NCBI GenBank assembly: GCA_040285825.1
Contig: JAUPSS010000004.1
Coordinates: 6,353,784-6,417,783, forward strand
Length of the DNA: 64,000 bases
From: Eukaryota sp. TZLM1-RC
Lineage: Eukaryota > Protista > Metamonada: BaSk clade
Direction: 5' to 3'
This document shows positions 1-64,000 of the stretch, piece after piece. Each line of letters starts with the position of its first letter. Positions within the stretch are counted from its first letter, which is position 1. The notes beneath the pieces were generated by a model. That model was not told the origin of the DNA, made no database searches, and saw only the letters and a list, made by a program, of their open reading frames with translations. The position numbers and the translations under genes were made by a program.

Positions 1-1749
1 AAAAGACTTTAAGACCCATGATAAATAAGGTGAAATTTCATTAAAATTAGTTAATGAATCTCCATTTGCTTCCAGACCTTCGCAAATCCATGAAGCTGCG
101 ATATCCTTGACCCAGAGTTCTTTTGACTCATTAGCAGCTTTCGTAAGCCGCACCATTGAATCAAGGATACATCCTCGCTGATAGAAATACTGCCCAAGAA
201 GCAAACAAGGACCAACACCAGTTGAAAAGTACATCATTATTTGAATAGGCACTAATATCTTTGATGTGTGAATATATTCAGTTAGTTTAGTCAGAATCTC
301 ATTATTAACTGGACAAATGTACAGAGACACTGAAAATAAAAACACTTGTAAAGCCATGTGGATTATTTGGGAAGTGGAATCCGAATTACGTAGCTTTGAT
401 AATAAAAAGTCCACAAAAATGGTAACAGATTCTTCATTTGGAATAATCTTGCCCCCGTTACTACCCAATTTAGCCTGATTTTGAAGAAAGGAAAGCACTC
501 TGAGGGATATAGTTTCTTCCTCAGTGATTTTTGCATCATCAATTCCAGTAATTACATCTCGAGAAAATGATTTTAAAAGTTCTGTGGTGGGTAAATAATC
601 CAAAACCAAATCAGTATAGTCAAAAGGGTTCAAATGATCAGATTTAAAGTATTTCTTGACAATTTCAATTGAATCAGGATATTCCTGAGTCAAGTAAAGT
701 CTCAAAAAATCACGTGATAATTCTGAGCTTTCCTTAGAACTAATACAATCAAGTGTACGTAAAAATTCAAACAATTTGCTACTTTGTAATGGGTCTTTCT
801 TAATGAAATTTGATACTTGTCTTTTAAAAGAAAATGGATGAATTATAAACACTTTTTTAGATCCGTCATAAATAACAATGCTCTTTGAACTTGACGTTTT
901 TGACTGACGATCATAAATAGGGGTCATAAACTTGGGTATAAATGAGACTGGAATTGACTGAAGAGGACTCCCGCTTTCAAAAGAAGGCAACCAAACATTT
1001 AAAGAATCATTGGTGGATGTTACTAAAAAAGGAAACGAACAAGCACAGGAAACTACTGGTTTCCGGGGTAACAACAATGGTGCAGTGACTGCTTCTCCTG
1101 TAGAAGAAAGAAAGCACCCCAATTCATCAGTTGGGAGAAACACTTCCATTGTCTTTTGTCCAAAGAAAGTTAGGACATTGCTAGCAGAAGGAAACATTTC
1201 TATCGGAGAATAAGTAGAATCAGAAAGGTCAACCATGAAAAACTTAGAGTTTAGATGAAAAAAGACAGATCCTCCAAGTAAAAAGAGAGTTGTGGGGACA
1301 TCTACAAGAGAGAACTCATGAACAGGTTGGTGGGGAGGAGTGGAGCCCATAATATAGAGAGACAGTTTCTTGCGTATACAGACTAAGATACGAGAGGAGT
1401 CAAGGGGATCAAGTGCAAAGGAGGACGCATAGCGGGTGTGAGGGATTTTGTAGAGGAGTTCCAGAGAGCGGTGGTCTAAGACCCGGATCTTGTCATCTAA
1501 AAGAATGAGATGTTCCGTCTTTGACGAATATTCAAGCTGAAGTACTTTAGCTTTAGCACGAGTACGGGTATCGGTTGAACTCAGAGTTGGAGACAGAGTC
1601 CCAGACTCATTTGCAGCATATGATAGAGAATACTGGGATATTTGATTGCGATCATCCGCAATTACAATGGTGTTATTACAAGAGGTTATTGCTACGACAT
1701 TATTAGATGTTGTGGTCAATTCTGAGACAGAGAAAAGCTCAGCGTTCAT
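1..1749 (-). CDS. Vps39/TGFBRAP1-like CNH-domain protein (3' end runs off window)
   Basis: Absent from the ORF track because it is open at the window edge. Hand translation gives MNAELFSVSELTTTSNNVVAITSCNNTIVIADD...CIRKKLSLY...HEFSLVDVPTTLFLLGG, resembling the CNH propeller of Vam6/Vps39. Alternative in-frame ATG at 1800. Confidence 0.55.
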   Translation of the reverse strand, partial: MNAELFSVSELTTTSNNVVAITSCNNTIVIADDRNQISQYSLSYAANESGTLSPTLSSTDTRTRAKAKVLQLEYSSKTEHLILLDDKIRVLDHRSLELLYKIPHTRYASSFALDPLDSSRILVCIRKKLSLYIMGSTPPHQPVHEFSLVDVPTTLFLLGGSVFFHLNSKFFMVDLSDSTYSPIEMFPSASNVLTFFGQKTMEVFLPTDELGCFLSSTGEAVTAPLLLPRKPVVSCACSFPFLVTSTNDSLNVWLPSFESGSPLQSIPVSFIPKFMTPIYDRQSKTSSSKSIVIYDGSKKVFIIHPFSFKRQVSNFIKKDPLQSSKLFEFLRTLDCISSKESSELSRDFLRLYLTQEYPDSIEIVKKYFKSDHLNPFDYTDLVLDYLPTTELLKSFSRDVITGIDDAKITEEETISLRVLSFLQNQAKLGSNGGKIIPNEESVTIFVDFLLSKLRNSDSTSQIIHMALQVFLFSVSLYICPVNNEILTKLTEYIHTSKILVPIQIMMYFSTGVGPCLLLGQYFYQRGCILDSMVRLTKAANESKELWVKDIAASWICEGLEANGDSLTNFNEISPYLSWVLKSF

Positions 1750-2380
1750 TGTTGATCCCAAAAAGATAAAGTGGATTGCAATGCTTAATTTCAAATTCAT
1801 AACACCCACACACCAATTAACAACCACCTCATCTCACGCCTCCCCATCAGTGCCATACACCTTCGATTTTCTTCTATCCCATTTCAATATTTCTTCTGTA
1901 TGTAATGCACTCAATTCCAAGGAAAACTCTCAAGCATCGGATCTCACGTAACTCCGATATCACGCGAGCGCCTATTGTCGGCCCATAACACTTGAGATAT
2001 TAGTTTTTCCATGCTTGAGGTTTCAAACTGTACTATCTTTTTTGTTTTGTTTTCTTTGTGTTTCAGTTTTATATGTACTGCACATTGTGTTTGAACCATG
2101 GTCCTCTACTATGTAGAGTCCCCAATAAAACGTTCTGTTTCCACTTTTCATATTTACATGCTACATTATTTAAAAATATTTATTGTGTTAAATTGTCAAA
2201 GTTCAACATCGAGTACTTTTGCACAAAGATGATTCGTCGTCTTCTGGGTGGGTGGGTGTTGCTAATTTGAAAATAAGCACCTGCATTGCAAATCACAATA
2301 AAGTGGATCCAATTCAATTCATCTCTCCAACATCTATTCAACACTAAACACTTATAGTACAGGAAACATCTCAAGACCTG

Positions 2381-3436
2381 ATGTCTGATGATTTTCATAC
2401 TTGTGAATCCGATCTTTCTGTTTCACACATAAGTTCTACTGATGAAGATTTTGAGCCTCTCTCAGGTATCTCTGAGGCAGTGGAATCATGTACAGATGAG
2501 TTCAACACTAATCCTCTTTATGTACAGCTTCTTAACCCATGGTTCCCTGTAAATCTTTCTAAAAACAAGACACAAATCAAAATCGGAATCGCTGGTGTTT
2601 ATGGATCCGAATTCATCATCAGTTCAACTGTTTTAGCTTTGGATTCGAAAAATACAGTCAAGACCAAAAGTTCTCGTTATTATGTAGGTCTTGAAAATTG
2701 TTTATCCGATTCCCAGTCCATATACACAAAGTATTCAATGCATTTAATCAGGGAGAACTACTTGGTGGATGAAGTGTTTATTTATCTAACAAAATATGGT
2801 TTCACAAGTAGTTGGATTACTGATTTAACAGAAATTTGTTGCAGATTGAATGTTTCTCTTGTACTTCGTCCTCAAATACCATCCACAGTATCAACTCCAC
2901 CTACAGTACGAAGGCCCTTTCAAAAGAAAGTCAAATGGGATGAATTTCTAACAGAAAAGGATACAGAGGAAGCCAGAAAAATTGCATCAATGAGGAAGAG
3001 TGCAAAGAAGTCTCAATTGGGAAGGAAATTTGCCAAACGAATGGAAGAACTGGAAAGAAGTAAGCAAGATCCCTCTGTTTTGGTCGAGACTCCTCTCAAC
3101 CCTCAACGAAGGAATATTTCTTCTTCAGATTCAGCCCTGATACAGACCATTTGTGATTCAATTGAGACTACACCTGTCAATCAAAAGCGAGAGCGTACTT
3201 TTATTCCACTGGAATTAGAAGCAGAATCTCCACAGTTTGTTCTATCTCCCAGTAAGTCTAATATTATAACTCAAGGGGTACAGAAAGCAATGAACAGGAA
3301 AAGGAGGAGTGGGCTTGTAACAGTAAAAAATGCCACCATAATGAAGAGTTCACCAAAAAGAAAGGTTGTTGTTTTAGAAGTTGAAAGCAAAGATGATTTT
3401 GAAGAGAGTTCTGACCAAGATGATATATATGAGTAA
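2381..3436 (+). CDS. hypothetical protein (acidic termini, basic low-complexity C-terminal half)
   Basis: 351-aa ATG ORF, no recognisable domain. Confidence 0.6.
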   Translation: MSDDFHTCESDLSVSHISSTDEDFEPLSGISEAVESCTDEFNTNPLYVQLLNPWFPVNLSKNKTQIKIGIAGVYGSEFIISSTVLALDSKNTVKTKSSRYYVGLENCLSDSQSIYTKYSMHLIRENYLVDEVFIYLTKYGFTSSWITDLTEICCRLNVSLVLRPQIPSTVSTPPTVRRPFQKKVKWDEFLTEKDTEEARKIASMRKSAKKSQLGRKFAKRMEELERSKQDPSVLVETPLNPQRRNISSSDSALIQTICDSIETTPVNQKRERTFIPLELEAESPQFVLSPSKSNIITQGVQKAMNRKRRSGLVTVKNATIMKSSPKRKVVVLEVESKDDFEESSDQDDIYE

Positions 3437-4039
3437 TGGTGTGGTACTCTTCTAGATAATCTTTATTTTGTATAGTGCACAGGATCAGTGCTGTGTGATT
3501 GTAACAAACAGTTTTGTTTGTTTTCAGAATATATTAAATTTTTCACTTTTGTTGGCCAGATGCACAATTTCATAAAGGTTTGCTTTTTTAGGAGTCAAGA
3601 TTTGGTTGTCAGAGTGTTTGAAATACTAATACACCATTAACACTGAAAATGTATTGGTTAATGAAGAACAGATACTGAATTTAACAAAATTTTAAAAAAA
3701 GAATTTAACTATTCAGAAATTAAAAAATTTGAACAACTCGTTCTATTTTAAGATTTTTGTGTTGGGTTATTCTCAATTTCGGTTAAGTTTCGGTTAAGTT
3801 GAGTTCTTTACACTAGAGGACTGATGAAAATATATCTGTGTATTCTGACGTAAAATGAATCATTATTCCCCGTTGAGTTATTTATTCATTAAACTTGGGT
3901 AATCACGATCACACAACTAAATCTACAGCTTCCGTTCTGCTACAGATTTGACACATTGATGGAGTACATTAAACAAAAGAATTCTATAAATAGTATAGTT
4001 TTTTTAAAAACTGGAATATTTATTGAGATAAAAAAACCC

Positions 4040-6060
4040 ATCTAGAATTCAATATCCTCCAAACAAGCGTCACTATTACTGAACCTACTCCCAGCATTTC
4101 GTTCATATTCTACACCAATAGCTAAGCGAGCCTTAGAAATCATTGTTGTAATAGACTTGAAAATGCAAAAAACAATTCTATTTAACCAGAAAGTGGAATT
4201 CATTTTTTACGAGATCTATTCAGTAAAACTTTTTTGAAGTTTTCAAAAAAAGTGTAATTCTGAAGGTCCAAGATTGCCAAAAAGAGAAATGGCAAACGGC
4301 AGAAACTGATATTTGACGTGTTCGACTTTACCTAATTGTGCCAATGGTTCTTGATATTTTTATATTTTCTGTTTTTCAGCGCTAGATAGCGGCGGATCAG
4401 CGGAATACATCAAACGAGCAGCAGAATTTTTGCAGACATCTACTGAGACAACATCCACAACATTGAGAACACCATCGATCCCTGAAGCTACTAAATCTGC
4501 CCTTCTTTTACCAAAGGAATCATCAGTTTGATCTGGAGATAGCTTACGTTCTAGTGGCTCAATAAATGCCTCTATATTGAAACTTTTGCACATGGCATAT
4601 AATTGATCACGAACTGAGTCATGAACAATTGAGCGATAAGTTATAAAATTCTTACAGTTTAAAATATGGGAAAGCGTAACAACACTCTTGCAGCGACAAA
4701 TTAAACCATTTGGTAATGAACAAGGCCATAGAAAACATCTCATTCTCATTGCAGTGGTCCATTGGTGATCATTAAGTAGAAGGCCTTAAATGTTGGGAAT
4801 TTGGGAGATTAGGCAACTTGAGCAACTGTCTTCAAGATCAATCAAAATGTTTGCAAAAACGGGTTTTTTTCTTTAGCCAAGCTAAGACGTACAATATAAT
4901 CCAAGTTTTCTAAAACTTTCAAGATTTTTTTCTGCAATTTTGCAAAAGTCAGTGGTAAGGAGAGCAAGCTTCTTGGAGGAAGTTCCACAATATCAGAGGG
5001 GAAACATTTAGCCCAAATATTGGGTGAAAGAGTTTCAATTCCTGTTGCAAAGAAATAAGATAAGAGCTGCCACAATTTTCAATGAGATGAATTTTTTCAG
5101 GAAAACGATTCACAAATTCATAAATAAAATTCTTTCCACCTCCAATAAAGGCAGCTTTACAAAGGTAGCTTGATTTATGAAAATCAACACCACCAAAATT
5201 TGTACCACAAAAAATGTGGCTTCGTAACTGAGATGCATCAATTTCCAATAATTTTGCTAAGAAATTGGTTCTTTGTTCATTAAAAATGCGACAAAACTCC
5301 AAAGAAATTGATGGTGATGTTGATCTCAAAATATGAGTAAATTTTCCAGAATAACAAATTTTTAGGAAAAAGAATTTCAAATGTTTCTCAATATTTAAAT
5401 TTTCTATTGATTCTAATTCATTTCCAAATTGAGTCAACAGAGTCGAAAGTTGGCCTTTCACTTCATCAATATTTCCGAGATAACAACCCAAAAAACGAAA
5501 ACCAGACTGATCATAATTGATAAAGGGGACAATGACATCATTAATGAAAAAATCAATTGGTTCATGGCCAATAATCAAACATTTGGAGATATTCAATGAG
5601 GGACCAATATCTTCATAACGCTGTTGAATAAAAGTTGCTATTTGTTTCAGAATTGTAATAGGAGCAATTACAGAAATGTCATCCATATATGCTACAATAT
5701 CTATTTCTGGGAATTTTTCTTTTCATTCGCACATTATTGGATGAATTGCCAGACAAAAGAAAAAAGGACCAAGTGGATCGCCTTGTTTAACACCTGAAGA
5801 AGAAAGCAGGTCAAAGTTTTCATAGACCAATGTTAATGATTTTCCATAAAATGAATAGAAAAAAGACTCAATTTCAGGAAAATGCTTTTGTAGCAAAGGC
5901 AAAATGGAAGAACGTGATACAGAATTAAAAGCATTCTTAAAATCTAAATTGAAGATGTAATTAGAATCACTAGAATTAAAAAACACATCCGACGAAAGAG
6001 CAGCAGAATAGTATAGTTTGTGATGTTGATTTAGAAAAAACTCAGAAAACAAAGTTGTCG
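4040..6060 (-). mobile_element. CRE/SLACS-like non-LTR retrotransposon (RT + zinc knuckle + RLE), degenerate
   Basis: RT motifs LDFKNAFNS, GVKQGDPLGP, YMDD. C-terminal CRC..LSHILNC..HDSVRD and RRADL..DVV endonuclease motifs. Several stops and frameshifts. Confidence 0.85.
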
Positions 6061-6466
6061 GCTAAGATGAACCGCACAAAGTCTAAGACGGAGATGATAC
6101 AGAGCGTCTAATAAGTAATTGGTGATTCCAGCCAAGAAGTGTTTATTGGAATAGGAAATTGGCAAAAATAAAAACACATGAAATTCAAAGGTACATACCA
6201 AAGGAAAAGGTTTGCGAAGTTGATTGATAAAGTATGGTTATAAAAAAATGTTAATGGGTCAATTTTCGAACCAAAAAGGATTTCCCATTAAAAAAAAGCA
6301 GCACGAACGGTTTTATAAGATGGCAAAATGAACTTATCTTTTTAAGCAAAACAAAAAGTTTGAGGCAAAGATGGTATCATGTTGTAAGAGAAAATTTCCC
6401 AAAAACCCAGACCTTTCAGCTTGGTTTAAAAAGGACTCTTCTTTGTTATAGACAACATCTGTAGGA

Positions 6467-7864
6467 ATGACTTTATGTGAGCATTGCTTACAAGAATTAT
6501 CACCATTGTCTCTTGTCCCTGGTTCTACTTATAGCAAGCTTATTGTCACAACACCTTTACAATCAGGGAGTCTACATCTTCTTTCAAGCTCTATCATATT
6601 GCGATTAGAAGTACCACTACATCATTACTCACATTTATCATTATCTACAAAGCTTCCAACAGTGTGGTGTTTGAATGACATCTACATTACTTTTTCTGAA
6701 CGCCTTCACTCCGAACCATTCACTTTTCAAAAAGGTCTTTCCACAGTTGATACCCCGTTTTCCATGTTTACACCAGGGTCACCTAAATCATTGAGTGAAG
6801 ATAGGTTACGACTAAAGACCTTGAAAGATTACTTTTTTCCCTCTTCTCTATGTTTATTTGACATGTCCATACCACCCTTATTGAAGTTAGATATTTGTCT
6901 TTTGCTTGGGCTTTATTGCAGGGGTGTGGTTGATAACAAAGCTTTTAATTTAATATTAAAAGTTTTTTTAAATAATCAAATACAAGAAATATCTCCGGAA
7001 ATTCCTTTATTTGCATTTAATTACTTTGGTCTTTTATTGTTTCAAGACGTTTCTCAAACTGCTGTGAACCAGTACTTGGACAAGGGCTTAATTAGTTTTA
7101 TAAAGTTTTTTTGTTTGTTGTCAGTTGTTGATCCTTTTGATTTGGAAAGTCTGATTAATTCAACAAAATCATTCTTAGCAGTCAGGATTTCCAAATTTCT
7201 TCAGTCAGCTCATTTGAATTCAGAAGACTTTCATTTGATTAATGATCTTCTATTTGACTTTGATAGAAGTCAATCTGTTTCCAAGTCAAAAAAGTCGCTC
7301 AATTTTGAAACTCTGCCCAATTGGATTTCTTTTGACATAACCAATGGAAAACTCTCTATTGGGGATGTCATTCGTATCGGACAACAAGGATTCTTCTACG
7401 GGAAAGTTGATAGCTTTCTTTCATTGGATTCACAAAACTTTGCTTCAATTGTAGTTGACGACAATAAATTTGATTCAAGGGATTCTAGAATAATTGCTTC
7501 TTTGAATGATTTCTATTTCTTTAATATGGAGACTGTTCTCAAGATCAAACGTTTTCACCCTCTTCTTAACCCCCCTGTGCATTTGTTTGAAGAGGTATCA
7601 AAACAAAATGATTTGAATTTTGTTTTTGGTAGTGATGATTTTATTTCAAAAATTCCTGGTTCATGGATTAATATTTCGACGTTAAGAACAAAGAGATCGT
7701 CTTCACCATTGAGTCAGGTAAAGTCAAACACATTTTTGACCGAAACACAGAATCCAACCCCCACACCTATAAGGTCGCGAAGTCCGGTTGAAAAAGAGAG
7801 GTGTTCACAAAGTAATTTGTTCACTAAAGACAGTAATTCTTTTGTTATTTATGGAAATAATTAA
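6467..7864 (+). CDS. hypothetical protein
   Basis: 465-aa ATG ORF, no motif recognised. Confidence 0.6.
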   Translation: MTLCEHCLQELSPLSLVPGSTYSKLIVTTPLQSGSLHLLSSSIILRLEVPLHHYSHLSLSTKLPTVWCLNDIYITFSERLHSEPFTFQKGLSTVDTPFSMFTPGSPKSLSEDRLRLKTLKDYFFPSSLCLFDMSIPPLLKLDICLLLGLYCRGVVDNKAFNLILKVFLNNQIQEISPEIPLFAFNYFGLLLFQDVSQTAVNQYLDKGLISFIKFFCLLSVVDPFDLESLINSTKSFLAVRISKFLQSAHLNSEDFHLINDLLFDFDRSQSVSKSKKSLNFETLPNWISFDITNGKLSIGDVIRIGQQGFFYGKVDSFLSLDSQNFASIVVDDNKFDSRDSRIIASLNDFYFFNMETVLKIKRFHPLLNPPVHLFEEVSKQNDLNFVFGSDDFISKIPGSWINISTLRTKRSSSPLSQVKSNTFLTETQNPTPTPIRSRSPVEKERCSQSNLFTKDSNSFVIYGNN

Positions 7865-8419
7865 TTGATTCAGTTGTCATTAGTTCTGTTTCGTTCAGTT
7901 TTTCCATCATCTTTATTAAATATTGTATATAATTTTAATTTCAATAGTAGTTGAAGTCTATATTAGCTTTACTTTAACTTTCTTGTGTTCAATGATTCAT
8001 TCCACTAAAACCACCCTTTTTTTCGTTTTCAAGTCTCTTGCATTCCTAAACATTTTTAAAACATTCTTTAAAAAAGTGTGAAAGCCTACGTTAGAAGCAA
8101 TTGATTCTTAAGAGGATTGAACCACTTTGGAATCATTATTTATTAATGTTTGCATCTTCTACGAATCGCTAAACTACTTATACAATGTCAATAAGTTCTC
8201 GGATGATTTTTCTTATTAGAAAGACCTGCCAATGCTTAGGCTAAGATCCTGGTTTGGTCAAACATACAATAGCAGAAGGTGAAGAGAAGATTTTACAACC
8301 TAAACCTTGCTGTATAGCCTAAAAATAGTTCGTTTCCAGGAGTAGTCACATCTTTGAAATCATGATTAAACTTTAACTAAATTATTTACTCACTAAAACC
8401 CCATCAATTTGTTGGCAAA

Positions 8420-8700
8420 ACATTTTGGTCATTTACATGAGCAACTCGCTTGTTATTAAACTCCGTAATTTTTTCAAAGTGGAGTTACTATAATGGGAAA
8501 GAGCTTTCAATAACAAAAAATACGATTCTGTTCTTCTAAATCAGAAAGTCAAATGTATGATCACTATCTTTGAGAAGATATCCCAAATCATCTAAAATAA
8601 TTTGATCTTCGTTTCCAATAGTGCCAAAAATTGAAATCGCAATTGGTACAAGTTTGTTGTTTCTGCCTCTTGCTCTCATTGGAAAACGTCGTTGTTTTTT
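8420..8700 (-). mobile_element. CRE-like LINE 3' fragment
   Basis: LVPIAISIFGTIG...NRIVF, matching the PFAxSxxGxxG...QNRIVFSI tail of the other copies. Confidence 0.55.
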
Positions 8701-8912
8701 GAATTGTTCTGCAACTCTGAGTAAATGTTGAATGTCAGAATGGGAACTCCGAAAGGAGAGAGAAAAATCACCATATTTCGCCAGAGCAGCAACTGTTGTT
8801 CCAAAAATGGAAAATTGAAAAGGGAAGTGGAAAATTGAAATGGGCAACTATCTTCTCCTCTCGACCCTGAAAGACATCCTTTCTGCTTCTTGTTGATCAC
8901 TATCTTAGCACC

Positions 8913-11900
8913 ATGGCATCTGCGGTCTTTGGCATCTTTTATTTGATGATTCAAAACAACTCATCACTGAAGAAGATAACCTTTTTTGCTTTCTTGTTAG
9001 CCTTCTCTCAGTTTTGGACGTTTACCTTTGAAACAGATCTGTATGCGGATATTCCTGGTGCTAATTCACTGATTTCCCTGCTAAATTTTCTACAACCCAA
9101 CCTAGGTCCCACAGATCCCTCTAGTAGATTTCAGTTTTTCCTTTTTACTTCTGTCGGTATTCTCATTGTATGTATAGTACTCTATCTGTCTGTCAGAACT
9201 GCCATTAGCTTCAACAAGGGAATTTTCACTTCATTGTTATCTGTTAGACTACTACGTCTCCTAGGCCTAGCTCTTCTCTCTGTACTCTTTATTCCCAACC
9301 TCCAACTTCTACTTGGCCCTCTTCATTGTTCCAATGTTAACGGCAAGTTCATTATTGACTCGCTTACCACTCCCACTGATTGTTACACTTTTCCTAACAT
9401 TCTTTATCAAGTTTTTGCCTTCACTTCTGTCATGATCCTCGTTCCCTTCGCTGCTTTTCTTTCCCTCGTATACTTTAACTCTGATTACACCTCAACCGAT
9501 CTCTTATCCAGATCACATGGAAGATTTGACCTTGTTTACCAGCTTTCCAAGGTAACTGTTGTTTTTGCAACTACTTTTATAAGCAGTAACTTTACTAAAT
9601 TTTTTGTTATTTCCTTTATTTCTTTTTTACTGCTTTATTATTATCTTTTTTACCTCCCATATCACAAAACATTCACTTCCTTTATGTGTAGCTTTATGTA
9701 TAGTTCAATTTGGACTAGTTCTTTGTTTACGTTGTTTTTAACTATGGGGGAGGTATCGGATGGTGGATTTAAGTTTGATTTTGAATTATTAGGGTCCTTC
9801 GAGCTTGGCTTTCCACAGCTTTCTTTTTCTTTTTTCTTCTTGGTAGCGGTTATCAATGTTTTATCTGCTATTATTGTTATTAAAAAACTCTTTTTTGTTG
9901 GAAAATATTTGGATGGGCCCAGATTGGTTAAATTGGTTCAATCAGTCAAAATTTCAGAACCTCAGACTTACTTGTCAGTTGCGTGTCATCCTGATCCCTT
10001 TATGAGCTCTACAACAACTCAAAATTTGGGTATTGATACTTCAAGCTCATCAATTCCCGATCTCTCATGGCATCCCAAATTTTGCCCGTGTCAGGAATGT
10101 TGTAACCTTTGTGTTAATTGCAATTCTGTTTTTGAATTAGAAAGATGTTGTCGATATTATCTGAGACAGATTAGTAAGGATCAAGTAGAGATCAAACCAA
10201 AATTTTCAACTAGTCTCTTGGCAATGGTCAGCATTTTATACGTACACGGCTACCAATTACTTAAGAAGTCTAGGAATTCTACTTTAATAAGTTTTATGTT
10301 CAATAATTCAGTGGTTAAATTACAACCAAAATTTGAACAATTAACCGAAAATTTCAAAACAGGGATCAGTAAAGTTCATGACAATCATTTATATTCAATG
10401 CTGCCCATGGATGTCAAATTTTTAAATTTTGTCGATGAACAAGAACAATTGCGCTCTACTTCTTCCTCTGTTATGAGTGCTAGCCAGAACGGATCAAGAG
10501 CAGAACATATCACCCAAAATTTGGAACATGCTCGTAATCAGATGTCTATTGTTGAATATCTGGACTTTCAAAGACTTGTTCACCAAATAAATAAAGGTCA
10601 CGTCACCGCAGTCAATCAATTATACGCTTTTTGGTCTTGTCTTGTGACCGCCATGGCTGGATCACCTTACCACACCAAAAGATTAACAATAATTGCCTCG
10701 AATTTAGTTGAAACAGAAGCTAGGTCTTTTGTTTTGCTCAATGAATTAATGTTAAAGTTCAGCAAGCACCCTCTTGTCTACTACAAAGCTGCTTCTTTCA
10801 TCCGCGACGTTCTCTCAGACGATCAAATGGCCTCTAAACTTGAAGCAGTAGCAACTACATTGAACAAAGAAGAACCAGAATCGGGAAGTGTGGTGGCGAA
10901 TAGCGTGGTGGATGGAAGCGTGGCTGATACAAGTGGTGTTTTTAATTCAACTGAAAGCTCCATTAATTTCGACGATGTTCATTCTTCAAGGGATGATTCT
11001 GATTCAAATTTAATTAAAAAGATTTACAGAATTTCTTTCTATTTATTGACGGTACTTTTAATTGTATTGGTTGGGGTTCATTATTTTTTCGAACATAATA
11101 GTCTTACAAGGGCTGAGCAATTTAAAAACTTTGCTGAATTCAAAAGCGTTTATTCCTATTTCACCGGTGTTGCTTCTGAAATTTTGGATGACGTGTCACC
11201 TGAGCTCTTCTCTGACAAGTTGCGATCAGTAGTGAGTAAGCTAAGAACCTATCACCGTGTAGCATTTCGGTCACTTAGGCAGCGTCCTTTTTGGAGAAGT
11301 TCGCTGAAACTCCTGTCGAATCAAGATTTTGTTATCGAAATTGGTCCTTTTAGCTCCGAAATGTCTTTTTATGACGTTTTTCTTGATTTTTCTCGACGTT
11401 CACTGACTATTCTTGATCATTCAATTGACCAGCAACGACTTTTTGTCGAACAGTTAATTTCATTCAGTGAATCTGCAGTCGTCCCCTCCTTTGATTCAGT
11501 TTTGAAATCTTTTTCATTGACTGAAAGTAATTCTTTTTATATTATCTTTTCCAGTGTTTTAATTCTTACCTCTTTTGGAATTATTTTCTTTTCAATTCGA
11601 CAAGTCATTAATTGTTTTGGTAATTTGAACCAAAACAGGGCTTCTGCGCTGAGGTTATTCCTTGAAATCGATCCAAATATTATCATAAAGGTTGCTGATT
11701 CACTACACACGACTTCTCTTAAGTTAGGATTAAAACTTCCAAAGTTAAATTCAGATTCTTTTTCCAAAACCAAGTCCACTGCTGCTGACAGAACCAAACT
11801 TCTATCTGGAAGCGGCGTTTCTTACTCCAACAGTCTTTCTGGGCTGCTATGGAAAATTTGCTTGGTGTTCTTGATCCTTTTTGTAATAATTCTTGGTTGT

Positions 11901-13022
11901 TTTCTTCTCATAATTGTTCAAATGCACTCAACTAAACCCTTATTTACTAGATTTGAGGTAGTTTCCGGTTTTAATCATCAAACAGGAAGGTTGGTGACGT
12001 CATCTGATTACAAAAGAGATCACTCAATTGTCACTGATGATATTGACAAGCTTTCAGTCGATCTCAGTGGTTTGTTACTTGGCAATATTGCCCATTCTTC
12101 AGCATTTTCTCCATGCGACGGAAGTAAAGTTTCAAGTAGTAAAGTTTTTGACTTTGCACCAGCAATTAGAGAGCCTTCATTAAGTCCTTTTGTTTCTTCA
12201 TTTAATTGCAATTCTTTTGGTCAATGTTATAACAGTTCTTATTATAAAGTTGATGATTTTGGTATCTTTTACTACTCTAAAGTGTTTTTGACGGCTTTCT
12301 GTCTCAATGTTTCTCGACCTTTAATCCACGATCTTTTTGATCCTTTGTTCTTGACTTCCCATGACTTTTCTAAATTTTTGTTTTCTAATATTGAACTGTC
12401 TTTTCAATCAATTGCTTCGTTTAGATTAACCTTGGTTATCATATTCTTTATTTTATTGATGGTTTTTCGGTTTACTATATTCGCTTCTGCCATCAAAACC
12501 ATAAGTTTAGACGGAAAAAGAACTAGAAGAATGCTCAAAATGGTTCCAAATGAGTGCAAAGATCGAGACTTGCTGAAATGGGACGACTCTCTTAAGATTG
12601 GCGTAGACTGGATTGATGAGCAGCATAAGAAGCTAGTTTTCATTATGAATCAGGTGTACCGAGCAGCTGTAGTTGACGGAAAGTCAAAGAAGATACTCTC
12701 TGATGCATTGTTTAATCTATTGGAGTATACTAAAACTCACTTTGCTGATGAAGAGAAATTCTTTGATTCTTTTAATTATCCAGGGGCTGCTGCCCATAAA
12801 TCTTTCCATAGAAAACTAGAAGGACAGGTTTTGGCGTTTTATGAAAAATTTGAAAGGGGAGAAAGCCAAGTTGATATGAATTTACTTACATTTTTAAAGA
12901 ACTGGTTGGTAAATCATATTTTGAAAAGTGATCTTCATTACGTTGAATCTTATAAACACCGTCAAGACCAACTTAATACCAACAGTGAAGTTGATTTAGT
13001 TTTAGTGGAAGATGGGTATTAG
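8913..13022 (+). CDS. TmcB/TmcC-like multi-pass membrane protein with C-terminal hemerythrin domain
   Basis: N-terminal multi-TM block with SRSHGRFD and LPYH motifs, then a helical region and further TM pairs. RTRRMLKMVP tail followed by hemerythrin WDDSLKIG-IDEQH-HFADEE-HKSFH-WLVNHILKSD (about 12579-12945). Confidence 0.85.
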   Translation: MASAVFGIFYLMIQNNSSLKKITFFAFLLAFSQFWTFTFETDLYADIPGANSLISLLNFLQPNLGPTDPSSRFQFFLFTSVGILIVCIVLYLSVRTAISFNKGIFTSLLSVRLLRLLGLALLSVLFIPNLQLLLGPLHCSNVNGKFIIDSLTTPTDCYTFPNILYQVFAFTSVMILVPFAAFLSLVYFNSDYTSTDLLSRSHGRFDLVYQLSKVTVVFATTFISSNFTKFFVISFISFLLLYYYLFYLPYHKTFTSFMCSFMYSSIWTSSLFTLFLTMGEVSDGGFKFDFELLGSFELGFPQLSFSFFFLVAVINVLSAIIVIKKLFFVGKYLDGPRLVKLVQSVKISEPQTYLSVACHPDPFMSSTTTQNLGIDTSSSSIPDLSWHPKFCPCQECCNLCVNCNSVFELERCCRYYLRQISKDQVEIKPKFSTSLLAMVSILYVHGYQLLKKSRNSTLISFMFNNSVVKLQPKFEQLTENFKTGISKVHDNHLYSMLPMDVKFLNFVDEQEQLRSTSSSVMSASQNGSRAEHITQNLEHARNQMSIVEYLDFQRLVHQINKGHVTAVNQLYAFWSCLVTAMAGSPYHTKRLTIIASNLVETEARSFVLLNELMLKFSKHPLVYYKAASFIRDVLSDDQMASKLEAVATTLNKEEPESGSVVANSVVDGSVADTSGVFNSTESSINFDDVHSSRDDSDSNLIKKIYRISFYLLTVLLIVLVGVHYFFEHNSLTRAEQFKNFAEFKSVYSYFTGVASEILDDVSPELFSDKLRSVVSKLRTYHRVAFRSLRQRPFWRSSLKLLSNQDFVIEIGPFSSEMSFYDVFLDFSRRSLTILDHSIDQQRLFVEQLISFSESAVVPSFDSVLKSFSLTESNSFYIIFSSVLILTSFGIIFFSIRQVINCFGNLNQNRASALRLFLEIDPNIIIKVADSLHTTSLKLGLKLPKLNSDSFSKTKSTAADRTKLLSGSGVSYSNSLSGLLWKICLVFLILFVIILGCFLLIIVQMHSTKPLFTRFEVVSGFNHQTGRLVTSSDYKRDHSIVTDDIDKLSVDLSGLLLGNIAHSSAFSPCDGSKVSSSKVFDFAPAIREPSLSPFVSSFNCNSFGQCYNSSYYKVDDFGIFYYSKVFLTAFCLNVSRPLIHDLFDPLFLTSHDFSKFLFSNIELSFQSIASFRLTLVIIFFILLMVFRFTIFASAIKTISLDGKRTRRMLKMVPNECKDRDLLKWDDSLKIGVDWIDEQHKKLVFIMNQVYRAAVVDGKSKKILSDALFNLLEYTKTHFADEEKFFDSFNYPGAAAHKSFHRKLEGQVLAFYEKFERGESQVDMNLLTFLKNWLVNHILKSDLHYVESYKHRQDQLNTNSEVDLVLVEDGY

Positions 13023-13419
13023 TTTTGCCCAAGTATTTTACTCTTCGTTCACTGTTTATTACTGTTTAATCTGTTGCTATTTGATAACTAGACAATAAAA
13101 CCGGATTCTAGCAATTCACTGTTTAACAACAATTTTAGATTCAGGTACACTAGCTAAGCACATTCTGCAATGTTTAAATCAATACTTTGTTTAATTCAAT
13201 ACTTTGTTTAATGTACTTGTAGTGGCCATCTATTTTGGACGTTTTCATCACTACAATGTACATATCTAGCACACGATTGTAACAGCATATCAACACGATC
13301 TTTGCTTATAAAAAAACAAAATAACTACACGTCATTGTAACAAGACATGACATAACATGATGTATCGTTACAGATGATGATAATGTTCATTTGCATCGTC
13401 GACATGGAACTTTTTTGCT

Positions 13420-13810
13420 GACTGACGTAAAGGGCATCATTTGTCAATACTAATTTAAACATTGTTCTTGTAGGCGAAAAATACAAAATGCTAAATATGC
13501 GAAACCCATTTCCTTAGTTAATGAAAATTCTCATGCCCAATATAATTTATGTCCCTTTGTTTTTTCTTTGCTTGGATCTCTAGGTAAGGCTGCTATGGCT
13601 GTCCATGAGGATTTTGTTGTAGTTGTAAAGGAAAGAACTAGAAGAATTTTCAATCGTGTTTACTGGCAAAACAGGATTGTATTTTCTATTTTTAAGGGAA
13701 TGGTAAAACCAATTTCTGATTCACTTTTTTCTTTTGGGAAATTTTCTGAATCTTTAGCAATTAATTGTTTTGATGTAAAAGAGACAAATTTTGAGGATGT
13801 GGAGTTTTAA
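13420..13810 (+). mobile_element. CRE-like LINE 3' fragment
   Basis: YNLCPFVFSLLGSLG...WQNRIVFSIFKG...FEDVEF*. Confidence 0.75.
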
Positions 13811-13842
13811 TTGTGTATTTTATGTTTTCATATTTGTTGTTG

Positions 13843-16544
13843 TGATGCCGTAGGTTGGAAAAGTGGGTTAAGATAAAGCTTATGAGGAAAAGTTGATTTA
13901 TTTTCTAATTATAACAAATAAGCCTTAGGGCGCCAACACTGCTTCTTCCCTTTTTAAAAATAAATCAGCTTATATGAATATAAAACAAAACTATAACAAA
14001 TAACTAAATAACTATAAATACTAAGAACTAAATACTGAATTCTACTGTTTTCTATTGTCTACAATTATCTTTGTAGTGATTGGTATTCACACAAACACTG
14101 GGTTTCACATTTTTAAGATCGACAATTGATGTACTATGACTCTCCCAGAACAATGTTAGTATAAGGTAGTAAGCAATAACTGAAAAGGGCCTCGTTCCAA
14201 GATCTGTGTGTTTGAATACTTTGTTGTGTATGTTTTAGTCGCTACATAAAGATAGTCTGCCTCTTCCCTTTTTCGTAAACGAGAAGCGTGGTAGTGTCGT
14301 TTAGTGAAGGTATCATGGAATTGAAGAATGGATTCGCTGATGATTATCCAGATTCTATGTTGAATCAAAAACAACAGTAAGCAAAATAACAAACCTCAAA
14401 GACCTGAAGGTGGCGTCTTTTGTTGTAAAAGTACTGGCTTTACGACTAAAAATATCAGAGGAGCAAGGACCGTATCTTTGCATTGTAGTACAATAATAGT
14501 GGAGGTGGAGTTTCTACTCGTAACCTCGTATTTGGTCGACTTTTCTCGTGCTTGGCTCCATAAGGAAGGGAGCTGCTCGAATGGATAAAAGTCCATTGAT
14601 TCGAGGTAAGACTCCGTGTCCTTGTTAGAAGTTTGGAGAATCCATCACTGGAGTCATCTTCCTGTCTTTGGAATTTGCTTCCATAAAAGAGCGAGCTGCT
14701 CAAACAAACAGTAATCTGTAGGTTCGAGGTGAGCCTCCGCATCCTTCATGATTTGTTGGCGAAGTTCTTTCTCTTCGTCATCCAGTTCGTCTAAAACGGA
14801 CCGAAGTTCTTCATATCCTTGAAGGACTGTTGAAGTTTCAGAACTTGAACCAAAATTTGCGTTTTTTGGTGAGGAGGGGGGTGGTCCCGTTCTTTAACCC
14901 TTTTGTGGCATTAAGTTGGACTTGGAAGAGGCGGGAGGTGGTTCCAAGTCTGGTTCCATTATTTTGGACTTGGAAGAGGCGGGAGGTGGTTCCGTGCCTA
15001 TTTCCATCGGCTTTCCTTGAGGAGGGGCGGAGGGTGGTCTCAAGCTCGAGTCCTCGAACTTACTAGTCTCTACTACTTCTCCTACTACTAATGTTTGTAT
15101 GGTAGTTGTATCCCTGTTATGTTCCTGCATGTTAGTTTTAACAGTGTCAGTGTTTTGGCTGAAAAGGATTGACATGATATCTGCTAAAGATATCCTTTGT
15201 AGAAAAGCTGTGTGTTTTTAAAATATGAAATTGATTTTCAACGCTAACAAAACATTAAACAAAAAACTAGAACTCAATATCCTCAATACACACATCAACA
15301 TCATCAAATCTTTAAAGCGCGCGATTATCATACTCTATTCCTAATTGTAACAGTGCTTTGGTCAACATTTCCGGAATTTGCTTTGAGAATACTAAAAACA
15401 ATTTTATTGTGCCAGAAATTGAAGTTCAATTCTTTTCCTGCTCTTTCTTTTATTAAACTTCTGAAACCTTCAAGAAATTTAATGCCAGATATTCCAATGT
15501 TACCAGAAAGAGATAGAGCAAATGGAACCAGCAGATACTTGACATGCTCAACACGTCCTACCTGAGATAAGGGTTCATTGCACTTGTTGATTTTGCTCTT
15601 TTCAGCAAAGCAAAGTGGAGTTTCATCTATTTTAGCAAAATCAATTGCTGAGTCTTTACAAACATCAACAGTGACAACATCAACAACATTGATCACACCA
15701 TCAGACCCAGGGGTAATTAAATCAGCACGGCGTTTCCCAAAAGTATTTTCATCTTCATTTTCAGATGACAACCTTCGCACAAGTGGTTCAACAAAAGCTT
15801 CAATGTGATGACTTTTGCACATAGCGTATAGTTGGTCTCTAACAGCATTGTGAACAACTGAGCGATATGTAATAATAAATTTGCAATTAAATAAATGATT
15901 CAGATTGATGAGCTGACCTCAACGACAAATCAAATCATTTGGCACACTACATGGCCACAGAAAACACCTCATCCTGAAAGCAGTTGTCCATTGATGATCA
16001 TTTAATAATAAGCCATATACATTTGGAATCTGGGAAATGAGACAACTTGAGCTACTTTCCTTAAGATCAATTAGAAAGTTTGCAAAAACGGGATTCTTTT
16101 CTTTAGCCAAGCTAAGACGAACAGTGAAATCCAAGTTTTCAAAAACTTTTAATAACTTTTTCTGCAATTTAGCATATGCAAATTTCAAGGAAATCAAACT
16201 CCTGGGTGGAATTTCTTGAATATCAGCAGGAAAGCATTTGGACCATATGTGAGGAGAGATGCGTTCAATTTCGTTCTGCAAGGATACTAAATAGTCACTA
16301 ACACAATATTCTATTAAATGTTGGTTTTCAGGAAAACGTTTCAAAAATTCAAAAACGAAATTTTTGCATCCACCAATAAATGCAGCTTTACACAAATATT
16401 GTGTATACACAAAGTGGTATACCTATAACCTAAATGGCCAATAATTATTGATGCCGTAGGTTGGAAAAGTGGGTTAAGATAAAGCTAATGAGGAAAAGTT
16501 GATTTATTTTCTAATCATAACATATAAGCCTCAGGGCGCCAACA
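13843..16544 (-). mobile_element. non-autonomous LTR retroelement with 96-bp LTRs (TRIM-like / gypsy-derived)
   Basis: Direct repeats 13843-13938 and 16449-16544 (TG...CA, 4 mismatches in 96). 4-bp TSD GTTG at 13839-13842 and 16545-16548. Minus-strand polypurine tract AAAAAGGGAAGAAGCAG abuts the 3' LTR. Confidence 0.9.
15267..16400 (-). mobile_element. 5'-truncated CRE-like LINE nested inside the LTR element
   Basis: YLCKAAFIGG...RMRCFLWPCS...KRRADLITP...IEF*, closely similar to the 4040-6060 copy. Confidence 0.85.
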
Positions 16545-16801
16545 GTTGAATAAAATTAAAGATGTTGAAAAAAAGTATCAAGGTAGAAGGAGCAAAAGTG
16601 CCGTTTCTGTCAGGAGGTCCAGTTACTAACGTCTTCAGCAACTGTTTGAAAGAACAAGGTGAATTTCGTTACACTTTTCTTATAACGAATACTGAAAAAT
16701 AGTTATGCATTTTGCACGTATTTCACCAGTTGATGAGAGTTTTGTTTAAAAAATCTCCTCATATATCGTAACATTTATTCTCCATATCAGTAACTGCTTT
16801 A

Positions 16802-17230
16802 ATGTACATACAACGCAAAGTACGAATCTCTGGCAAATCCCGGGGCAGTCACCTTATAACATCAGAGATAATGCGGAAAATTGGAACAGACCTTAAGCAG
16901 ATCAACTGCGGCTTGTGTAATCTCTTCCTACAACACACGTCTTGTGCATTATCCATTAATGAAAACGCTTGTTCTGATGTTCAACGTGATCTATCAAGAG
17001 AGATGGACAGAGTATTCCCGGATGACGATGTTAAACGCCGATTTGAGCATTCATATGAAGGACCAGACGATATGTCAGCTCACTGCAAAAGTTCTGTTTT
17101 AGGTGTTTCATTAAACATTCCAATTACTAATGGATCACTATCACTTGGAACATGGCAAGGCATTTATTTATTAGAGGCAAGGGATGAACCTAGTTCACGT
17201 ACTATTGTCGTTACGATCCATGGTGAATAA
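16802..17230 (+). CDS. yjbQ: YjbQ/UPF0047 family protein (secondary thiamine-phosphate synthase-like)
   Basis: HTSCALSINEN, HSYEGPDDMSAHCKS, LGTWQGIYLLE motifs. Confidence 0.93.
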   Translation: MYIQRKVRISGKSRGSHLITSEIMRKIGTDLKQINCGLCNLFLQHTSCALSINENACSDVQRDLSREMDRVFPDDDVKRRFEHSYEGPDDMSAHCKSSVLGVSLNIPITNGSLSLGTWQGIYLLEARDEPSSRTIVVTIHGE

Positions 17231-17558
17231 ATTTTTTTGAGAAGAGTTGCTGACTTTGATAATTTTGATGTTACATATAGTACATCTACACAAAACGTTT
17301 ATTTGCCCTGTGTAAAAAACATCAACTTTGAATCAAACAGAAAAGAATTATGATTAGGGAATTGTTGAGAAAATACACGGAACAAGGCCACGTTACTCAC
17401 ATAATCTAAATGACGTGATGGTGATTGCAATCCTTGATCATCTACCATTTATGATGTGACATTGTTTTCAGTGATACGATAATTGTTGGGTTGTGTAGTC
17501 CTTTTTGGTCGTTCAAAAACTCTTGTGTGTCAAACCTATTGTGCACTATTTATTTCCA

Positions 17559-18875
17559 ATGACTATCACAGCATCCCCTTATGAAGCTCTCTTTCCTCCC
17601 ACCCAAGTCTCCAAACTAACCTATGGAACAGCTAAAGGTTGTTTCTTGGGTGTTGGTGCCATCAACAAGTTTGCTGATGTCCTTGACGACTTAAAACCAT
17701 CCTGTGTTGGTTTTGTTACATCTAAGGGTGCTTACAAGGTATGATAGCCCAGTTACACTCATACCAGGTTTCCGGTGCTTGGGCTGCTATTGAACCTATG
17801 TTGGCTGAAAGAAACATTGAATACCTTCTCTTTGATGAAGTTGTTGCTAATCCCACCGGTGTCAATGTGACTAAAGCTGTTGATCTTTTCAAGACAAAGT
17901 ACGATTCTGATTTCTTAGTTGTAGGTATCGGTGGTGGCTCCCCTCTTGATGCTGCTAAATCCATCTCTGTTTTGCTTGAATACCAAGACAAAACTGTCCA
18001 CGATCTCTATTTCCACAAATTTACTCCTGAAAAAGCCGCTAAGTTTGTTGCTGTTAACCTCACAGCTGGTACTGGATCTGAAGTTGATATGTTTGCCGTA
18101 GTATGTCTCTTTTCTTAATTATTTAACGTTAGGTTTCACTATTGGACTCTGAACCACCAGTCAAACCTGTCTTAGCAAGTCCTGTTATTCACCCCATTTA
18201 CTCAATCAATGATCCTGCTTTGATGAAAACTCTACCTAAAAAACAGACTCTTTACACTGCTCTAGATCTCTTGAATCATGTCATGTTTGTTGAACTATTT
18301 TTATTTATTGTAGGGAATCTGTGACAACAACTGTTAGAACTCCATGGTCTGGAGCACTTTCCATTGAAGCTGTTCGCCTTACCCACAAATGGCTTCCAGT
18401 TGCCCTCGAAAACCCTGAAGATGAAACTGCCAGATATTGGTTAATGTTCAGTGCTGCTGTTGCCGGAATGTCTTTCAATGAAAGTTTACTTCATGCCACA
18501 CATGCTTGTGAACACAGTCTCTCTGCTAAGGTTCCTGATCTTGCCCACGGTTTGGGTTTGGCCATGATCATGCCAGCTGTCATGCGCCATATTTGGCCCA
18601 CAACTGGAGGCATTCTAGCCCATGTGTTTGCACCTATTATTGGGCATTTCACCGGCGCTGCTGAGGAAGCTGATGCTGCTGCCAAGGCTCTCCGATCTTG
18701 GTTGGAATCTGTTGGTATGACTGATACTCTCTCCACTCATGGATTCACCAAGGAAGATGTTCCTACCCTCGTTGAAATGACCAGAAAATGTCCTGGTATG
18801 GATGGTCTTTTGTCTCTTTGCCCCGGTGGAATGACTGATGAGCAAATGGCTGAAGTGTTTGCTTCTTCAATGTAA
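17559..18875 (+). CDS. iron-containing alcohol dehydrogenase (3 introns)
   Basis: GGGSPLD, TAGTGSEVD, DPAL, and metal ligands in DLLNH, HATHACEH, AHGLG. GT-AG introns 17739-17767, 18101-18132 and 18285-18313 join four ORF pieces in frame. Confidence 0.92.
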
Positions 18876-18964
18876 GGTTTGTGTAGATTTTTCTTGAATA
18901 AAGTTGTATTTAGTTGTTTTGTAGAAGCAATAATCTGTGGTGGTCTGTTTCGTTGAACAATAAT

Positions 18965-20039
18965 CAGAGTTGCACCCCCAACGAAAATGCGTTGTTTTCA
19001 AATGAATATTCTAATTTGGATGAAATTCTATACTATATGTAACAAATAAACACATTGTAACTAATTGTAACTAATAATTTATTGTAAAACTAAAGCACCT
19101 ACAATAGATCAGTTCATTGCCTTAGAAACTAGGACTCTCAATCTTCTTCTTCTAACAGCTGACAGCAAACATTCAATATTTCGATACAATCTTCCGTCTT
19201 GTTGTCTTCTTCAGAATCTTCTTCTTGACGACAACTTGCCAGGAAATCATACACTGCTATTAATTTGTTTACACGCTCTTCAGTGAGTCTATTTCTACGC
19301 TTAGAATGAATCCAATCATGTAGACTCCACAATCTCTCAACTGCAGAAGCAGACACAAATTGGGACACCACTTGTAATGCCAATTTTTGAAGCTCTAGTG
19401 CGTCATAACAAAACTGCTGCCACCAGATCATAGCATTAAAATTTTCTTTCTCTCTTCCTGCTAATGCTAAGGGCCTTCCAAAACTTGTGTGATGATGGAA
19501 TCTTTGAAAAACAGAAAATTGACGCAGTAAATCTAGTGCCTTATCACTGTCGTAACTGGTAATTTTTAACACAAAATCTTGAAACTTACTTATATCATAT
19601 AACCGTTCAGCAAAATTGAGTCTTTCAGGAAGATAATTTTTTGGGTTAAAAGTTTCATTATTGTTTTTCGGGGAGGCTCCATGCAAACAGAGATGTTGCT
19701 TCTCTCTCCTGGTGGAACTCCCACAATATGGTCTTTGATGCGCGTAGCGGAACCTGGAGTGTACTTCAAGGAGCAATAAACACATTGGTGTGTATAATTG
19801 TTTTCAATAGGAATAACTTCGGGCGAATCAAGATTTATTGTACAAACTGGGTCAGAGTCATCACAGGAAAGTTCTATGACGTAATCCCAAGCGATGTCTC
19901 GTTTGCGAGGCATGAGAGAAGAGGAGAAGGAAAGATAAGGTGGTATTGGAGTATGAGAATTTGCTTTTAAGAAATGGTCCGCAAAATCAACAAAAAAATG
20001 CGTTTTTTTCATTCCCGAAAGCAAAAAGGTGCCACGCTG
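18965..20039 (-). mobile_element. internally deleted hAT DNA transposon (BED finger + hATC dimerisation domain)
   Basis: TIRs CAGAGTTGCACC / CAGCGTGGCACC. Exact 8-bp TSD ACAATAAT (18957-18964, 20040-20047). AWDYV..CVYC..SATRIKDH BED finger and SASAVERLWS..HSKRRNRL motif. Confidence 0.9.
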
Positions 20040-20199
20040 ACAATAATCCCTGTCAAAGAACAGCTGACCTTACTGCCCCTCAGAATCACCTAATTTTTTC
20101 AATTTCTGTTGCTCCAATCCTCAATCTTCTTGTCAACTCACTTTCCTCATCAACATATGCCGCTCTCCTTTCATCAATTGTCCATGATATCTAGTTCTG

Positions 20200-21740
20200 C
20201 CTTTTTTCACTTCGTTCTTATGCTTCAGAAGACACAAAAACTTATTTCAGGAGCATACTGCTTTCAGTCTATAACGCAATCTGAACTCGCCAAATATTAC
20301 TGTGCATCACAACCTACAATATCTCGCTGGCTGAAAAACTCCTTTGACTAATCTAAATGGGGTCTGAACAAATGACAACCGTCAAAAAAAGTTCAACCTA
20401 ACAGAAATTAAAGTTCTTCCAAGAATTTACTATTTTCACCTTTTTTTCAAAAATAAATACCCATTTTCACCTTGATGATAGATTCCTTGCAGAGTCTTAA
20501 CAAAAAATACCCATGAACAACTCAAGCTCAACACAACTTTCATTTGCAACGAATCTTTTGAACTCCATTAGTGACGAGCTTGAAACATGTACTTCAACAA
20601 GAGGAAGTGTGTTTACCACCAGTAGGTAATCCTCAACAAGGCAGACCTACAACTACACGTGGTGTAAAGTATGGGGCTGGTAGAAAGCACAACGTTGGCA
20701 CTGATGAAACAGTTGAAGCTAAAAGGAAGAACAAATGCAGCAAATTTGATCTACACAGTCATAATGCCCAAACTTTCAAAAAGTAACAACAAGTAACAAT
20801 GTAGTGTTTGGGACATGTGAGTGTTTAAAAATAAAGTATTATTTATTTAAGTAAACGTATAACCTAAAAACAAGAGTGAAAAGTTGATGAAATCTCGGGT
20901 GATTATGGGCGAAAATTTGTCAAAAAAGGTGTAGAAGGGTCGTCATTCTTCTAAAAATATTTAATAGTGACCCATTCATTTTTGTTCATGAAATGGAGGT
21001 CATTTGAAAGAAAATGTTTGGCATTACTGCTTCAGTATCAACTATACGAAAAACACTTGTCGATTCGGGCTATTCAAATAAAGTGGCCTCAACCGTCATG
21101 ATGAAAATCAAGGAAAGTCTGAAACTTGACTATGAAGCAAGCCTCTTGAATTCAATCATTCTACTGTTCAAAGACGAATTGAGTTTTCGAAGTGAACATT
21201 TTTCAGAACAAAAGGTTATTCCAAAAAGAATGTCAGTATTCATGCTAAAAACTATTCATGGAAACAAACTTAATGCGAAACAAATATCTCTTGCTGTGTG
21301 CATCAAGCTGTTCGGATTTGTGACTTCACATATGAAAGGTCACTTATCCAGAGCTGCATTTTTAAAAGATTTTATAGGAGATGGTGGTACGTTCAGATAT
21401 GCGGGTCCTCGTTCTGTGCTTATTATGGATGTCGAATTTATATATCACCAGAAATTGTTGCAGCTGTACGAAAAACCGGTATTAAATACACCATATTAAA
21501 TCCTTACTCATCATAGTACAATTCAACTAAAAGTTTCTTTTCCATAAAAAAAGAGAAAGAGAGTAAGAACCGAAGCTAAACTCTACCAGCATGTGTCTGT
21601 TACTCAAATAATCTTTTCTTGTCTTAAAAGTTTGCCTAACTATAACCTTACGTCACTCTTCAATCATTTTGGTTACATTGAACGAAACTACTATCAGTCT
21701 CCATATTTGCATAAAGAACAATTGATAAAATTATTATCCA
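20200..21740 (+). mobile_element. degenerate IS630/Tc1-mariner-like transposase relic, interrupted by another fragment at about 20460-20830
   Basis: HTH-like TQSELAKYYCASQPTISRW, SVSTIRKTL, FKDE, SVLIMD and LNPYS remnants, with frameshifts. Confidence 0.55.
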
Positions 21741-21829
21741 AAAAAATTAATTATTAAATTTTAAAACTAAAGATATGCCCTGTAAGATCTGTACGAAAGA
21801 AAAAGGACATAGATTCATCATGAAAAGAT

Positions 21830-22274
21830 CTGGCATTGCCTCTTCTCGACAAGTCCAAGAAAAGTGAGTTGAATCGAACAATACTTGTTCTGGATCATCA
21901 TCTGTTAGGGCAGTTCTCTTTCAAATGCTGAAAATTTCAAAATCAAAAAATACAATGAATCTATGTCCAAATTGTCTAGTCAACAGCATGCAAAATACAA
22001 TTTGTATTCATTTGTATTTTCTCTTTTTGGTTCACTTGCTCCCACGGCTATACGTTTTTCGGCAGATTTTGAAATGATTGTAAAGAGAAGAACTAACAGA
22101 AATTTCAACAAATTGTTTTGGCAAAATAGAATTGTGTTTTCTATTTTTGAAGGGATGTTGAAGATGGTTTCTGATGCTTTGCTTTCTGTTGGATCTCACT
22201 ATGAGAGAGTTACATCTAGTGTTTTTGTTTTGGGAGAGATAGGGTATGTAGATGTTGATTTATATGTTAATTAA
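21830..22274 (+). mobile_element. CRE-like LINE 3' fragment
   Basis: YNLYSFVFSLFGSL...FWQNRIVFSIFEG. Confidence 0.75.
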
Positions 22275-22344
22275 TAAATATATTTATCTGAAAGATACAA
22301 AAAATAAAATTAATCAAAGAAACTCTTTATTTACACTTCACTTT

Positions 22345-25300
22345 TTACATTTCATCATCAGAAGGGGAACGATAAGAGTCTTCTTCCATGCTATCAAAAT
22401 CACTATTTCTGTCATTACTTTCGCTGCCAGAATTAGAAATCTGATTCTCCACGATCATATCTTCAGGAGGACTGGGTGGGCTGTCCGGGATATCGAGCTT
22501 AATGCTGGTTGGGGTAAACGTAAGTAAATCAAGAATGAACTTGCAAAAAACAAAGAGTTTGTCATACTTATTGACTTCTTTTAACTGTTCTTTTTGTTTT
22601 TGGGCCATTATTATTTCTTCCTTTTTCCTTTTCTTTGATTCAATATCTTGCAGCTGCTTTAAGGCAATCTCTCCTTGCTCGCCACCATCCTCAGCGGCTA
22701 ACTGCAGTGCCAATAGAAAATCAGCATCAACTTCCTCTTCTTCTAAAGCTTTTATTTGTTGCTTGGCTTCGTCGTCCATTGTGTCTTCTCCCGAATCCTG
22801 GCTCGGCTTGGAATTAGAAAGAGTGGACAGCGTGGTGAAAATTTTGGTGATGACGGGGACTAATTGGGAATTATACAGATATTTGAGGTCTTTTTCTGAA
22901 AAATTGCAAATAAAGCATGATAAGATTGAAGAAATTTCACACAAAACACCTTCATTTTCATCTTTTAATTGAGTTGAACAAGTTTCCAATAACTTGACCA
23001 AATCTAAAGTATAAAACTTCATTACCGCTTCGTGAAGTTCAACCTCATCATCAGGAAATGATCCAAGCAAAAAATCAGACTTTTCAGGAAATTCATCACG
23101 CTTCTTGATGCTTGGAACATCCAAGAAGAGATCATGTCTAACTTCGGGTTTTGAGGACCAAGCCAAACAAATAGAAAGATATTTCAAAGCACTGGATTTG
23201 GATAGAAAAAATGGCAATTCACAAAATTTGGTGAAATTTTCCAACGCTGCCACCCTTGACCCCTTTAAAAACATTAATGAGTTTAATTTTCCCAGCAAGT
23301 GTCCCAAACTGGAAAGCAAATCATCAACCCAATTCAACTGTGGTAATGGACTGATGCCCGCTCCATAGGCTTTCACCGTGACCTTGTACCCCCAATCAGT
23401 GTTTGATCCATCCGAGTGCCATGAGAAATACAACGTATCAGTTGTTACCTTTACTGGACCAGAAGGATAATCATTTCGAGAAGAACCGGTGTACTTTCCA
23501 ATTTGGGCTTCCCTTTCCGGTTTCTTTGAGATCACCAAATAATCATATCTCCTTTCAGTAGAACTCCTCGGATCAAACTCAAACGTGAGATACTCGGCCC
23601 CGGGAAAGGAAACTTTATCTGTATAGTCCTGGTCATTGCGATAGGGATGAATGACGTTACCTTCAGAATCATGACTTTCCATTATTTTGGTGGCGATCAG
23701 CACAGGAGACGCATTAACGTTCTTTCTAGGAATGCAAAGGTAAAGAGCATCAATTGCAGGTGATAATGGACGAATTGATTGAATTTGATTGATTGATGAG
23801 GTGATTTGATTGATTAAGGGGTTTAAAAGATCAAGCTTTGAAATATTTAGTGACAAAATAACATCAGTTAGCATCGGAAGGAGTGTGAAAATTGGTGTTT
23901 GCTTCAAAAGATCATGCGAAAATTTGGAACTGTCAATATTTGAGAGGAAACAAATTGACTCATCCAACAATATTTGGTAAAATTCAATCAAAAATTCAAT
24001 CAAACCATCATCGACAGGACTTGTCTTGACCTCTGATTGAACTCTAACAACCAAGTTTGAAATTATCTTGTACAAGGCACCGTTTGCAGTCCTATTGAAC
24101 TCAGAATATCTAGAGTTGAACAAACTAAATGAATTTAATAAGAATTGTTTTAACGAGTGAATACCAGAATTATAATTCAAATTATTCTGCTCAAGATGAA
24201 AATTTGAAATTTCCATCGTTGTAGGGGGATAGAAGAGAAAAGAGCTCACGGGGAGATCAACAAGACCTTTCAACATAGAAATTCTAGCAACTTCAGGCAG
24301 CTTTTCGTCAAATATCATTGGTAAGAGGGCAGATCTTGCTCTTAATTGGGGAAAGAAAATCTCAATTGAGGTTTCCAACAAGTGAGCAGTCAACGAGAGA
24401 ATATGGTGATCATCACAAAGACAAAATAATTTGAACATAAAATCTTTAATCTTGGTTAATTCTTCATTAAATGGTTTAAAATCAAACTGATGTCTAATTA
24501 AACTTACCAAATGTAACTGTAACGATTTAAGCAAAACTAAAATAAACTGATCAGTTTCCTTAACTAATGCTTGTTTAATCAAGGAAAAGTCATTTGAATC
24601 AGTATTGACTCCGAATTTTTGGCAGCGGTCCATGAAATTTTTAGAATTCTGATCAATCTCATAATTAGAAATCAAAAATCCAAGAAAGTCTGCAAATAAA
24701 ATGAAAATTTCCTTACCCAAGTCCAACACAAAAGGAATTTGAACATTTGACTCCGAATCACCACTTACCAAGACACATTGAGCAACCGAATAAGCCGAAA
24801 CCAACCGATCAATTTCCATAATTAACCCTTTAGCAAGTTGATGAGAGTCAACAAAATCATTAATGATTGATTGACGCAAAACAGAAGGTGAGTAGAATCT
24901 ATCCGAAGTGTTAAGCACATATTCACAAAGCAAACAGTTGAAATCTTCTTGTTCGACAGTAAACCACCGATCATCATCGTTAGAATAACAACAATTAATA
25001 GAGGGAATTACCCCGGTTTTGGTTAAGGACAAGTCTTTTAATTTTATTATATTGAATTTAATCATTGTTGAATTATTTTCACATGGTAAGAAGATATAAA
25101 GATAAAAGTAATTGCAGATAAAGTTACACTGAATAAACCTCTCTTCAGTCAAATTTGATAGGATAAAATCAGGTGAACTGATTGATAGAGGTTTCCAGTC
25201 AATAATCGAATGTACCTGCCCTTTTTCTGCTGTCCATCCACAAAAAAACCCAATATTACCCTCATTTTCAACTCTTTTGATACAAAATAATGTGTTTTTC

Positions 25301-26397
25301 CTAGTAGTGAAACCAATCACACCATTAGTACATTCAAAATCAAAATCATTCTCAAGTCTATTAAAGTCATGGCAATCAAGAGTAATTAAACTGTCATCAT
25401 GACCCGGACAATAACTAATCACCTTCCCATCAATTTCCCCAATCCAACCCCTGGCTTTTTGACTACTTTCCCTTTTGAACTGATGAAACAACCAGCCTCT
25501 TTCATTGACATTGTTACCAGTACCAAACTTGGAAATACAATGCCCATCATCCACATACACAAATCCGTCACTGGAAAATAAAGAAATTGGATGAGAGAGG
25601 TCAAAATTAACTGGAGAAATTACCTGCCACATTGACTGTTCTGCAGAAAAGCTAGGAACATCAGGATCAGCTGTGGAAGCGTCATCATGGTGAGCGGAGA
25701 GGGTAGACAAGAAGGGCTGGGGATCAAAGGAAGTAAGAGTTGAGAACGTAGAAGAAAAGGAAAGAGAAGAAGGGACAGACAGAAGAGCAGCAATGAAGGA
25801 GAGAGCAATGGAGAGAGAACCGGTGGAGTTTATGATGGAAAGAATAAGAGATGCACATTGGTTGACAGAGGAAGTGGAAAGCTCAGTGAAAGAGGAGACA
25901 AGCTTGGCGAGGTGAAGCCAGGAGGAAGACGGCTCAGTAAAAAGAGATAGAAAAGGCTGGTTCGACAGTAGGTTGGAGATGTCATCAAGAAGGAGAGGAG
26001 CCAGGGCAGGGTCTGATTGAGCAAGTTGAGAGAGCGTATGAGATTGAAGAAGAAGAGAGAGCTTATCAGATGGTGATATTTGAGAGTCTTGTTTAATAGG
26101 TGTAACATTGAAAGAACTGACAGCCATGTCAAGTGAGAGAGCATCAAGTGAAGAATTGAGTGCGGCTTTATAATGTGAATGGCGTAGAGAAAGACGAATC
26201 TCAAGAAGTTTGGTGAAGTGATCATACAGAGAGGAAATTAGGTGGCACTGATCAAAACTGGACTGCTCAGTGCACTCTTCAGCCACGGGAGGGTCCGAAT
26301 CTTTGAGTCTTGAAAACCAAGAACGAATGAACTGAGCATCAAAATGATGTTGAGGTAGAAACTGTGACAGGACAGTTTCAGGTGAAAGAGAAGACAT
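22345..26397 (-). CDS. large protein resembling HECTD4/ZZEF1/MYCBP2-type N-terminal regions, with a CUB-like domain and a UIM-like motif
   Basis: SDGFVY..ISKFGTG..G segment. HPY..DYTDKVSFPGAEYLTFEFDPRSSTE..YDYL..FSWHSDGSNTDWGYK CUB-like domain. EEEEVDADFLLALQLAAED UIM-like motif. First ATG at 26397. Confidence 0.7.
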   Translation of the reverse strand: MSSLSPETVLSQFLPQHHFDAQFIRSWFSRLKDSDPPVAEECTEQSSFDQCHLISSLYDHFTKLLEIRLSLRHSHYKAALNSSLDALSLDMAVSSFNVTPIKQDSQISPSDKLSLLLQSHTLSQLAQSDPALAPLLLDDISNLLSNQPFLSLFTEPSSSWLHLAKLVSSFTELSTSSVNQCASLILSIINSTGSLSIALSFIAALLSVPSSLSFSSTFSTLTSFDPQPFLSTLSAHHDDASTADPDVPSFSAEQSMWQVISPVNFDLSHPISLFSSDGFVYVDDGHCISKFGTGNNVNERGWLFHQFKRESSQKARGWIGEIDGKVISYCPGHDDSLITLDCHDFNRLENDFDFECTNGVIGFTTRKNTLFCIKRVENEGNIGFFCGWTAEKGQVHSIIDWKPLSISSPDFILSNLTEERFIQCNFICNYFYLYIFLPCENNSTMIKFNIIKLKDLSLTKTGVIPSINCCYSNDDDRWFTVEQEDFNCLLCEYVLNTSDRFYSPSVLRQSIINDFVDSHQLAKGLIMEIDRLVSAYSVAQCVLVSGDSESNVQIPFVLDLGKEIFILFADFLGFLISNYEIDQNSKNFMDRCQKFGVNTDSNDFSLIKQALVKETDQFILVLLKSLQLHLVSLIRHQFDFKPFNEELTKIKDFMFKLFCLCDDHHILSLTAHLLETSIEIFFPQLRARSALLPMIFDEKLPEVARISMLKGLVDLPVSSFLFYPPTTMEISNFHLEQNNLNYNSGIHSLKQFLLNSFSLFNSRYSEFNRTANGALYKIISNLVVRVQSEVKTSPVDDGLIEFLIEFYQILLDESICFLSNIDSSKFSHDLLKQTPIFTLLPMLTDVILSLNISKLDLLNPLINQITSSINQIQSIRPLSPAIDALYLCIPRKNVNASPVLIATKIMESHDSEGNVIHPYRNDQDYTDKVSFPGAEYLTFEFDPRSSTERRYDYLVISKKPEREAQIGKYTGSSRNDYPSGPVKVTTDTLYFSWHSDGSNTDWGYKVTVKAYGAGISPLPQLNWVDDLLSSLGHLLGKLNSLMFLKGSRVAALENFTKFCELPFFLSKSSALKYLSICLAWSSKPEVRHDLFLDVPSIKKRDEFPEKSDFLLGSFPDDEVELHEAVMKFYTLDLVKLLETCSTQLKDENEGVLCEISSILSCFICNFSEKDLKYLYNSQLVPVITKIFTTLSTLSNSKPSQDSGEDTMDDEAKQQIKALEEEEVDADFLLALQLAAEDGGEQGEIALKQLQDIESKKRKKEEIIMAQKQKEQLKEVNKYDKLFVFCKFILDLLTFTPTSIKLDIPDSPPSPPEDMIVENQISNSGSESNDRNSDFDSMEEDSYRSPSDDEM

Positions 26398-26789
26398 TTG
26401 GGATACCAGGGTATGAAAATTTACTATTGTGAATTTCACTTATCATGCATTCCCTTGTGAAATTCACTCCTGTTTTCAACTTTCGACTGGTTTTCTGCGT
26501 CTTCGACGGGGCATTTTTTAGTGCCCTTCAACTGTATTTCTTTGGTTTTGTTGGCATCAGGCTCACTTTTCATTTCTTTTTTTAATCGTCGTTTCTTTTT
26601 CGGTGGTTCATCCAGCTCATCTGTGTTTTCTGAGTCATTATTGTTACCTTCAGGGGTCGAAAGCAGTTCTTTACCATTATTTTTCCATAAAAATTTCTAA
26701 ATCTATTTTTCAAACTTTTTCTGTTGATTTTAAATATTTGGTAAGGACATTTTTTTTTCGTATGAATGATTTATTTCAATAAAGAACTA

Positions 26790-27040
26790 TACGACAAAGT
26801 TGAAATTCTATATCTTCATAACCCAAATCAGCCAAGAAGAATTGACTGGAAGTTTTTCTTTCACAAAAGCGTCCAAGAGATAACAAAGCTGAGGATAAAA
26901 ATGAAATATCACCTTTGAAAATTGAAAAGACAATTCTGTTTTGCCAAAAGCTCTGGTCAAAAACTCCTCCAATACGTTGTTTCACGATTTCAACAAATTC
27001 ATCCAAGAATGATGAAACAAGAAGTCCAAGCGAACCATGG
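26790..27040 (-). mobile_element. CRE-like LINE 3' fragment
   Basis: GSLG...FWQNRIVFSIFKG...YEDIEF. Confidence 0.75.
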
Positions 27041-27069
27041 TAAGGACAATGTGTGAATTTTCGTTTCAG

Positions 27070-27573
27070 ACATGTATTTTCGATGAACTTTGTTTTGGAA
27101 GATGATCCTTCAATAAGTGGAAATTTTTTTCACAGAGTGGAAAACATGTGAAGGTACCTCAACAAATTTAGAACCATTATAAGAAGCTAAAGGTATTATT
27201 TTCAATTTCTTCCAGCAATGCATATGAGAAGAAAAGTGAGTAAATATTGAGAAATTTTAAGATCAAGAGAACAGCCGCACCAATTTTCTATAATATGTAG
27301 TAATTGGCGTTGGTTTTTGGAGGTGGATGGCTTTGGAAAAAAACCGGTGGTGATAACGGTCATAAAAAGATACCATACAACCTGCTCCACTGAGGCTCTA
27401 GATGCCAACGAAAAATTCAGAAGAAAAGATTGAAGCAAAAAAAAAGCTTTATGACCAATCTCGGTGACCAAAGGAAGGTCAGCCCGAATTTGTTGCACTG
27501 CTGCAGGGGTCAGCAGCGAGTTAAGTGCAAAAGACCGAGTGAATACACGTGACACAGAGAAGGTGTCTGACAT
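27070..27573 (-). pseudogene. possible Fanzor1 N-terminal remnant
   Basis: TRSFALNSLL..IRADLPLVTEIGHKAFFLLQSFLL, then after a frameshift LKIIPLASYNGSKFVEVPSHVFHS. Resembles the N-terminal and 'lPl...fv.id' segments of Fanzor1. No RuvC visible. Confidence 0.35.
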
Positions 27574-27789
27574 GTAGTGGGAATAAAGAGCTCATCTTTC
27601 AAATTTTACACTTGTCACCCCATTTTCGACTTCTGGTTGCCTGTTCTGGGAGGTTTTCACTATTCCGACACTTTCCCCTCAATTCATAAACTAGGTTCTG
27701 ATTTCCCTCACTTACCTCTTGTCCAAGTTTTAAGACTCCCTGTGTACTCTTTCTGCCGGTTTTTCTACTCATCTTTGATTCATCTTTAC

Positions 27790-28136
27790 CTTATACCTAT
27801 TCAAACTGAAGTTACAAAGAAGAAAGTCTCTGGTATTACTTTTTCTCCTCTTAAAGAAGCCTATTTTCATGGTCTTTCATCAGAAGGAGCAAAATGGGAT
27901 GTTCAAGCTGGTTGTCTCGCTGAATCAGAACCCCAGCTACTTTTGGATGAAGTTCCAGTGTTTTATTTAAAGACCACGACCTTGGATAAACGAACACAAA
28001 ACACCAAGGAATTTTTCAAGTGTCCTGTCTATTCAACATCCATTGGGGCCCTAGTTTTGTTTGGACGTTTTACCTTCGTACCGGAGCTCCAGCTTCTCAG
28101 TGGAGGCTTGCAGGAATGGCATTGTTATTGAGTTAG
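27790..28136 (+). pseudogene. dynein heavy chain C-terminal fragment
   Basis: AYFHGLSSEGAKWD...LAESEP...CPVYST, then a frameshift and FVWTFYLRTGAPASQWRLAGMALLLS*. Confidence 0.8.
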
Positions 28137-28299
28137 TTTCTTGTATTATTATTTTAGAAGAACTAAACTGTATATTAAATAAACTTATGGTTTATTTCCT
28201 ATTATTTAAATGGATTCAGAGTATGAGCAGAGACAACTTTGTTAGCTTCCCGATAAGGAATTAACACCAGTGATGGAGTCACATCAGCAGTCTTTGTTG

Positions 28300-28770
28300 T
28301 TATTATGTTGCTGTAATGATACCCAATATCCGAACAATACCCAGCAGATGCTTGGAATGCCCTTAGTATTTCCATTTAACAATGTGGATCATCTGTATTG
28401 ACCTAAATGTAGAAGTGGTCTTGGTTTTTCTGTTCTTACCCTATTGTAATTCGCTTAAAGAATATCAAATTCAAAAATTCCACATTTTGCAAAATTCTTT
28501 GAACAAGTCTTTTAACAAGTCCGATGAGACCATTTTATCAAAGTAGGCCGAATCATTGACTAATCTGAAGTAAAAACTAAAATTCAAACCTAAATCTAAA
28601 ATTCATCCACAGTAAAAAGGGAACAAAATCATTACTTCCTGTCAATCTGCGATAATTAGATCACTCCAAACATTGTACATCATTCTTCTACCATATCGGA
28701 GCCCCCCAAATTTCGTAACATCACAGGACCTTGATGGAGAAAATTTACTAAAAATATCCTGTAAGTGTTC
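28300..28770 (-). mobile_element. highly eroded Ty3/gypsy-like RT remnant
   Basis: LQDIFSKFLHQG and EILRAFQASAGYC resemble gypsy RT and connection-domain motifs. Confidence 0.3.
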
Positions 28771-28774
28771 TTGA

Positions 28775-29075
28775 ATTTAAAGCTAAAAAAACATAGAAAA
28801 TATGACAAAGATATCGAAGAAGCTAATGCTGATAAAAATAGACCACTTGTTATTATTGCTTTCCCATTCTCGATAAACTGAAGACTATCAGTAGAAGCAG
28901 GAACTTTTTTGAATGATTTCCAAAATATGGTTCAAGAAAAAACAATGAAAAGATTTGATATCTTTGTAAGGCGCTCTCAAATTCAATTTGCCATTATTAA
29001 TAGATTGATTCAATTTTTCAATCGAATTAGAGAAGCTTTAGCGAAACATTAAGCAGATCAAGGTTCCATGAATTT
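28775..29075 (+). mobile_element. CRE-like LINE 3' fragment (second subfamily)
   Basis: High nucleotide similarity to 42680-42970 (+) and to the reverse complement of 43320-43610. Confidence 0.75.
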
Positions 29076-29289
29076 CGTCCCATTAGTTATGATTTTATTT
29101 TGTTAAGTGTGTAAGTTCTTTAAATAAATAACAATTTGGTAAGAAAACAATTGTCACACGGTGATTCAAACAACTCAATTTAAGTTGAGCCGAGTCGAGT
29201 CCAGTCGATTTAATTATCTCTTATGAACATGATTAAAGGACTTAAAATATGAACAGAATTGTAACAAAACAATTAAAGAAAGTTTATTC

Positions 29290-29760
29290 CAATGATATAT
29301 CCTCACAAACGCTTTGGTGTAACATTCTCTGAATTAAGTCCAGGCAAGTTAAAGTTTTGGAAGTCTAAAGCACTTCTTGACTCAGTAAAGAAAATTCCGT
29401 TTGTCCATGCTTTACTGTTTTGCCGATTTAAGAAGTTGAAAATAAACCAGCTTTTAAAAGTAACTGAAACTCAGGAATCAATCATTTCTGATTGTCTATG
29501 TACCTTTCGTTTTCAGTGAGGTCTATACAGTCAATTTAGTGCAAATATTGTGACGTATTTATATGAAAGCATTTCAACCCATCCATTCAAAAGATACCAC
29601 AAGTTTTTGGCCAATTTTCAAACAATGATCAATCGATAACTGCCTTTTGAACAGTTTGTTTTTTGTAACCTTGTAATTTATACATTTGAAAAATATTTAT
29701 TGCAAATGGGGAACCAAACTTACTCTTTCACACTTGTTCAAAGGCTGCAAACTTATCGCT
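29290..29760 (+). mobile_element. eroded CRE-like LINE fragment
   Basis: Ends in CKWGTKLTLSHLFKGC, like the CxC..TLSH..C knuckle of the other copies. Confidence 0.45.
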
Positions 29761-30463
29761 GAGATGAAAATCATGCCAGTTGTAGTTTGTATAGCATTGA
29801 ATCCCTTGTTATTTTTTTTGAAAACTGTTGATGGTTTGATATTTGTATTTGTTAGTGCGAACAGTGTTCATGAAAAGACCTTGAATTAAACAAACTTAAG
29901 AAATATTTCCTTATAGAAGAACCCAATCATGTGAGAAATGTTGAAGCCCAAATTGTTCTTCTAGTGATCGTTTTGACTGTCGTAGGTGGTGTACTCATGT
30001 TGGCAATATTTGGTAATTTCCACGAATATTTCAAAATTAATGTTGCAAGCTCTGTGGTCTGGTACAACACATTGGTTAGACATTGTTGTTGTGAGTCATA
30101 CTTATGCTGGCGTTAAAGACCCCTTGTTTTTCCCTGTAAGTTTTTGTAGACGAATAACCAATACATTAATAGATCAACACTGTGTTAGAGTTAATCTTTT
30201 ACTCCAAGCACAATATTTCTTTTATAATTCAGATGCAACAAGTGTTCACAAGTACAATGTGATGACACGTCACAATGACATGTTTGTGGAAAAAATTGTG
30301 AATTGAGAGACTTCCTAGTTTCTCAAACAAAAAATTGAATTCAGGCCAGAAACAACAATCAGAATATTGTAATATTTGAGTTGATTTTATTAATTGTCAA
30401 AATACTTGCTATGCTGAATGTAATTATTCTAAAGTACATGTGCAATGAAAAACTAAAATTAAT

Positions 30464-31436
30464 TTACAGATTTATTAATTGTTTGAAGGACATCCACTCA
30501 TCTGGAGCAACCATCCAAGGCTTGAGTTCTGTACCATTCCTTAGAGCACTGCAAACATAACTATGAAGTGTTGGAAAGGCCTAAGATAAATAAAATAAAA
30601 TTAATACATACTCTCTTAAAGTCGACACGACATTTTGGACCTAAGTATTGTGAAAGTTTTTGTACCAAGGCAAAATCCTCAGTGTCGGTGTGTCCATCAT
30701 TTTGAATGGCTAAAAGGGCAAAAGCTGACAAACGATGAGCTGGCAGTGAAGGTTTTGGTTTTCTTGGAGTTGGAAGTGATTGGATTTTCTTGTATGAAGA
30801 AAGATCTCCAGATTGATTAAAGCTGGAAACTGATTTGATTGATTTATGTGATTGACTTAATGACTGGCGGTTTTTAACTCTTGGAGTTGCATTTTTCGTT
30901 GATCCATAAACCACAGAATCTAACAGTGAAGACTTGCAGACAACTGAACTCGGGGTCGAAATATCCAAATTAGCTAAATCTTCCAATAAAAGACTATCAT
31001 CCGCATCTTGATTCAGCAAAGTCAATTCACCTGGTTGTGAGAATCTGAATGCCGAGTCTTCAGTATTGTCATTAAGCGAGACAGACGGACTAACGGGTGG
31101 TGAAAGATCTGCTTCGGAAGGAGAAAGTGATTCTGAAAGTGTGCTAAGAACAGTGTTGGTCCCAAAGAGCTCATCACTTGCTGGACTGTCTGATGGAGAT
31201 GGATCTGGTGATTCAGAAATGGTGATATTGGAATGTGGTATTGAAGAGCGTTTAGGTGGGGTATCTGTTATAGAAGGACTCCTGTCACGTGAAGTAGAAT
31301 GTGATAAGGGAGACAGCTGGTGTTTTGATGTCAGTGTCTCCAAAGAACTGACACGACCATTCAAAGAATTCAGTAGCTGTTCAACTTGATTGAGAAGTGT
31401 CTGGTTTACATTGTGGTCGTCAGAGCTGCTAGTCAT
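30464..31436 (-). CDS. Ser/Pro-rich hypothetical protein with N-terminal coiled coil (1 intron)
   Basis: Intron 30581-30611 (GTATGT...TTTATCTTAG) extends the ORF with AFPTLHSYVCSALRNG...LINL*. Confidence 0.7.
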
Positions 31437-31508
31437 AATTTTGCCTAAAACTAGTCAAGAAGACACTGATACAGAATTGAAATTGTTTTATTTGTAGATT
31501 CACTTCAC

Positions 31509-31835
31509 ATGGAGACTTCCAAAACTGATGAAAAGATAAGGATTGCTCTAGACCCTGAGGACCACTCTTGTGCGACCTTCATTATTTCACACGAAACCCA
31601 CACCCTCGGTAATGTTCTACGTAATGTCATATCGAGAAGACCAGATGTAGACTTTTGCGCTTACAGCATACCACATCCAATTGAACCTATCATGAATTTT
31701 CGCATTCAGACTCGCGACAGTGTCAAACCTTTAGATGTTATGCAAAGTGGTCTTTCTAACCTCAAAGAAATGAGCAACATTGTGTTGGATAAGTTCAATG
31801 CTGCTTTTGAAGAAGAAATATCCATGGAGCAATAG
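31509..31835 (+). CDS. POLR1D: RNA polymerase I/III subunit AC19 (RPAC2/RPC19)
   Basis: ETHTLGNVLR...VDFCAYSIPHP..MNFRIQT. Confidence 0.9.
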   Translation: METSKTDEKIRIALDPEDHSCATFIISHETHTLGNVLRNVISRRPDVDFCAYSIPHPIEPIMNFRIQTRDSVKPLDVMQSGLSNLKEMSNIVLDKFNAAFEEEISMEQ

Positions 31836-31977
31836 TTTGTTTTTGCAGTCTGTATAGCATGTTTTCACCATTTAGTCATTTTATTTAACTAAATCATAAA
31901 TATTATTGATAATTTAATAACAATTAGGTTGATAAACCATATATATCTACAAATACCTTAAAAAGGTTACAAAAAAC

Positions 31978-33437
31978 TTACAAAACATGACGGTACTGGG
32001 CCACACTGGAGGTCTTTGGGAAGGAATTGTGGAAGGAGGGTAAATGATTATAAAAACTCTTGGTTCTGGAAACTGCATCGTCATCAAAACGTCGCCTACC
32101 AATCAAATCTGATTGATTAGGAATCTGTGTAATGCCTGCATCTGAAATATTTGGCAAATGTTGCCTTGGTGAACCTATAGAAAGAGACGGAGTTTCTCTT
32201 AAACCCCGTCTCCTATTAACAGAAGGGGAGACCCATCCATGGTGTTGAAGTCTTGATGTAGACGTGGAAGGAAAGAGGGAAGGGGTTTCTTCATGGGGGG
32301 ATCCTTGCCTCGTTCTATTCCTCGACCTGCTATCTCTCACTGTTGTACAAGGTGGTTTTTCTTCGTTTCTGAAAACAACATCTTTCCTTCTCTTTCGTTG
32401 TCTGGGTTCAGTAACAGGTTCTGTGTCAATTCGCAAATCGCAAGAATCTGGTCTCATAGAAGCCAAGTACTCCTCTTCAATCCCTTCGAAAAATGGATGA
32501 TTCAATGCATCCTCTGCTGAAATTATCTTGCCTTCATCCAAATCCAACATTTTTTGTAGTAAATCAACCCCAACAGGAGTGAGGACAGGAAGCAACCGTT
32601 TGAAGAACTCATCTCGATTGGTCTGTCTGCGTCTATGAGCCCTAGACGTGCTCCTGAATGCGGGATGTCGTAGATATGAATCGCGTAAACAAGAAGGAAG
32701 GGGGCCTATAGAAGAAGCAATGAGATTCATCTGGTCAACATCACTGTCTCCTGGAAAGAGTGGTTCGCCAGTCGCCAGTTCTGCCATAACACAACCGGTC
32801 GCCCAAATGTCCACAGCGGAGGTGTAGGGAAGTCCGAGGAGAAGAGAAGGGCTGCGATACCATCTTGTACTAACGTATTCTGTGAGTGCTGAATTGCGAT
32901 TATTGACTGTTCTCGCAAACCCAAAATCACAAAGAAGTAGCGTATCATCATTAGTGACTAACAGGTTTTCCAGCTTTATATCTCTATGAAGTATTCCATT
33001 CTGGTGAACCCAGGAAAGCGCTTTTAATAATTGATAAGTGAACCATCGAACTTTCTTGAGACCAAGCCCTCCCCTTGACGATTCCAGTACTTCAAGCATG
33101 TTACGTTCAGCGTAGTTAAACACGAGATACAATCTTCCTTTCCTGCGAAAGGCTTCTATAAGTTTAACAATGTTATTATGTCTGAGCATTCGGAGTAACT
33201 TAACTTCACGGAGAGTGGTTTTGCGAGTGTTTTCATCATCATGATCAGTGTTTTTGAACTTTTTGATAGCTACTGTTTTGCTGGTTTCTTTGTTTCTACA
33301 TTTCAGGACAACTCCATAGGCACCTGAAGTAAGCATGTTGAAAAGAAGGGAAAACACGGAAAAGCAAGATGCAGATCCGGCAAGGAAATAAGCGTACCTT
33401 CACCGATGACACTCAGAATCTCGTACTGAGCGAGCAT
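31978..33437 (-). CDS. CDKL-family Ser/Thr kinase (1 intron)
   Basis: Exon 1 MLAQYEILSVIGEG, intron 33324-33397, then AYGVVLKC, VAIKKFK, HRDIK, CDFGFAR, TEYVSTRWYR. Confidence 0.9.
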
Positions 33438-33994
33438 ACGGAAGCAAGAAGCAATCAGAAAGGGTGTAAGACCCAATAAGAGGAGAAGTGTAGTGCGAAG
33501 ACCGTTTTCCTGAGATTTTTTAGAAATTCAATCAATTTCTCTATCCTAAATGAACCCTGGAGAAAACCATAAGTCGAAATGCTGTACGACACGTGTGGAT
33601 AAGGTTTGTCAAGTGGCATAAAGATTGTTAGTGTTCATCATCTACTGATATTTTATGTTATTATTGATTAGCTACTTGCTTTAATTGTGATGTATCCAGG
33701 ACAATTCCACAGAAATGATACTATCAATAATGATTGAAGTTTGTTAATAATAATTGAGTTCTGCGAAACAGGGAAAAGATTTCTGTATGTATGTTATCAT
33801 GAAGCTTCAGTTGTTTTGATGAACACACAACCATCCTTTCATGAACAGCAGTTATAAATCCTCTATTAATGAGAAAAACATTAAAACAGCCAACAAAAGA
33901 TTCACATATTTACACTGTTGTGGCAGCATGTCAATGTTAAAACATTAAAACCAAATAATTAAGCCATATTTATTTCTATGCAATACAAATCCAA

Positions 33995-35671
33995 CTATCC
34001 TTGTTGTTGAGCTTTCATTGACAAGCTTCTTCCTAAAGTTAACAGAATGATCATAAGGTAACAAACCAGCAGCTATAATTTCATCACACAACAATAATTG
34101 AGAAGAAATAACAGCAGATGAACGAATCATATTTCTTAAAACACAATAGTTGTCCCAAATTCCAAGTTCCTTTGGATCACAGGCTTCTCCAGAAAAGACA
34201 TCTAAACCAACAATGCCACCCTCTTCGGCTTCTTCTTGCAAGTTGATAATAGTCTCTTCAGCATCAAGACCAGAGTTTTGAGCAAGTGTTTTGGGGATAA
34301 TGAGTAGAGATTCAGCAAAAACTTCTACTCCTCTCTTTACTCTACCTTTAAGGGTTTTCTTAAAGTCATGTAACATGGCATTAGCAGCGATATGGAAAGA
34401 ACCAGCTCCAGGGATTAAACAACCATCATCCAATGCATTCTTGACAGCTCGTAGACCATCTCTGAGTGCTTCCTTTGTTTGAGCAATGGTGTGTTTGTTG
34501 GGACCTTTAATAAGTACAGTACAAGAGTCGGGGTTTGGTACATCCTCAATAAAAGTGTATTTTTCTTCCCCCAAAACTTCTTCGTAAATTAAACCAGCTT
34601 TACCAAGGCAATCAGCTGTCAAATCTTCCACAGAATGGACAGCAACACCGCCACACATTTTGGTTAAACGTTCCATGTTTCTCCTTTTTGCTCTACGAAG
34701 TGCAACAATACCTTCTTTAGCAAACATATCAAGTGACAGTGGATCAACACCCTTTTGGTTAATGACAATAAAACCTTCACCATTCTTGCAAACAGAACGC
34801 TTCAAGTCAATTACCCTGCGAACCTTTTCATCGGTAAAAGCACGTTCAGCAGCAACCAAGGCATCTCTTTGAGTTCCTGAGGAGTATACAAATCCTGAAT
34901 TCACTTCAGACTTCTCATACTCAAGAGAAAGGTTACAAGTAAGTACAAAAGCATTAGTCAACTTCTTTGGCATATCGGGATGTCTAGCACCATGATCCAA
35001 GACAAGACCCTTTACCAGCTTGGAATCAAAGTCTAAACGATGTTCCATGGTCATTATTTCAACCATATGAAGATCAGTGGGCTGGCCTTCTCTACGGATA
35101 GAGAGAACGGCATCGGTGATGATATCAGCAATCTTATCAGCCATTGATCCATAGAGTTTAGTTCTGAGTGAAGTACGAGCAACTGAGAGAAGGGTTTCAC
35201 GGGAATCGGGAAGGTTGATCTTGAATTCATCCAAGAACTGCAAAACAGCTTTGGATGCTCGCTCTATACCGTCGGTGAGGAGGCGTGGATGAACGTTTTC
35301 AGCCATGGAACGTTCGGCGATCTTCATAATTTCACCAATGAGTAAGATAGTTGAAGTTGTACCATCACCTGTGATGGAATCTTGGGCTGTAGCAGTTCGT
35401 GCAATCATTTGCGCGGTGGGAAGCTGAATCTCTAAGGTTAATTAACGGCTACAGCGGAGGGCATACGCATCTCATGAAGAAGGACCGCACCATCCTTTGT
35501 AAGTTTGATGTCACCAGCGCCAGATACAAGCATTTTAAGTGTTCCTCTTGGTCCTAAGTTGGTGTGAAGAATCTCAGAGAGACCGCGAGCAGCGGTGATG
35601 TTGAGTCCCAAGGCGCTTCCGCGCTTGACGACTTCTGAGTAAGGATTAAGAGCTTCAACTGCTGATGCCAT
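33995..35671 (-). CDS. CCT6: T-complex protein 1 subunit zeta (2 introns)
   Basis: [54 protein letters not shown]. Introns 35432-35466 and 34033-34066. Confidence 0.96.
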
Positions 35672-35707
35672 TTGATCAAGTAAGAAAAATAATTACTTAA
35701 CTTTGAA

Positions 35708-37036
35708 ATGCAACGTCTACTACTCCTTCTGCTAACAATTCTGGTGGTCTCGTGTGCTGATTTCAGTATCACTGAAATAGATCGAACAATTGATCTCCGA
35801 TCGTCTTTAGCACAAGTAATGTTGCATTTTGAAATTAAAAGCTCTTCAAAAGCATCCACTCACATCTCTTTGTGCGTACCTGAGCACGCTTCCATTGGTA
35901 CCATCACCGTAAACAAGGAGAATGCTCAGTTTGATTATACAGACCACAATGGTCAGCGGGCAGTGTCAATCGCAATCCGGTCAAAACTTTCTTCCTTCTC
36001 CATAGATGTCAGTTATGTCAGCCATATCAAAGACCTTGGCTCTCCTGTTCCAGAAGAAATCCAACAAGGGGGACAACAGTATATTCATCTATCTCTTCCC
36101 ACTAATGTTGTTCAACCTTATAAGGTCATTAAACAGACCACCACTATTCTTGCCTCTAGCTTTTATGAACTTGGTCAATTGACCTCCATTGACGTTTCAT
36201 CTGCCCGCATTACACTTTCTAACACTGCTCCTTCCTCCATATCTGCCCCTCTCTCCACTGTAGTTCTTGCCCCATATCCTATTGTTACTGCTTCTGCTCA
36301 TCGTAGATTCCGGATTGAACCATTTATTGGAGTCTTGGTCAAGGATAGCGTTGATCTCACCAACTCTGGATCTCTGCTCTCTGGTGGTTTCTCCCGTCTT
36401 GATTTAAGTAGAAGGCCTGGCGATGCATCCACTGCAATGACCACCATTGAGTACAAACTTGCACCTTTTGCTAACCCCAAAACGATTAGCTATAGGGATT
36501 ATATTGGAAACATTTCTACTTCTCAGTATGTCCAAGTTAATGAACAAGATTCAAGAGTGGCTTTGGCTCCAAGGTATCCTTTATTTGGAGGATGGAAGTT
36601 TGAATTTGGACTTGGTTACAGGTTGTTGGGTAAAGCTTACAACAACATGCTTTTAACTAAAGAAGCTCGTGTGGAATTAGTTCCATCAATCGAGGGGGTT
36701 TTCTTTGAAGATTTGACTGTTGAGCTTGTATTACCTCAATTCGCTACTGTCTCTGGCATTCATTCCACCGTTAATGGAGTTGATTGCGAATCTTCTGGTA
36801 AGGTTTGGTCTCATTTCGATTTGGTTGGTGGCCATGCTGTTGTATGTAAGCTTTCCAATGTCACTCCCTCTACATTTAAGGGTGATTTGGTTGTTAAGTT
36901 TTCTTATTCTTCAATCTTTATGTTGGCGAAACCTTTATATATCTTGGGGCTCGTAGTTTTCGGTATTGTTATTTATAGAGCGTGTATCTGGTTTGCTTCT
37001 TTGTTTTCAGTTAAAAGTAAAGTAAAGCAACAATAA
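35708..37036 (+). CDS. RPN1: ribophorin I / OST1 oligosaccharyltransferase subunit
   Basis: Signal peptide, FSRLD, YRDYIGNISTS, PRYPLFGGWK, C-terminal TM and KVKQQ (KxKxx) ER-retrieval motif. Confidence 0.92.
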   Translation: MQRLLLLLLTILVVSCADFSITEIDRTIDLRSSLAQVMLHFEIKSSSKASTHISLCVPEHASIGTITVNKENAQFDYTDHNGQRAVSIAIRSKLSSFSIDVSYVSHIKDLGSPVPEEIQQGGQQYIHLSLPTNVVQPYKVIKQTTTILASSFYELGQLTSIDVSSARITLSNTAPSSISAPLSTVVLAPYPIVTASAHRRFRIEPFIGVLVKDSVDLTNSGSLLSGGFSRLDLSRRPGDASTAMTTIEYKLAPFANPKTISYRDYIGNISTSQYVQVNEQDSRVALAPRYPLFGGWKFEFGLGYRLLGKAYNNMLLTKEARVELVPSIEGVFFEDLTVELVLPQFATVSGIHSTVNGVDCESSGKVWSHFDLVGGHAVVCKLSNVTPSTFKGDLVVKFSYSSIFMLAKPLYILGLVVFGIVIYRACIWFASLFSVKSKVKQQ

Positions 37037-37149
37037 ATTGTTTTCTTGGTGTTTTTATAATATGTTTGCTTACAAAACAATACTCACAAAGAACTAAAAT
37101 TCAAATAATATTATACAAGGCTAATCAATTCAAAAGTTAAATTAAACCA

Positions 37150-38376
37150 TTACCTATAAAAGGATTTTGGTCTACTCTTCATTGAAACAGCAGAACAATT
37201 TCCTATAGTGCTGGGAATCGTATAACTACCTGGTCCAACTTCGACTTTCTTTTCATTTCTTCCTCTGACACCCCCTTTTCCACAAATAGAATAGCTGGGG
37301 GTTGTTGTGTCAGAAAAGCTACTCTTTGGGGTATATGTACCAGGAGCTGGTGAAGAGTCAAATGACTTCCGTTGACTTTTTGACCCAAATGAGTAAGCAG
37401 GAGGAGATTTTGATTGGCATTTTGATTGAGGATTGTATGCACTTGGCCCAGGAGAACAATCTATAACATTAAATGTCCTTCGTCCTTTTAAAGTAGAACC
37501 TTTACATTTACCTTCAAAATCTGATTTAATACTATAATTACCAGGACCAGGGGTCTGAGAAGCCTGTTTCTCATTAATTAAAGGCTTTTTACTGGTCAAT
37601 GAATAAGCAGGTGCTCTAGACCGAACACCCTGAACAGACACATCGTACTGAGGGCCAGGTGTGACTTCACCACTAGTCTTGGGCGATGACGATCTTCCCT
37701 TGATTGAATAGGAAGGAGGGGAGGAGGCAGTGAAGTTGATAGAGGGAGAGTACAGTGTACCGGGAGAAGAAGTAGAAGAAGGCTTGGGTGTAGCTCTGGT
37801 AGACATTGAATACGCAGGGGAGGATGGGAGGGTGGCAGAGGAGTTGGGGGAGTAAGCGTCAGGAGCAGGGCCTTGATGTGTGGTGGAGAGAGAAGTTTTA
37901 GGTGCAATAGTGTAAGAACGACCAGTATCAGTGGAAACTTCACGAAGATTAATAATGTCGCCTGAATAAGACGATGTAGAGGACTGGGACTTTGGTTTAG
38001 CTCCAAGAGAATAGGCAGGAGATTGAGGGGATACCGCCCGTGTAGATGGTGTGTAGGTTCCTGGGTCAGCACTTACAGATGACTTTGAGATGGGATAGTT
38101 CCTTCCAGTCACAGAATAGCCTTTCTTTTGCTGAAAGTCTGATCCAAGGTTGTAGGATCCAACACCGGGAGTACTCTTTTTGAAGTGGGATGCTGATGGA
38201 GATCGGGACCGCAAAGAATAAGCTGATGAACGGGGTTTAAGGGCAGAAGCATCAGGGCTGTATGCTCCTGGGCCAACTGAGGAAATTTGAGATTGCTTAA
38301 GAGAGTGTCGACCCTTAATACTGTATGAAGGCGAACCCTTACCAGCTGGAGAACTTGTGTCGTATAAGCTCATCAA
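37150..38376 (-). CDS. SHIPPO/ODF3-like PG-rich repeat ciliary protein
   Basis: Repeated PGPGxY...SPAYS units. Confidence 0.88.
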   Translation of the reverse strand: MMSLYDTSSPAGKGSPSYSIKGRHSLKQSQISSVGPGAYSPDASALKPRSSAYSLRSRSPSASHFKKSTPGVGSYNLGSDFQQKKGYSVTGRNYPISKSSVSADPGTYTPSTRAVSPQSPAYSLGAKPKSQSSTSSYSGDIINLREVSTDTGRSYTIAPKTSLSTTHQGPAPDAYSPNSSATLPSSPAYSMSTRATPKPSSTSSPGTLYSPSINFTASSPPSYSIKGRSSSPKTSGEVTPGPQYDVSVQGVRSRAPAYSLTSKKPLINEKQASQTPGPGNYSIKSDFEGKCKGSTLKGRRTFNVIDCSPGPSAYNPQSKCQSKSPPAYSFGSKSQRKSFDSSPAPGTYTPKSSFSDTTTPSYSICGKGGVRGRNEKKVEVGPGSYTIPSTIGNCSAVSMKSRPKSFYR

Positions 38377-38544
38377 AGATTCAGCGCTTTTTCAAAGAAT
38401 TATTTATTTATCGAATAAGGAATAATAATCATCAAATACTCAACTAAAGCCCCACATCCTCAAAATCTGTCTCCGCTACATCGAAACAATTAATTACTAA
38501 AGATTCAGAAAATTTCCCAAAAGAAGAGAATGAATCTGAAATTA

Positions 38545-38920
38545 ATTTCATCGTTGCGTTAAAAATCAAATATACAATCCTGTTTTGCTAGTAAACACGA
38601 CTGAAAACTCCTCCAGTCCATTTCTATACAAATACATTAAAATCCTCACGGAAAGCCAAAGCAGCCTTACCTAAAGATCGAGCAAGGAAAAAACAAAGGG
38701 ACATAAATTATATTGGACATGAGAATTTTCATTGGCAGAACAAGGAAGTTTCGCGTATTTAGCAATTTTTTATTTTTCGCCAGCAATAAGAGGATTATCA
38801 ACATCTGAATTAATGAAGTGTTCGTTAGAAGAATTATAAAGGTCGATAGACATGGCTTCTGAAATACTAAATCTACCATTTAAGCCGGGAACAACTAGAT
38901 CACCTGTTTTCAGATCCATA
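38545..38920 (-). mobile_element. CRE-like LINE 3' fragment
   Basis: GDLVVPG...ENSHVQYNLCPFVFSLL...QNRIVF, similar to 13420-13810. Confidence 0.7.
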
Positions 38921-39119
38921 GATGCTCTGTTGTAGCGCGTACTATCAATATTGATAACATCGAGAATTAATTTGAGATAGCAAAGGCTCTAAAAAGGATT
39001 CTACTCGATATGATTTACACATTACACAAATTTGGTCCCTGAAATTATTATCTACTTTACTTTTAAATGTAATAAAATGTTTACAGTTCAAAAGATGAGT
39101 AAACAAAAGAATATAAAAA

Positions 39120-39726
39120 ACAGTATCTGATTGAAATAAGTTTACCTATGTTTCTAAATCTGATGAAGGGCCTGAGTATTCTGCACTTGTGTGTGGAAAC
39201 CTGCAGCGTGGTGCAAGAAAAAATCTTTCAACAAATATTGTTCTTATATCTTGTTGGAATAAATTAAAAAATATATAAAAAGAAGAAATAAGTTTGATGT
39301 TTTCATACGAAGGCAAAAAAGACTAACTAGTTTAATCATCAAAATAAAACGCTTGTCTGAAGGAAAAAAACTATAGTTTGGTTCGGCAATGCCAGCGGTG
39401 GTCCACCTCCTCAAGCAGTGAAATCTCCCAGAAAGAGATTTCTCGAAAAAATCCAAAAACACTTTGAAAACCTCCAAATGGGGGACGAGTGTATGACCTC
39501 AGCAAAAGTGAATTGCTGTAAGGTCATCCATAGAAAGATATATCATGATGACGGGAGGGTAAATAAGGATAAGTTCGATTGCCCTCGATGTCAGACCAAC
39601 TTGTCTAGCGACATCTCAGCCTCCAGAAATCAGCTGGAGATTGCAACCAGTGAGTATTTCACTGGTACTAGACCAGAACCATTCCGAAGACCAAGGCGCG
39701 TAAGACATCTAAGGAGACAGCAGTAG
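39120..39726 (+). pseudogene. Fanzor1-like (eukaryotic TnpB) nuclease C-terminal region, degenerate
   Basis: KFDVFIRRQKRL, a frameshift in the A7 run at 39364-39370, then TIVWFGNA..P.KRF, GDECMTS, CPRC and SDISASRNQLEIA..G.RPEPFRR. Confidence 0.7.
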
Positions 39727-39805
39727 CTATTTTCACCAACGTATTTCCAAGGTGTTTAGTGTATACTAACCCTTGGTGCTGAGAAGTTTACACCTGTGTT
39801 AGCGA
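39727..39805 (+). ncRNA. candidate omegaRNA scaffold downstream of the Fanzor-like ORF
   Basis: Hairpin CCAAGG-TGT-TTAGT-GTAT-ACTAA-C-CCTTGG at 39747-39776, then a weaker GCTGA..ACAC/GTGT..TTAGC stem. Position is typical of omegaRNA. Confidence 0.4.
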
Positions 39806-39840
39806 TTATTTATTCCATATCCATTTCAATTGATGTTAAA

Positions 39841-40668
39841 TTATACATTCCCCCCATTCTGACATTCATAAGAGTGTTTGTTCACTCTTCTGTCAATTCG
39901 AATGAGCAACATAGTAACTAACAGTGTAACAGAGGCCATATAGACAATGATTCTCCACGAAAGTTCCATTGGTATGTTGAACCCACTATTACTGAAAGCA
40001 TTAATTCCGGCATGCAAAAGAACAGCAAGTAACACACTACGAGACTCAGCAACTACAAGAGTGATAATCTGGGAATACATAATCGTAGACAACAGATAAA
40101 TACCGAAATGGTAATTATAGTGCGCAAAAACATCGATCAGAAACAAAGGTAGATGCCAAATGCCCCAAACAATACCAATGATGAAGCCAGTCAGGGCTAA
40201 ACTACACTTTGCTGCCAAAATATTTTGAAAAATGCCTCTCCAGCCAAGTTCTTCAGCTCCGCCTGCAAATATGGACACCGCAAACATGATTGGCAATGTA
40301 ATGACATCATCAACATCAAGGCTAGAACTGGTCAATTGAAAATGTTGCGCCAAATTGGCACCTGAGCCAACAACCAAAGGAGACAGTAATGTTATCACCC
40401 ACCAGATCCATTTGGTTTTGAATCGATATACAAAACACCAATAGTTCTGTGATTCTTCAGGTGAATAGAGTTTGTATACCACAATGATAGCAGCAACTGC
40501 TGGAGCAGCACCCCCAAGTATTCCCAAAAGACTTAGTGGAAACTCATACTTCAATGAAGTGTACTCCAGTGTCAAAGCAATGATCACGCTGGAGATGATC
40601 ATTAGAGAGAAAGTAATTGCGAGGAACCACGCAATTATTTGCTTGGTTTTAGCATTGTTTGGAATCAT
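39841..40668 (-). CDS. CPBP (Abi/CAAX type II) intramembrane metalloprotease, bacterial-like
   Basis: EELGWRG, WGIWHLP, HAGIN motifs and multiple TMs. Likely start MIPNNAK at 40668, because the ORF's apparent start at 40842 lies in the hAT element. Confidence 0.88.
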   Translation of the reverse strand: MIPNNAKTKQIIAWFLAITFSLMIISSVIIALTLEYTSLKYEFPLSLLGILGGAAPAVAAIIVVYKLYSPEESQNYWCFVYRFKTKWIWWVITLLSPLVVGSGANLAQHFQLTSSSLDVDDVITLPIMFAVSIFAGGAEELGWRGIFQNILAAKCSLALTGFIIGIVWGIWHLPLFLIDVFAHYNYHFGIYLLSTIMYSQIITLVVAESRSVLLAVLLHAGINAFSNSGFNIPMELSWRIIVYMASVTLLVTMLLIRIDRRVNKHSYECQNGGNV

Positions 40669-40733
40669 TATGAATGAAATGAAATGGTTTTTCTCTTGGT
40701 GGATTTTCTCATCGTTGTCTGAATCCCCAATAG

Positions 40734-41340
40734 CAGGACTTGGAAAAATTGAATTGTTAATCAATTTATTGCAATTATTTAATTGCAATAATCGACTAGG
40801 GTTTATTTTCTCAGAGGCAATTAATTGTCGTTTTGTTTGCATTAGTGTGTTTGTTGATCATTATGCAGAATTGCGTAAGCTACCAATCCAGAGTGATGCA
40901 CTCTCCCGACTTCGAATTGGCTGTTATTAAGGGTTTGGACAATGATGAAAGAAATTCATCTAGTAAAACTTCGTCAACAAGCCCGTTCTATCGATCAAAA
41001 TCGTTCCTTTATTGATCTGTTATTTATTGCATGTACTTCAGTCGAAGCAGAAATGCTCTTCAGTAGAGCCAAGTCTATGATTGGTCTAAATCGTCATAGT
41101 CGAGATGCAATAGTTTTTGCATTACAACTGGGAATTCACGAAAGAAGATATGTTGAGATCAGCAATTGCCAATGTTGACTTTGAGGTCGATTTGTAGATA
41201 TTTAGTTTTTAATCTTCAGGAACATATAAACAAAATAAATAATTGTAAAAAATTGCAACAATTGGCCAATAATTGCAATAATTGATTGGTCCCAGAAATG
41301 ACGACCCAATTAATTGGAAATTAAATTTTTTCAAGTTTTG
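40734..41340 (+). mobile_element. non-autonomous hAT element (607 bp)
   Basis: TIRs CAGGACTTGGAAAAATT / CAAAACTTGAAAAAATT. TSD CCCAATAG / CCCAACAG (7 of 8 match). Subterminal AATTGCAA repeats and a TSVEAEMLFSRAK hATC remnant. Confidence 0.82.
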
Positions 41341-41589
41341 CCCAACAGCAGTGATCAATGATTGTTGATTCAAAGAAATTGAATATTCTGTCTACTGCCC
41401 AGAAAAAACAGGCCTGTAAAAAGCCCTTTTATTTTTTTTTAAATAGAAACACTCAATTTGATTCAATTTTTATATGTCAAGGATTCCATCTCTGATTTAC
41501 TTTTTTGAAACAGTCGTTCACTCCAATGTTAGATCTAAGCTATTTGTGAAGACAATGTTCTGTTGCTGATCTTTTGATCTATGGAAAAA

Positions 41590-41800
41590 CACCATACTAA
41601 TAATTGATCAGTGGGAATTTTCAAGCATATTCTCTTTATTGCAACAAACGCTTCATTATTAGCACACAGACCAAATCTTCATGGCACAATGGTTACAAAC
41701 AGTTACGAAACTGATAACTGATTTTCACAAACACCTTTTTCCAACAACAATGAATGGAGATTTTGATTTAAAACGGACAAGCTGCTTTTACATACAAATT
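41590..41800 (-). mobile_element. CRE-like LINE internal fragment
   Basis: Similar to 43930-44110 (LNQNLHSLLLEKGVCENQ). Confidence 0.65.
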
Positions 41801-42198
41801 TATGTTTCAATACTGCAAACCACACCCAAATAATATCGACCTTAATGATTTTTATTCTACCCATCAAAAACAATTCCAAATCGATCATTGATCAAATTGG
41901 ATAAGCAACAATTTGCTAAAACAATGTTGGTATCATAAAAATAATTTACCAGCATCTGCAAGGTGAGGGTTTGATGTTTTGAGTTCAGTTAAGTGTATTG
42001 TTCTTCTACAAAAGGAAGGAGAAACTCTGCATGGTATGACATTGAGCTTTGTTAAAGTGTATCAAAACCTTTCCACCAAACACGATGCCAAAATACGTGA
42101 CCCAAGAGGTTAATCCTACCAGTGTCTCCTCAACAAACTTGTCTGGAGCCACATTTCACTGTCTCTTGGCGACGTTCTTGGCCCTCGATATTAAAATA

Positions 42199-42270
42199 GG
42201 CCTCCGCCGGGATTTGAACCCGGGACCTCTTACTCCCGGGGTAAGAATCCTACTACTAGACCACAGAGGC
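42199..42270 (-). tRNA. tRNA-Pro(CGG), atypical (A18, C33)
   Basis: GCCTCTG TG GTCT AGTAGTA GGAT T CTTAC CC-CGG-GA GTAAG AGGTC CCGGG TTCAAAT CCCGG CGGAGGC C. Full cloverleaf followed by a TATTTT Pol III terminator. Confidence 0.85.
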
Positions 42271-42519
42271 ACTGTTGTCAAATTTTAAATTTTTCATTGT
42301 TGAATAATACGTCTGGTTGCTTTGAAGAATTTCTGTTTTTGATATTTCTACTGATACGTATAATTTTCTCTTACCCGTGTGTCTTGAATGCAACGATGTT
42401 GACAAAATGCAGATCAGTCAGAAATCAAGCTCATGATGTCTTCCTTTAAGAAAAGACTCGAGATGCCCACCTAAAAAATCAACACAAATTGGAATCTAGA
42501 GTTGAATACTAACTTGTGA

Positions 42520-42975
42520 ACAATTAACACTGTTATTGAATAATTTTGGTTTTGATGACAGAGGTGATATATACTGTGATTTGATTGAGAACTCTGAAGC
42601 TGATGTTGACTTTGTCTCCTGTAATGTTGCAAATGGAATTGTGCTTCAAAGTAGAAAACTCATTGCTGTAGATGCAGTTGATTTTAAAGCTAAAGAAAAA
42701 CGTAGTAAATATAACAGAGATATTTAAGAACCTAATACTGATAGAAATAGATCACTTGTTTTTATTGCTTTCCCATTTTCTATATACTCAAGATTATCAG
42801 TAGAAGCAGGAACTTTTTTGAATGATGTCCAAAAAATGGTTCAATAGAACCACAATGAAAAGATTTGATTTTTTAAGGCGCTCTCGAATTCAATTTACCA
42901 TTATTGATAGATTGCCTCGAATTATTGAATGGTATAAGCTTTAGTGAGACAAAAGTAGATCAAGATTCTGTAAAA
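42520..42975 (+). mobile_element. CRE-like LINE 3' fragment (subfamily 2)
   Basis: DDRGDIYCDLIEN..VDFVSCNV RLE region, inverted relative to the 43320-44345 copy. Confidence 0.75.
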
Positions 42976-43319
42976 AAATTGTTGGTTTAATAAATTTCTT
43001 AGTTGAAGTTTACGTCATGAGGTCATGAATTGAGAATTTTGTAATGAGTTCATTTTCACATTTTCTGCCAATTAACCATAAATTTCTGCATTTGGGGAGT
43101 TTTCTCTCCAACCGAAACAACCTCGATTTTTATGATGTCATTTTTGATTATTGTTCTTATAAATCTATTTTCCATTTATTTATAATTTTATTCAATAAAG
43201 ATTTCTTATTTATTGAATTTGCACACTTAATTAAATTAACTCAATACTACTGCAAATACTACTGCGTCCCTTTTACTGGGACGACTATCATTGGATCAAG
43301 ATTTCCTCTACAAAATCTT

Positions 43320-44345
43320 GATCTGCTTGCTGTCTAGCTAAAGCTTCTCTTATTCGATTGAAAAACCGTGGTAATCTATTAATAATGGCAAATTGAATTC
43401 GAGAGCGCCTTAAAAGGATATCAAATCTTTTCATTGTTTTTTCTTGAACCATTTATTGGAAATCATTCAAAAAAATTCTGCTTCTACTGATAGTCTTCCG
43501 TTTATAGAAAATGGAAAAGCAATAATAACAAGTGGTCTATTTCTATTAGCATTAGCTTTTTCGATATCTTTATCATATTTTCTATGTTTTTCTTTAGCTT
43601 TAAATTCAAGCGATTCAGGATTAAGTTTTCTTCTTTGAACCAAAGTGTCATTTGAACATTATGGGAGACATAGGCAACAACAGCTTCAGCGTTCTCAATC
43701 CAATCACAGTATACATCACCTATGTCATCAGAACCAAAATTATTCAATGGTGGTGTTTCTGTCAGCAGAGGCTCTTTGATACACGAAAATCTTGCAGTTC
43801 GTGCCATGCTAAAAACAGTGTCTCTAACAGCATCCTGTAATGAAGACCGATAAGTTATCAATATTGAACAAATCAGTGCATGACGCAAAGTGAGCTGTGG
43901 TGAATTTGAACAAATACATTTTTCTATCAATAATAATTGATTAATGGGAATATTAAAATATAATTTCATTTTTGTTACAAACGCTTCATTATGAGCACAC
44001 ATTCCAAATCTTCGTGGTATCGTCACAAACAGGGAAGAATCTATGACTGATTTTCACAAACACTTTTTTCCAATAACAACGAATGAAGATCTTGATTTAA
44101 AACAGCCGAGCTGCATATATTATTATAAAGATCTTTTTCATACATTCCAGTCAATCGTTTCTGTAATGTTCGAAGAGTGTACTTCAAATTTAAAACATTT
44201 TTTTCTGGAATATTGCCATCGAATGATTGGGGAAAACATCGACCCCATTTTTCTACATCAATTTTTGAAATTTCTTCATTTAATGCGAAAACAGTGGAAC
44301 TTTGCGTTGTCATCAATAAATCTTCCCAATAATGATTATTAGATG
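43320..44345 (-). mobile_element. CRE-like LINE 3' half (subfamily 2)
   Basis: CICSNSPQLTLRHALIC..LQDAVRD..KEPLL..GDVYCDW knuckle and RLE. Confidence 0.8.
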
Positions 44346-44666
44346 AAGAAACAGTAATTTGCAAGGAGTGAACACTCCATGCACACTGATGCCATGACGT
44401 CATAACAAAATGGGTTTCAGTGTGATCTTCAACTATGATGAATTTCGTTTATTATCTTTTGTGTCAATGGTAAAGATCAATTGATTCGTCATATGCCGTC
44501 TCAAAAATGTCAGGGGCACGGTAAAATGGGGTTCCAACACCACGTGTGGTAAAAGGATTGTCATTAATGAAATTTGACCTTTCAATAAACAATTTTGTGA
44601 TGTTCTTTGGCACTTTACACTTTACACTTGTGAAGCCTATTCAACTTAACCAATACCTTATGCCAC

Positions 44667-46980
44667 ATGTCTTCGTCCCATAACATTGAAGTTTATGCAC
44701 GTATCAGACCATATGTCTCCACACCAGAACGCAAATTTAAAGTACACCCTGAAGACAATTCGATTGTTTTTCATGTTCCCAAAGATAGTACTGGTGGTCT
44801 CATCAATAACACCCGTGAAAACTGGACTTACTCCTTCACCAAAGTATTTGATGAACCAACACAACAGGATGAAGTTTTTGAAGTCATTGGTCGCAAGATG
44901 ATTACCTCCTTATTAGAAGGCTATAACGCTACAACATTTGCTTACGGTCAAACTTCCAGTGGTTTGTCCTCATCCTTCTCTCATTCTAGGTAAAACCCAC
45001 ACTCTGACAGGACCTCCTGATGTGTCCGGAGATTTTGAATCCAGGGGACTTATCCCCAGATCTTTAGCTACTGTGTTTGAAGAAATTGAGAAGAGACCAG
45101 ACCGTCAGTTTACTATTGCTTTATCTTATTTAGAACTTTACAATGAAAAGGGTTATGATTTACTCAACCCAGATCGCCATTCACACCAACTAGAAGATTT
45201 ACCCAAAGTGTCAATAATGGAAGACCAAAATGGAAACGTCACCATCCCAGGACTTACAAAGAGAGTTGTTTCTTCCCTTGACGAAGCCCTAGACATTCTA
45301 TGGGAGGGTGACACTGTTAGAGTTATTGCAAGCACTCCAATGAATGACGCCTCCACTCGAAGTCATTGTGTGTTTAGTATTTATGTTACTTCCAAAGCCG
45401 CTGATTCCAACCTTATCAGAGAATCCAAGTTGAATCTTGTTGATCTTGCGGGTTCTGAAAGAGTCGGTAGTACAGGAGTTGACGGGAGACTTTTAAGAGA
45501 AGCTACTGGTATTAATTTAAGTTTGTTCTATTTAGAGCAAGTTATTACTGCTTTGAGTGAGAAGAAACAAGGTAGAAGTCATATTCCATATAGGAATTCA
45601 ATACTTACTTCTGTGTTGAGGGATTCTCTTGGTGGAAATTGCAGAACCATTATGATTGCCACACTTGCTGCTAACCCAGTCCACTCTTTTGAATCAATGT
45701 CAACCTGTCAGTTTGCCCAGAGGGTTGGCCAAATTAAGAATGTTTCAAGAATTAATGATTCTCTTGATCTACAGTCTATTGTTAAGCAGCTGAGAAGAGA
45801 GAATTTGAAGCTGAAGCAAGAGATTGCCTTACTTCGAAGTGATGGAGAAAGGGGTCCGATTACTGAAAGTGAAAAGGTTCAGCTAGTTGAACAGGTAAAG
45901 GAGTATATAGAAAGTAGAGAAGGGGAGCTTTTTTTAACGGATTTTGTCAAAATTCAGGCAGCTTTTGAAATATTTAAAGAATTAGTCAATAGTAAGTCTT
46001 CGGGTTTAGGCAACAATGATGTGACCAATGAAGAAGAGATCAGTGGGGATCAAGTGAAAAATTCAAGAGATCAAGACACTGTTGACGACACTGGAAGAAT
46101 CCATTCGTTACAAGAACTTTTATCGCAAAGAGACTTTGAAATTGAAGTTTTGGTTGATCAAAATAGAAAAAATGAAGAATTGATATCCATTTACAAGCAA
46201 AATTTTGGAGAAATTGGTCATGAAGGGTCAAGTAATCAAGCGGAATTTGCACAAAGTACACCGGAAACTATCGATCAATCACCACTTGACCTTCAATCAT
46301 CCCCAGCAGTCAACAACTCACACTCACCCCAAGCCACGTCACAGCAAGAACCATTAGCCGACCCCATCACAAGCTCTGGGTTAAGGTATTCTGAAATGGT
46401 TTCTGTCATTGAGGACAAGGCTTCTGCTTCAGAGTTTTTTAGAAAATCATATTATTTGAATGATTCTATAGAAAAAGATAAACAAAATTTAGCTGATTTA
46501 TATTCCCAAGCCAAGTCCATTGGGAAAACGGCTAAGGAGGTCAAAGCAGAAGTAGAAGTGTTGAAGAAAGAGCTGAATTCTATTAGAGCTGCTTTAGTTG
46601 GGGATAATTCGCCTGATTTAATAACAAAAGAAGCCGAAATAAGTCAATTAATTGCTGAAAAAAAGGATTTATACAAGCAGTTATTGGAGGAAACCAAGGT
46701 TTTCAAGTCTAGAATCACTGAAGCCCACACCTATATGGAGCGTGTTAAGGAAAAGATGACAAGTGACTTCAAAATTTGGTTGTCAGCTCAAACTGAACTT
46801 CTTTCGTCAATGGATGTTAACTATGTTGAGCATTCACCAAGACCCAAGTCTTCTAGATCTTCTAGGCTAAGTTCCCGGCCAAAGTCCAAGTCAACAGTGT
46901 ATACAGGAGATCCCACCGTTGATAGGGAAATTGAAAAGTTTTATAAAACAAAAAGGAGAGTATTGGATTCAATTGGGTAG
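44667..46980 (+). CDS. kinesin-9 family motor (KIF6/KIF9-like), 1 intron
   Basis: AYGQTSSGKT P-loop restored by intron 44962-44989. STRSH, LVDLAGSE, HIPYRNS motifs and a TGDP..D.EI..FY tail. Confidence 0.93.
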
Positions 46981-48670
46981 TGCGTTGAGTGTGGATTATG
47001 ATTCTGGGTTGGTGAGGTAGCTTTTAAGCTTTTATTACACTGAAATTTGTGTTTTTTTGTGTAATCTTTTAGAATGGGAGGTAGTGGGATTTTCTGTCTA
47101 TTTATCCCGATTAATTTACTCTTTGTTCAAAGTATTGGTTACTTTCCGATCACCTTTTGTTTCGGAGTATGCAAGTTGGTGTTTATTGTTTCAGTGATGA
47201 CATACTTTGATGCCAAAGTATGAGGAGAATCTCTTTCAAGGAGTGGCAAATCCTTCAAAAAGATTAAATATTTACTTGAGCTTGGTTCAGGTTCATCACT
47301 TGTCGATTTCAAGTTAATCTTGGAGCTTTGTTTGACTCACAACTTTGTACTTCACTAGAGCAATCTGCCTTTTGTTTTACATCTCAAATTACAGTTTCCA
47401 ATAAAAATCAAATCTATTATTTTGAATTTCAAGAGTATTATTTTTCACATCTTTAGACATGAAATTGTCTACTAAATTATATTCTTATGGGTGATCAAGA
47501 AGTCCGTCTTTGAGCAGTGGGGTAGTTACAATAATTGCCATTGATGTTGGAACACTATGTTGAAGAAGACCTCCAATCTAAAACATCTATTAGAGTGACA
47601 TTTATTGAAGGAATGGTTTTGCTAAAGGAAAAGATGAAAAGTGTCACAAATAGCACGTAAACCAATTACAAGAACGCGATTTTTTCTCAGGAACTTCAAG
47701 GCTAACATCAAAGTGTGTAGTTTCAAATATCTTTGACAAGGCTGAAGGTTTTTACAACAAAACATGGAATTCACAAGATGGCATCAAGTAATTGGCTGAA
47801 ATGATTGAGCATAACATTTGGTCACTGTTACTGCAAGTACGTGCATCATTGAAAGGCAACTTTGGTCAGATGCTTTAACATGGTTCAACAGACTGTTTTA
47901 AATGTAATGATTCATTATTACCGCTTTCCTGATATTGTAATTATTTTCTCCCAATGACTGAAATACTTTTTTTCCACAAAGTTCTTCGTCACCCTCCACA
48001 TGGTTTGTCCCGCTTTACGTTTAGGATTGTTTCCTGCATCTTTGATTGCCATTTCCAGTTAAGTTTTTTCAATTGTTTTTCTCATTGTCATTTCACAAAG
48101 TTATTATATGTTTGCAACATCACCTTAGCTGTAAATCACTTAAAGATTGGAAGTTTTTTTCTGAAGTTTGGGGCCACGCAGTTTGGAACTTACATCGCAT
48201 AAATTTGATATAGTTTTTAGATACAAGTAGCTGCATTGATTTCTTCTTCTTCAACTAGCTCAATATACTTTACTTCTGCATGTAGTTACTTTTCTAGCTA
48301 AGCTGATCATAATTTTCCAACTTCGAAATGCAAACGTTTCCAAGTGGGGAAAAGGTATATCTCAATTAGAAAAAATCTGTAACTGAAAGCATGATGAAGT
48401 TTTTTCAAGTTTTTTGATAAAAAATGAGTCAAAATAGCACAGGCAGTTTAATGACAAAAAAATTTATTGTATTCGACAACTTGATTTATAGATAGCAATT
48501 TGACCAAGCAGTTTGGAATCAGAAATCCACTGATCTTGAAAGTGGGTCACCACTACTTCAGTTAGACCTTCATGGACAATATCTTTTGGAAAATATTTCA
48601 TGGAGTTATCCATAGAAATGGGGAGACATTAAGTCGTTGTGTGCTTGAGAGGAATGATACTCCCTCCCCA

Positions 48671-49500
48671 TGTTCTATTCGCTTTAGCTAAACGTGTTTT
48701 CCAGAATAGGAAAGTATCACGTGTACATTAGATTAAATTTGTTTGTGTTCACAAAAGCTTTCTTCAGGTGTGTTCATCTAGGCCATTTGGTCCTGAATTC
48801 CTAGAAAACAAAAGCCCTTGGTACCTCTCTTTATTGTATGATGTTTAGTTCTGAAACATCTCCTCCTCTTTTGCCTAACCAATCCTCTCACATCTCCAAG
48901 CTTCATCTAAGAAGATGACGGACTCCTGGGAATCCGTCAACTCGTCCATCTCACCAATTGAGCTGCCTGAGCCGTCTCACAAGCCCAAAGTCAACGATCT
49001 GAACAAAAACAGTTTTTGTTCTGCGCATGAAGCTCTACAAACACTATAATCATTTCGTTGAACATACATACTCCACAAATTATATCCTAGTTCTCTTCTG
49101 GTTAGGAACTCTATATCGGGTTCACCTCTGAAGACTGTTGTTTATCTGGTTAAGCCCTGTTTGTCCTCCTTGCTGATATGATATCCTCCTTCCATGATAT
49201 TATGATATGATATTCCTTGTTGATATGTAGCCACTAATTCTCGTATTAGTACTCATTTTGGATGGAATTTTTGAAGTCACTGATAATTCTACCTTGTACT
49301 TTGGGATGATGGGTCCACGACTATTCAGCATCTTGACTCTATTGTGAATACCTTTGCTTACTTTCGATATAGGAAACATGTCGATGTACCCAAGAGCCGC
49401 CAGAAAAGAAACAAGAGGCAGTGTTGGCCTTTACTAAACGTGTTTTCCAGAATAGGAAAGTAATACGTGATCATTTGTTTAAATTCGTTCTTGTTATTTT
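48671..49500 (+). mobile_element. eroded small LTR element with chromodomain-like remnant
   Basis: Direct repeat with a 29-bp identical core (48688-48716, 49434-49462). Purine tract AGAAAAGAAACAAGAGGCAG precedes TGTTGG at 49422. Internal YLVLWDDGSTTIQHLDSIVNTFAY. Confidence 0.55.
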
Positions 49501-50656
49501 TATATTGGGTTTTTAACTATTGACATAAACTGATGTTTTTTCTTCATATGCATTGGGCACGAACGCCAACAGTTCATTTTCCAGCGCATATTGTTTTGGT
49601 TCAAATGGTGTAAAGGAGGACAAGCTGTTTGCCATTGCAAACAATAATACATACTATCTGGCATCTTCACCTTAGCTCCAAAGAATTTTTAAATATTGAA
49701 TATTAGGAAAAATTCCCTGAAAACAACTTAAGTTCCATTAGTAATAAATCGATAAACTTATATTCACTTAGGAACACACAAACGAACAGTGAAATTGAGT
49801 AGAAAGGGTTGGTAGGACGCACTCCACGGCTCTATTAAAGGGAAAAAGACCAATAACATCAACGTTATTGTTAGTGTTCAGTGCTGTGACCAAGATAAAA
49901 CTTTATTAGATTTCAAAAATCGAAATCGAAATTCATGATTGTTAAAGTCGAGCTCAATTGCAGATAGAATGATGATAACATTTTCATTGCATGACAGAAG
50001 ATTAAACAAAAATCTATTTAGGTCAATGAAACGTGACATCACATGACTTCTGTAAACTGCAATTTAATATCTGATAATGGATATGGGCTAACACAAAAAC
50101 TACCGCCACGTCATCATTTGTGATTTTAAATGTATATTGTGATAAAACATGTTTAGTACAGAAATTTGGATGCTACTAATTCAAATTTTTACATAATTTT
50201 TTGATTGCAAAATTTGAACAATTTCCCATATTGAAATTTCAACAAAGCAATCCTATGACTCTTATTTACGACATAAGAAAGTAATTACATTGAAACTTTT
50301 AATCTAAATTACCGATACATTCGCCTTCGTTTTTAACAAAATGATGAGTCTTATTTTTGAATGAAGAGCACTATAAATCATTTGCATATATCTGTAATTG
50401 CTCCAGAAATTAATGGTATTGATTTCGTTCTCTGGCAACGTTGGAATTTTAGAATTAGATCTTTTCTGAAAACAGTTTAAAACACTCATCGCAAAAACAT
50501 TAAATTCATCCTCCAAGTCACAAAGAATTTTTGCTTCCAACTTAATTCCAACAGACTGTTAGCTAATGGTGTAGAATATGAGCGAAAGTTTAAATTCTAT
50601 AACAATACAATTTCTTCAATATTTACAATTTATAACAAAAACATCTATACAAAATC

Positions 50657-53600
50657 TCAAAGTCTTTCCACATGTCTAATAGCATCATAAACTTGATCAC
50701 TTCTCAAATCACCCAATAAATGTCCAACATCTTTTTCTGCTGCCAGATACTCAGCCACATTGTCAGAACCTTGAATTTGGATATCTCTCAAGCATCGGTA
50801 GGCAAATTGCTTCAACTCAGATAGCAACTCGTCCTTTGAATAGTCTTCAACCACTGATTGCATGAAGGCCTTCTGAGAACCGGAAAGTGCACCAGTTCGG
50901 TATTGCTGATGGATGTGTTGTGAACAATCAACTCCATTAAACGAGTTCTCAATTGTCACCAAAAGAGCTGGCACTTGCGAAATTGACAGTTGGGTAATAG
51001 AACCAGGTAGATTTCCAAGATTGGCAATGTTGGATTCTTGCATAAACGAATGAATACTAGATTCGTACAAACGAGCACATTCACCATTATTGCTTAAAGC
51101 AACGCTATCCAAAGCATTGACCACAACTTGAAGATCTTGATAGACCTTAAGACGATCGTTTGCTGACATTTCCAATTGGAAATTGGGCGGAAGAGGTTGT
51201 TCCTCGCCAAAATCGCCAGTAAAGGCACCCATAAAAGCATAAAGAGCATAGGCATTGGTAGGAGGGGCTTCAGGAACTGTGAATTGAGGACGAAGTAGAT
51301 TAACCCTAATAAGTTGGGTATAAATTCTATCCAAAACCCTTATACCTACTGAACCATCATCACTTAATTGTAAAACATAACCATATTTTGTAAGGGAAAG
51401 GTCAACAAAATGAGAAGCATCATAAGAATTCCAAGGAACAGAAGCAACTTGTTGACCAATTGTTGGGAAGATTGCGAGGCTGTTGTGAGCGCTCATTATT
51501 GCCGTAATCAGCAACTGATTGAGTGACGGTTGACCAGTTGATCCAATCGTATACGGATCCAAAAGATGTTCGTCTTCAATATTTTCAGGTAAATCTCTGA
51601 CATTACCCTGACAAGCCAGATTTGTTTCTTGACGCTGGTCAAGCTGCTTAAGAATCCCAACACCATCTGAATAACTTTGTTTGGCTTGTTCATAAGTGTT
51701 GGAATCTTCATTCTGAACGATTTCCCTCAATTGGCGGTTTTTAATGTTGTCTTGAGTACTGTTTGAGCGAACGTAGCTATCAACCCAGTTGAAGAACCTT
51801 GAAAAGGCAGATAACTCCTTGCCTGCTTCAATGAAGGCTATATTCTTTCGAAGTTCAGCTTCATCATCGCCAAAATTTCGACAATCAAGTTCCAAATTAG
51901 AAGTATTGATTGGAATGGTTGAAATAATTGAAACCTGAGTAGGCAAAGATAATTGTTCCAAATATTCAGCATCTTGGCGAATAATTCGGTGATCCAAATT
52001 AGCGTGGTTGTGAACTTGATCACGTTGATCAGGTGCGGCACAAAGTTGTTCCATAACAACACGCTCTAATTGCTTTTTCTGTTGGACAGTGGTAGTAATG
52101 AATGATCTACCTACAGAATTGGTTCTGAAATAAGAAAGTTTTCTGGATAATTCAAATGGATAATTTCCAATATTGCCCCCATTATCTGCCTTTATTACTT
52201 CAGAAAGTAAATCTCTAAAGTAAGCAACTGATGAATTAACTTCCAATTTACGGTTCATTTGGGCAATAAAATCAGGTTTTAAAATACACCTCGCAATCAT
52301 AATTGATAAAGTGACTGCCATCAGCTTCCGGTAAGCAGAAATATTAGAATAAGGCACTAGGTTCCTGATATGGCCTTCCATTAATTCAAAGTAAACCGTG
52401 AACGGAATAAAACCTTGGGACCAATTGTCTTTGAATTGATTGTAAATAATTTGATTGTAATGACGAGTATTGTCCCTTGTATCACGATGAAGAAATTGTA
52501 ATTCATTTTGTTGGCAAACAACACACCTCTTGTCATTTCTTAAAGCATATCGAGCCTCTTCCACAGTAAAATGAGTAATTTCACCACAATCCATGACATC
52601 GAGAGTGGCAAAACAGTTTCTACAATAGTAAAGATGAGTTCTGATTGATGGATCCATTATACCAAACTTGGAAAGGATAATACTAGGCCAACAACCGGGA
52701 ACATAACAGTTTTCAATAGTGTTGGCATCCACCAACTCTTTGAATCCAGGTAAATCAATAACTTCCAAAACAGGAATCAAAAGAGCCTTATTATCGAAGC
52801 TGGAAAATAAATCACAGATATTTTGTGGTAATCTAGGTAAAATTGCTCTAAATTCGCCCCTTTGAAGTCCTAAAAGACCTCTCAGATGATCAGGATTAAG
52901 TTCAAATTGCTGACGTTTCAAACCAGCCACTGCTTGTTGAAATTGGCGAGAACTAGGCCAATTGGTATCCTTCACCATTGGATTGAGAGCATCTAAATCT
53001 ACAGGCAAAGCTGAACGCAATTGAGCTTTAGTATTGTTATCTACAGGACTATCTCTTCTGGAAACTTCATTATACACAAACTCTACAACCTGCGAACTTC
53101 CATAAGCTGATGAAAGGTACCTCAATGCACATGACTTAACTCCAAGGAAATGATCAGTATCGAGTTGTTCAGAAAGAATATATCTCAAAATAATGGGGTG
53201 AAGAGGTAAATTGTTATCAACATCGTGTTGAACTTTGAGCATGAATCTCCTAGAATATAATATAATACGAGCAATGTCGTTAACTCGAGTTAAATGTATT
53301 CTAATTTGATCGTAAATAGTTGAATCATTGAAATTAACACCAGACTGAAGCAGACAGTTATTAATAACTGATGTCAAAACACAAACAACAATCCTGAATA
53401 CACCAACATTATCTTCAAAGAATTTTAAGAATGGAGAAATCAAATCACCGCAGATGTCATGCAAATCTTCAAAAGAATTTGCACTTGAAAAAATAGAGGA
53501 AAATAATACGTGTAAAACAGACTTCAAATGTTCAAGTCCTAGTGACTTGAAAACATCAACATATTCTTCCGCCAGTAACAACCTTTCTTCATCATTCCTA

Positions 53601-56600
53601 AACGCTTTAATAATAGAGCAAAATAATCCAAGCTTGAGATCATTGAAATCAGGAATGATGTTTTCAATGATGTAATCAATGACCTCTACATTTAACTCAA
53701 GAGGGGAAGAAGGCAAAAGTGATTGATCAAAATCATTTAGAATCAAATACCGGAGCCAAGTGACAAGAACATTGTACCAATCAAGATGATGGTCAGGAAC
53801 CAACGGATGGACAGTCAAAAGATCAGTGCACAAGGTTCTATACTTGACGGAATTGTCTCGAATTACTAACAAACGACTACAAAGAGAGCACCAATCTCTT
53901 TTCACGTTAATTATCTCATCATCGTCATCAGAGTCTTCAGCTTCCTGATTTGATTGGGGCTCATCATTATTTGATTGATTACACCGTTGATTGAAGTGTT
54001 CATTGACAAACTTGAAAGCTCCTTCATAAATCACCATGTCCCGATTTTGAACACTTTTAGAGATAATTTTACATAATTGTTCAAAAGAATTATAGCCACC
54101 AGAATTAGAGAAATAAGTATCAATTTGCACCTCGGAATAACCCCAGTATTTGAACATTTCGATTCTGCAATCTTCTAAATCCAAGTTATTTAGATAATCC
54201 TTAACGGAATCTGGTAATTGTTCCCAAACAGTTGCGAAATCTGCACTGGTTTTGTGAATAAATTGAATAATTCTGCAAATAAAATAAATCAAGGAAGAAC
54301 CAATGGAGGGAGAAACATTACCAAAAGAGACAAAGCTAGGATTATTAGGATCTGATAAGTCTGAAATTCTATTTAAAAAGCTCAAACGCTGGACATCTCC
54401 AAATAAACCAGTATTTGGATCACAGATTCTTTGAAAGTAATCCACAATATCAACTCCTCGGGAAGGATTTACCAATAATAGACAATTAGAAAGCAAACGG
54501 ACTTTCTGATCCAAAACCTTCCTAATATGATCCTTGACGAAATGGTAGACAAAATCTTGAAGGCAAGAGTAATTGCCTAGGGCGCTCCTGTCAACCCTGA
54601 AAGGAACATTAATTTGGGCCAAATCAGCATCTAATATTTGATATAAAGACTCACACACTGATTTCAAATGATCTTGGTTTTCATAAATGGACTTAATGAA
54701 AGCTCCACTAATAGCAAATACTTCCTTGTTGAACAACCTAGTTGCCAAAAACAACACTGGTAAGAGTTCCCTAATCATTTGAATCACTGTTTCTTCCCTG
54801 ATATGTTGTCTATCCAAACGGAAAGAGGTTACATCATTAGTTCTCATTAACAAAGGCTTATCATAACCAATTGCGTCGCAATAGTAGGAGCTAAAAGAAT
54901 CAATTGGGGAGAGAGTATAACCATTACCATCAATAACAGCAATCACCACATCACAAGGAATTTTCTCATTTGTAATGAAACTAGAAACAGTGGGAAAATG
55001 ACGAAGTTCCATTCCCTTGACAACAATAACCATTAAGTCAGTATCAGTTACAAGGTCCTTTGCAGTAGATAATAGCTCAACCAAATCATCATTACAATTA
55101 GCTTGATCGATAGAAAACTCCTTAACTTGAGAGTAGGGGGACAAACTACGGGGAACAGAGCCCAAGTACTTGGAGTGGATAATGATTCTATTAGGATGAT
55201 TAGAATTACTCATCAATGACAAATGATATTCCATAACTTGCTCAAAAGACAAAAAGCCACCATATTCAACGTTAATACTGGAGCATAGAGCTTGCACTTG
55301 ATGGCTTTCTTCACCAAACATTTGATATGCACAGTAAAGCGGCATTTGATGTTCAGAGATTACTCTGGTCATTTTATCTCTTCCTTCAACTGAGAGTATT
55401 TCTGGAACAAACTCCTCATGATTAAAAGCATTAATATGATTTAATCCACAAATACGGTATAGTTCCTTTCCAAGATCAAGCTGCGAGGAATCCACTTGAG
55501 CCCACAGGTCAGACAAATTAATCTTCTCCAATCTGTTGAGTAAAGCAATGGGTTGACTAGGGAGTTCAGAGGAAGAACAAACAATAATAACTCTTGTAGA
55601 TTTGTGAACATTGATTACCCTGGAGCCAGAAGAACCTAAAGCAATTTTACTCCTACCCAGTCCTTCTCTGTTGATTTTGAGGTAGTTTCTGTTTAGAAGA
55701 TCAAAAAGAGCACCAATAATGTTCTGTTGAGCCGATAATAGAATAACTTTACCAGAGGCGGCGTATTGAATGACTTTAGCTAATTGAACATAAGAGAATT
55801 CCTTATAAGAATCAGCATCATAGCTAGAACCGGGAAGTTCTCTCACATCAGCAGCTCTTGGATGCTCTTCCAAAATGCTTCTTACCAAAGGCATTGACCC
55901 AACAAGCATCAAATGCCGGGCAAATGGTCTTTCATCAGAAATATTGACAGAAATTGCTCTTCTGATTGATGATTCTAAATCTAAAGGAGTTAGTGGTTGC
56001 TCATATAAAAAATGAAACCAATTTTGGTAAGCCCTTGCATAAGGTGAATTATCAAGTACTGGCAAACCACCATAATTTCTATACAAAATGGAGTAATGAT
56101 CTTCCATACGAGTTTCTGGATCAGCAACGGTTCTGACAAATGAATAAGCATCCCGACTACCAAAGAAACTTTCAATTTTTCCTAAATCAGTCTTAATTTT
56201 AGCAGTATTTGTCAATTGCAGATGCATTTTGGCAAAATGTTCAGCCAATAAATGATTATTGGACAACTGGCGTAGAGTACTGGCTAGTTCTTGGGTACTG
56301 GGATTAGGTCTTTGAACAATAATTGATCGCGAAGAAGGTGCAGCATCAAAAGCTGAATTACTAATACCAATAAATGCATAAACATTCTCCTCATCATCCC
56401 TCAGCTTTTCCTTTTCTAGAATGGTGTGGAGAGCCTTCAAGGGGTTGGCTGGAGCGTCAATCATAAGAGATAATTCATCAATAATAAGACATGGAATGAC
56501 ATCTCTATTCTCAGCCTTCTTTTCCACATTCTCCACGGCGTTCATTAGATTTTCAGTAGTGGCAGCTCTACTTCCTTGGAATGAAACGGTAGAAATATTA

Positions 56601-59600
56601 GGTAAGGCAGGATCCTTGTTATCTAGGTAGAGATAGCTGGTCAAAAGATTCAATGCCAAGGATTTTGATTGACCTGGAACACCAATAATAATGACTGGAG
56701 TTTTGGTAACTATTCCAACAAGCATAATAAACAAATTTTCAATTAAAGCATTGTTTAAAACAATATTCATATGGTCAGGTCTGGGAACTGATTGGGCAAA
56801 CCTCAACATTACTTCATTGATAATTGCAGTAGTAGATTTCCTCCGACTTAAGTTAAATCGAGAATTGATGATCTGATCTACCTCTCTTCTTACCTCACCT
56901 TGGGAAACCCTGACTGCATAGCAGACGTACAAAGCAATTGCGATAATAAGATTAAAAGATTTTTCTGGAATGTCAAATACTTTAAAACCCTTCTCAAATA
57001 ATAAACCAATTCCATCAATCATCTTTTTTACTCGTTGAACATCCCTTAGGGATACCATCCAACTACTACCCCTTAATTGACCAAGTATATGATGTATTTC
57101 ACAGACAGCGTGGCATATTCTTGAGCGAATATCAACAATTGCTCGTTGGTTTAGAGAAGTAAAACTGACTTTTTCAGAAATCTTTTGAATGTATTCACGT
57201 TCATCATTGACTGAAAGTGATCCAAAATCTAAAACAAAGTCCTCAAAGGTGATGGGAGAGGGCAAGACATTATACAAAGGCTGATTATCACTTCCAACTT
57301 GGTTATAAGGGTTGATTGCCAGAACAAGACGCACATTTGGTTCAAGAGCAAGTCCATCAATTCTTCTATTGGTAATTAAAGAACACACTAAACCAAAATG
57401 CTCGCTGGCGTTGACTTCATCCAAGAACAAGATCGGGTAAGTGTCTGAAACCTCCGGGACTGGTGTAGGAATAGCTTCACCGGATAAGGTGTCGTTATGG
57501 GCGATAATACTATCACGTTCAGCTTGGAATCTGTTAGTTTCAGCACGAGCTAATTGATTTATTTCTGCAATAGATTCAAACAACTTGTTGAGAGGGGTAC
57601 CTGCATTGAAGGTGAGTCTTCTAAAAAGATCATCAAAGCGATCACCAAATAGAATAGAAGCACAATGAGTCAAAAGATAGGTTTTACCAACTCCACTAGC
57701 GCCCTTTAAAATAACAGGAATGTTGTATTTCAACTTCATAACAATAAAGATTTCCTTCAAAAAGACATCCTTAGTGAGCACGAAATTTGGTAAACGATTC
57801 GTAATCTGTTGAGAATCATACTGGTTCAGGGTTGAGTAAGACCTAATTTGCTTTTGCCTCTCTTCTTCCGTATCAGGTGCGGGATCTCTGGTTTGTCTGT
57901 GAAGTTTCTTGAATTCGGTTGGCAATGAATTGAGAGCGGCATCAGGAATCAGCATATGTGATTCACCTGTCCATTTACTCATAAAGAATAAGGGAATTTT
58001 GAAATTATTCCATGATAAAAATTCATTTTCTTGTGAATGACTCATAAACACTAAGTGCCTACAGTTTCCTAATAACAAAAGTCTACATTGTTCTTGAGCA
58101 CGAACAATTGAAGTTTGACTTAGCGTTTGATAGGCTTCAAGACTTTCTGTTTTAAAGAAAACACTAATTTCAAAGTGAGAGATTTGAGCAACAAAAGCAG
58201 TAGCCAAATCGCGCAACATTTTGTAGGAAAGCCTTTGAGAATTGATTGCAGGGAATCCAGGTACTTCGATTGTGAATAGAGAATGTAACGATTCAAAAGA
58301 GTTATTGGTAGGAATGGGAGTATTAAAATACTCGGCCAAGTATTGTCTTGCCTGATCATAAACTTGGTGCATAGGATCATTGGGAAGAACACTGATTAGT
58401 GCAGGGTTGTAAACTAGAGTTCTTTTAGAGTTCCATTTGTCAGGAACAATTGATTTACACAATACTTCGCCCCAAAAGACGCCTTCAAACAAATCCCATC
58501 GAGAAGGACTGGGTAATTCCAAGTAAATCTTGGCATCAGAAAGGGCAATCTTACCATTGATACGAATACCATTTAGGTAAATTAATGAAAAAAGAATGGA
58601 CATGAGATTAAAAAAATCTTGTCTTAAAGGTAATTGTCCTGTAGCTGAAGTAAATAGAGCAGGATTCCATTCCCGTCTGAGTACATCTAAGGGCTTGTTT
58701 AGATCTATATGAATAAAATCAGTATTGTTTCGTCTAATGTTTTCTAATCTTTCAATAGTCTTTTCAATGGAAATTGGACCAGAGAAAACAATATAATTAT
58801 CACCACACTTTTCTCTAGCAGAAGTCGTTTTGCCATTACCTGGATAAGGTGAAAACAAAATCTCTGAAAGCTTGGGTTGACACCTAACATTTGCAGGGGC
58901 AACTTGACCCTCCTTACCACCCAACTGAATGCTCGCAGATGTAGTAAATATAAAAAGCTTGACATTCACGACTTCTGAACTTGTTAGGGTTCTTAAATGT
59001 TCTTTGGCTTTGAAGGAAAGCTGCTCAGGAGCGATGATGACACCGTGTTTCGTCGCACAACCAGAAATAAAAGCAGTAATGGTTGCTAAAGAAGTTTCAA
59101 ATGAACAAAGTAAAAACCTGCTAATTGTGAAAGGAATTCTTTTAAAAGAAGCAGTACGTAAAGCATCAGTAAAAATAGTGGAAAACGATTCACTTCTGAT
59201 AATAACAACATCTTTGCTGTGGCTAGCAGCAATGCGGCTTAACCTAGTGACATAATTTTCAAATCTATTAATCAGGTTATCGACTTCAGCTCCTTCAAGC
59301 GGAGGATACTGCAAATCACACTCAGCATCGAAAACTTGGTTTGGGAGTCTACTATTAATAGCTTTTAATTCCTCAATGTTTCTACCCAAAAAGTAATCCC
59401 GCAATTCAGCTCCAGTAAGTCCAGCAAATTCATTAACAGATTGGTATCGATCGACTAAGTTATTCCAATTATTGAACAGGATTTTTTGGCTTTCTACAGC
59501 AGACTCAAGATTAGATAAATCACTTAATTCAGCAATCTGTATAGTCCAAACGCGAGGTTCATATGTATAACCATTATCTACCAACAAATTAAGGGTGGTG

Positions 59601-62545
59601 ATGAGTTCCGTTACTAAAGAACACAACTCAATAAAAAAGCGAAATGAAACATTGTTTGAATTGACATCATCGTCATTGTTTTCAGCAGAATCTCCGCATT
59701 TGAGAATAACATTACAACGGACTTCAGCAAACTGTTCAGCGCTGACGCGTATTTCTCTTCGATCTTGGGGAATTCTTAAGGAAACTTCTAGTGCAGATAG
59801 GTCAAGTTCTATTGAAGAATTTCGCAGTTGTGTTTCAATAATAAGAGATACTAATTGTTCAATTTCATTCGTTGAAGTATCCATCAGGCGGCGAATTCCA
59901 TCAATAGATTCTATAAGACTTGAAAAAACATCAGACACTTCAAAAAGGGTATTTTGATTGGAAGAAAAACCTTCCTTGATAGCAAAATCTTCTAGTTTTC
60001 GGAAAAAGGCTGGTAAAGTGATTTTAACAGGACTATAGAAATGAGGTAACAATACGCCTCTGCAAAGAGAATCATCAGCTTTGAGTTGTTGTAAAAAGAA
60101 ATTCCTAGTTTCAACAGATGCCACAAACAATGAAGCAGTACTCTCCGTTAGAATGTTATCAATTTCTTCAGAATCTCGTGAAGCCAGTTCGTGCATATAT
60201 TCCAAACACTTACATGATGCAGAGAGAGGACCACTGAGAGCAACAGAAAAGGGAACTTCTAATTCTTGATCGCCGAGTTCCAATGTATCAAGAAGACGTG
60301 AGGTTTGGTCGTGGTATTCTGCGAGAGTATTGGGAACACTGGAAGCAATAGATTTGAGTGAACGAGCTTCTTTAGGGGGAATTATGATGTTGAGGCAAAA
60401 TTTAGCAGATTTGATGGCATCAATGAGAGCAAACAGGCCAACAAAATACTCATAAAAAGAAAAGCGTCGTAATTGTGGCGTAAATCTACCCACAGCTCCA
60501 TGCTGATCAACCAATGAAAGCAGCTGAAGTTCATAATTGAAGCTATCCCGAAAACGTGGAGTCTGCCATACAGCTAAGTGTTCGAGTTGGACAGGGCCGT
60601 TAAAGTTATTTACAAACTCCACCAAACGATGTCTAAACTCGCCAACCCAACCTTCTTTTAATTCTTGGGGACGGAAATGATTAAACAGAATCGTTTGAAC
60701 TACATTACATAAAACATTGAGGTAAGTATCATTCATATTAAACACCCTTTTAAACTCTTGACATGCAAAGAAAGTTCCACTACAAACTAAACCAAAATCG
60801 TATTCATTGAGAAGAACTAAAGAATTACGTAGCCCATCTATTGCATACTGAATAGCTTGTTCTTCGCGAGGGTGACCAAGGGGAACTGATAATTGTTTGA
60901 GCATTCTTAATGATTCTTCGGTTTGGCGATAAATACCAACAGCAATACCAATCAAACCACGAAGTTCATCTTCATCAAAACCTTCAAAAGGAGGAAGGCA
61001 CTCTATAAGGCGATCTGTATTTGCAAAAAGGAAATGGGCATCTTTGAAAGAGATTTCTTGACTTATTAGCCTTGATTTGAACCCAATAAACAATTGTTGC
61101 AGAATGTTGTATTTTGAATTTCGATTATCAATGTGGAACCTTAAGACCCTCCAACCAGCTTTCCATAAAGGGTTCATAAACACTGCCAAGTCTGGATCAT
61201 TTAGGGCTACTGCAGGCAAACAAGACTCAAACTCATTGATTACTTCATTAGATTCCCATCCTTCAAACCAAGGGGGAAGCTGGGGAACATTGAACATCGA
61301 GAGAGCTGAAGAGGATTGTGTAATTGATCTTATTGCTTGCCTAATGCTCTTGGACACATCTGGCCATGATTGAACATAAGATCCTACCCTGAGGATAAAA
61401 TTGGGAGACTCTGTACAGAAAAACGAGGAAAAAGAAGGGACGAAGCTTGAAAGTTTAGGCGAGACACAGAGGAGATCGATGAGTTCAGGCTTATCAGAAA
61501 GAACTTTGCGGCATACAAGTCCATAAAGATCTTGTGGAGTAACAGAAAGATCGTTGAAGGAAGTGAAAAAGAATCTGACCAAAGAGTCAAGGTGGTTGTT
61601 TTCTGAAAGATAAGGGACTAAAGCGGAGACATAGGAATCATGGATCGGAAGTTCATAATACAGAGTTTTGAGATGTTTAGCAGCCAAGGAAAGGATTGGA
61701 CGAGACAGAACAGTAGGAAGTGTGTCATGGAAAAGGGAAAGCGATTCTTTCGGATGATGGAGAAGGGTTTCTCTGATAGAAGCCAAACATTGATGGAAAT
61801 AGGTGGACTGGTTTTGATTATGTCCATGAGGATGATGGCTCTTCTTCCTTCCCTTCTTGCTTTGGATTTGATTTTGATGATTCTGATATTGGCCAGAATA
61901 TAACAGATGTTGTGGAACTTGACGCTGACCATGGAAATATTTGTAGAAAACGTTCACATTTGGATCCTGAACACTATGGCATTGAATCAAAATATTGAGG
62001 TATTGGTGAATTGGAATTGGAAAATGCTGCATTATGGTTAGAACTTGACGAGGGTCAACATGGGTGACAACACCGTCCACCACACTGAGCATAACGCTGC
62101 AGTAGTAGTGCTGCTGATGCTGGAAAAGGAGATCGAACGACCACGTGACTCCTGCGAGATCATTATTGTCGGGACGCACTGGTCTTGATTGAGCAGAGAT
62201 ACCGATCATAATGTCATGTAAAACCCGTCCAACACTTTCCTGTGGATGTGTTTGGGCAAACGCATTCAAATAATCGCCAGCTGCGATGAATCTTTTAACA
62301 ACTGACGCTCTAGGATCAACCAAAACCTGGTTTGGGTGTTTAATCTGATACTGATGAGGATCAACACTGCGAAACTTGGCAACTACTGTTTTCTTGACGT
62401 ATTTGGCTGCCCCACACCACAAGGTTCCTTCACCCATCCTTTTTAGCTGTGTGATATGGTAAGGGTGTTCAAGGGACGGCTTATGGCGAGTGGCACCCAC
62501 TAAGAACAACAGAATCGGCTCATTGTGTACAGAGCGTGGTGTCAT
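50657..62545 (-). CDS. RNF213/mysterin-like giant AAA+ ATPase-E3 ligase (3962 aa, intronless)
   Basis: Motifs collinear with the RNF213 dynein-like core: PGNGKT, GASGVGKT, FLDEVN, VSLRDV, ENLF..GVPGQSKSL, SFQGS, IDEL..NPLKALH..LE, FIGISN..D, FFGSRD, RNYGG, LFDLLN, LLNRLEK. C-terminal RZ-like YYCRNC..MDCG..CVVC. Confidence 0.88.
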   Translation of the reverse strand: MTPRSVHNEPILLFLVGATRHKPSLEHPYHITQLKRMGEGTLWCGAAKYVKKTVVAKFRSVDPHQYQIKHPNQVLVDPRASVVKRFIAAGDYLNAFAQTHPQESVGRVLHDIMIGISAQSRPVRPDNNDLAGVTWSFDLLFQHQQHYYCSVMLSVVDGVVTHVDPRQVLTIMQHFPIPIHQYLNILIQCHSVQDPNVNVFYKYFHGQRQVPQHLLYSGQYQNHQNQIQSKKGRKKSHHPHGHNQNQSTYFHQCLASIRETLLHHPKESLSLFHDTLPTVLSRPILSLAAKHLKTLYYELPIHDSYVSALVPYLSENNHLDSLVRFFFTSFNDLSVTPQDLYGLVCRKVLSDKPELIDLLCVSPKLSSFVPSFSSFFCTESPNFILRVGSYVQSWPDVSKSIRQAIRSITQSSSALSMFNVPQLPPWFEGWESNEVINEFESCLPAVALNDPDLAVFMNPLWKAGWRVLRFHIDNRNSKYNILQQLFIGFKSRLISQEISFKDAHFLFANTDRLIECLPPFEGFDEDELRGLIGIAVGIYRQTEESLRMLKQLSVPLGHPREEQAIQYAIDGLRNSLVLLNEYDFGLVCSGTFFACQEFKRVFNMNDTYLNVLCNVVQTILFNHFRPQELKEGWVGEFRHRLVEFVNNFNGPVQLEHLAVWQTPRFRDSFNYELQLLSLVDQHGAVGRFTPQLRRFSFYEYFVGLFALIDAIKSAKFCLNIIIPPKEARSLKSIASSVPNTLAEYHDQTSRLLDTLELGDQELEVPFSVALSGPLSASCKCLEYMHELASRDSEEIDNILTESTASLFVASVETRNFFLQQLKADDSLCRGVLLPHFYSPVKITLPAFFRKLEDFAIKEGFSSNQNTLFEVSDVFSSLIESIDGIRRLMDTSTNEIEQLVSLIIETQLRNSSIELDLSALEVSLRIPQDRREIRVSAEQFAEVRCNVILKCGDSAENNDDDVNSNNVSFRFFIELCSLVTELITTLNLLVDNGYTYEPRVWTIQIAELSDLSNLESAVESQKILFNNWNNLVDRYQSVNEFAGLTGAELRDYFLGRNIEELKAINSRLPNQVFDAECDLQYPPLEGAEVDNLINRFENYVTRLSRIAASHSKDVVIIRSESFSTIFTDALRTASFKRIPFTISRFLLCSFETSLATITAFISGCATKHGVIIAPEQLSFKAKEHLRTLTSSEVVNVKLFIFTTSASIQLGGKEGQVAPANVRCQPKLSEILFSPYPGNGKTTSAREKCGDNYIVFSGPISIEKTIERLENIRRNNTDFIHIDLNKPLDVLRREWNPALFTSATGQLPLRQDFFNLMSILFSLIYLNGIRINGKIALSDAKIYLELPSPSRWDLFEGVFWGEVLCKSIVPDKWNSKRTLVYNPALISVLPNDPMHQVYDQARQYLAEYFNTPIPTNNSFESLHSLFTIEVPGFPAINSQRLSYKMLRDLATAFVAQISHFEISVFFKTESLEAYQTLSQTSIVRAQEQCRLLLLGNCRHLVFMSHSQENEFLSWNNFKIPLFFMSKWTGESHMLIPDAALNSLPTEFKKLHRQTRDPAPDTEEERQKQIRSYSTLNQYDSQQITNRLPNFVLTKDVFLKEIFIVMKLKYNIPVILKGASGVGKTYLLTHCASILFGDRFDDLFRRLTFNAGTPLNKLFESIAEINQLARAETNRFQAERDSIIAHNDTLSGEAIPTPVPEVSDTYPILFLDEVNASEHFGLVCSLITNRRIDGLALEPNVRLVLAINPYNQVGSDNQPLYNVLPSPITFEDFVLDFGSLSVNDEREYIQKISEKVSFTSLNQRAIVDIRSRICHAVCEIHHILGQLRGSSWMVSLRDVQRVKKMIDGIGLLFEKGFKVFDIPEKSFNLIIAIALYVCYAVRVSQGEVRREVDQIINSRFNLSRRKSTTAIINEVMLRFAQSVPRPDHMNIVLNNALIENLFIMLVGIVTKTPVIIIGVPGQSKSLALNLLTSYLYLDNKDPALPNISTVSFQGSRAATTENLMNAVENVEKKAENRDVIPCLIIDELSLMIDAPANPLKALHTILEKEKLRDDEENVYAFIGISNSAFDAAPSSRSIIVQRPNPSTQELASTLRQLSNNHLLAEHFAKMHLQLTNTAKIKTDLGKIESFFGSRDAYSFVRTVADPETRMEDHYSILYRNYGGLPVLDNSPYARAYQNWFHFLYEQPLTPLDLESSIRRAISVNISDERPFARHLMLVGSMPLVRSILEEHPRAADVRELPGSSYDADSYKEFSYVQLAKVIQYAASGKVILLSAQQNIIGALFDLLNRNYLKINREGLGRSKIALGSSGSRVINVHKSTRVIIVCSSSELPSQPIALLNRLEKINLSDLWAQVDSSQLDLGKELYRICGLNHINAFNHEEFVPEILSVEGRDKMTRVISEHQMPLYCAYQMFGEESHQVQALCSSINVEYGGFLSFEQVMEYHLSLMSNSNHPNRIIIHSKYLGSVPRSLSPYSQVKEFSIDQANCNDDLVELLSTAKDLVTDTDLMVIVVKGMELRHFPTVSSFITNEKIPCDVVIAVIDGNGYTLSPIDSFSSYYCDAIGYDKPLLMRTNDVTSFRLDRQHIREETVIQMIRELLPVLFLATRLFNKEVFAISGAFIKSIYENQDHLKSVCESLYQILDADLAQINVPFRVDRSALGNYSCLQDFVYHFVKDHIRKVLDQKVRLLSNCLLLVNPSRGVDIVDYFQRICDPNTGLFGDVQRLSFLNRISDLSDPNNPSFVSFGNVSPSIGSSLIYFICRIIQFIHKTSADFATVWEQLPDSVKDYLNNLDLEDCRIEMFKYWGYSEVQIDTYFSNSGGYNSFEQLCKIISKSVQNRDMVIYEGAFKFVNEHFNQRCNQSNNDEPQSNQEAEDSDDDDEIINVKRDWCSLCSRLLVIRDNSVKYRTLCTDLLTVHPLVPDHHLDWYNVLVTWLRYLILNDFDQSLLPSSPLELNVEVIDYIIENIIPDFNDLKLGLFCSIIKAFRNDEERLLLAEEYVDVFKSLGLEHLKSVLHVLFSSIFSSANSFEDLHDICGDLISPFLKFFEDNVGVFRIVVCVLTSVINNCLLQSGVNFNDSTIYDQIRIHLTRVNDIARIILYSRRFMLKVQHDVDNNLPLHPIILRYILSEQLDTDHFLGVKSCALRYLSSAYGSSQVVEFVYNEVSRRDSPVDNNTKAQLRSALPVDLDALNPMVKDTNWPSSRQFQQAVAGLKRQQFELNPDHLRGLLGLQRGEFRAILPRLPQNICDLFSSFDNKALLIPVLEVIDLPGFKELVDANTIENCYVPGCWPSIILSKFGIMDPSIRTHLYYCRNCFATLDVMDCGEITHFTVEEARYALRNDKRCVVCQQNELQFLHRDTRDNTRHYNQIIYNQFKDNWSQGFIPFTVYFELMEGHIRNLVPYSNISAYRKLMAVTLSIMIARCILKPDFIAQMNRKLEVNSSVAYFRDLLSEVIKADNGGNIGNYPFELSRKLSYFRTNSVGRSFITTTVQQKKQLERVVMEQLCAAPDQRDQVHNHANLDHRIIRQDAEYLEQLSLPTQVSIISTIPINTSNLELDCRNFGDDEAELRKNIAFIEAGKELSAFSRFFNWVDSYVRSNSTQDNIKNRQLREIVQNEDSNTYEQAKQSYSDGVGILKQLDQRQETNLACQGNVRDLPENIEDEHLLDPYTIGSTGQPSLNQLLITAIMSAHNSLAIFPTIGQQVASVPWNSYDASHFVDLSLTKYGYVLQLSDDGSVGIRVLDRIYTQLIRVNLLRPQFTVPEAPPTNAYALYAFMGAFTGDFGEEQPLPPNFQLEMSANDRLKVYQDLQVVVNALDSVALSNNGECARLYESSIHSFMQESNIANLGNLPGSITQLSISQVPALLVTIENSFNGVDCSQHIHQQYRTGALSGSQKAFMQSVVEDYSKDELLSELKQFAYRCLRDIQIQGSDNVAEYLAAEKDVGHLLGDLRSDQVYDAIRHVERL

Positions 62546-63211
62546 GCTTAAGAAAAATGAAAAATTGTGTCATGAATCACAATTTATTTAAATTGATTTG
62601 AATGACAACTGACAAACATATTCGACATCTGTTGATTAAAAACTTCGCTTAGGTTGCACAGCACATCGATTGTTGGTGTATTCTAGATATATTATTCGAA
62701 TTAAATCAGTACTCAAGCCTGAAATGCTTTGAAAACGTTTGAACATATGTTGTGGTTAAATCGAAGGCTCAAAGTTGGTTGATTCAGCAAATTTTTACAA
62801 TGGTGTTAATATGGACAAAAAATTTTGACTTATTTGTCCTCTGAATAGTTGCAGAAAAATTAACTTAAATCTATTGCAATGCAACTTTAGGTAGTGCCAA
62901 AAGGACCCATGTTGATTTCAATTGAGCATTCGTTGACATCAGCATGAATCATAAACACGTGCACTCACCACGAAAGAACCTCTTACTTTATGTCATTGTT
63001 GATAACACAACAGTTTTTGTAAGAAATGCCCAACGTTCATTAAGGCTTCTGTGCAAGACTAACCCCGCTTTACAATGCTTTTACACGGCAGTTGAGCCCA
63101 TTGTTACTTAGTGTCACTTTGTTTTGATAATAATTTGAAATAAACAATTAACAAGACAGATTCAATGATTAACAACAAAGGACAAAAACAATAAACAAAC
63201 ATATTCGTCAT

Positions 63212-63888
63212 CTAGTGAATATAAGCGATCGCTCTTACAGGAGACCCATCGCCATTCTTGAACTTCAATGGAAAACAGGAGAAACTGAACTCCTTGGCAT
63301 CAATTTCATCCAAATTGCAGAGGTTTTCAGTGATAACCATATCCTTTTTCATCAGAATGTGATGAATAGGGAAAGTAGTTGTAGAACAAGGATCAGGTGA
63401 AATACAGTCCTATTGTCAGTATGTGTGATTGTTCATACCATTCCAATTCCCTTGAGCTTGTACTGTACTAACCAATTGGCAGCATCAATGGAGAGAGTTG
63501 GGAATTCTTCAAAGTACTTCTCCTGTCCCCAAAACTGACTCCATCCAGTGTGGAGAATTACATACTCAGCACCTTGCAATGACTCGCTGTAAGGGCGTAG
63601 ATCGTCAATTTCGATGAACTCACGTCCAAGATTGCGGAGATCAATTAGAACAGCTTTCCCATGGTACTGTGAAATATCCCAGTCACTTAAAGAGGTTGCT
63701 CCCTCTGTCATGTGCTTGGGAGAATCGATGTGAGTTCCAACATGTGTGTTCATCGAGAACCTGACTTCTTCATAACCGTCTGTGGGAATATCATTGCACT
63801 GCTTAATCTCAACGGGTACAGTACCAGGATACAAAGGCATGCCATTTTCGAGTGTATGTGAGAGATCTACGAGCTTCATTGAATACAA
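63212..63888 (-). CDS. cyclase family / kynurenine formamidase (KynB)-like protein, 1 intron
   Basis: DLSH..MPLYPG, HVGTHIDSPKH, TGW, GIGMD, ENL, GDGSPVRAIA. Intron 63410-63438. Confidence 0.92.
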
Positions 63889-64000
63889 CTAAATATGACA
63901 ATTATTGTCATTTTTGAAGATGAAAACAGTTCAAAATATGTGAAGAATTATCCAGAAATTCATGATTGAATTGTTTGTTTTCACTTTTTGACATGATGGA

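Follow-up and report, generated by a model that had tools for sequence, protein, structure and literature searches.

RNF213 (mysterin), which takes its name from its RING, is the closest described relative of the protein analysed here, and its vertebrate forms can be compared through structures of the human (5,207 aa; PDB 8s24, 9g08 and 9jw1) and mouse (6tax and 7oik) proteins. It has six AAA units. Its AAA2 module binds ATP but cannot hydrolyse it (Ahel 2020, PMC7311170). The activity of RNF213 requires the RZ finger and the C-terminal domain (CTD), while the RING is dispensable (10.1101/2021.05.10.443411; PMC11549300), and in mouse RNF213 the E2 docks on the CTD (10.1101/2021.05.10.443411). 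Human RNF213 uses the RZ finger, and not the RING, to ubiquitylate LPS (PMC11549300). The other family with an RZ finger, ZNFX1, follows the same logic of four zinc ligands and a free cysteine nucleophile (10.1101/2025.10.14.682297). However, the SF1 helicase, the NFX1-type fingers and the Miz domain of ZNFX1 are all absent from the protein described below, and ZNFX1 has no counterpart of the AAA core. Our literature searches on RNF213 in protists or metamonads found nothing specific.

The window analysed here is a stretch of 64,000 nucleotides from contig JAUPSS010000004.1 (GCA_040285825.1) of Eukaryota sp. TZLM1-RC, that is Skoliomonas litria, a soda-lake flagellate of the BaSk clade of metamonads and a bacterivore (PMC11603281). 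On its minus strand it carries an uninterrupted frame of 3,962 codons, and the NCBI gene model on this contig gives an identical 3,962-aa product. The chance of an open frame of this length is about 1e-124 (GC ~36%, stop codons taken at ~0.07 per codon). The product is a genuine member of the RNF213 family, compact and RING-less, with a putative variant of the catalytic zinc finger. Its parts are arranged collinearly with those of RNF213, as a probably degraded CBM-like N-terminal domain, a helical N-arm and a dynein-like AAA core in which two modules are Walker-competent, followed by a helical E3 module without RING, the putative variant RZ finger and the CTD:

50657..62545, minus strand: RNF213-family gene, intronless and complete, a single ORF of 3,962 aa plus stop codon
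62318..62521, minus strand (aa 9-76): N-terminal beta domain, probably degraded CBM20/48-like (AF2-predicted beta strands; paralogue alignment)
61796..61972, minus strand (aa 192-250): His/Gln-rich low-complexity linker (biased composition; pLDDT < 50)
59831..61795, minus strand (aa 251-905): helical N-arm or stalk (AF2 all-helical, pLDDT ~80-90)
58823..58843, minus strand (aa 1235-1241): P-loop-like PGNGKTT, putative non-hydrolysing AAA2 nucleotide site (motif search)
55505..57808, minus strand (aa 1580-2347): AAA3-AAA4 core, each module with its Walker A and Walker B motif (phmmer to human and mouse RNF213)
57680..57703, minus strand (aa 1615-1622): Walker A GASGVGKT (motif search)
57416..57433, minus strand (aa 1705-1710): Walker B ILFLDE (motif search)
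56660..56683, minus strand (aa 1955-1962): Walker A GVPGQSKS (motif search)
56474..56491, minus strand (aa 2019-2024): Walker B CLIIDE (motif search)
53917..55504, minus strand (aa 2348-2876): post-AAA4 region, presumed AAA5, AAA6 and hinge
52676..53916, minus strand (aa 2877-3290): helical E3-module equivalent, RING-less (AF2 pLDDT 75-92; VIA-align)
52487..52636, minus strand (aa 3304-3353): putative variant RZ-type zinc finger, with C3308, C3311, C3320-G3321, H3325, C3341, C3344 and H3353
50660..52288, minus strand (aa 3420-3962): CTD, homologous to the RNF213 CTD (hhalign 93.7%, P 1.8e-7)

Vertebrate RNF213 and the S. litria protein share this order, from the N-arm through the dynein-like AAA core and the E3 module to the finger and the CTD. 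The S. litria protein is shorter than human RNF213 by ~1,250 aa; it lacks ~800 aa ahead of AAA3 and ~340 aa in the stretch from AAA4 to the finger.

The AAA core and the N-terminal half

The region aa 1580-2347 is collinear with human RNF213 (phmmer; E 3.5e-42 to 9e-39 for human and mouse RNF213), with an identity to RNF213 in the AAA core of only ~25%. The Walker A/B pairs are intact in both active-type AAA modules, and they are equivalent to K2426/E2488 and K2775/E2845 in AAA3 and AAA4 of the human protein. We read the P-loop-like PGNGKTT as AAA2 because the AAA3 Walker A follows ~380 aa after it and in view of the description of AAA2 in Ahel 2020 (PMC7311170). An alpha/beta region begins at about aa 1100 in the AF2 model of the N-terminal part. 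Downstream of AAA4, aa 2348-2876 are weakly matched to the RNF213 family (hhalign, 43% probable, P 2.5e-4), and the BaSk profile matches Chilomastix P0008 here (E 6e-8). The presence of AAA5, AAA6 and the hinge is suggested here by the collinearity with RNF213.

Weak Pfam matches to the midasin AAA lid and to AAA_5 and AAA_7, each close to its cut-off or under it, would fit a midasin- or dynein-type AAA+ protein instead of a relative of RNF213. Such an identity is refuted by the PDB sequence search, Foldseek and VIA-align, and we give it almost no credence. Only nine distinct PDB sequences are matched by phmmer at E <= 0.01; all are RNF213, and neither midasin nor dynein is among them. In the Foldseek search with the N-terminal model, dynein folds reach only E >= 0.011 (probability <= 0.14) against 3.5e-13 for RNF213, while midasin is absent from the searches with both the N-terminal and the C-terminal AF2 models. 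The top 8 matches of the N-terminal model (1,200 aa; E 3.5e-13 to 1e-8) and the top 9 of the C-terminal model (1,163 aa, mean pLDDT 71; E 1.4e-7 to 2e-4) are all RNF213, and at E <= 0.001 RNF213 alone matches either model. The multi-domain nature of the models keeps the TM-scores low (0.22-0.28). Moreover, each of the other parts, from the N-arm to the E3 module, finger and CTD, maps onto RNF213.

A preliminary description, made from the letters alone, had proposed a compact, RNF213/mysterin-like giant AAA+ protein in a unicellular flagellate, with a core at about 55520-58860 carrying RNF213-type motifs in the RNF213 order, and had named AlphaFold and Foldseek comparisons as a check. These proposals hold well: the motifs sit in that interval, the PDB sequences and the best folds are those of RNF213 and neither midasin nor dynein, the length is 3,962 aa compared with 5,207 aa in human, and the host is indeed a bacterivorous flagellate.

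The same description regarded the N-terminal 250 aa or so as unrecognisable and as rich in His and Gln. The composition is real and belongs to the linker at aa 192-250, which is missing in paralogue P0001 (in the alignment, query aa 188 to 316 fall on subject aa 191 to 183). The first part of that verdict has to be revised, as aa 9-76 are predicted to form beta strands and align with paralogue N-domains that have weak CBM_20/CBM_48 Pfam matches, all below the cut-offs (P0002 to CBM_20, E 0.005; P0004 to CBM_48, E 0.05). In the S. litria window copy this domain has suffered loop deletions and lost the W and YKY motifs in the paralogue alignment, and Pfam gives no CBM match for its N-terminus. 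A profile of the N-domain retrieved only the CBM48 of GlgB from the PDB, not significantly (E 0.27), and a feature search of the ESM Atlas with aa 1-195 gave no usable match. Vertebrate RNF213 has its CBM20 module in the N-arm; the putative CBM20-like domain of the S. litria protein is instead found at the very start of the chain, in a degraded form. Further on, profile positions 626-1188 (alignment A3; roughly aa 640-1200, estimated) match the part of the RNF213 family that precedes the AAA core (hhalign 97.8%). Pfam searches with four further pieces of the 3,962-aa protein gave no meaningful match.

The RING-less E3 module, the variant finger and the CTD

An E3-module fold, whose absence would have spoken against the preliminary description, is matched in the C-terminal third. 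VIA-align places the C-terminal model on the human E3 module 9jwg_A with Z 14.5 and an rmsd of 9.8 A over 586 aligned residues, pairing model residues 78-960 with human 3858-4968, and the next match has Z 7.4. At the sequence level, hhalign detects no similarity between aa 2850-3250 and the RNF213 family, and a word-based homologue search with aa 2400-3962 gave zero matches. Across 1.84 billion representatives, an exhaustive HMM search based on the BaSk C-terminal profile yielded 17 matches, consisting of Skoliomonas proteins and one JGI/IMG metagenome protein, with canonical RNF213 absent from these; nor did a profile of this kind match RNF213 among PDB sequences.

RNF213 has a C3HC4 RING within its E3 module. 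No RING was found in the S. litria protein, in agreement with the earlier statement that no C3HC4 RING is visible: Pfam reports none at E <= 0.1, there is no C3HC4 pattern anywhere in the protein, and its sole cysteine cluster is the finger. The motif CSLC at aa 2886 was considered as a RING remnant and rejected, as it is not conserved in the paralogues. Among the 120 relatives listed, just 6 have a RING.

The finger has the pattern C3308-x2-C3311-x8-C3320-G ... C3341-x2-C3344, and hhalign puts it on the RZ columns of the RNF213 family (92%, P 5e-7). Its five cysteines and the glycine are invariant in five paralogues whose mutual identity is only ~20%. The catalytic-type Cys-Gly and three of the four zinc ligands are the same as in the RNF213 RZ, where C4516 of the human protein is the equivalent of the free Cys-Gly on the finger loop and C4525/C4528 are the matching CxxC pair. 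The fourth ligand, H4509 in human, is a cysteine in S. litria (CxxC versus CxxxH). A Pfam-recognised RZ relative, P0012 (CSCG), likewise has Cys replacing His. Two other differences are a loop of ~20 aa between CG and the second CxxC, compared with 8 in RNF213, and the missing IGG motif. The general-base His of the human RZ is H4537; its counterpart H3353 has the right spacing (+9), but it varies among the Skoliomonas paralogues.

The finger is not matched by Pfam zf-RZ, and for the fingers of five paralogues Pfam returns just generic zinc-ribbon noise. A custom RZ profile detects the homologous site in Chilomastix (5e-7), GEM-RC1 P0125 (2e-6) and S. litria P0005 (1e-3), and scores the window protein itself at only E 0.16; bridging forms of the finger are seen in Chilomastix and GEM-RC1. 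AF2 models the finger at a pLDDT of only 29-55, so its fold is without structural support. When the finger and the CTD are combined, the match to the RNF213 family reaches 98% (hhalign, P 2e-13), whereas control comparisons of mismatched regions give P >= 0.44.

Paralogues and metamonad relatives

The gene is one of several Skoliomonas paralogues, a family that falls within a metamonad clade of RNF213-like proteins. This family includes P0001 and P0005 of S. litria, P0002-P0004 and P0121 of TZLM3-RCL, and P0006, P0123 and P0136 of GEM-RC1; its members show full-length collinearity, 22-48% identity and the common finger pattern C-x2-C...CG...C-x2-C. The CBM20/48-like N-domains of P0002, P0004 and P0005 are clearer than that of the window copy. 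Each Skoliomonas strain has several paralogues, some of them truncated or fragmentary. For instance, P0001 of S. litria is cut off ahead of the E3 tail, at a position equivalent to aa 2801, with a reverse-transcriptase gene after it, and in the S. litria fragment P0122 the nucleophile position is occupied by Ser. The idea that P0122 is the detached tail of P0001 was rejected, as the two lie on different contigs.

In the AAA-core tree, the metamonad sequences form one clade (SH-like support 100). The terminal branch of the window copy is short (0.15, compared with 1.02 for its paralogue). The same clade contains P0007 and P0008 of Chilomastix cuspidata and P0009 of Aduncisulcus paluster, which are RING-less, 3,520-5,305 aa long and 29-31% identical in the core. 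The Chilomastix fingers have a long insert between CG and CxxC, as in S. litria, and P0008 keeps the canonical CxxGH. P0009 is labelled 'RNF213 like' at NCBI. Relatives also exist in ciliates and a fungus, and among the matches listed most of the relatives, including those of Chilomastix and Aduncisulcus, are without RING.

Proposed mechanism, possible roles and significance

We consider it rather probable that this RNF213-family member of collinear layout is capable of ATP-gated, RING-independent ubiquitin transfer through a cysteine thioester, a mechanism proposed on the model of the mouse and human proteins. Binding of ATP to the AAA core would switch on the E3 module, and a ubiquitin-loaded E2 would dock on the CTD. 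Ubiquitin would then pass to the free C3320 in the loop of the zinc finger as a thioester, with zinc presumably held by C3308, C3311, C3341 and C3344, and from C3320 it would be handed to a substrate. The homology, the architecture, the intact motifs and the conserved finger cysteines are direct results; ligase activity, gating by ATP and zinc binding, like any substrate or role in defence, are only what we infer.

Alternatively, the protein may be a member of the RNF213 family that has no ligase activity and serves as an ATP-driven scaffold or sensor, with the finger acting as a structural zinc ribbon. The missing RING, the unmatched Pfam RZ, the non-conserved general-base His and the poorly modelled finger all agree with this, and other copies in this genome show clear decay, as seen in the truncated P0001 and in the Ser at the nucleophile of P0122. 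However, the candidate nucleophile Cys-Gly, which is not a zinc ligand, is invariant in all full-length paralogues despite ~20% overall identity, and a purely structural finger is hard to reconcile with this. The CTD, which is the site of E2 docking in RNF213, is retained, both Walker pairs are intact and the terminal branch is short. We regard an inactive ligase as unlikely.

The preliminary description imagined cell-autonomous defence against bacteria, with LPS or lipid on endosymbionts or engulfed prey as the target of ubiquitylation, and we treat this as speculation and as unlikely. Conflict genes typically expand with some copies truncated or fragmentary, as the Skoliomonas paralogues have done, and some of these carry CBM20/48-like N-domains. 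Human RNF213 acts on LPS by its RZ finger (PMC11549300), and the host lives on bacteria (PMC11603281). However, the aromatic motifs are gone from the CBM-like domain of the window copy, digestion of prey takes place in phagosomes whereas RNF213 acts in the cytosol, and lipid-droplet and metabolic roles are among the other functions of RNF213 (10.1101/2021.05.10.443411). Similarly doubtful is the broader idea that RNF213-type machines are an ancient pre-animal system for defence or for the tagging of non-protein targets, of which free-living, bacterivorous metamonads might keep fast-turnover, RING-less paralogues with interchangeable CBM-like sensor heads, an all-cysteine RZ and a catalytic His moved to the nucleophile loop (H3325).

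The gene is less novel than the preliminary description implied, as most of the listed relatives are RING-less as well, and it will not surprise the field, since ciliate, fungal and other metamonad relatives were already in the databases. What it adds is the co-occurrence in a metamonad of the RNF213 parts for unusual chemistry, namely two active-type AAA modules, the E3 scaffold, a free-cysteine finger and the CTD. Their presence together in a naturally RING-less protein supports the notion that the RING is accessory. This compact and intronless protein, along with the Cys-to-Ser fragment P0122, may also serve as a comparison set for the RZ mechanism. Finally, the occurrence in a metamonad indicates that the RNF213 architecture originated well before animals.

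The RNF213-like gene and its surroundings

The RNF213-like gene of Skoliomonas litria occupies window 50657-62545 (minus strand) as a single unbroken ORF of 3,962 codons in DNA of ~36% GC, and the chance probability of an open frame this long is ~1e-124 by our own arithmetic. The NCBI gene call gives exactly the same product (contig JAUPSS010000004.1, assembly GCA_040285825.1). The gene is real and its limits, as proposed in the preliminary description, are correct. The host, a BaSk-clade metamonad, is an anaerobic bacterivorous flagellate of alkaline hypersaline soda lakes (PMC11603281; 10.1101/2023.05.03.539051). Other features of the window are:

8913-13022, plus strand: large ORF (1,369 aa) encoding TmcB-type TPR repeats together with a C-terminal hemerythrin domain
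22345-26439, minus strand: large ORF (1,364 aa) without any Pfam match
46981-50656: gap of ~3.7 kb, free of ORFs of at least 100 aa, that separates a KIF9-like kinesin gene from the 3' end of the RNF213-like gene
63212-63888, minus strand: cyclase/kynurenine-formamidase-like gene (PF04199), the upstream neighbour

The gene model of the PF04199 neighbour (212 aa) is longer than its ORF (151 aa), consistent with an intron.

AAA core and N-terminal region

Pfam gave nothing stronger on aa 1588-2067 than weak AAA, AAA_5, AAA_7 and midasin-lid signals. A phmmer search against all PDB sequences (E <= 0.01) returned nine distinct sequences, all nine of them RNF213 (E = 3.5e-42 to 9e-39), with aa 1580-2347 collinear with the AAA3-AAA4 region. 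Two intact Walker pairs align in this search with human GETGCGKT/FFDE and GKPGSSKS/VLDE, respectively:

aa 1615 and 1705: Walker A GASGVGKT and Walker B ILFLDE
aa 1955 and 2019: Walker A GVPGQSKS and Walker B CLIIDE

By inference, a third P-loop-like motif, PGNGKTT at aa 1235, belongs to AAA2; the corresponding site of mouse RNF213 binds but cannot hydrolyse ATP (PMC7311170).

An AF2 model of the N-terminal 1,200 aa, built from nine paralogue sequences (mean pLDDT 74), shows the following order:

aa 9-76: small beta domain
up to ~aa 190: helices
aa 192-250: disordered His/Gln-rich linker
after the linker: long helical stalk (pLDDT 80-90)
from ~aa 1100, after the stalk: alpha/beta region

All eight Foldseek matches of this model in the PDB (E <= 0.001) are RNF213 (E = 3.5e-13 to 1e-8). 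Dynein was rejected as the N-terminal fold, having E >= 0.011 and probability <= 0.14 in the PDB search against 3.5e-13 for RNF213. Moreover, N-terminal alignment positions 626-1188 (roughly aa 640-1200) match the pre-AAA region of a 22-protein RNF213-family profile (97.8%, P = 1.2e-12). The beta domain aligns with paralogue N-domains bearing the classic CBM20/48 pattern (FNxW ... EYKY ... NR), which have weak Pfam matches in the TZLM3-RCL paralogues (CBM_20, E = 0.005 in P0002; CBM_48, E = 0.05 in P0004). The window copy and its paralogue P0001 have lost two loops and the aromatic motifs, and GlgB CBM48 was the sole PDB match of the beta-domain profile (E = 0.27). With moderate confidence, the sequence suggests a degraded CBM-like head followed by a linker; the view of the N-terminus as an unrecognisable lineage-specific sensor was not borne out.

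C-terminal E3 module and zinc finger

A word-based homologue search with the C-terminal third gave no matches. An HMM profile of five paralogues, searched exhaustively against 1.84 billion proteins, found 17, one of them a JGI/IMG metagenome protein and all the others proteins of the three Skoliomonas strains; it did not match RNF213 among PDB sequences. Hhalign-type profile-profile comparison with the C-terminal regions of 22 members of the RNF213 family (mismatched-region controls, P >= 0.44) gave:

aa 2350-2850: 43%
aa 2850-3250: no match
aa 3250-3420: 92.4%, P = 5e-7, on the columns of the catalytic RZ finger
aa 3420-3962: 93.7%, P = 1.8e-7, on the columns of the C-terminal domain (CTD)
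aa 3250-3962: 98%, P = 2e-13

An AF2 model of aa 2800-3962 (18 input sequences; mean pLDDT 71, 75-92 over aa 2890-3290) matched RNF213 exclusively in Foldseek at E <= 0.001 (nine entries, 1.4e-7 to 2e-4). VIA-align placed model residues 78-960 on human 3858-4968 in the focused E3-module map 9jwg_A (Z = 14.5, 586 residues, rmsd 9.8 A; next best match, Z = 7.4). Profile-profile and fold comparison, the two more sensitive methods, agree where sequence searches alone fail. The lack of an E3-module fold, named in the preliminary description as evidence against its reading, is therefore not observed.

The reported absence of a RING holds, as neither Pfam nor a C3HC4 pattern reveals one in the 3,962-aa protein. 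CSLC at aa 2886 was rejected as a RING trace, being without conservation in paralogues. The sole Cys cluster (aa 3304-3353) reads C3308-R-N-C3311 ... D-C3320-G ... H3325 ... C3341-V-V-C3344 ... H3353. Human RNF213 binds zinc through C4505, H4509, C4525 and C4528 (PMC11549300; mouse numbering in 10.1101/2021.05.10.443411), with the loop residue C4516, part of a CG dipeptide, as nucleophile and H4537 as proposed general base (PMC11549300). Hhalign pairs them as follows:

C3308: human C4505, zinc ligand
C3311: human H4509 position, zinc ligand
C3320: human C4516, nucleophile
C3341: human C4525, zinc ligand
C3344: human C4528, zinc ligand

Five full-length paralogues, only ~20% identical overall, all keep these five Cys and the Gly. 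Bridging fingers occur: the Chilomastix cuspidata relative P0008 combines canonical CxxGH with a long insert, GEM-RC1 paralogue P0136 has CxxCGH, and P0012, whose RZ is recognised by Pfam, has CSCG. A custom RZ profile matches the homologous site in Chilomastix (5e-7 and 3e-6), GEM-RC1 P0125 (2e-6) and S. litria P0005 (1e-3); in the window copy it reaches only E = 0.16, yet at the right place. Several features count against full RZ membership. Pfam zf-RZ does not match the window finger, and the IGG motif is absent. The +9 spacing of the human general base recurs at H3353, yet the paralogues do not conserve this His; a His 5-9 residues past the nucleophile (H3325 here) is conserved in most of them. 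The finger has pLDDT 29-55 in the model.

Relatives, decaying copies and probable function

Among metamonads, relatives of the AAA core were found in Skoliomonas strains (33-47% identity), Chilomastix and Aduncisulcus (where the annotation reads 'RNF213 like'); further ones are in ciliates, a fungus (Piromyces) and animals (sponges, Hydra, molluscs and vertebrates). Among the 120 relatives listed, we counted Pfam RZ in 34 and RING in only six. In a FastTree of the core, with long-branch warnings for deep nodes, metamonad sequences form one clade (support 100) containing two Skoliomonas subfamilies, and the terminal branch of the window copy is short (0.15) compared with that of P0001 (1.02).

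Other copies in the S. litria genome are decaying. The closest paralogue, P0001 (2,633 aa, 48% identity; L002:6001-13902, JAUPSS010000001.1), encoded in the same assembly, GCA_040285825.1 (annotated Eukaryota sp. TZLM1-RC), breaks off at the position corresponding to aa 2801, and its E3 tail was not found within 6 kb downstream. A reverse-transcriptase (RVT_1) gene lies ~600 bp past it (L002:14485-15366, JAUPSS010000001.1), and a retroelement may have truncated it. P0122, an 810-aa C-terminal RNF213-like fragment encoded on a 1.86-Mb contig and aligning from aa 2800 of the window copy (59% identity), keeps the four zinc-ligand Cys and has Ser at the candidate nucleophile (MDSGG versus MDCGE), in effect a naturally occurring counterpart of human C4516S, which is catalytically dead. 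A 606-bp stretch on another contig (L003:10022-10627, JAUPSS010000007.1; annotated as the 159-aa hypothetical protein P0126) is 95.5% identical to window 50660-51265, the last 201 codons of the gene, which suggests that part of the 3' end was duplicated recently.

RING-independent ubiquitin transfer through a cysteine thioester by mouse and human RNF213 needs AAA ATP binding, the RZ finger including its free Cys, and the CTD as E2 dock (10.1101/2021.05.10.443411; PMC11549300). Judged from sequence, counterparts of all these elements, the finger in variant form, are retained in the window copy. Because AAA core, Cys-bearing finger and CTD are kept, its most likely function would be that of an ATP-gated RZ-type ligase, transferring ubiquitin by cysteine thioester without a RING. 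By analogy, we lean slightly towards a catalytic protein of this type, while membership of the RNF213 family is highly probable. Analogy, the bacterivorous lifestyle and the family's birth-and-death pattern are the grounds for the antibacterial or lipid-ubiquitylation role suggested earlier, which is speculative. The gene is a divergent, RING-less, new member of the known RNF213 family and not a new kind of system, and its protein is of moderate interest to the study of how RZ-type ligases work and evolved.
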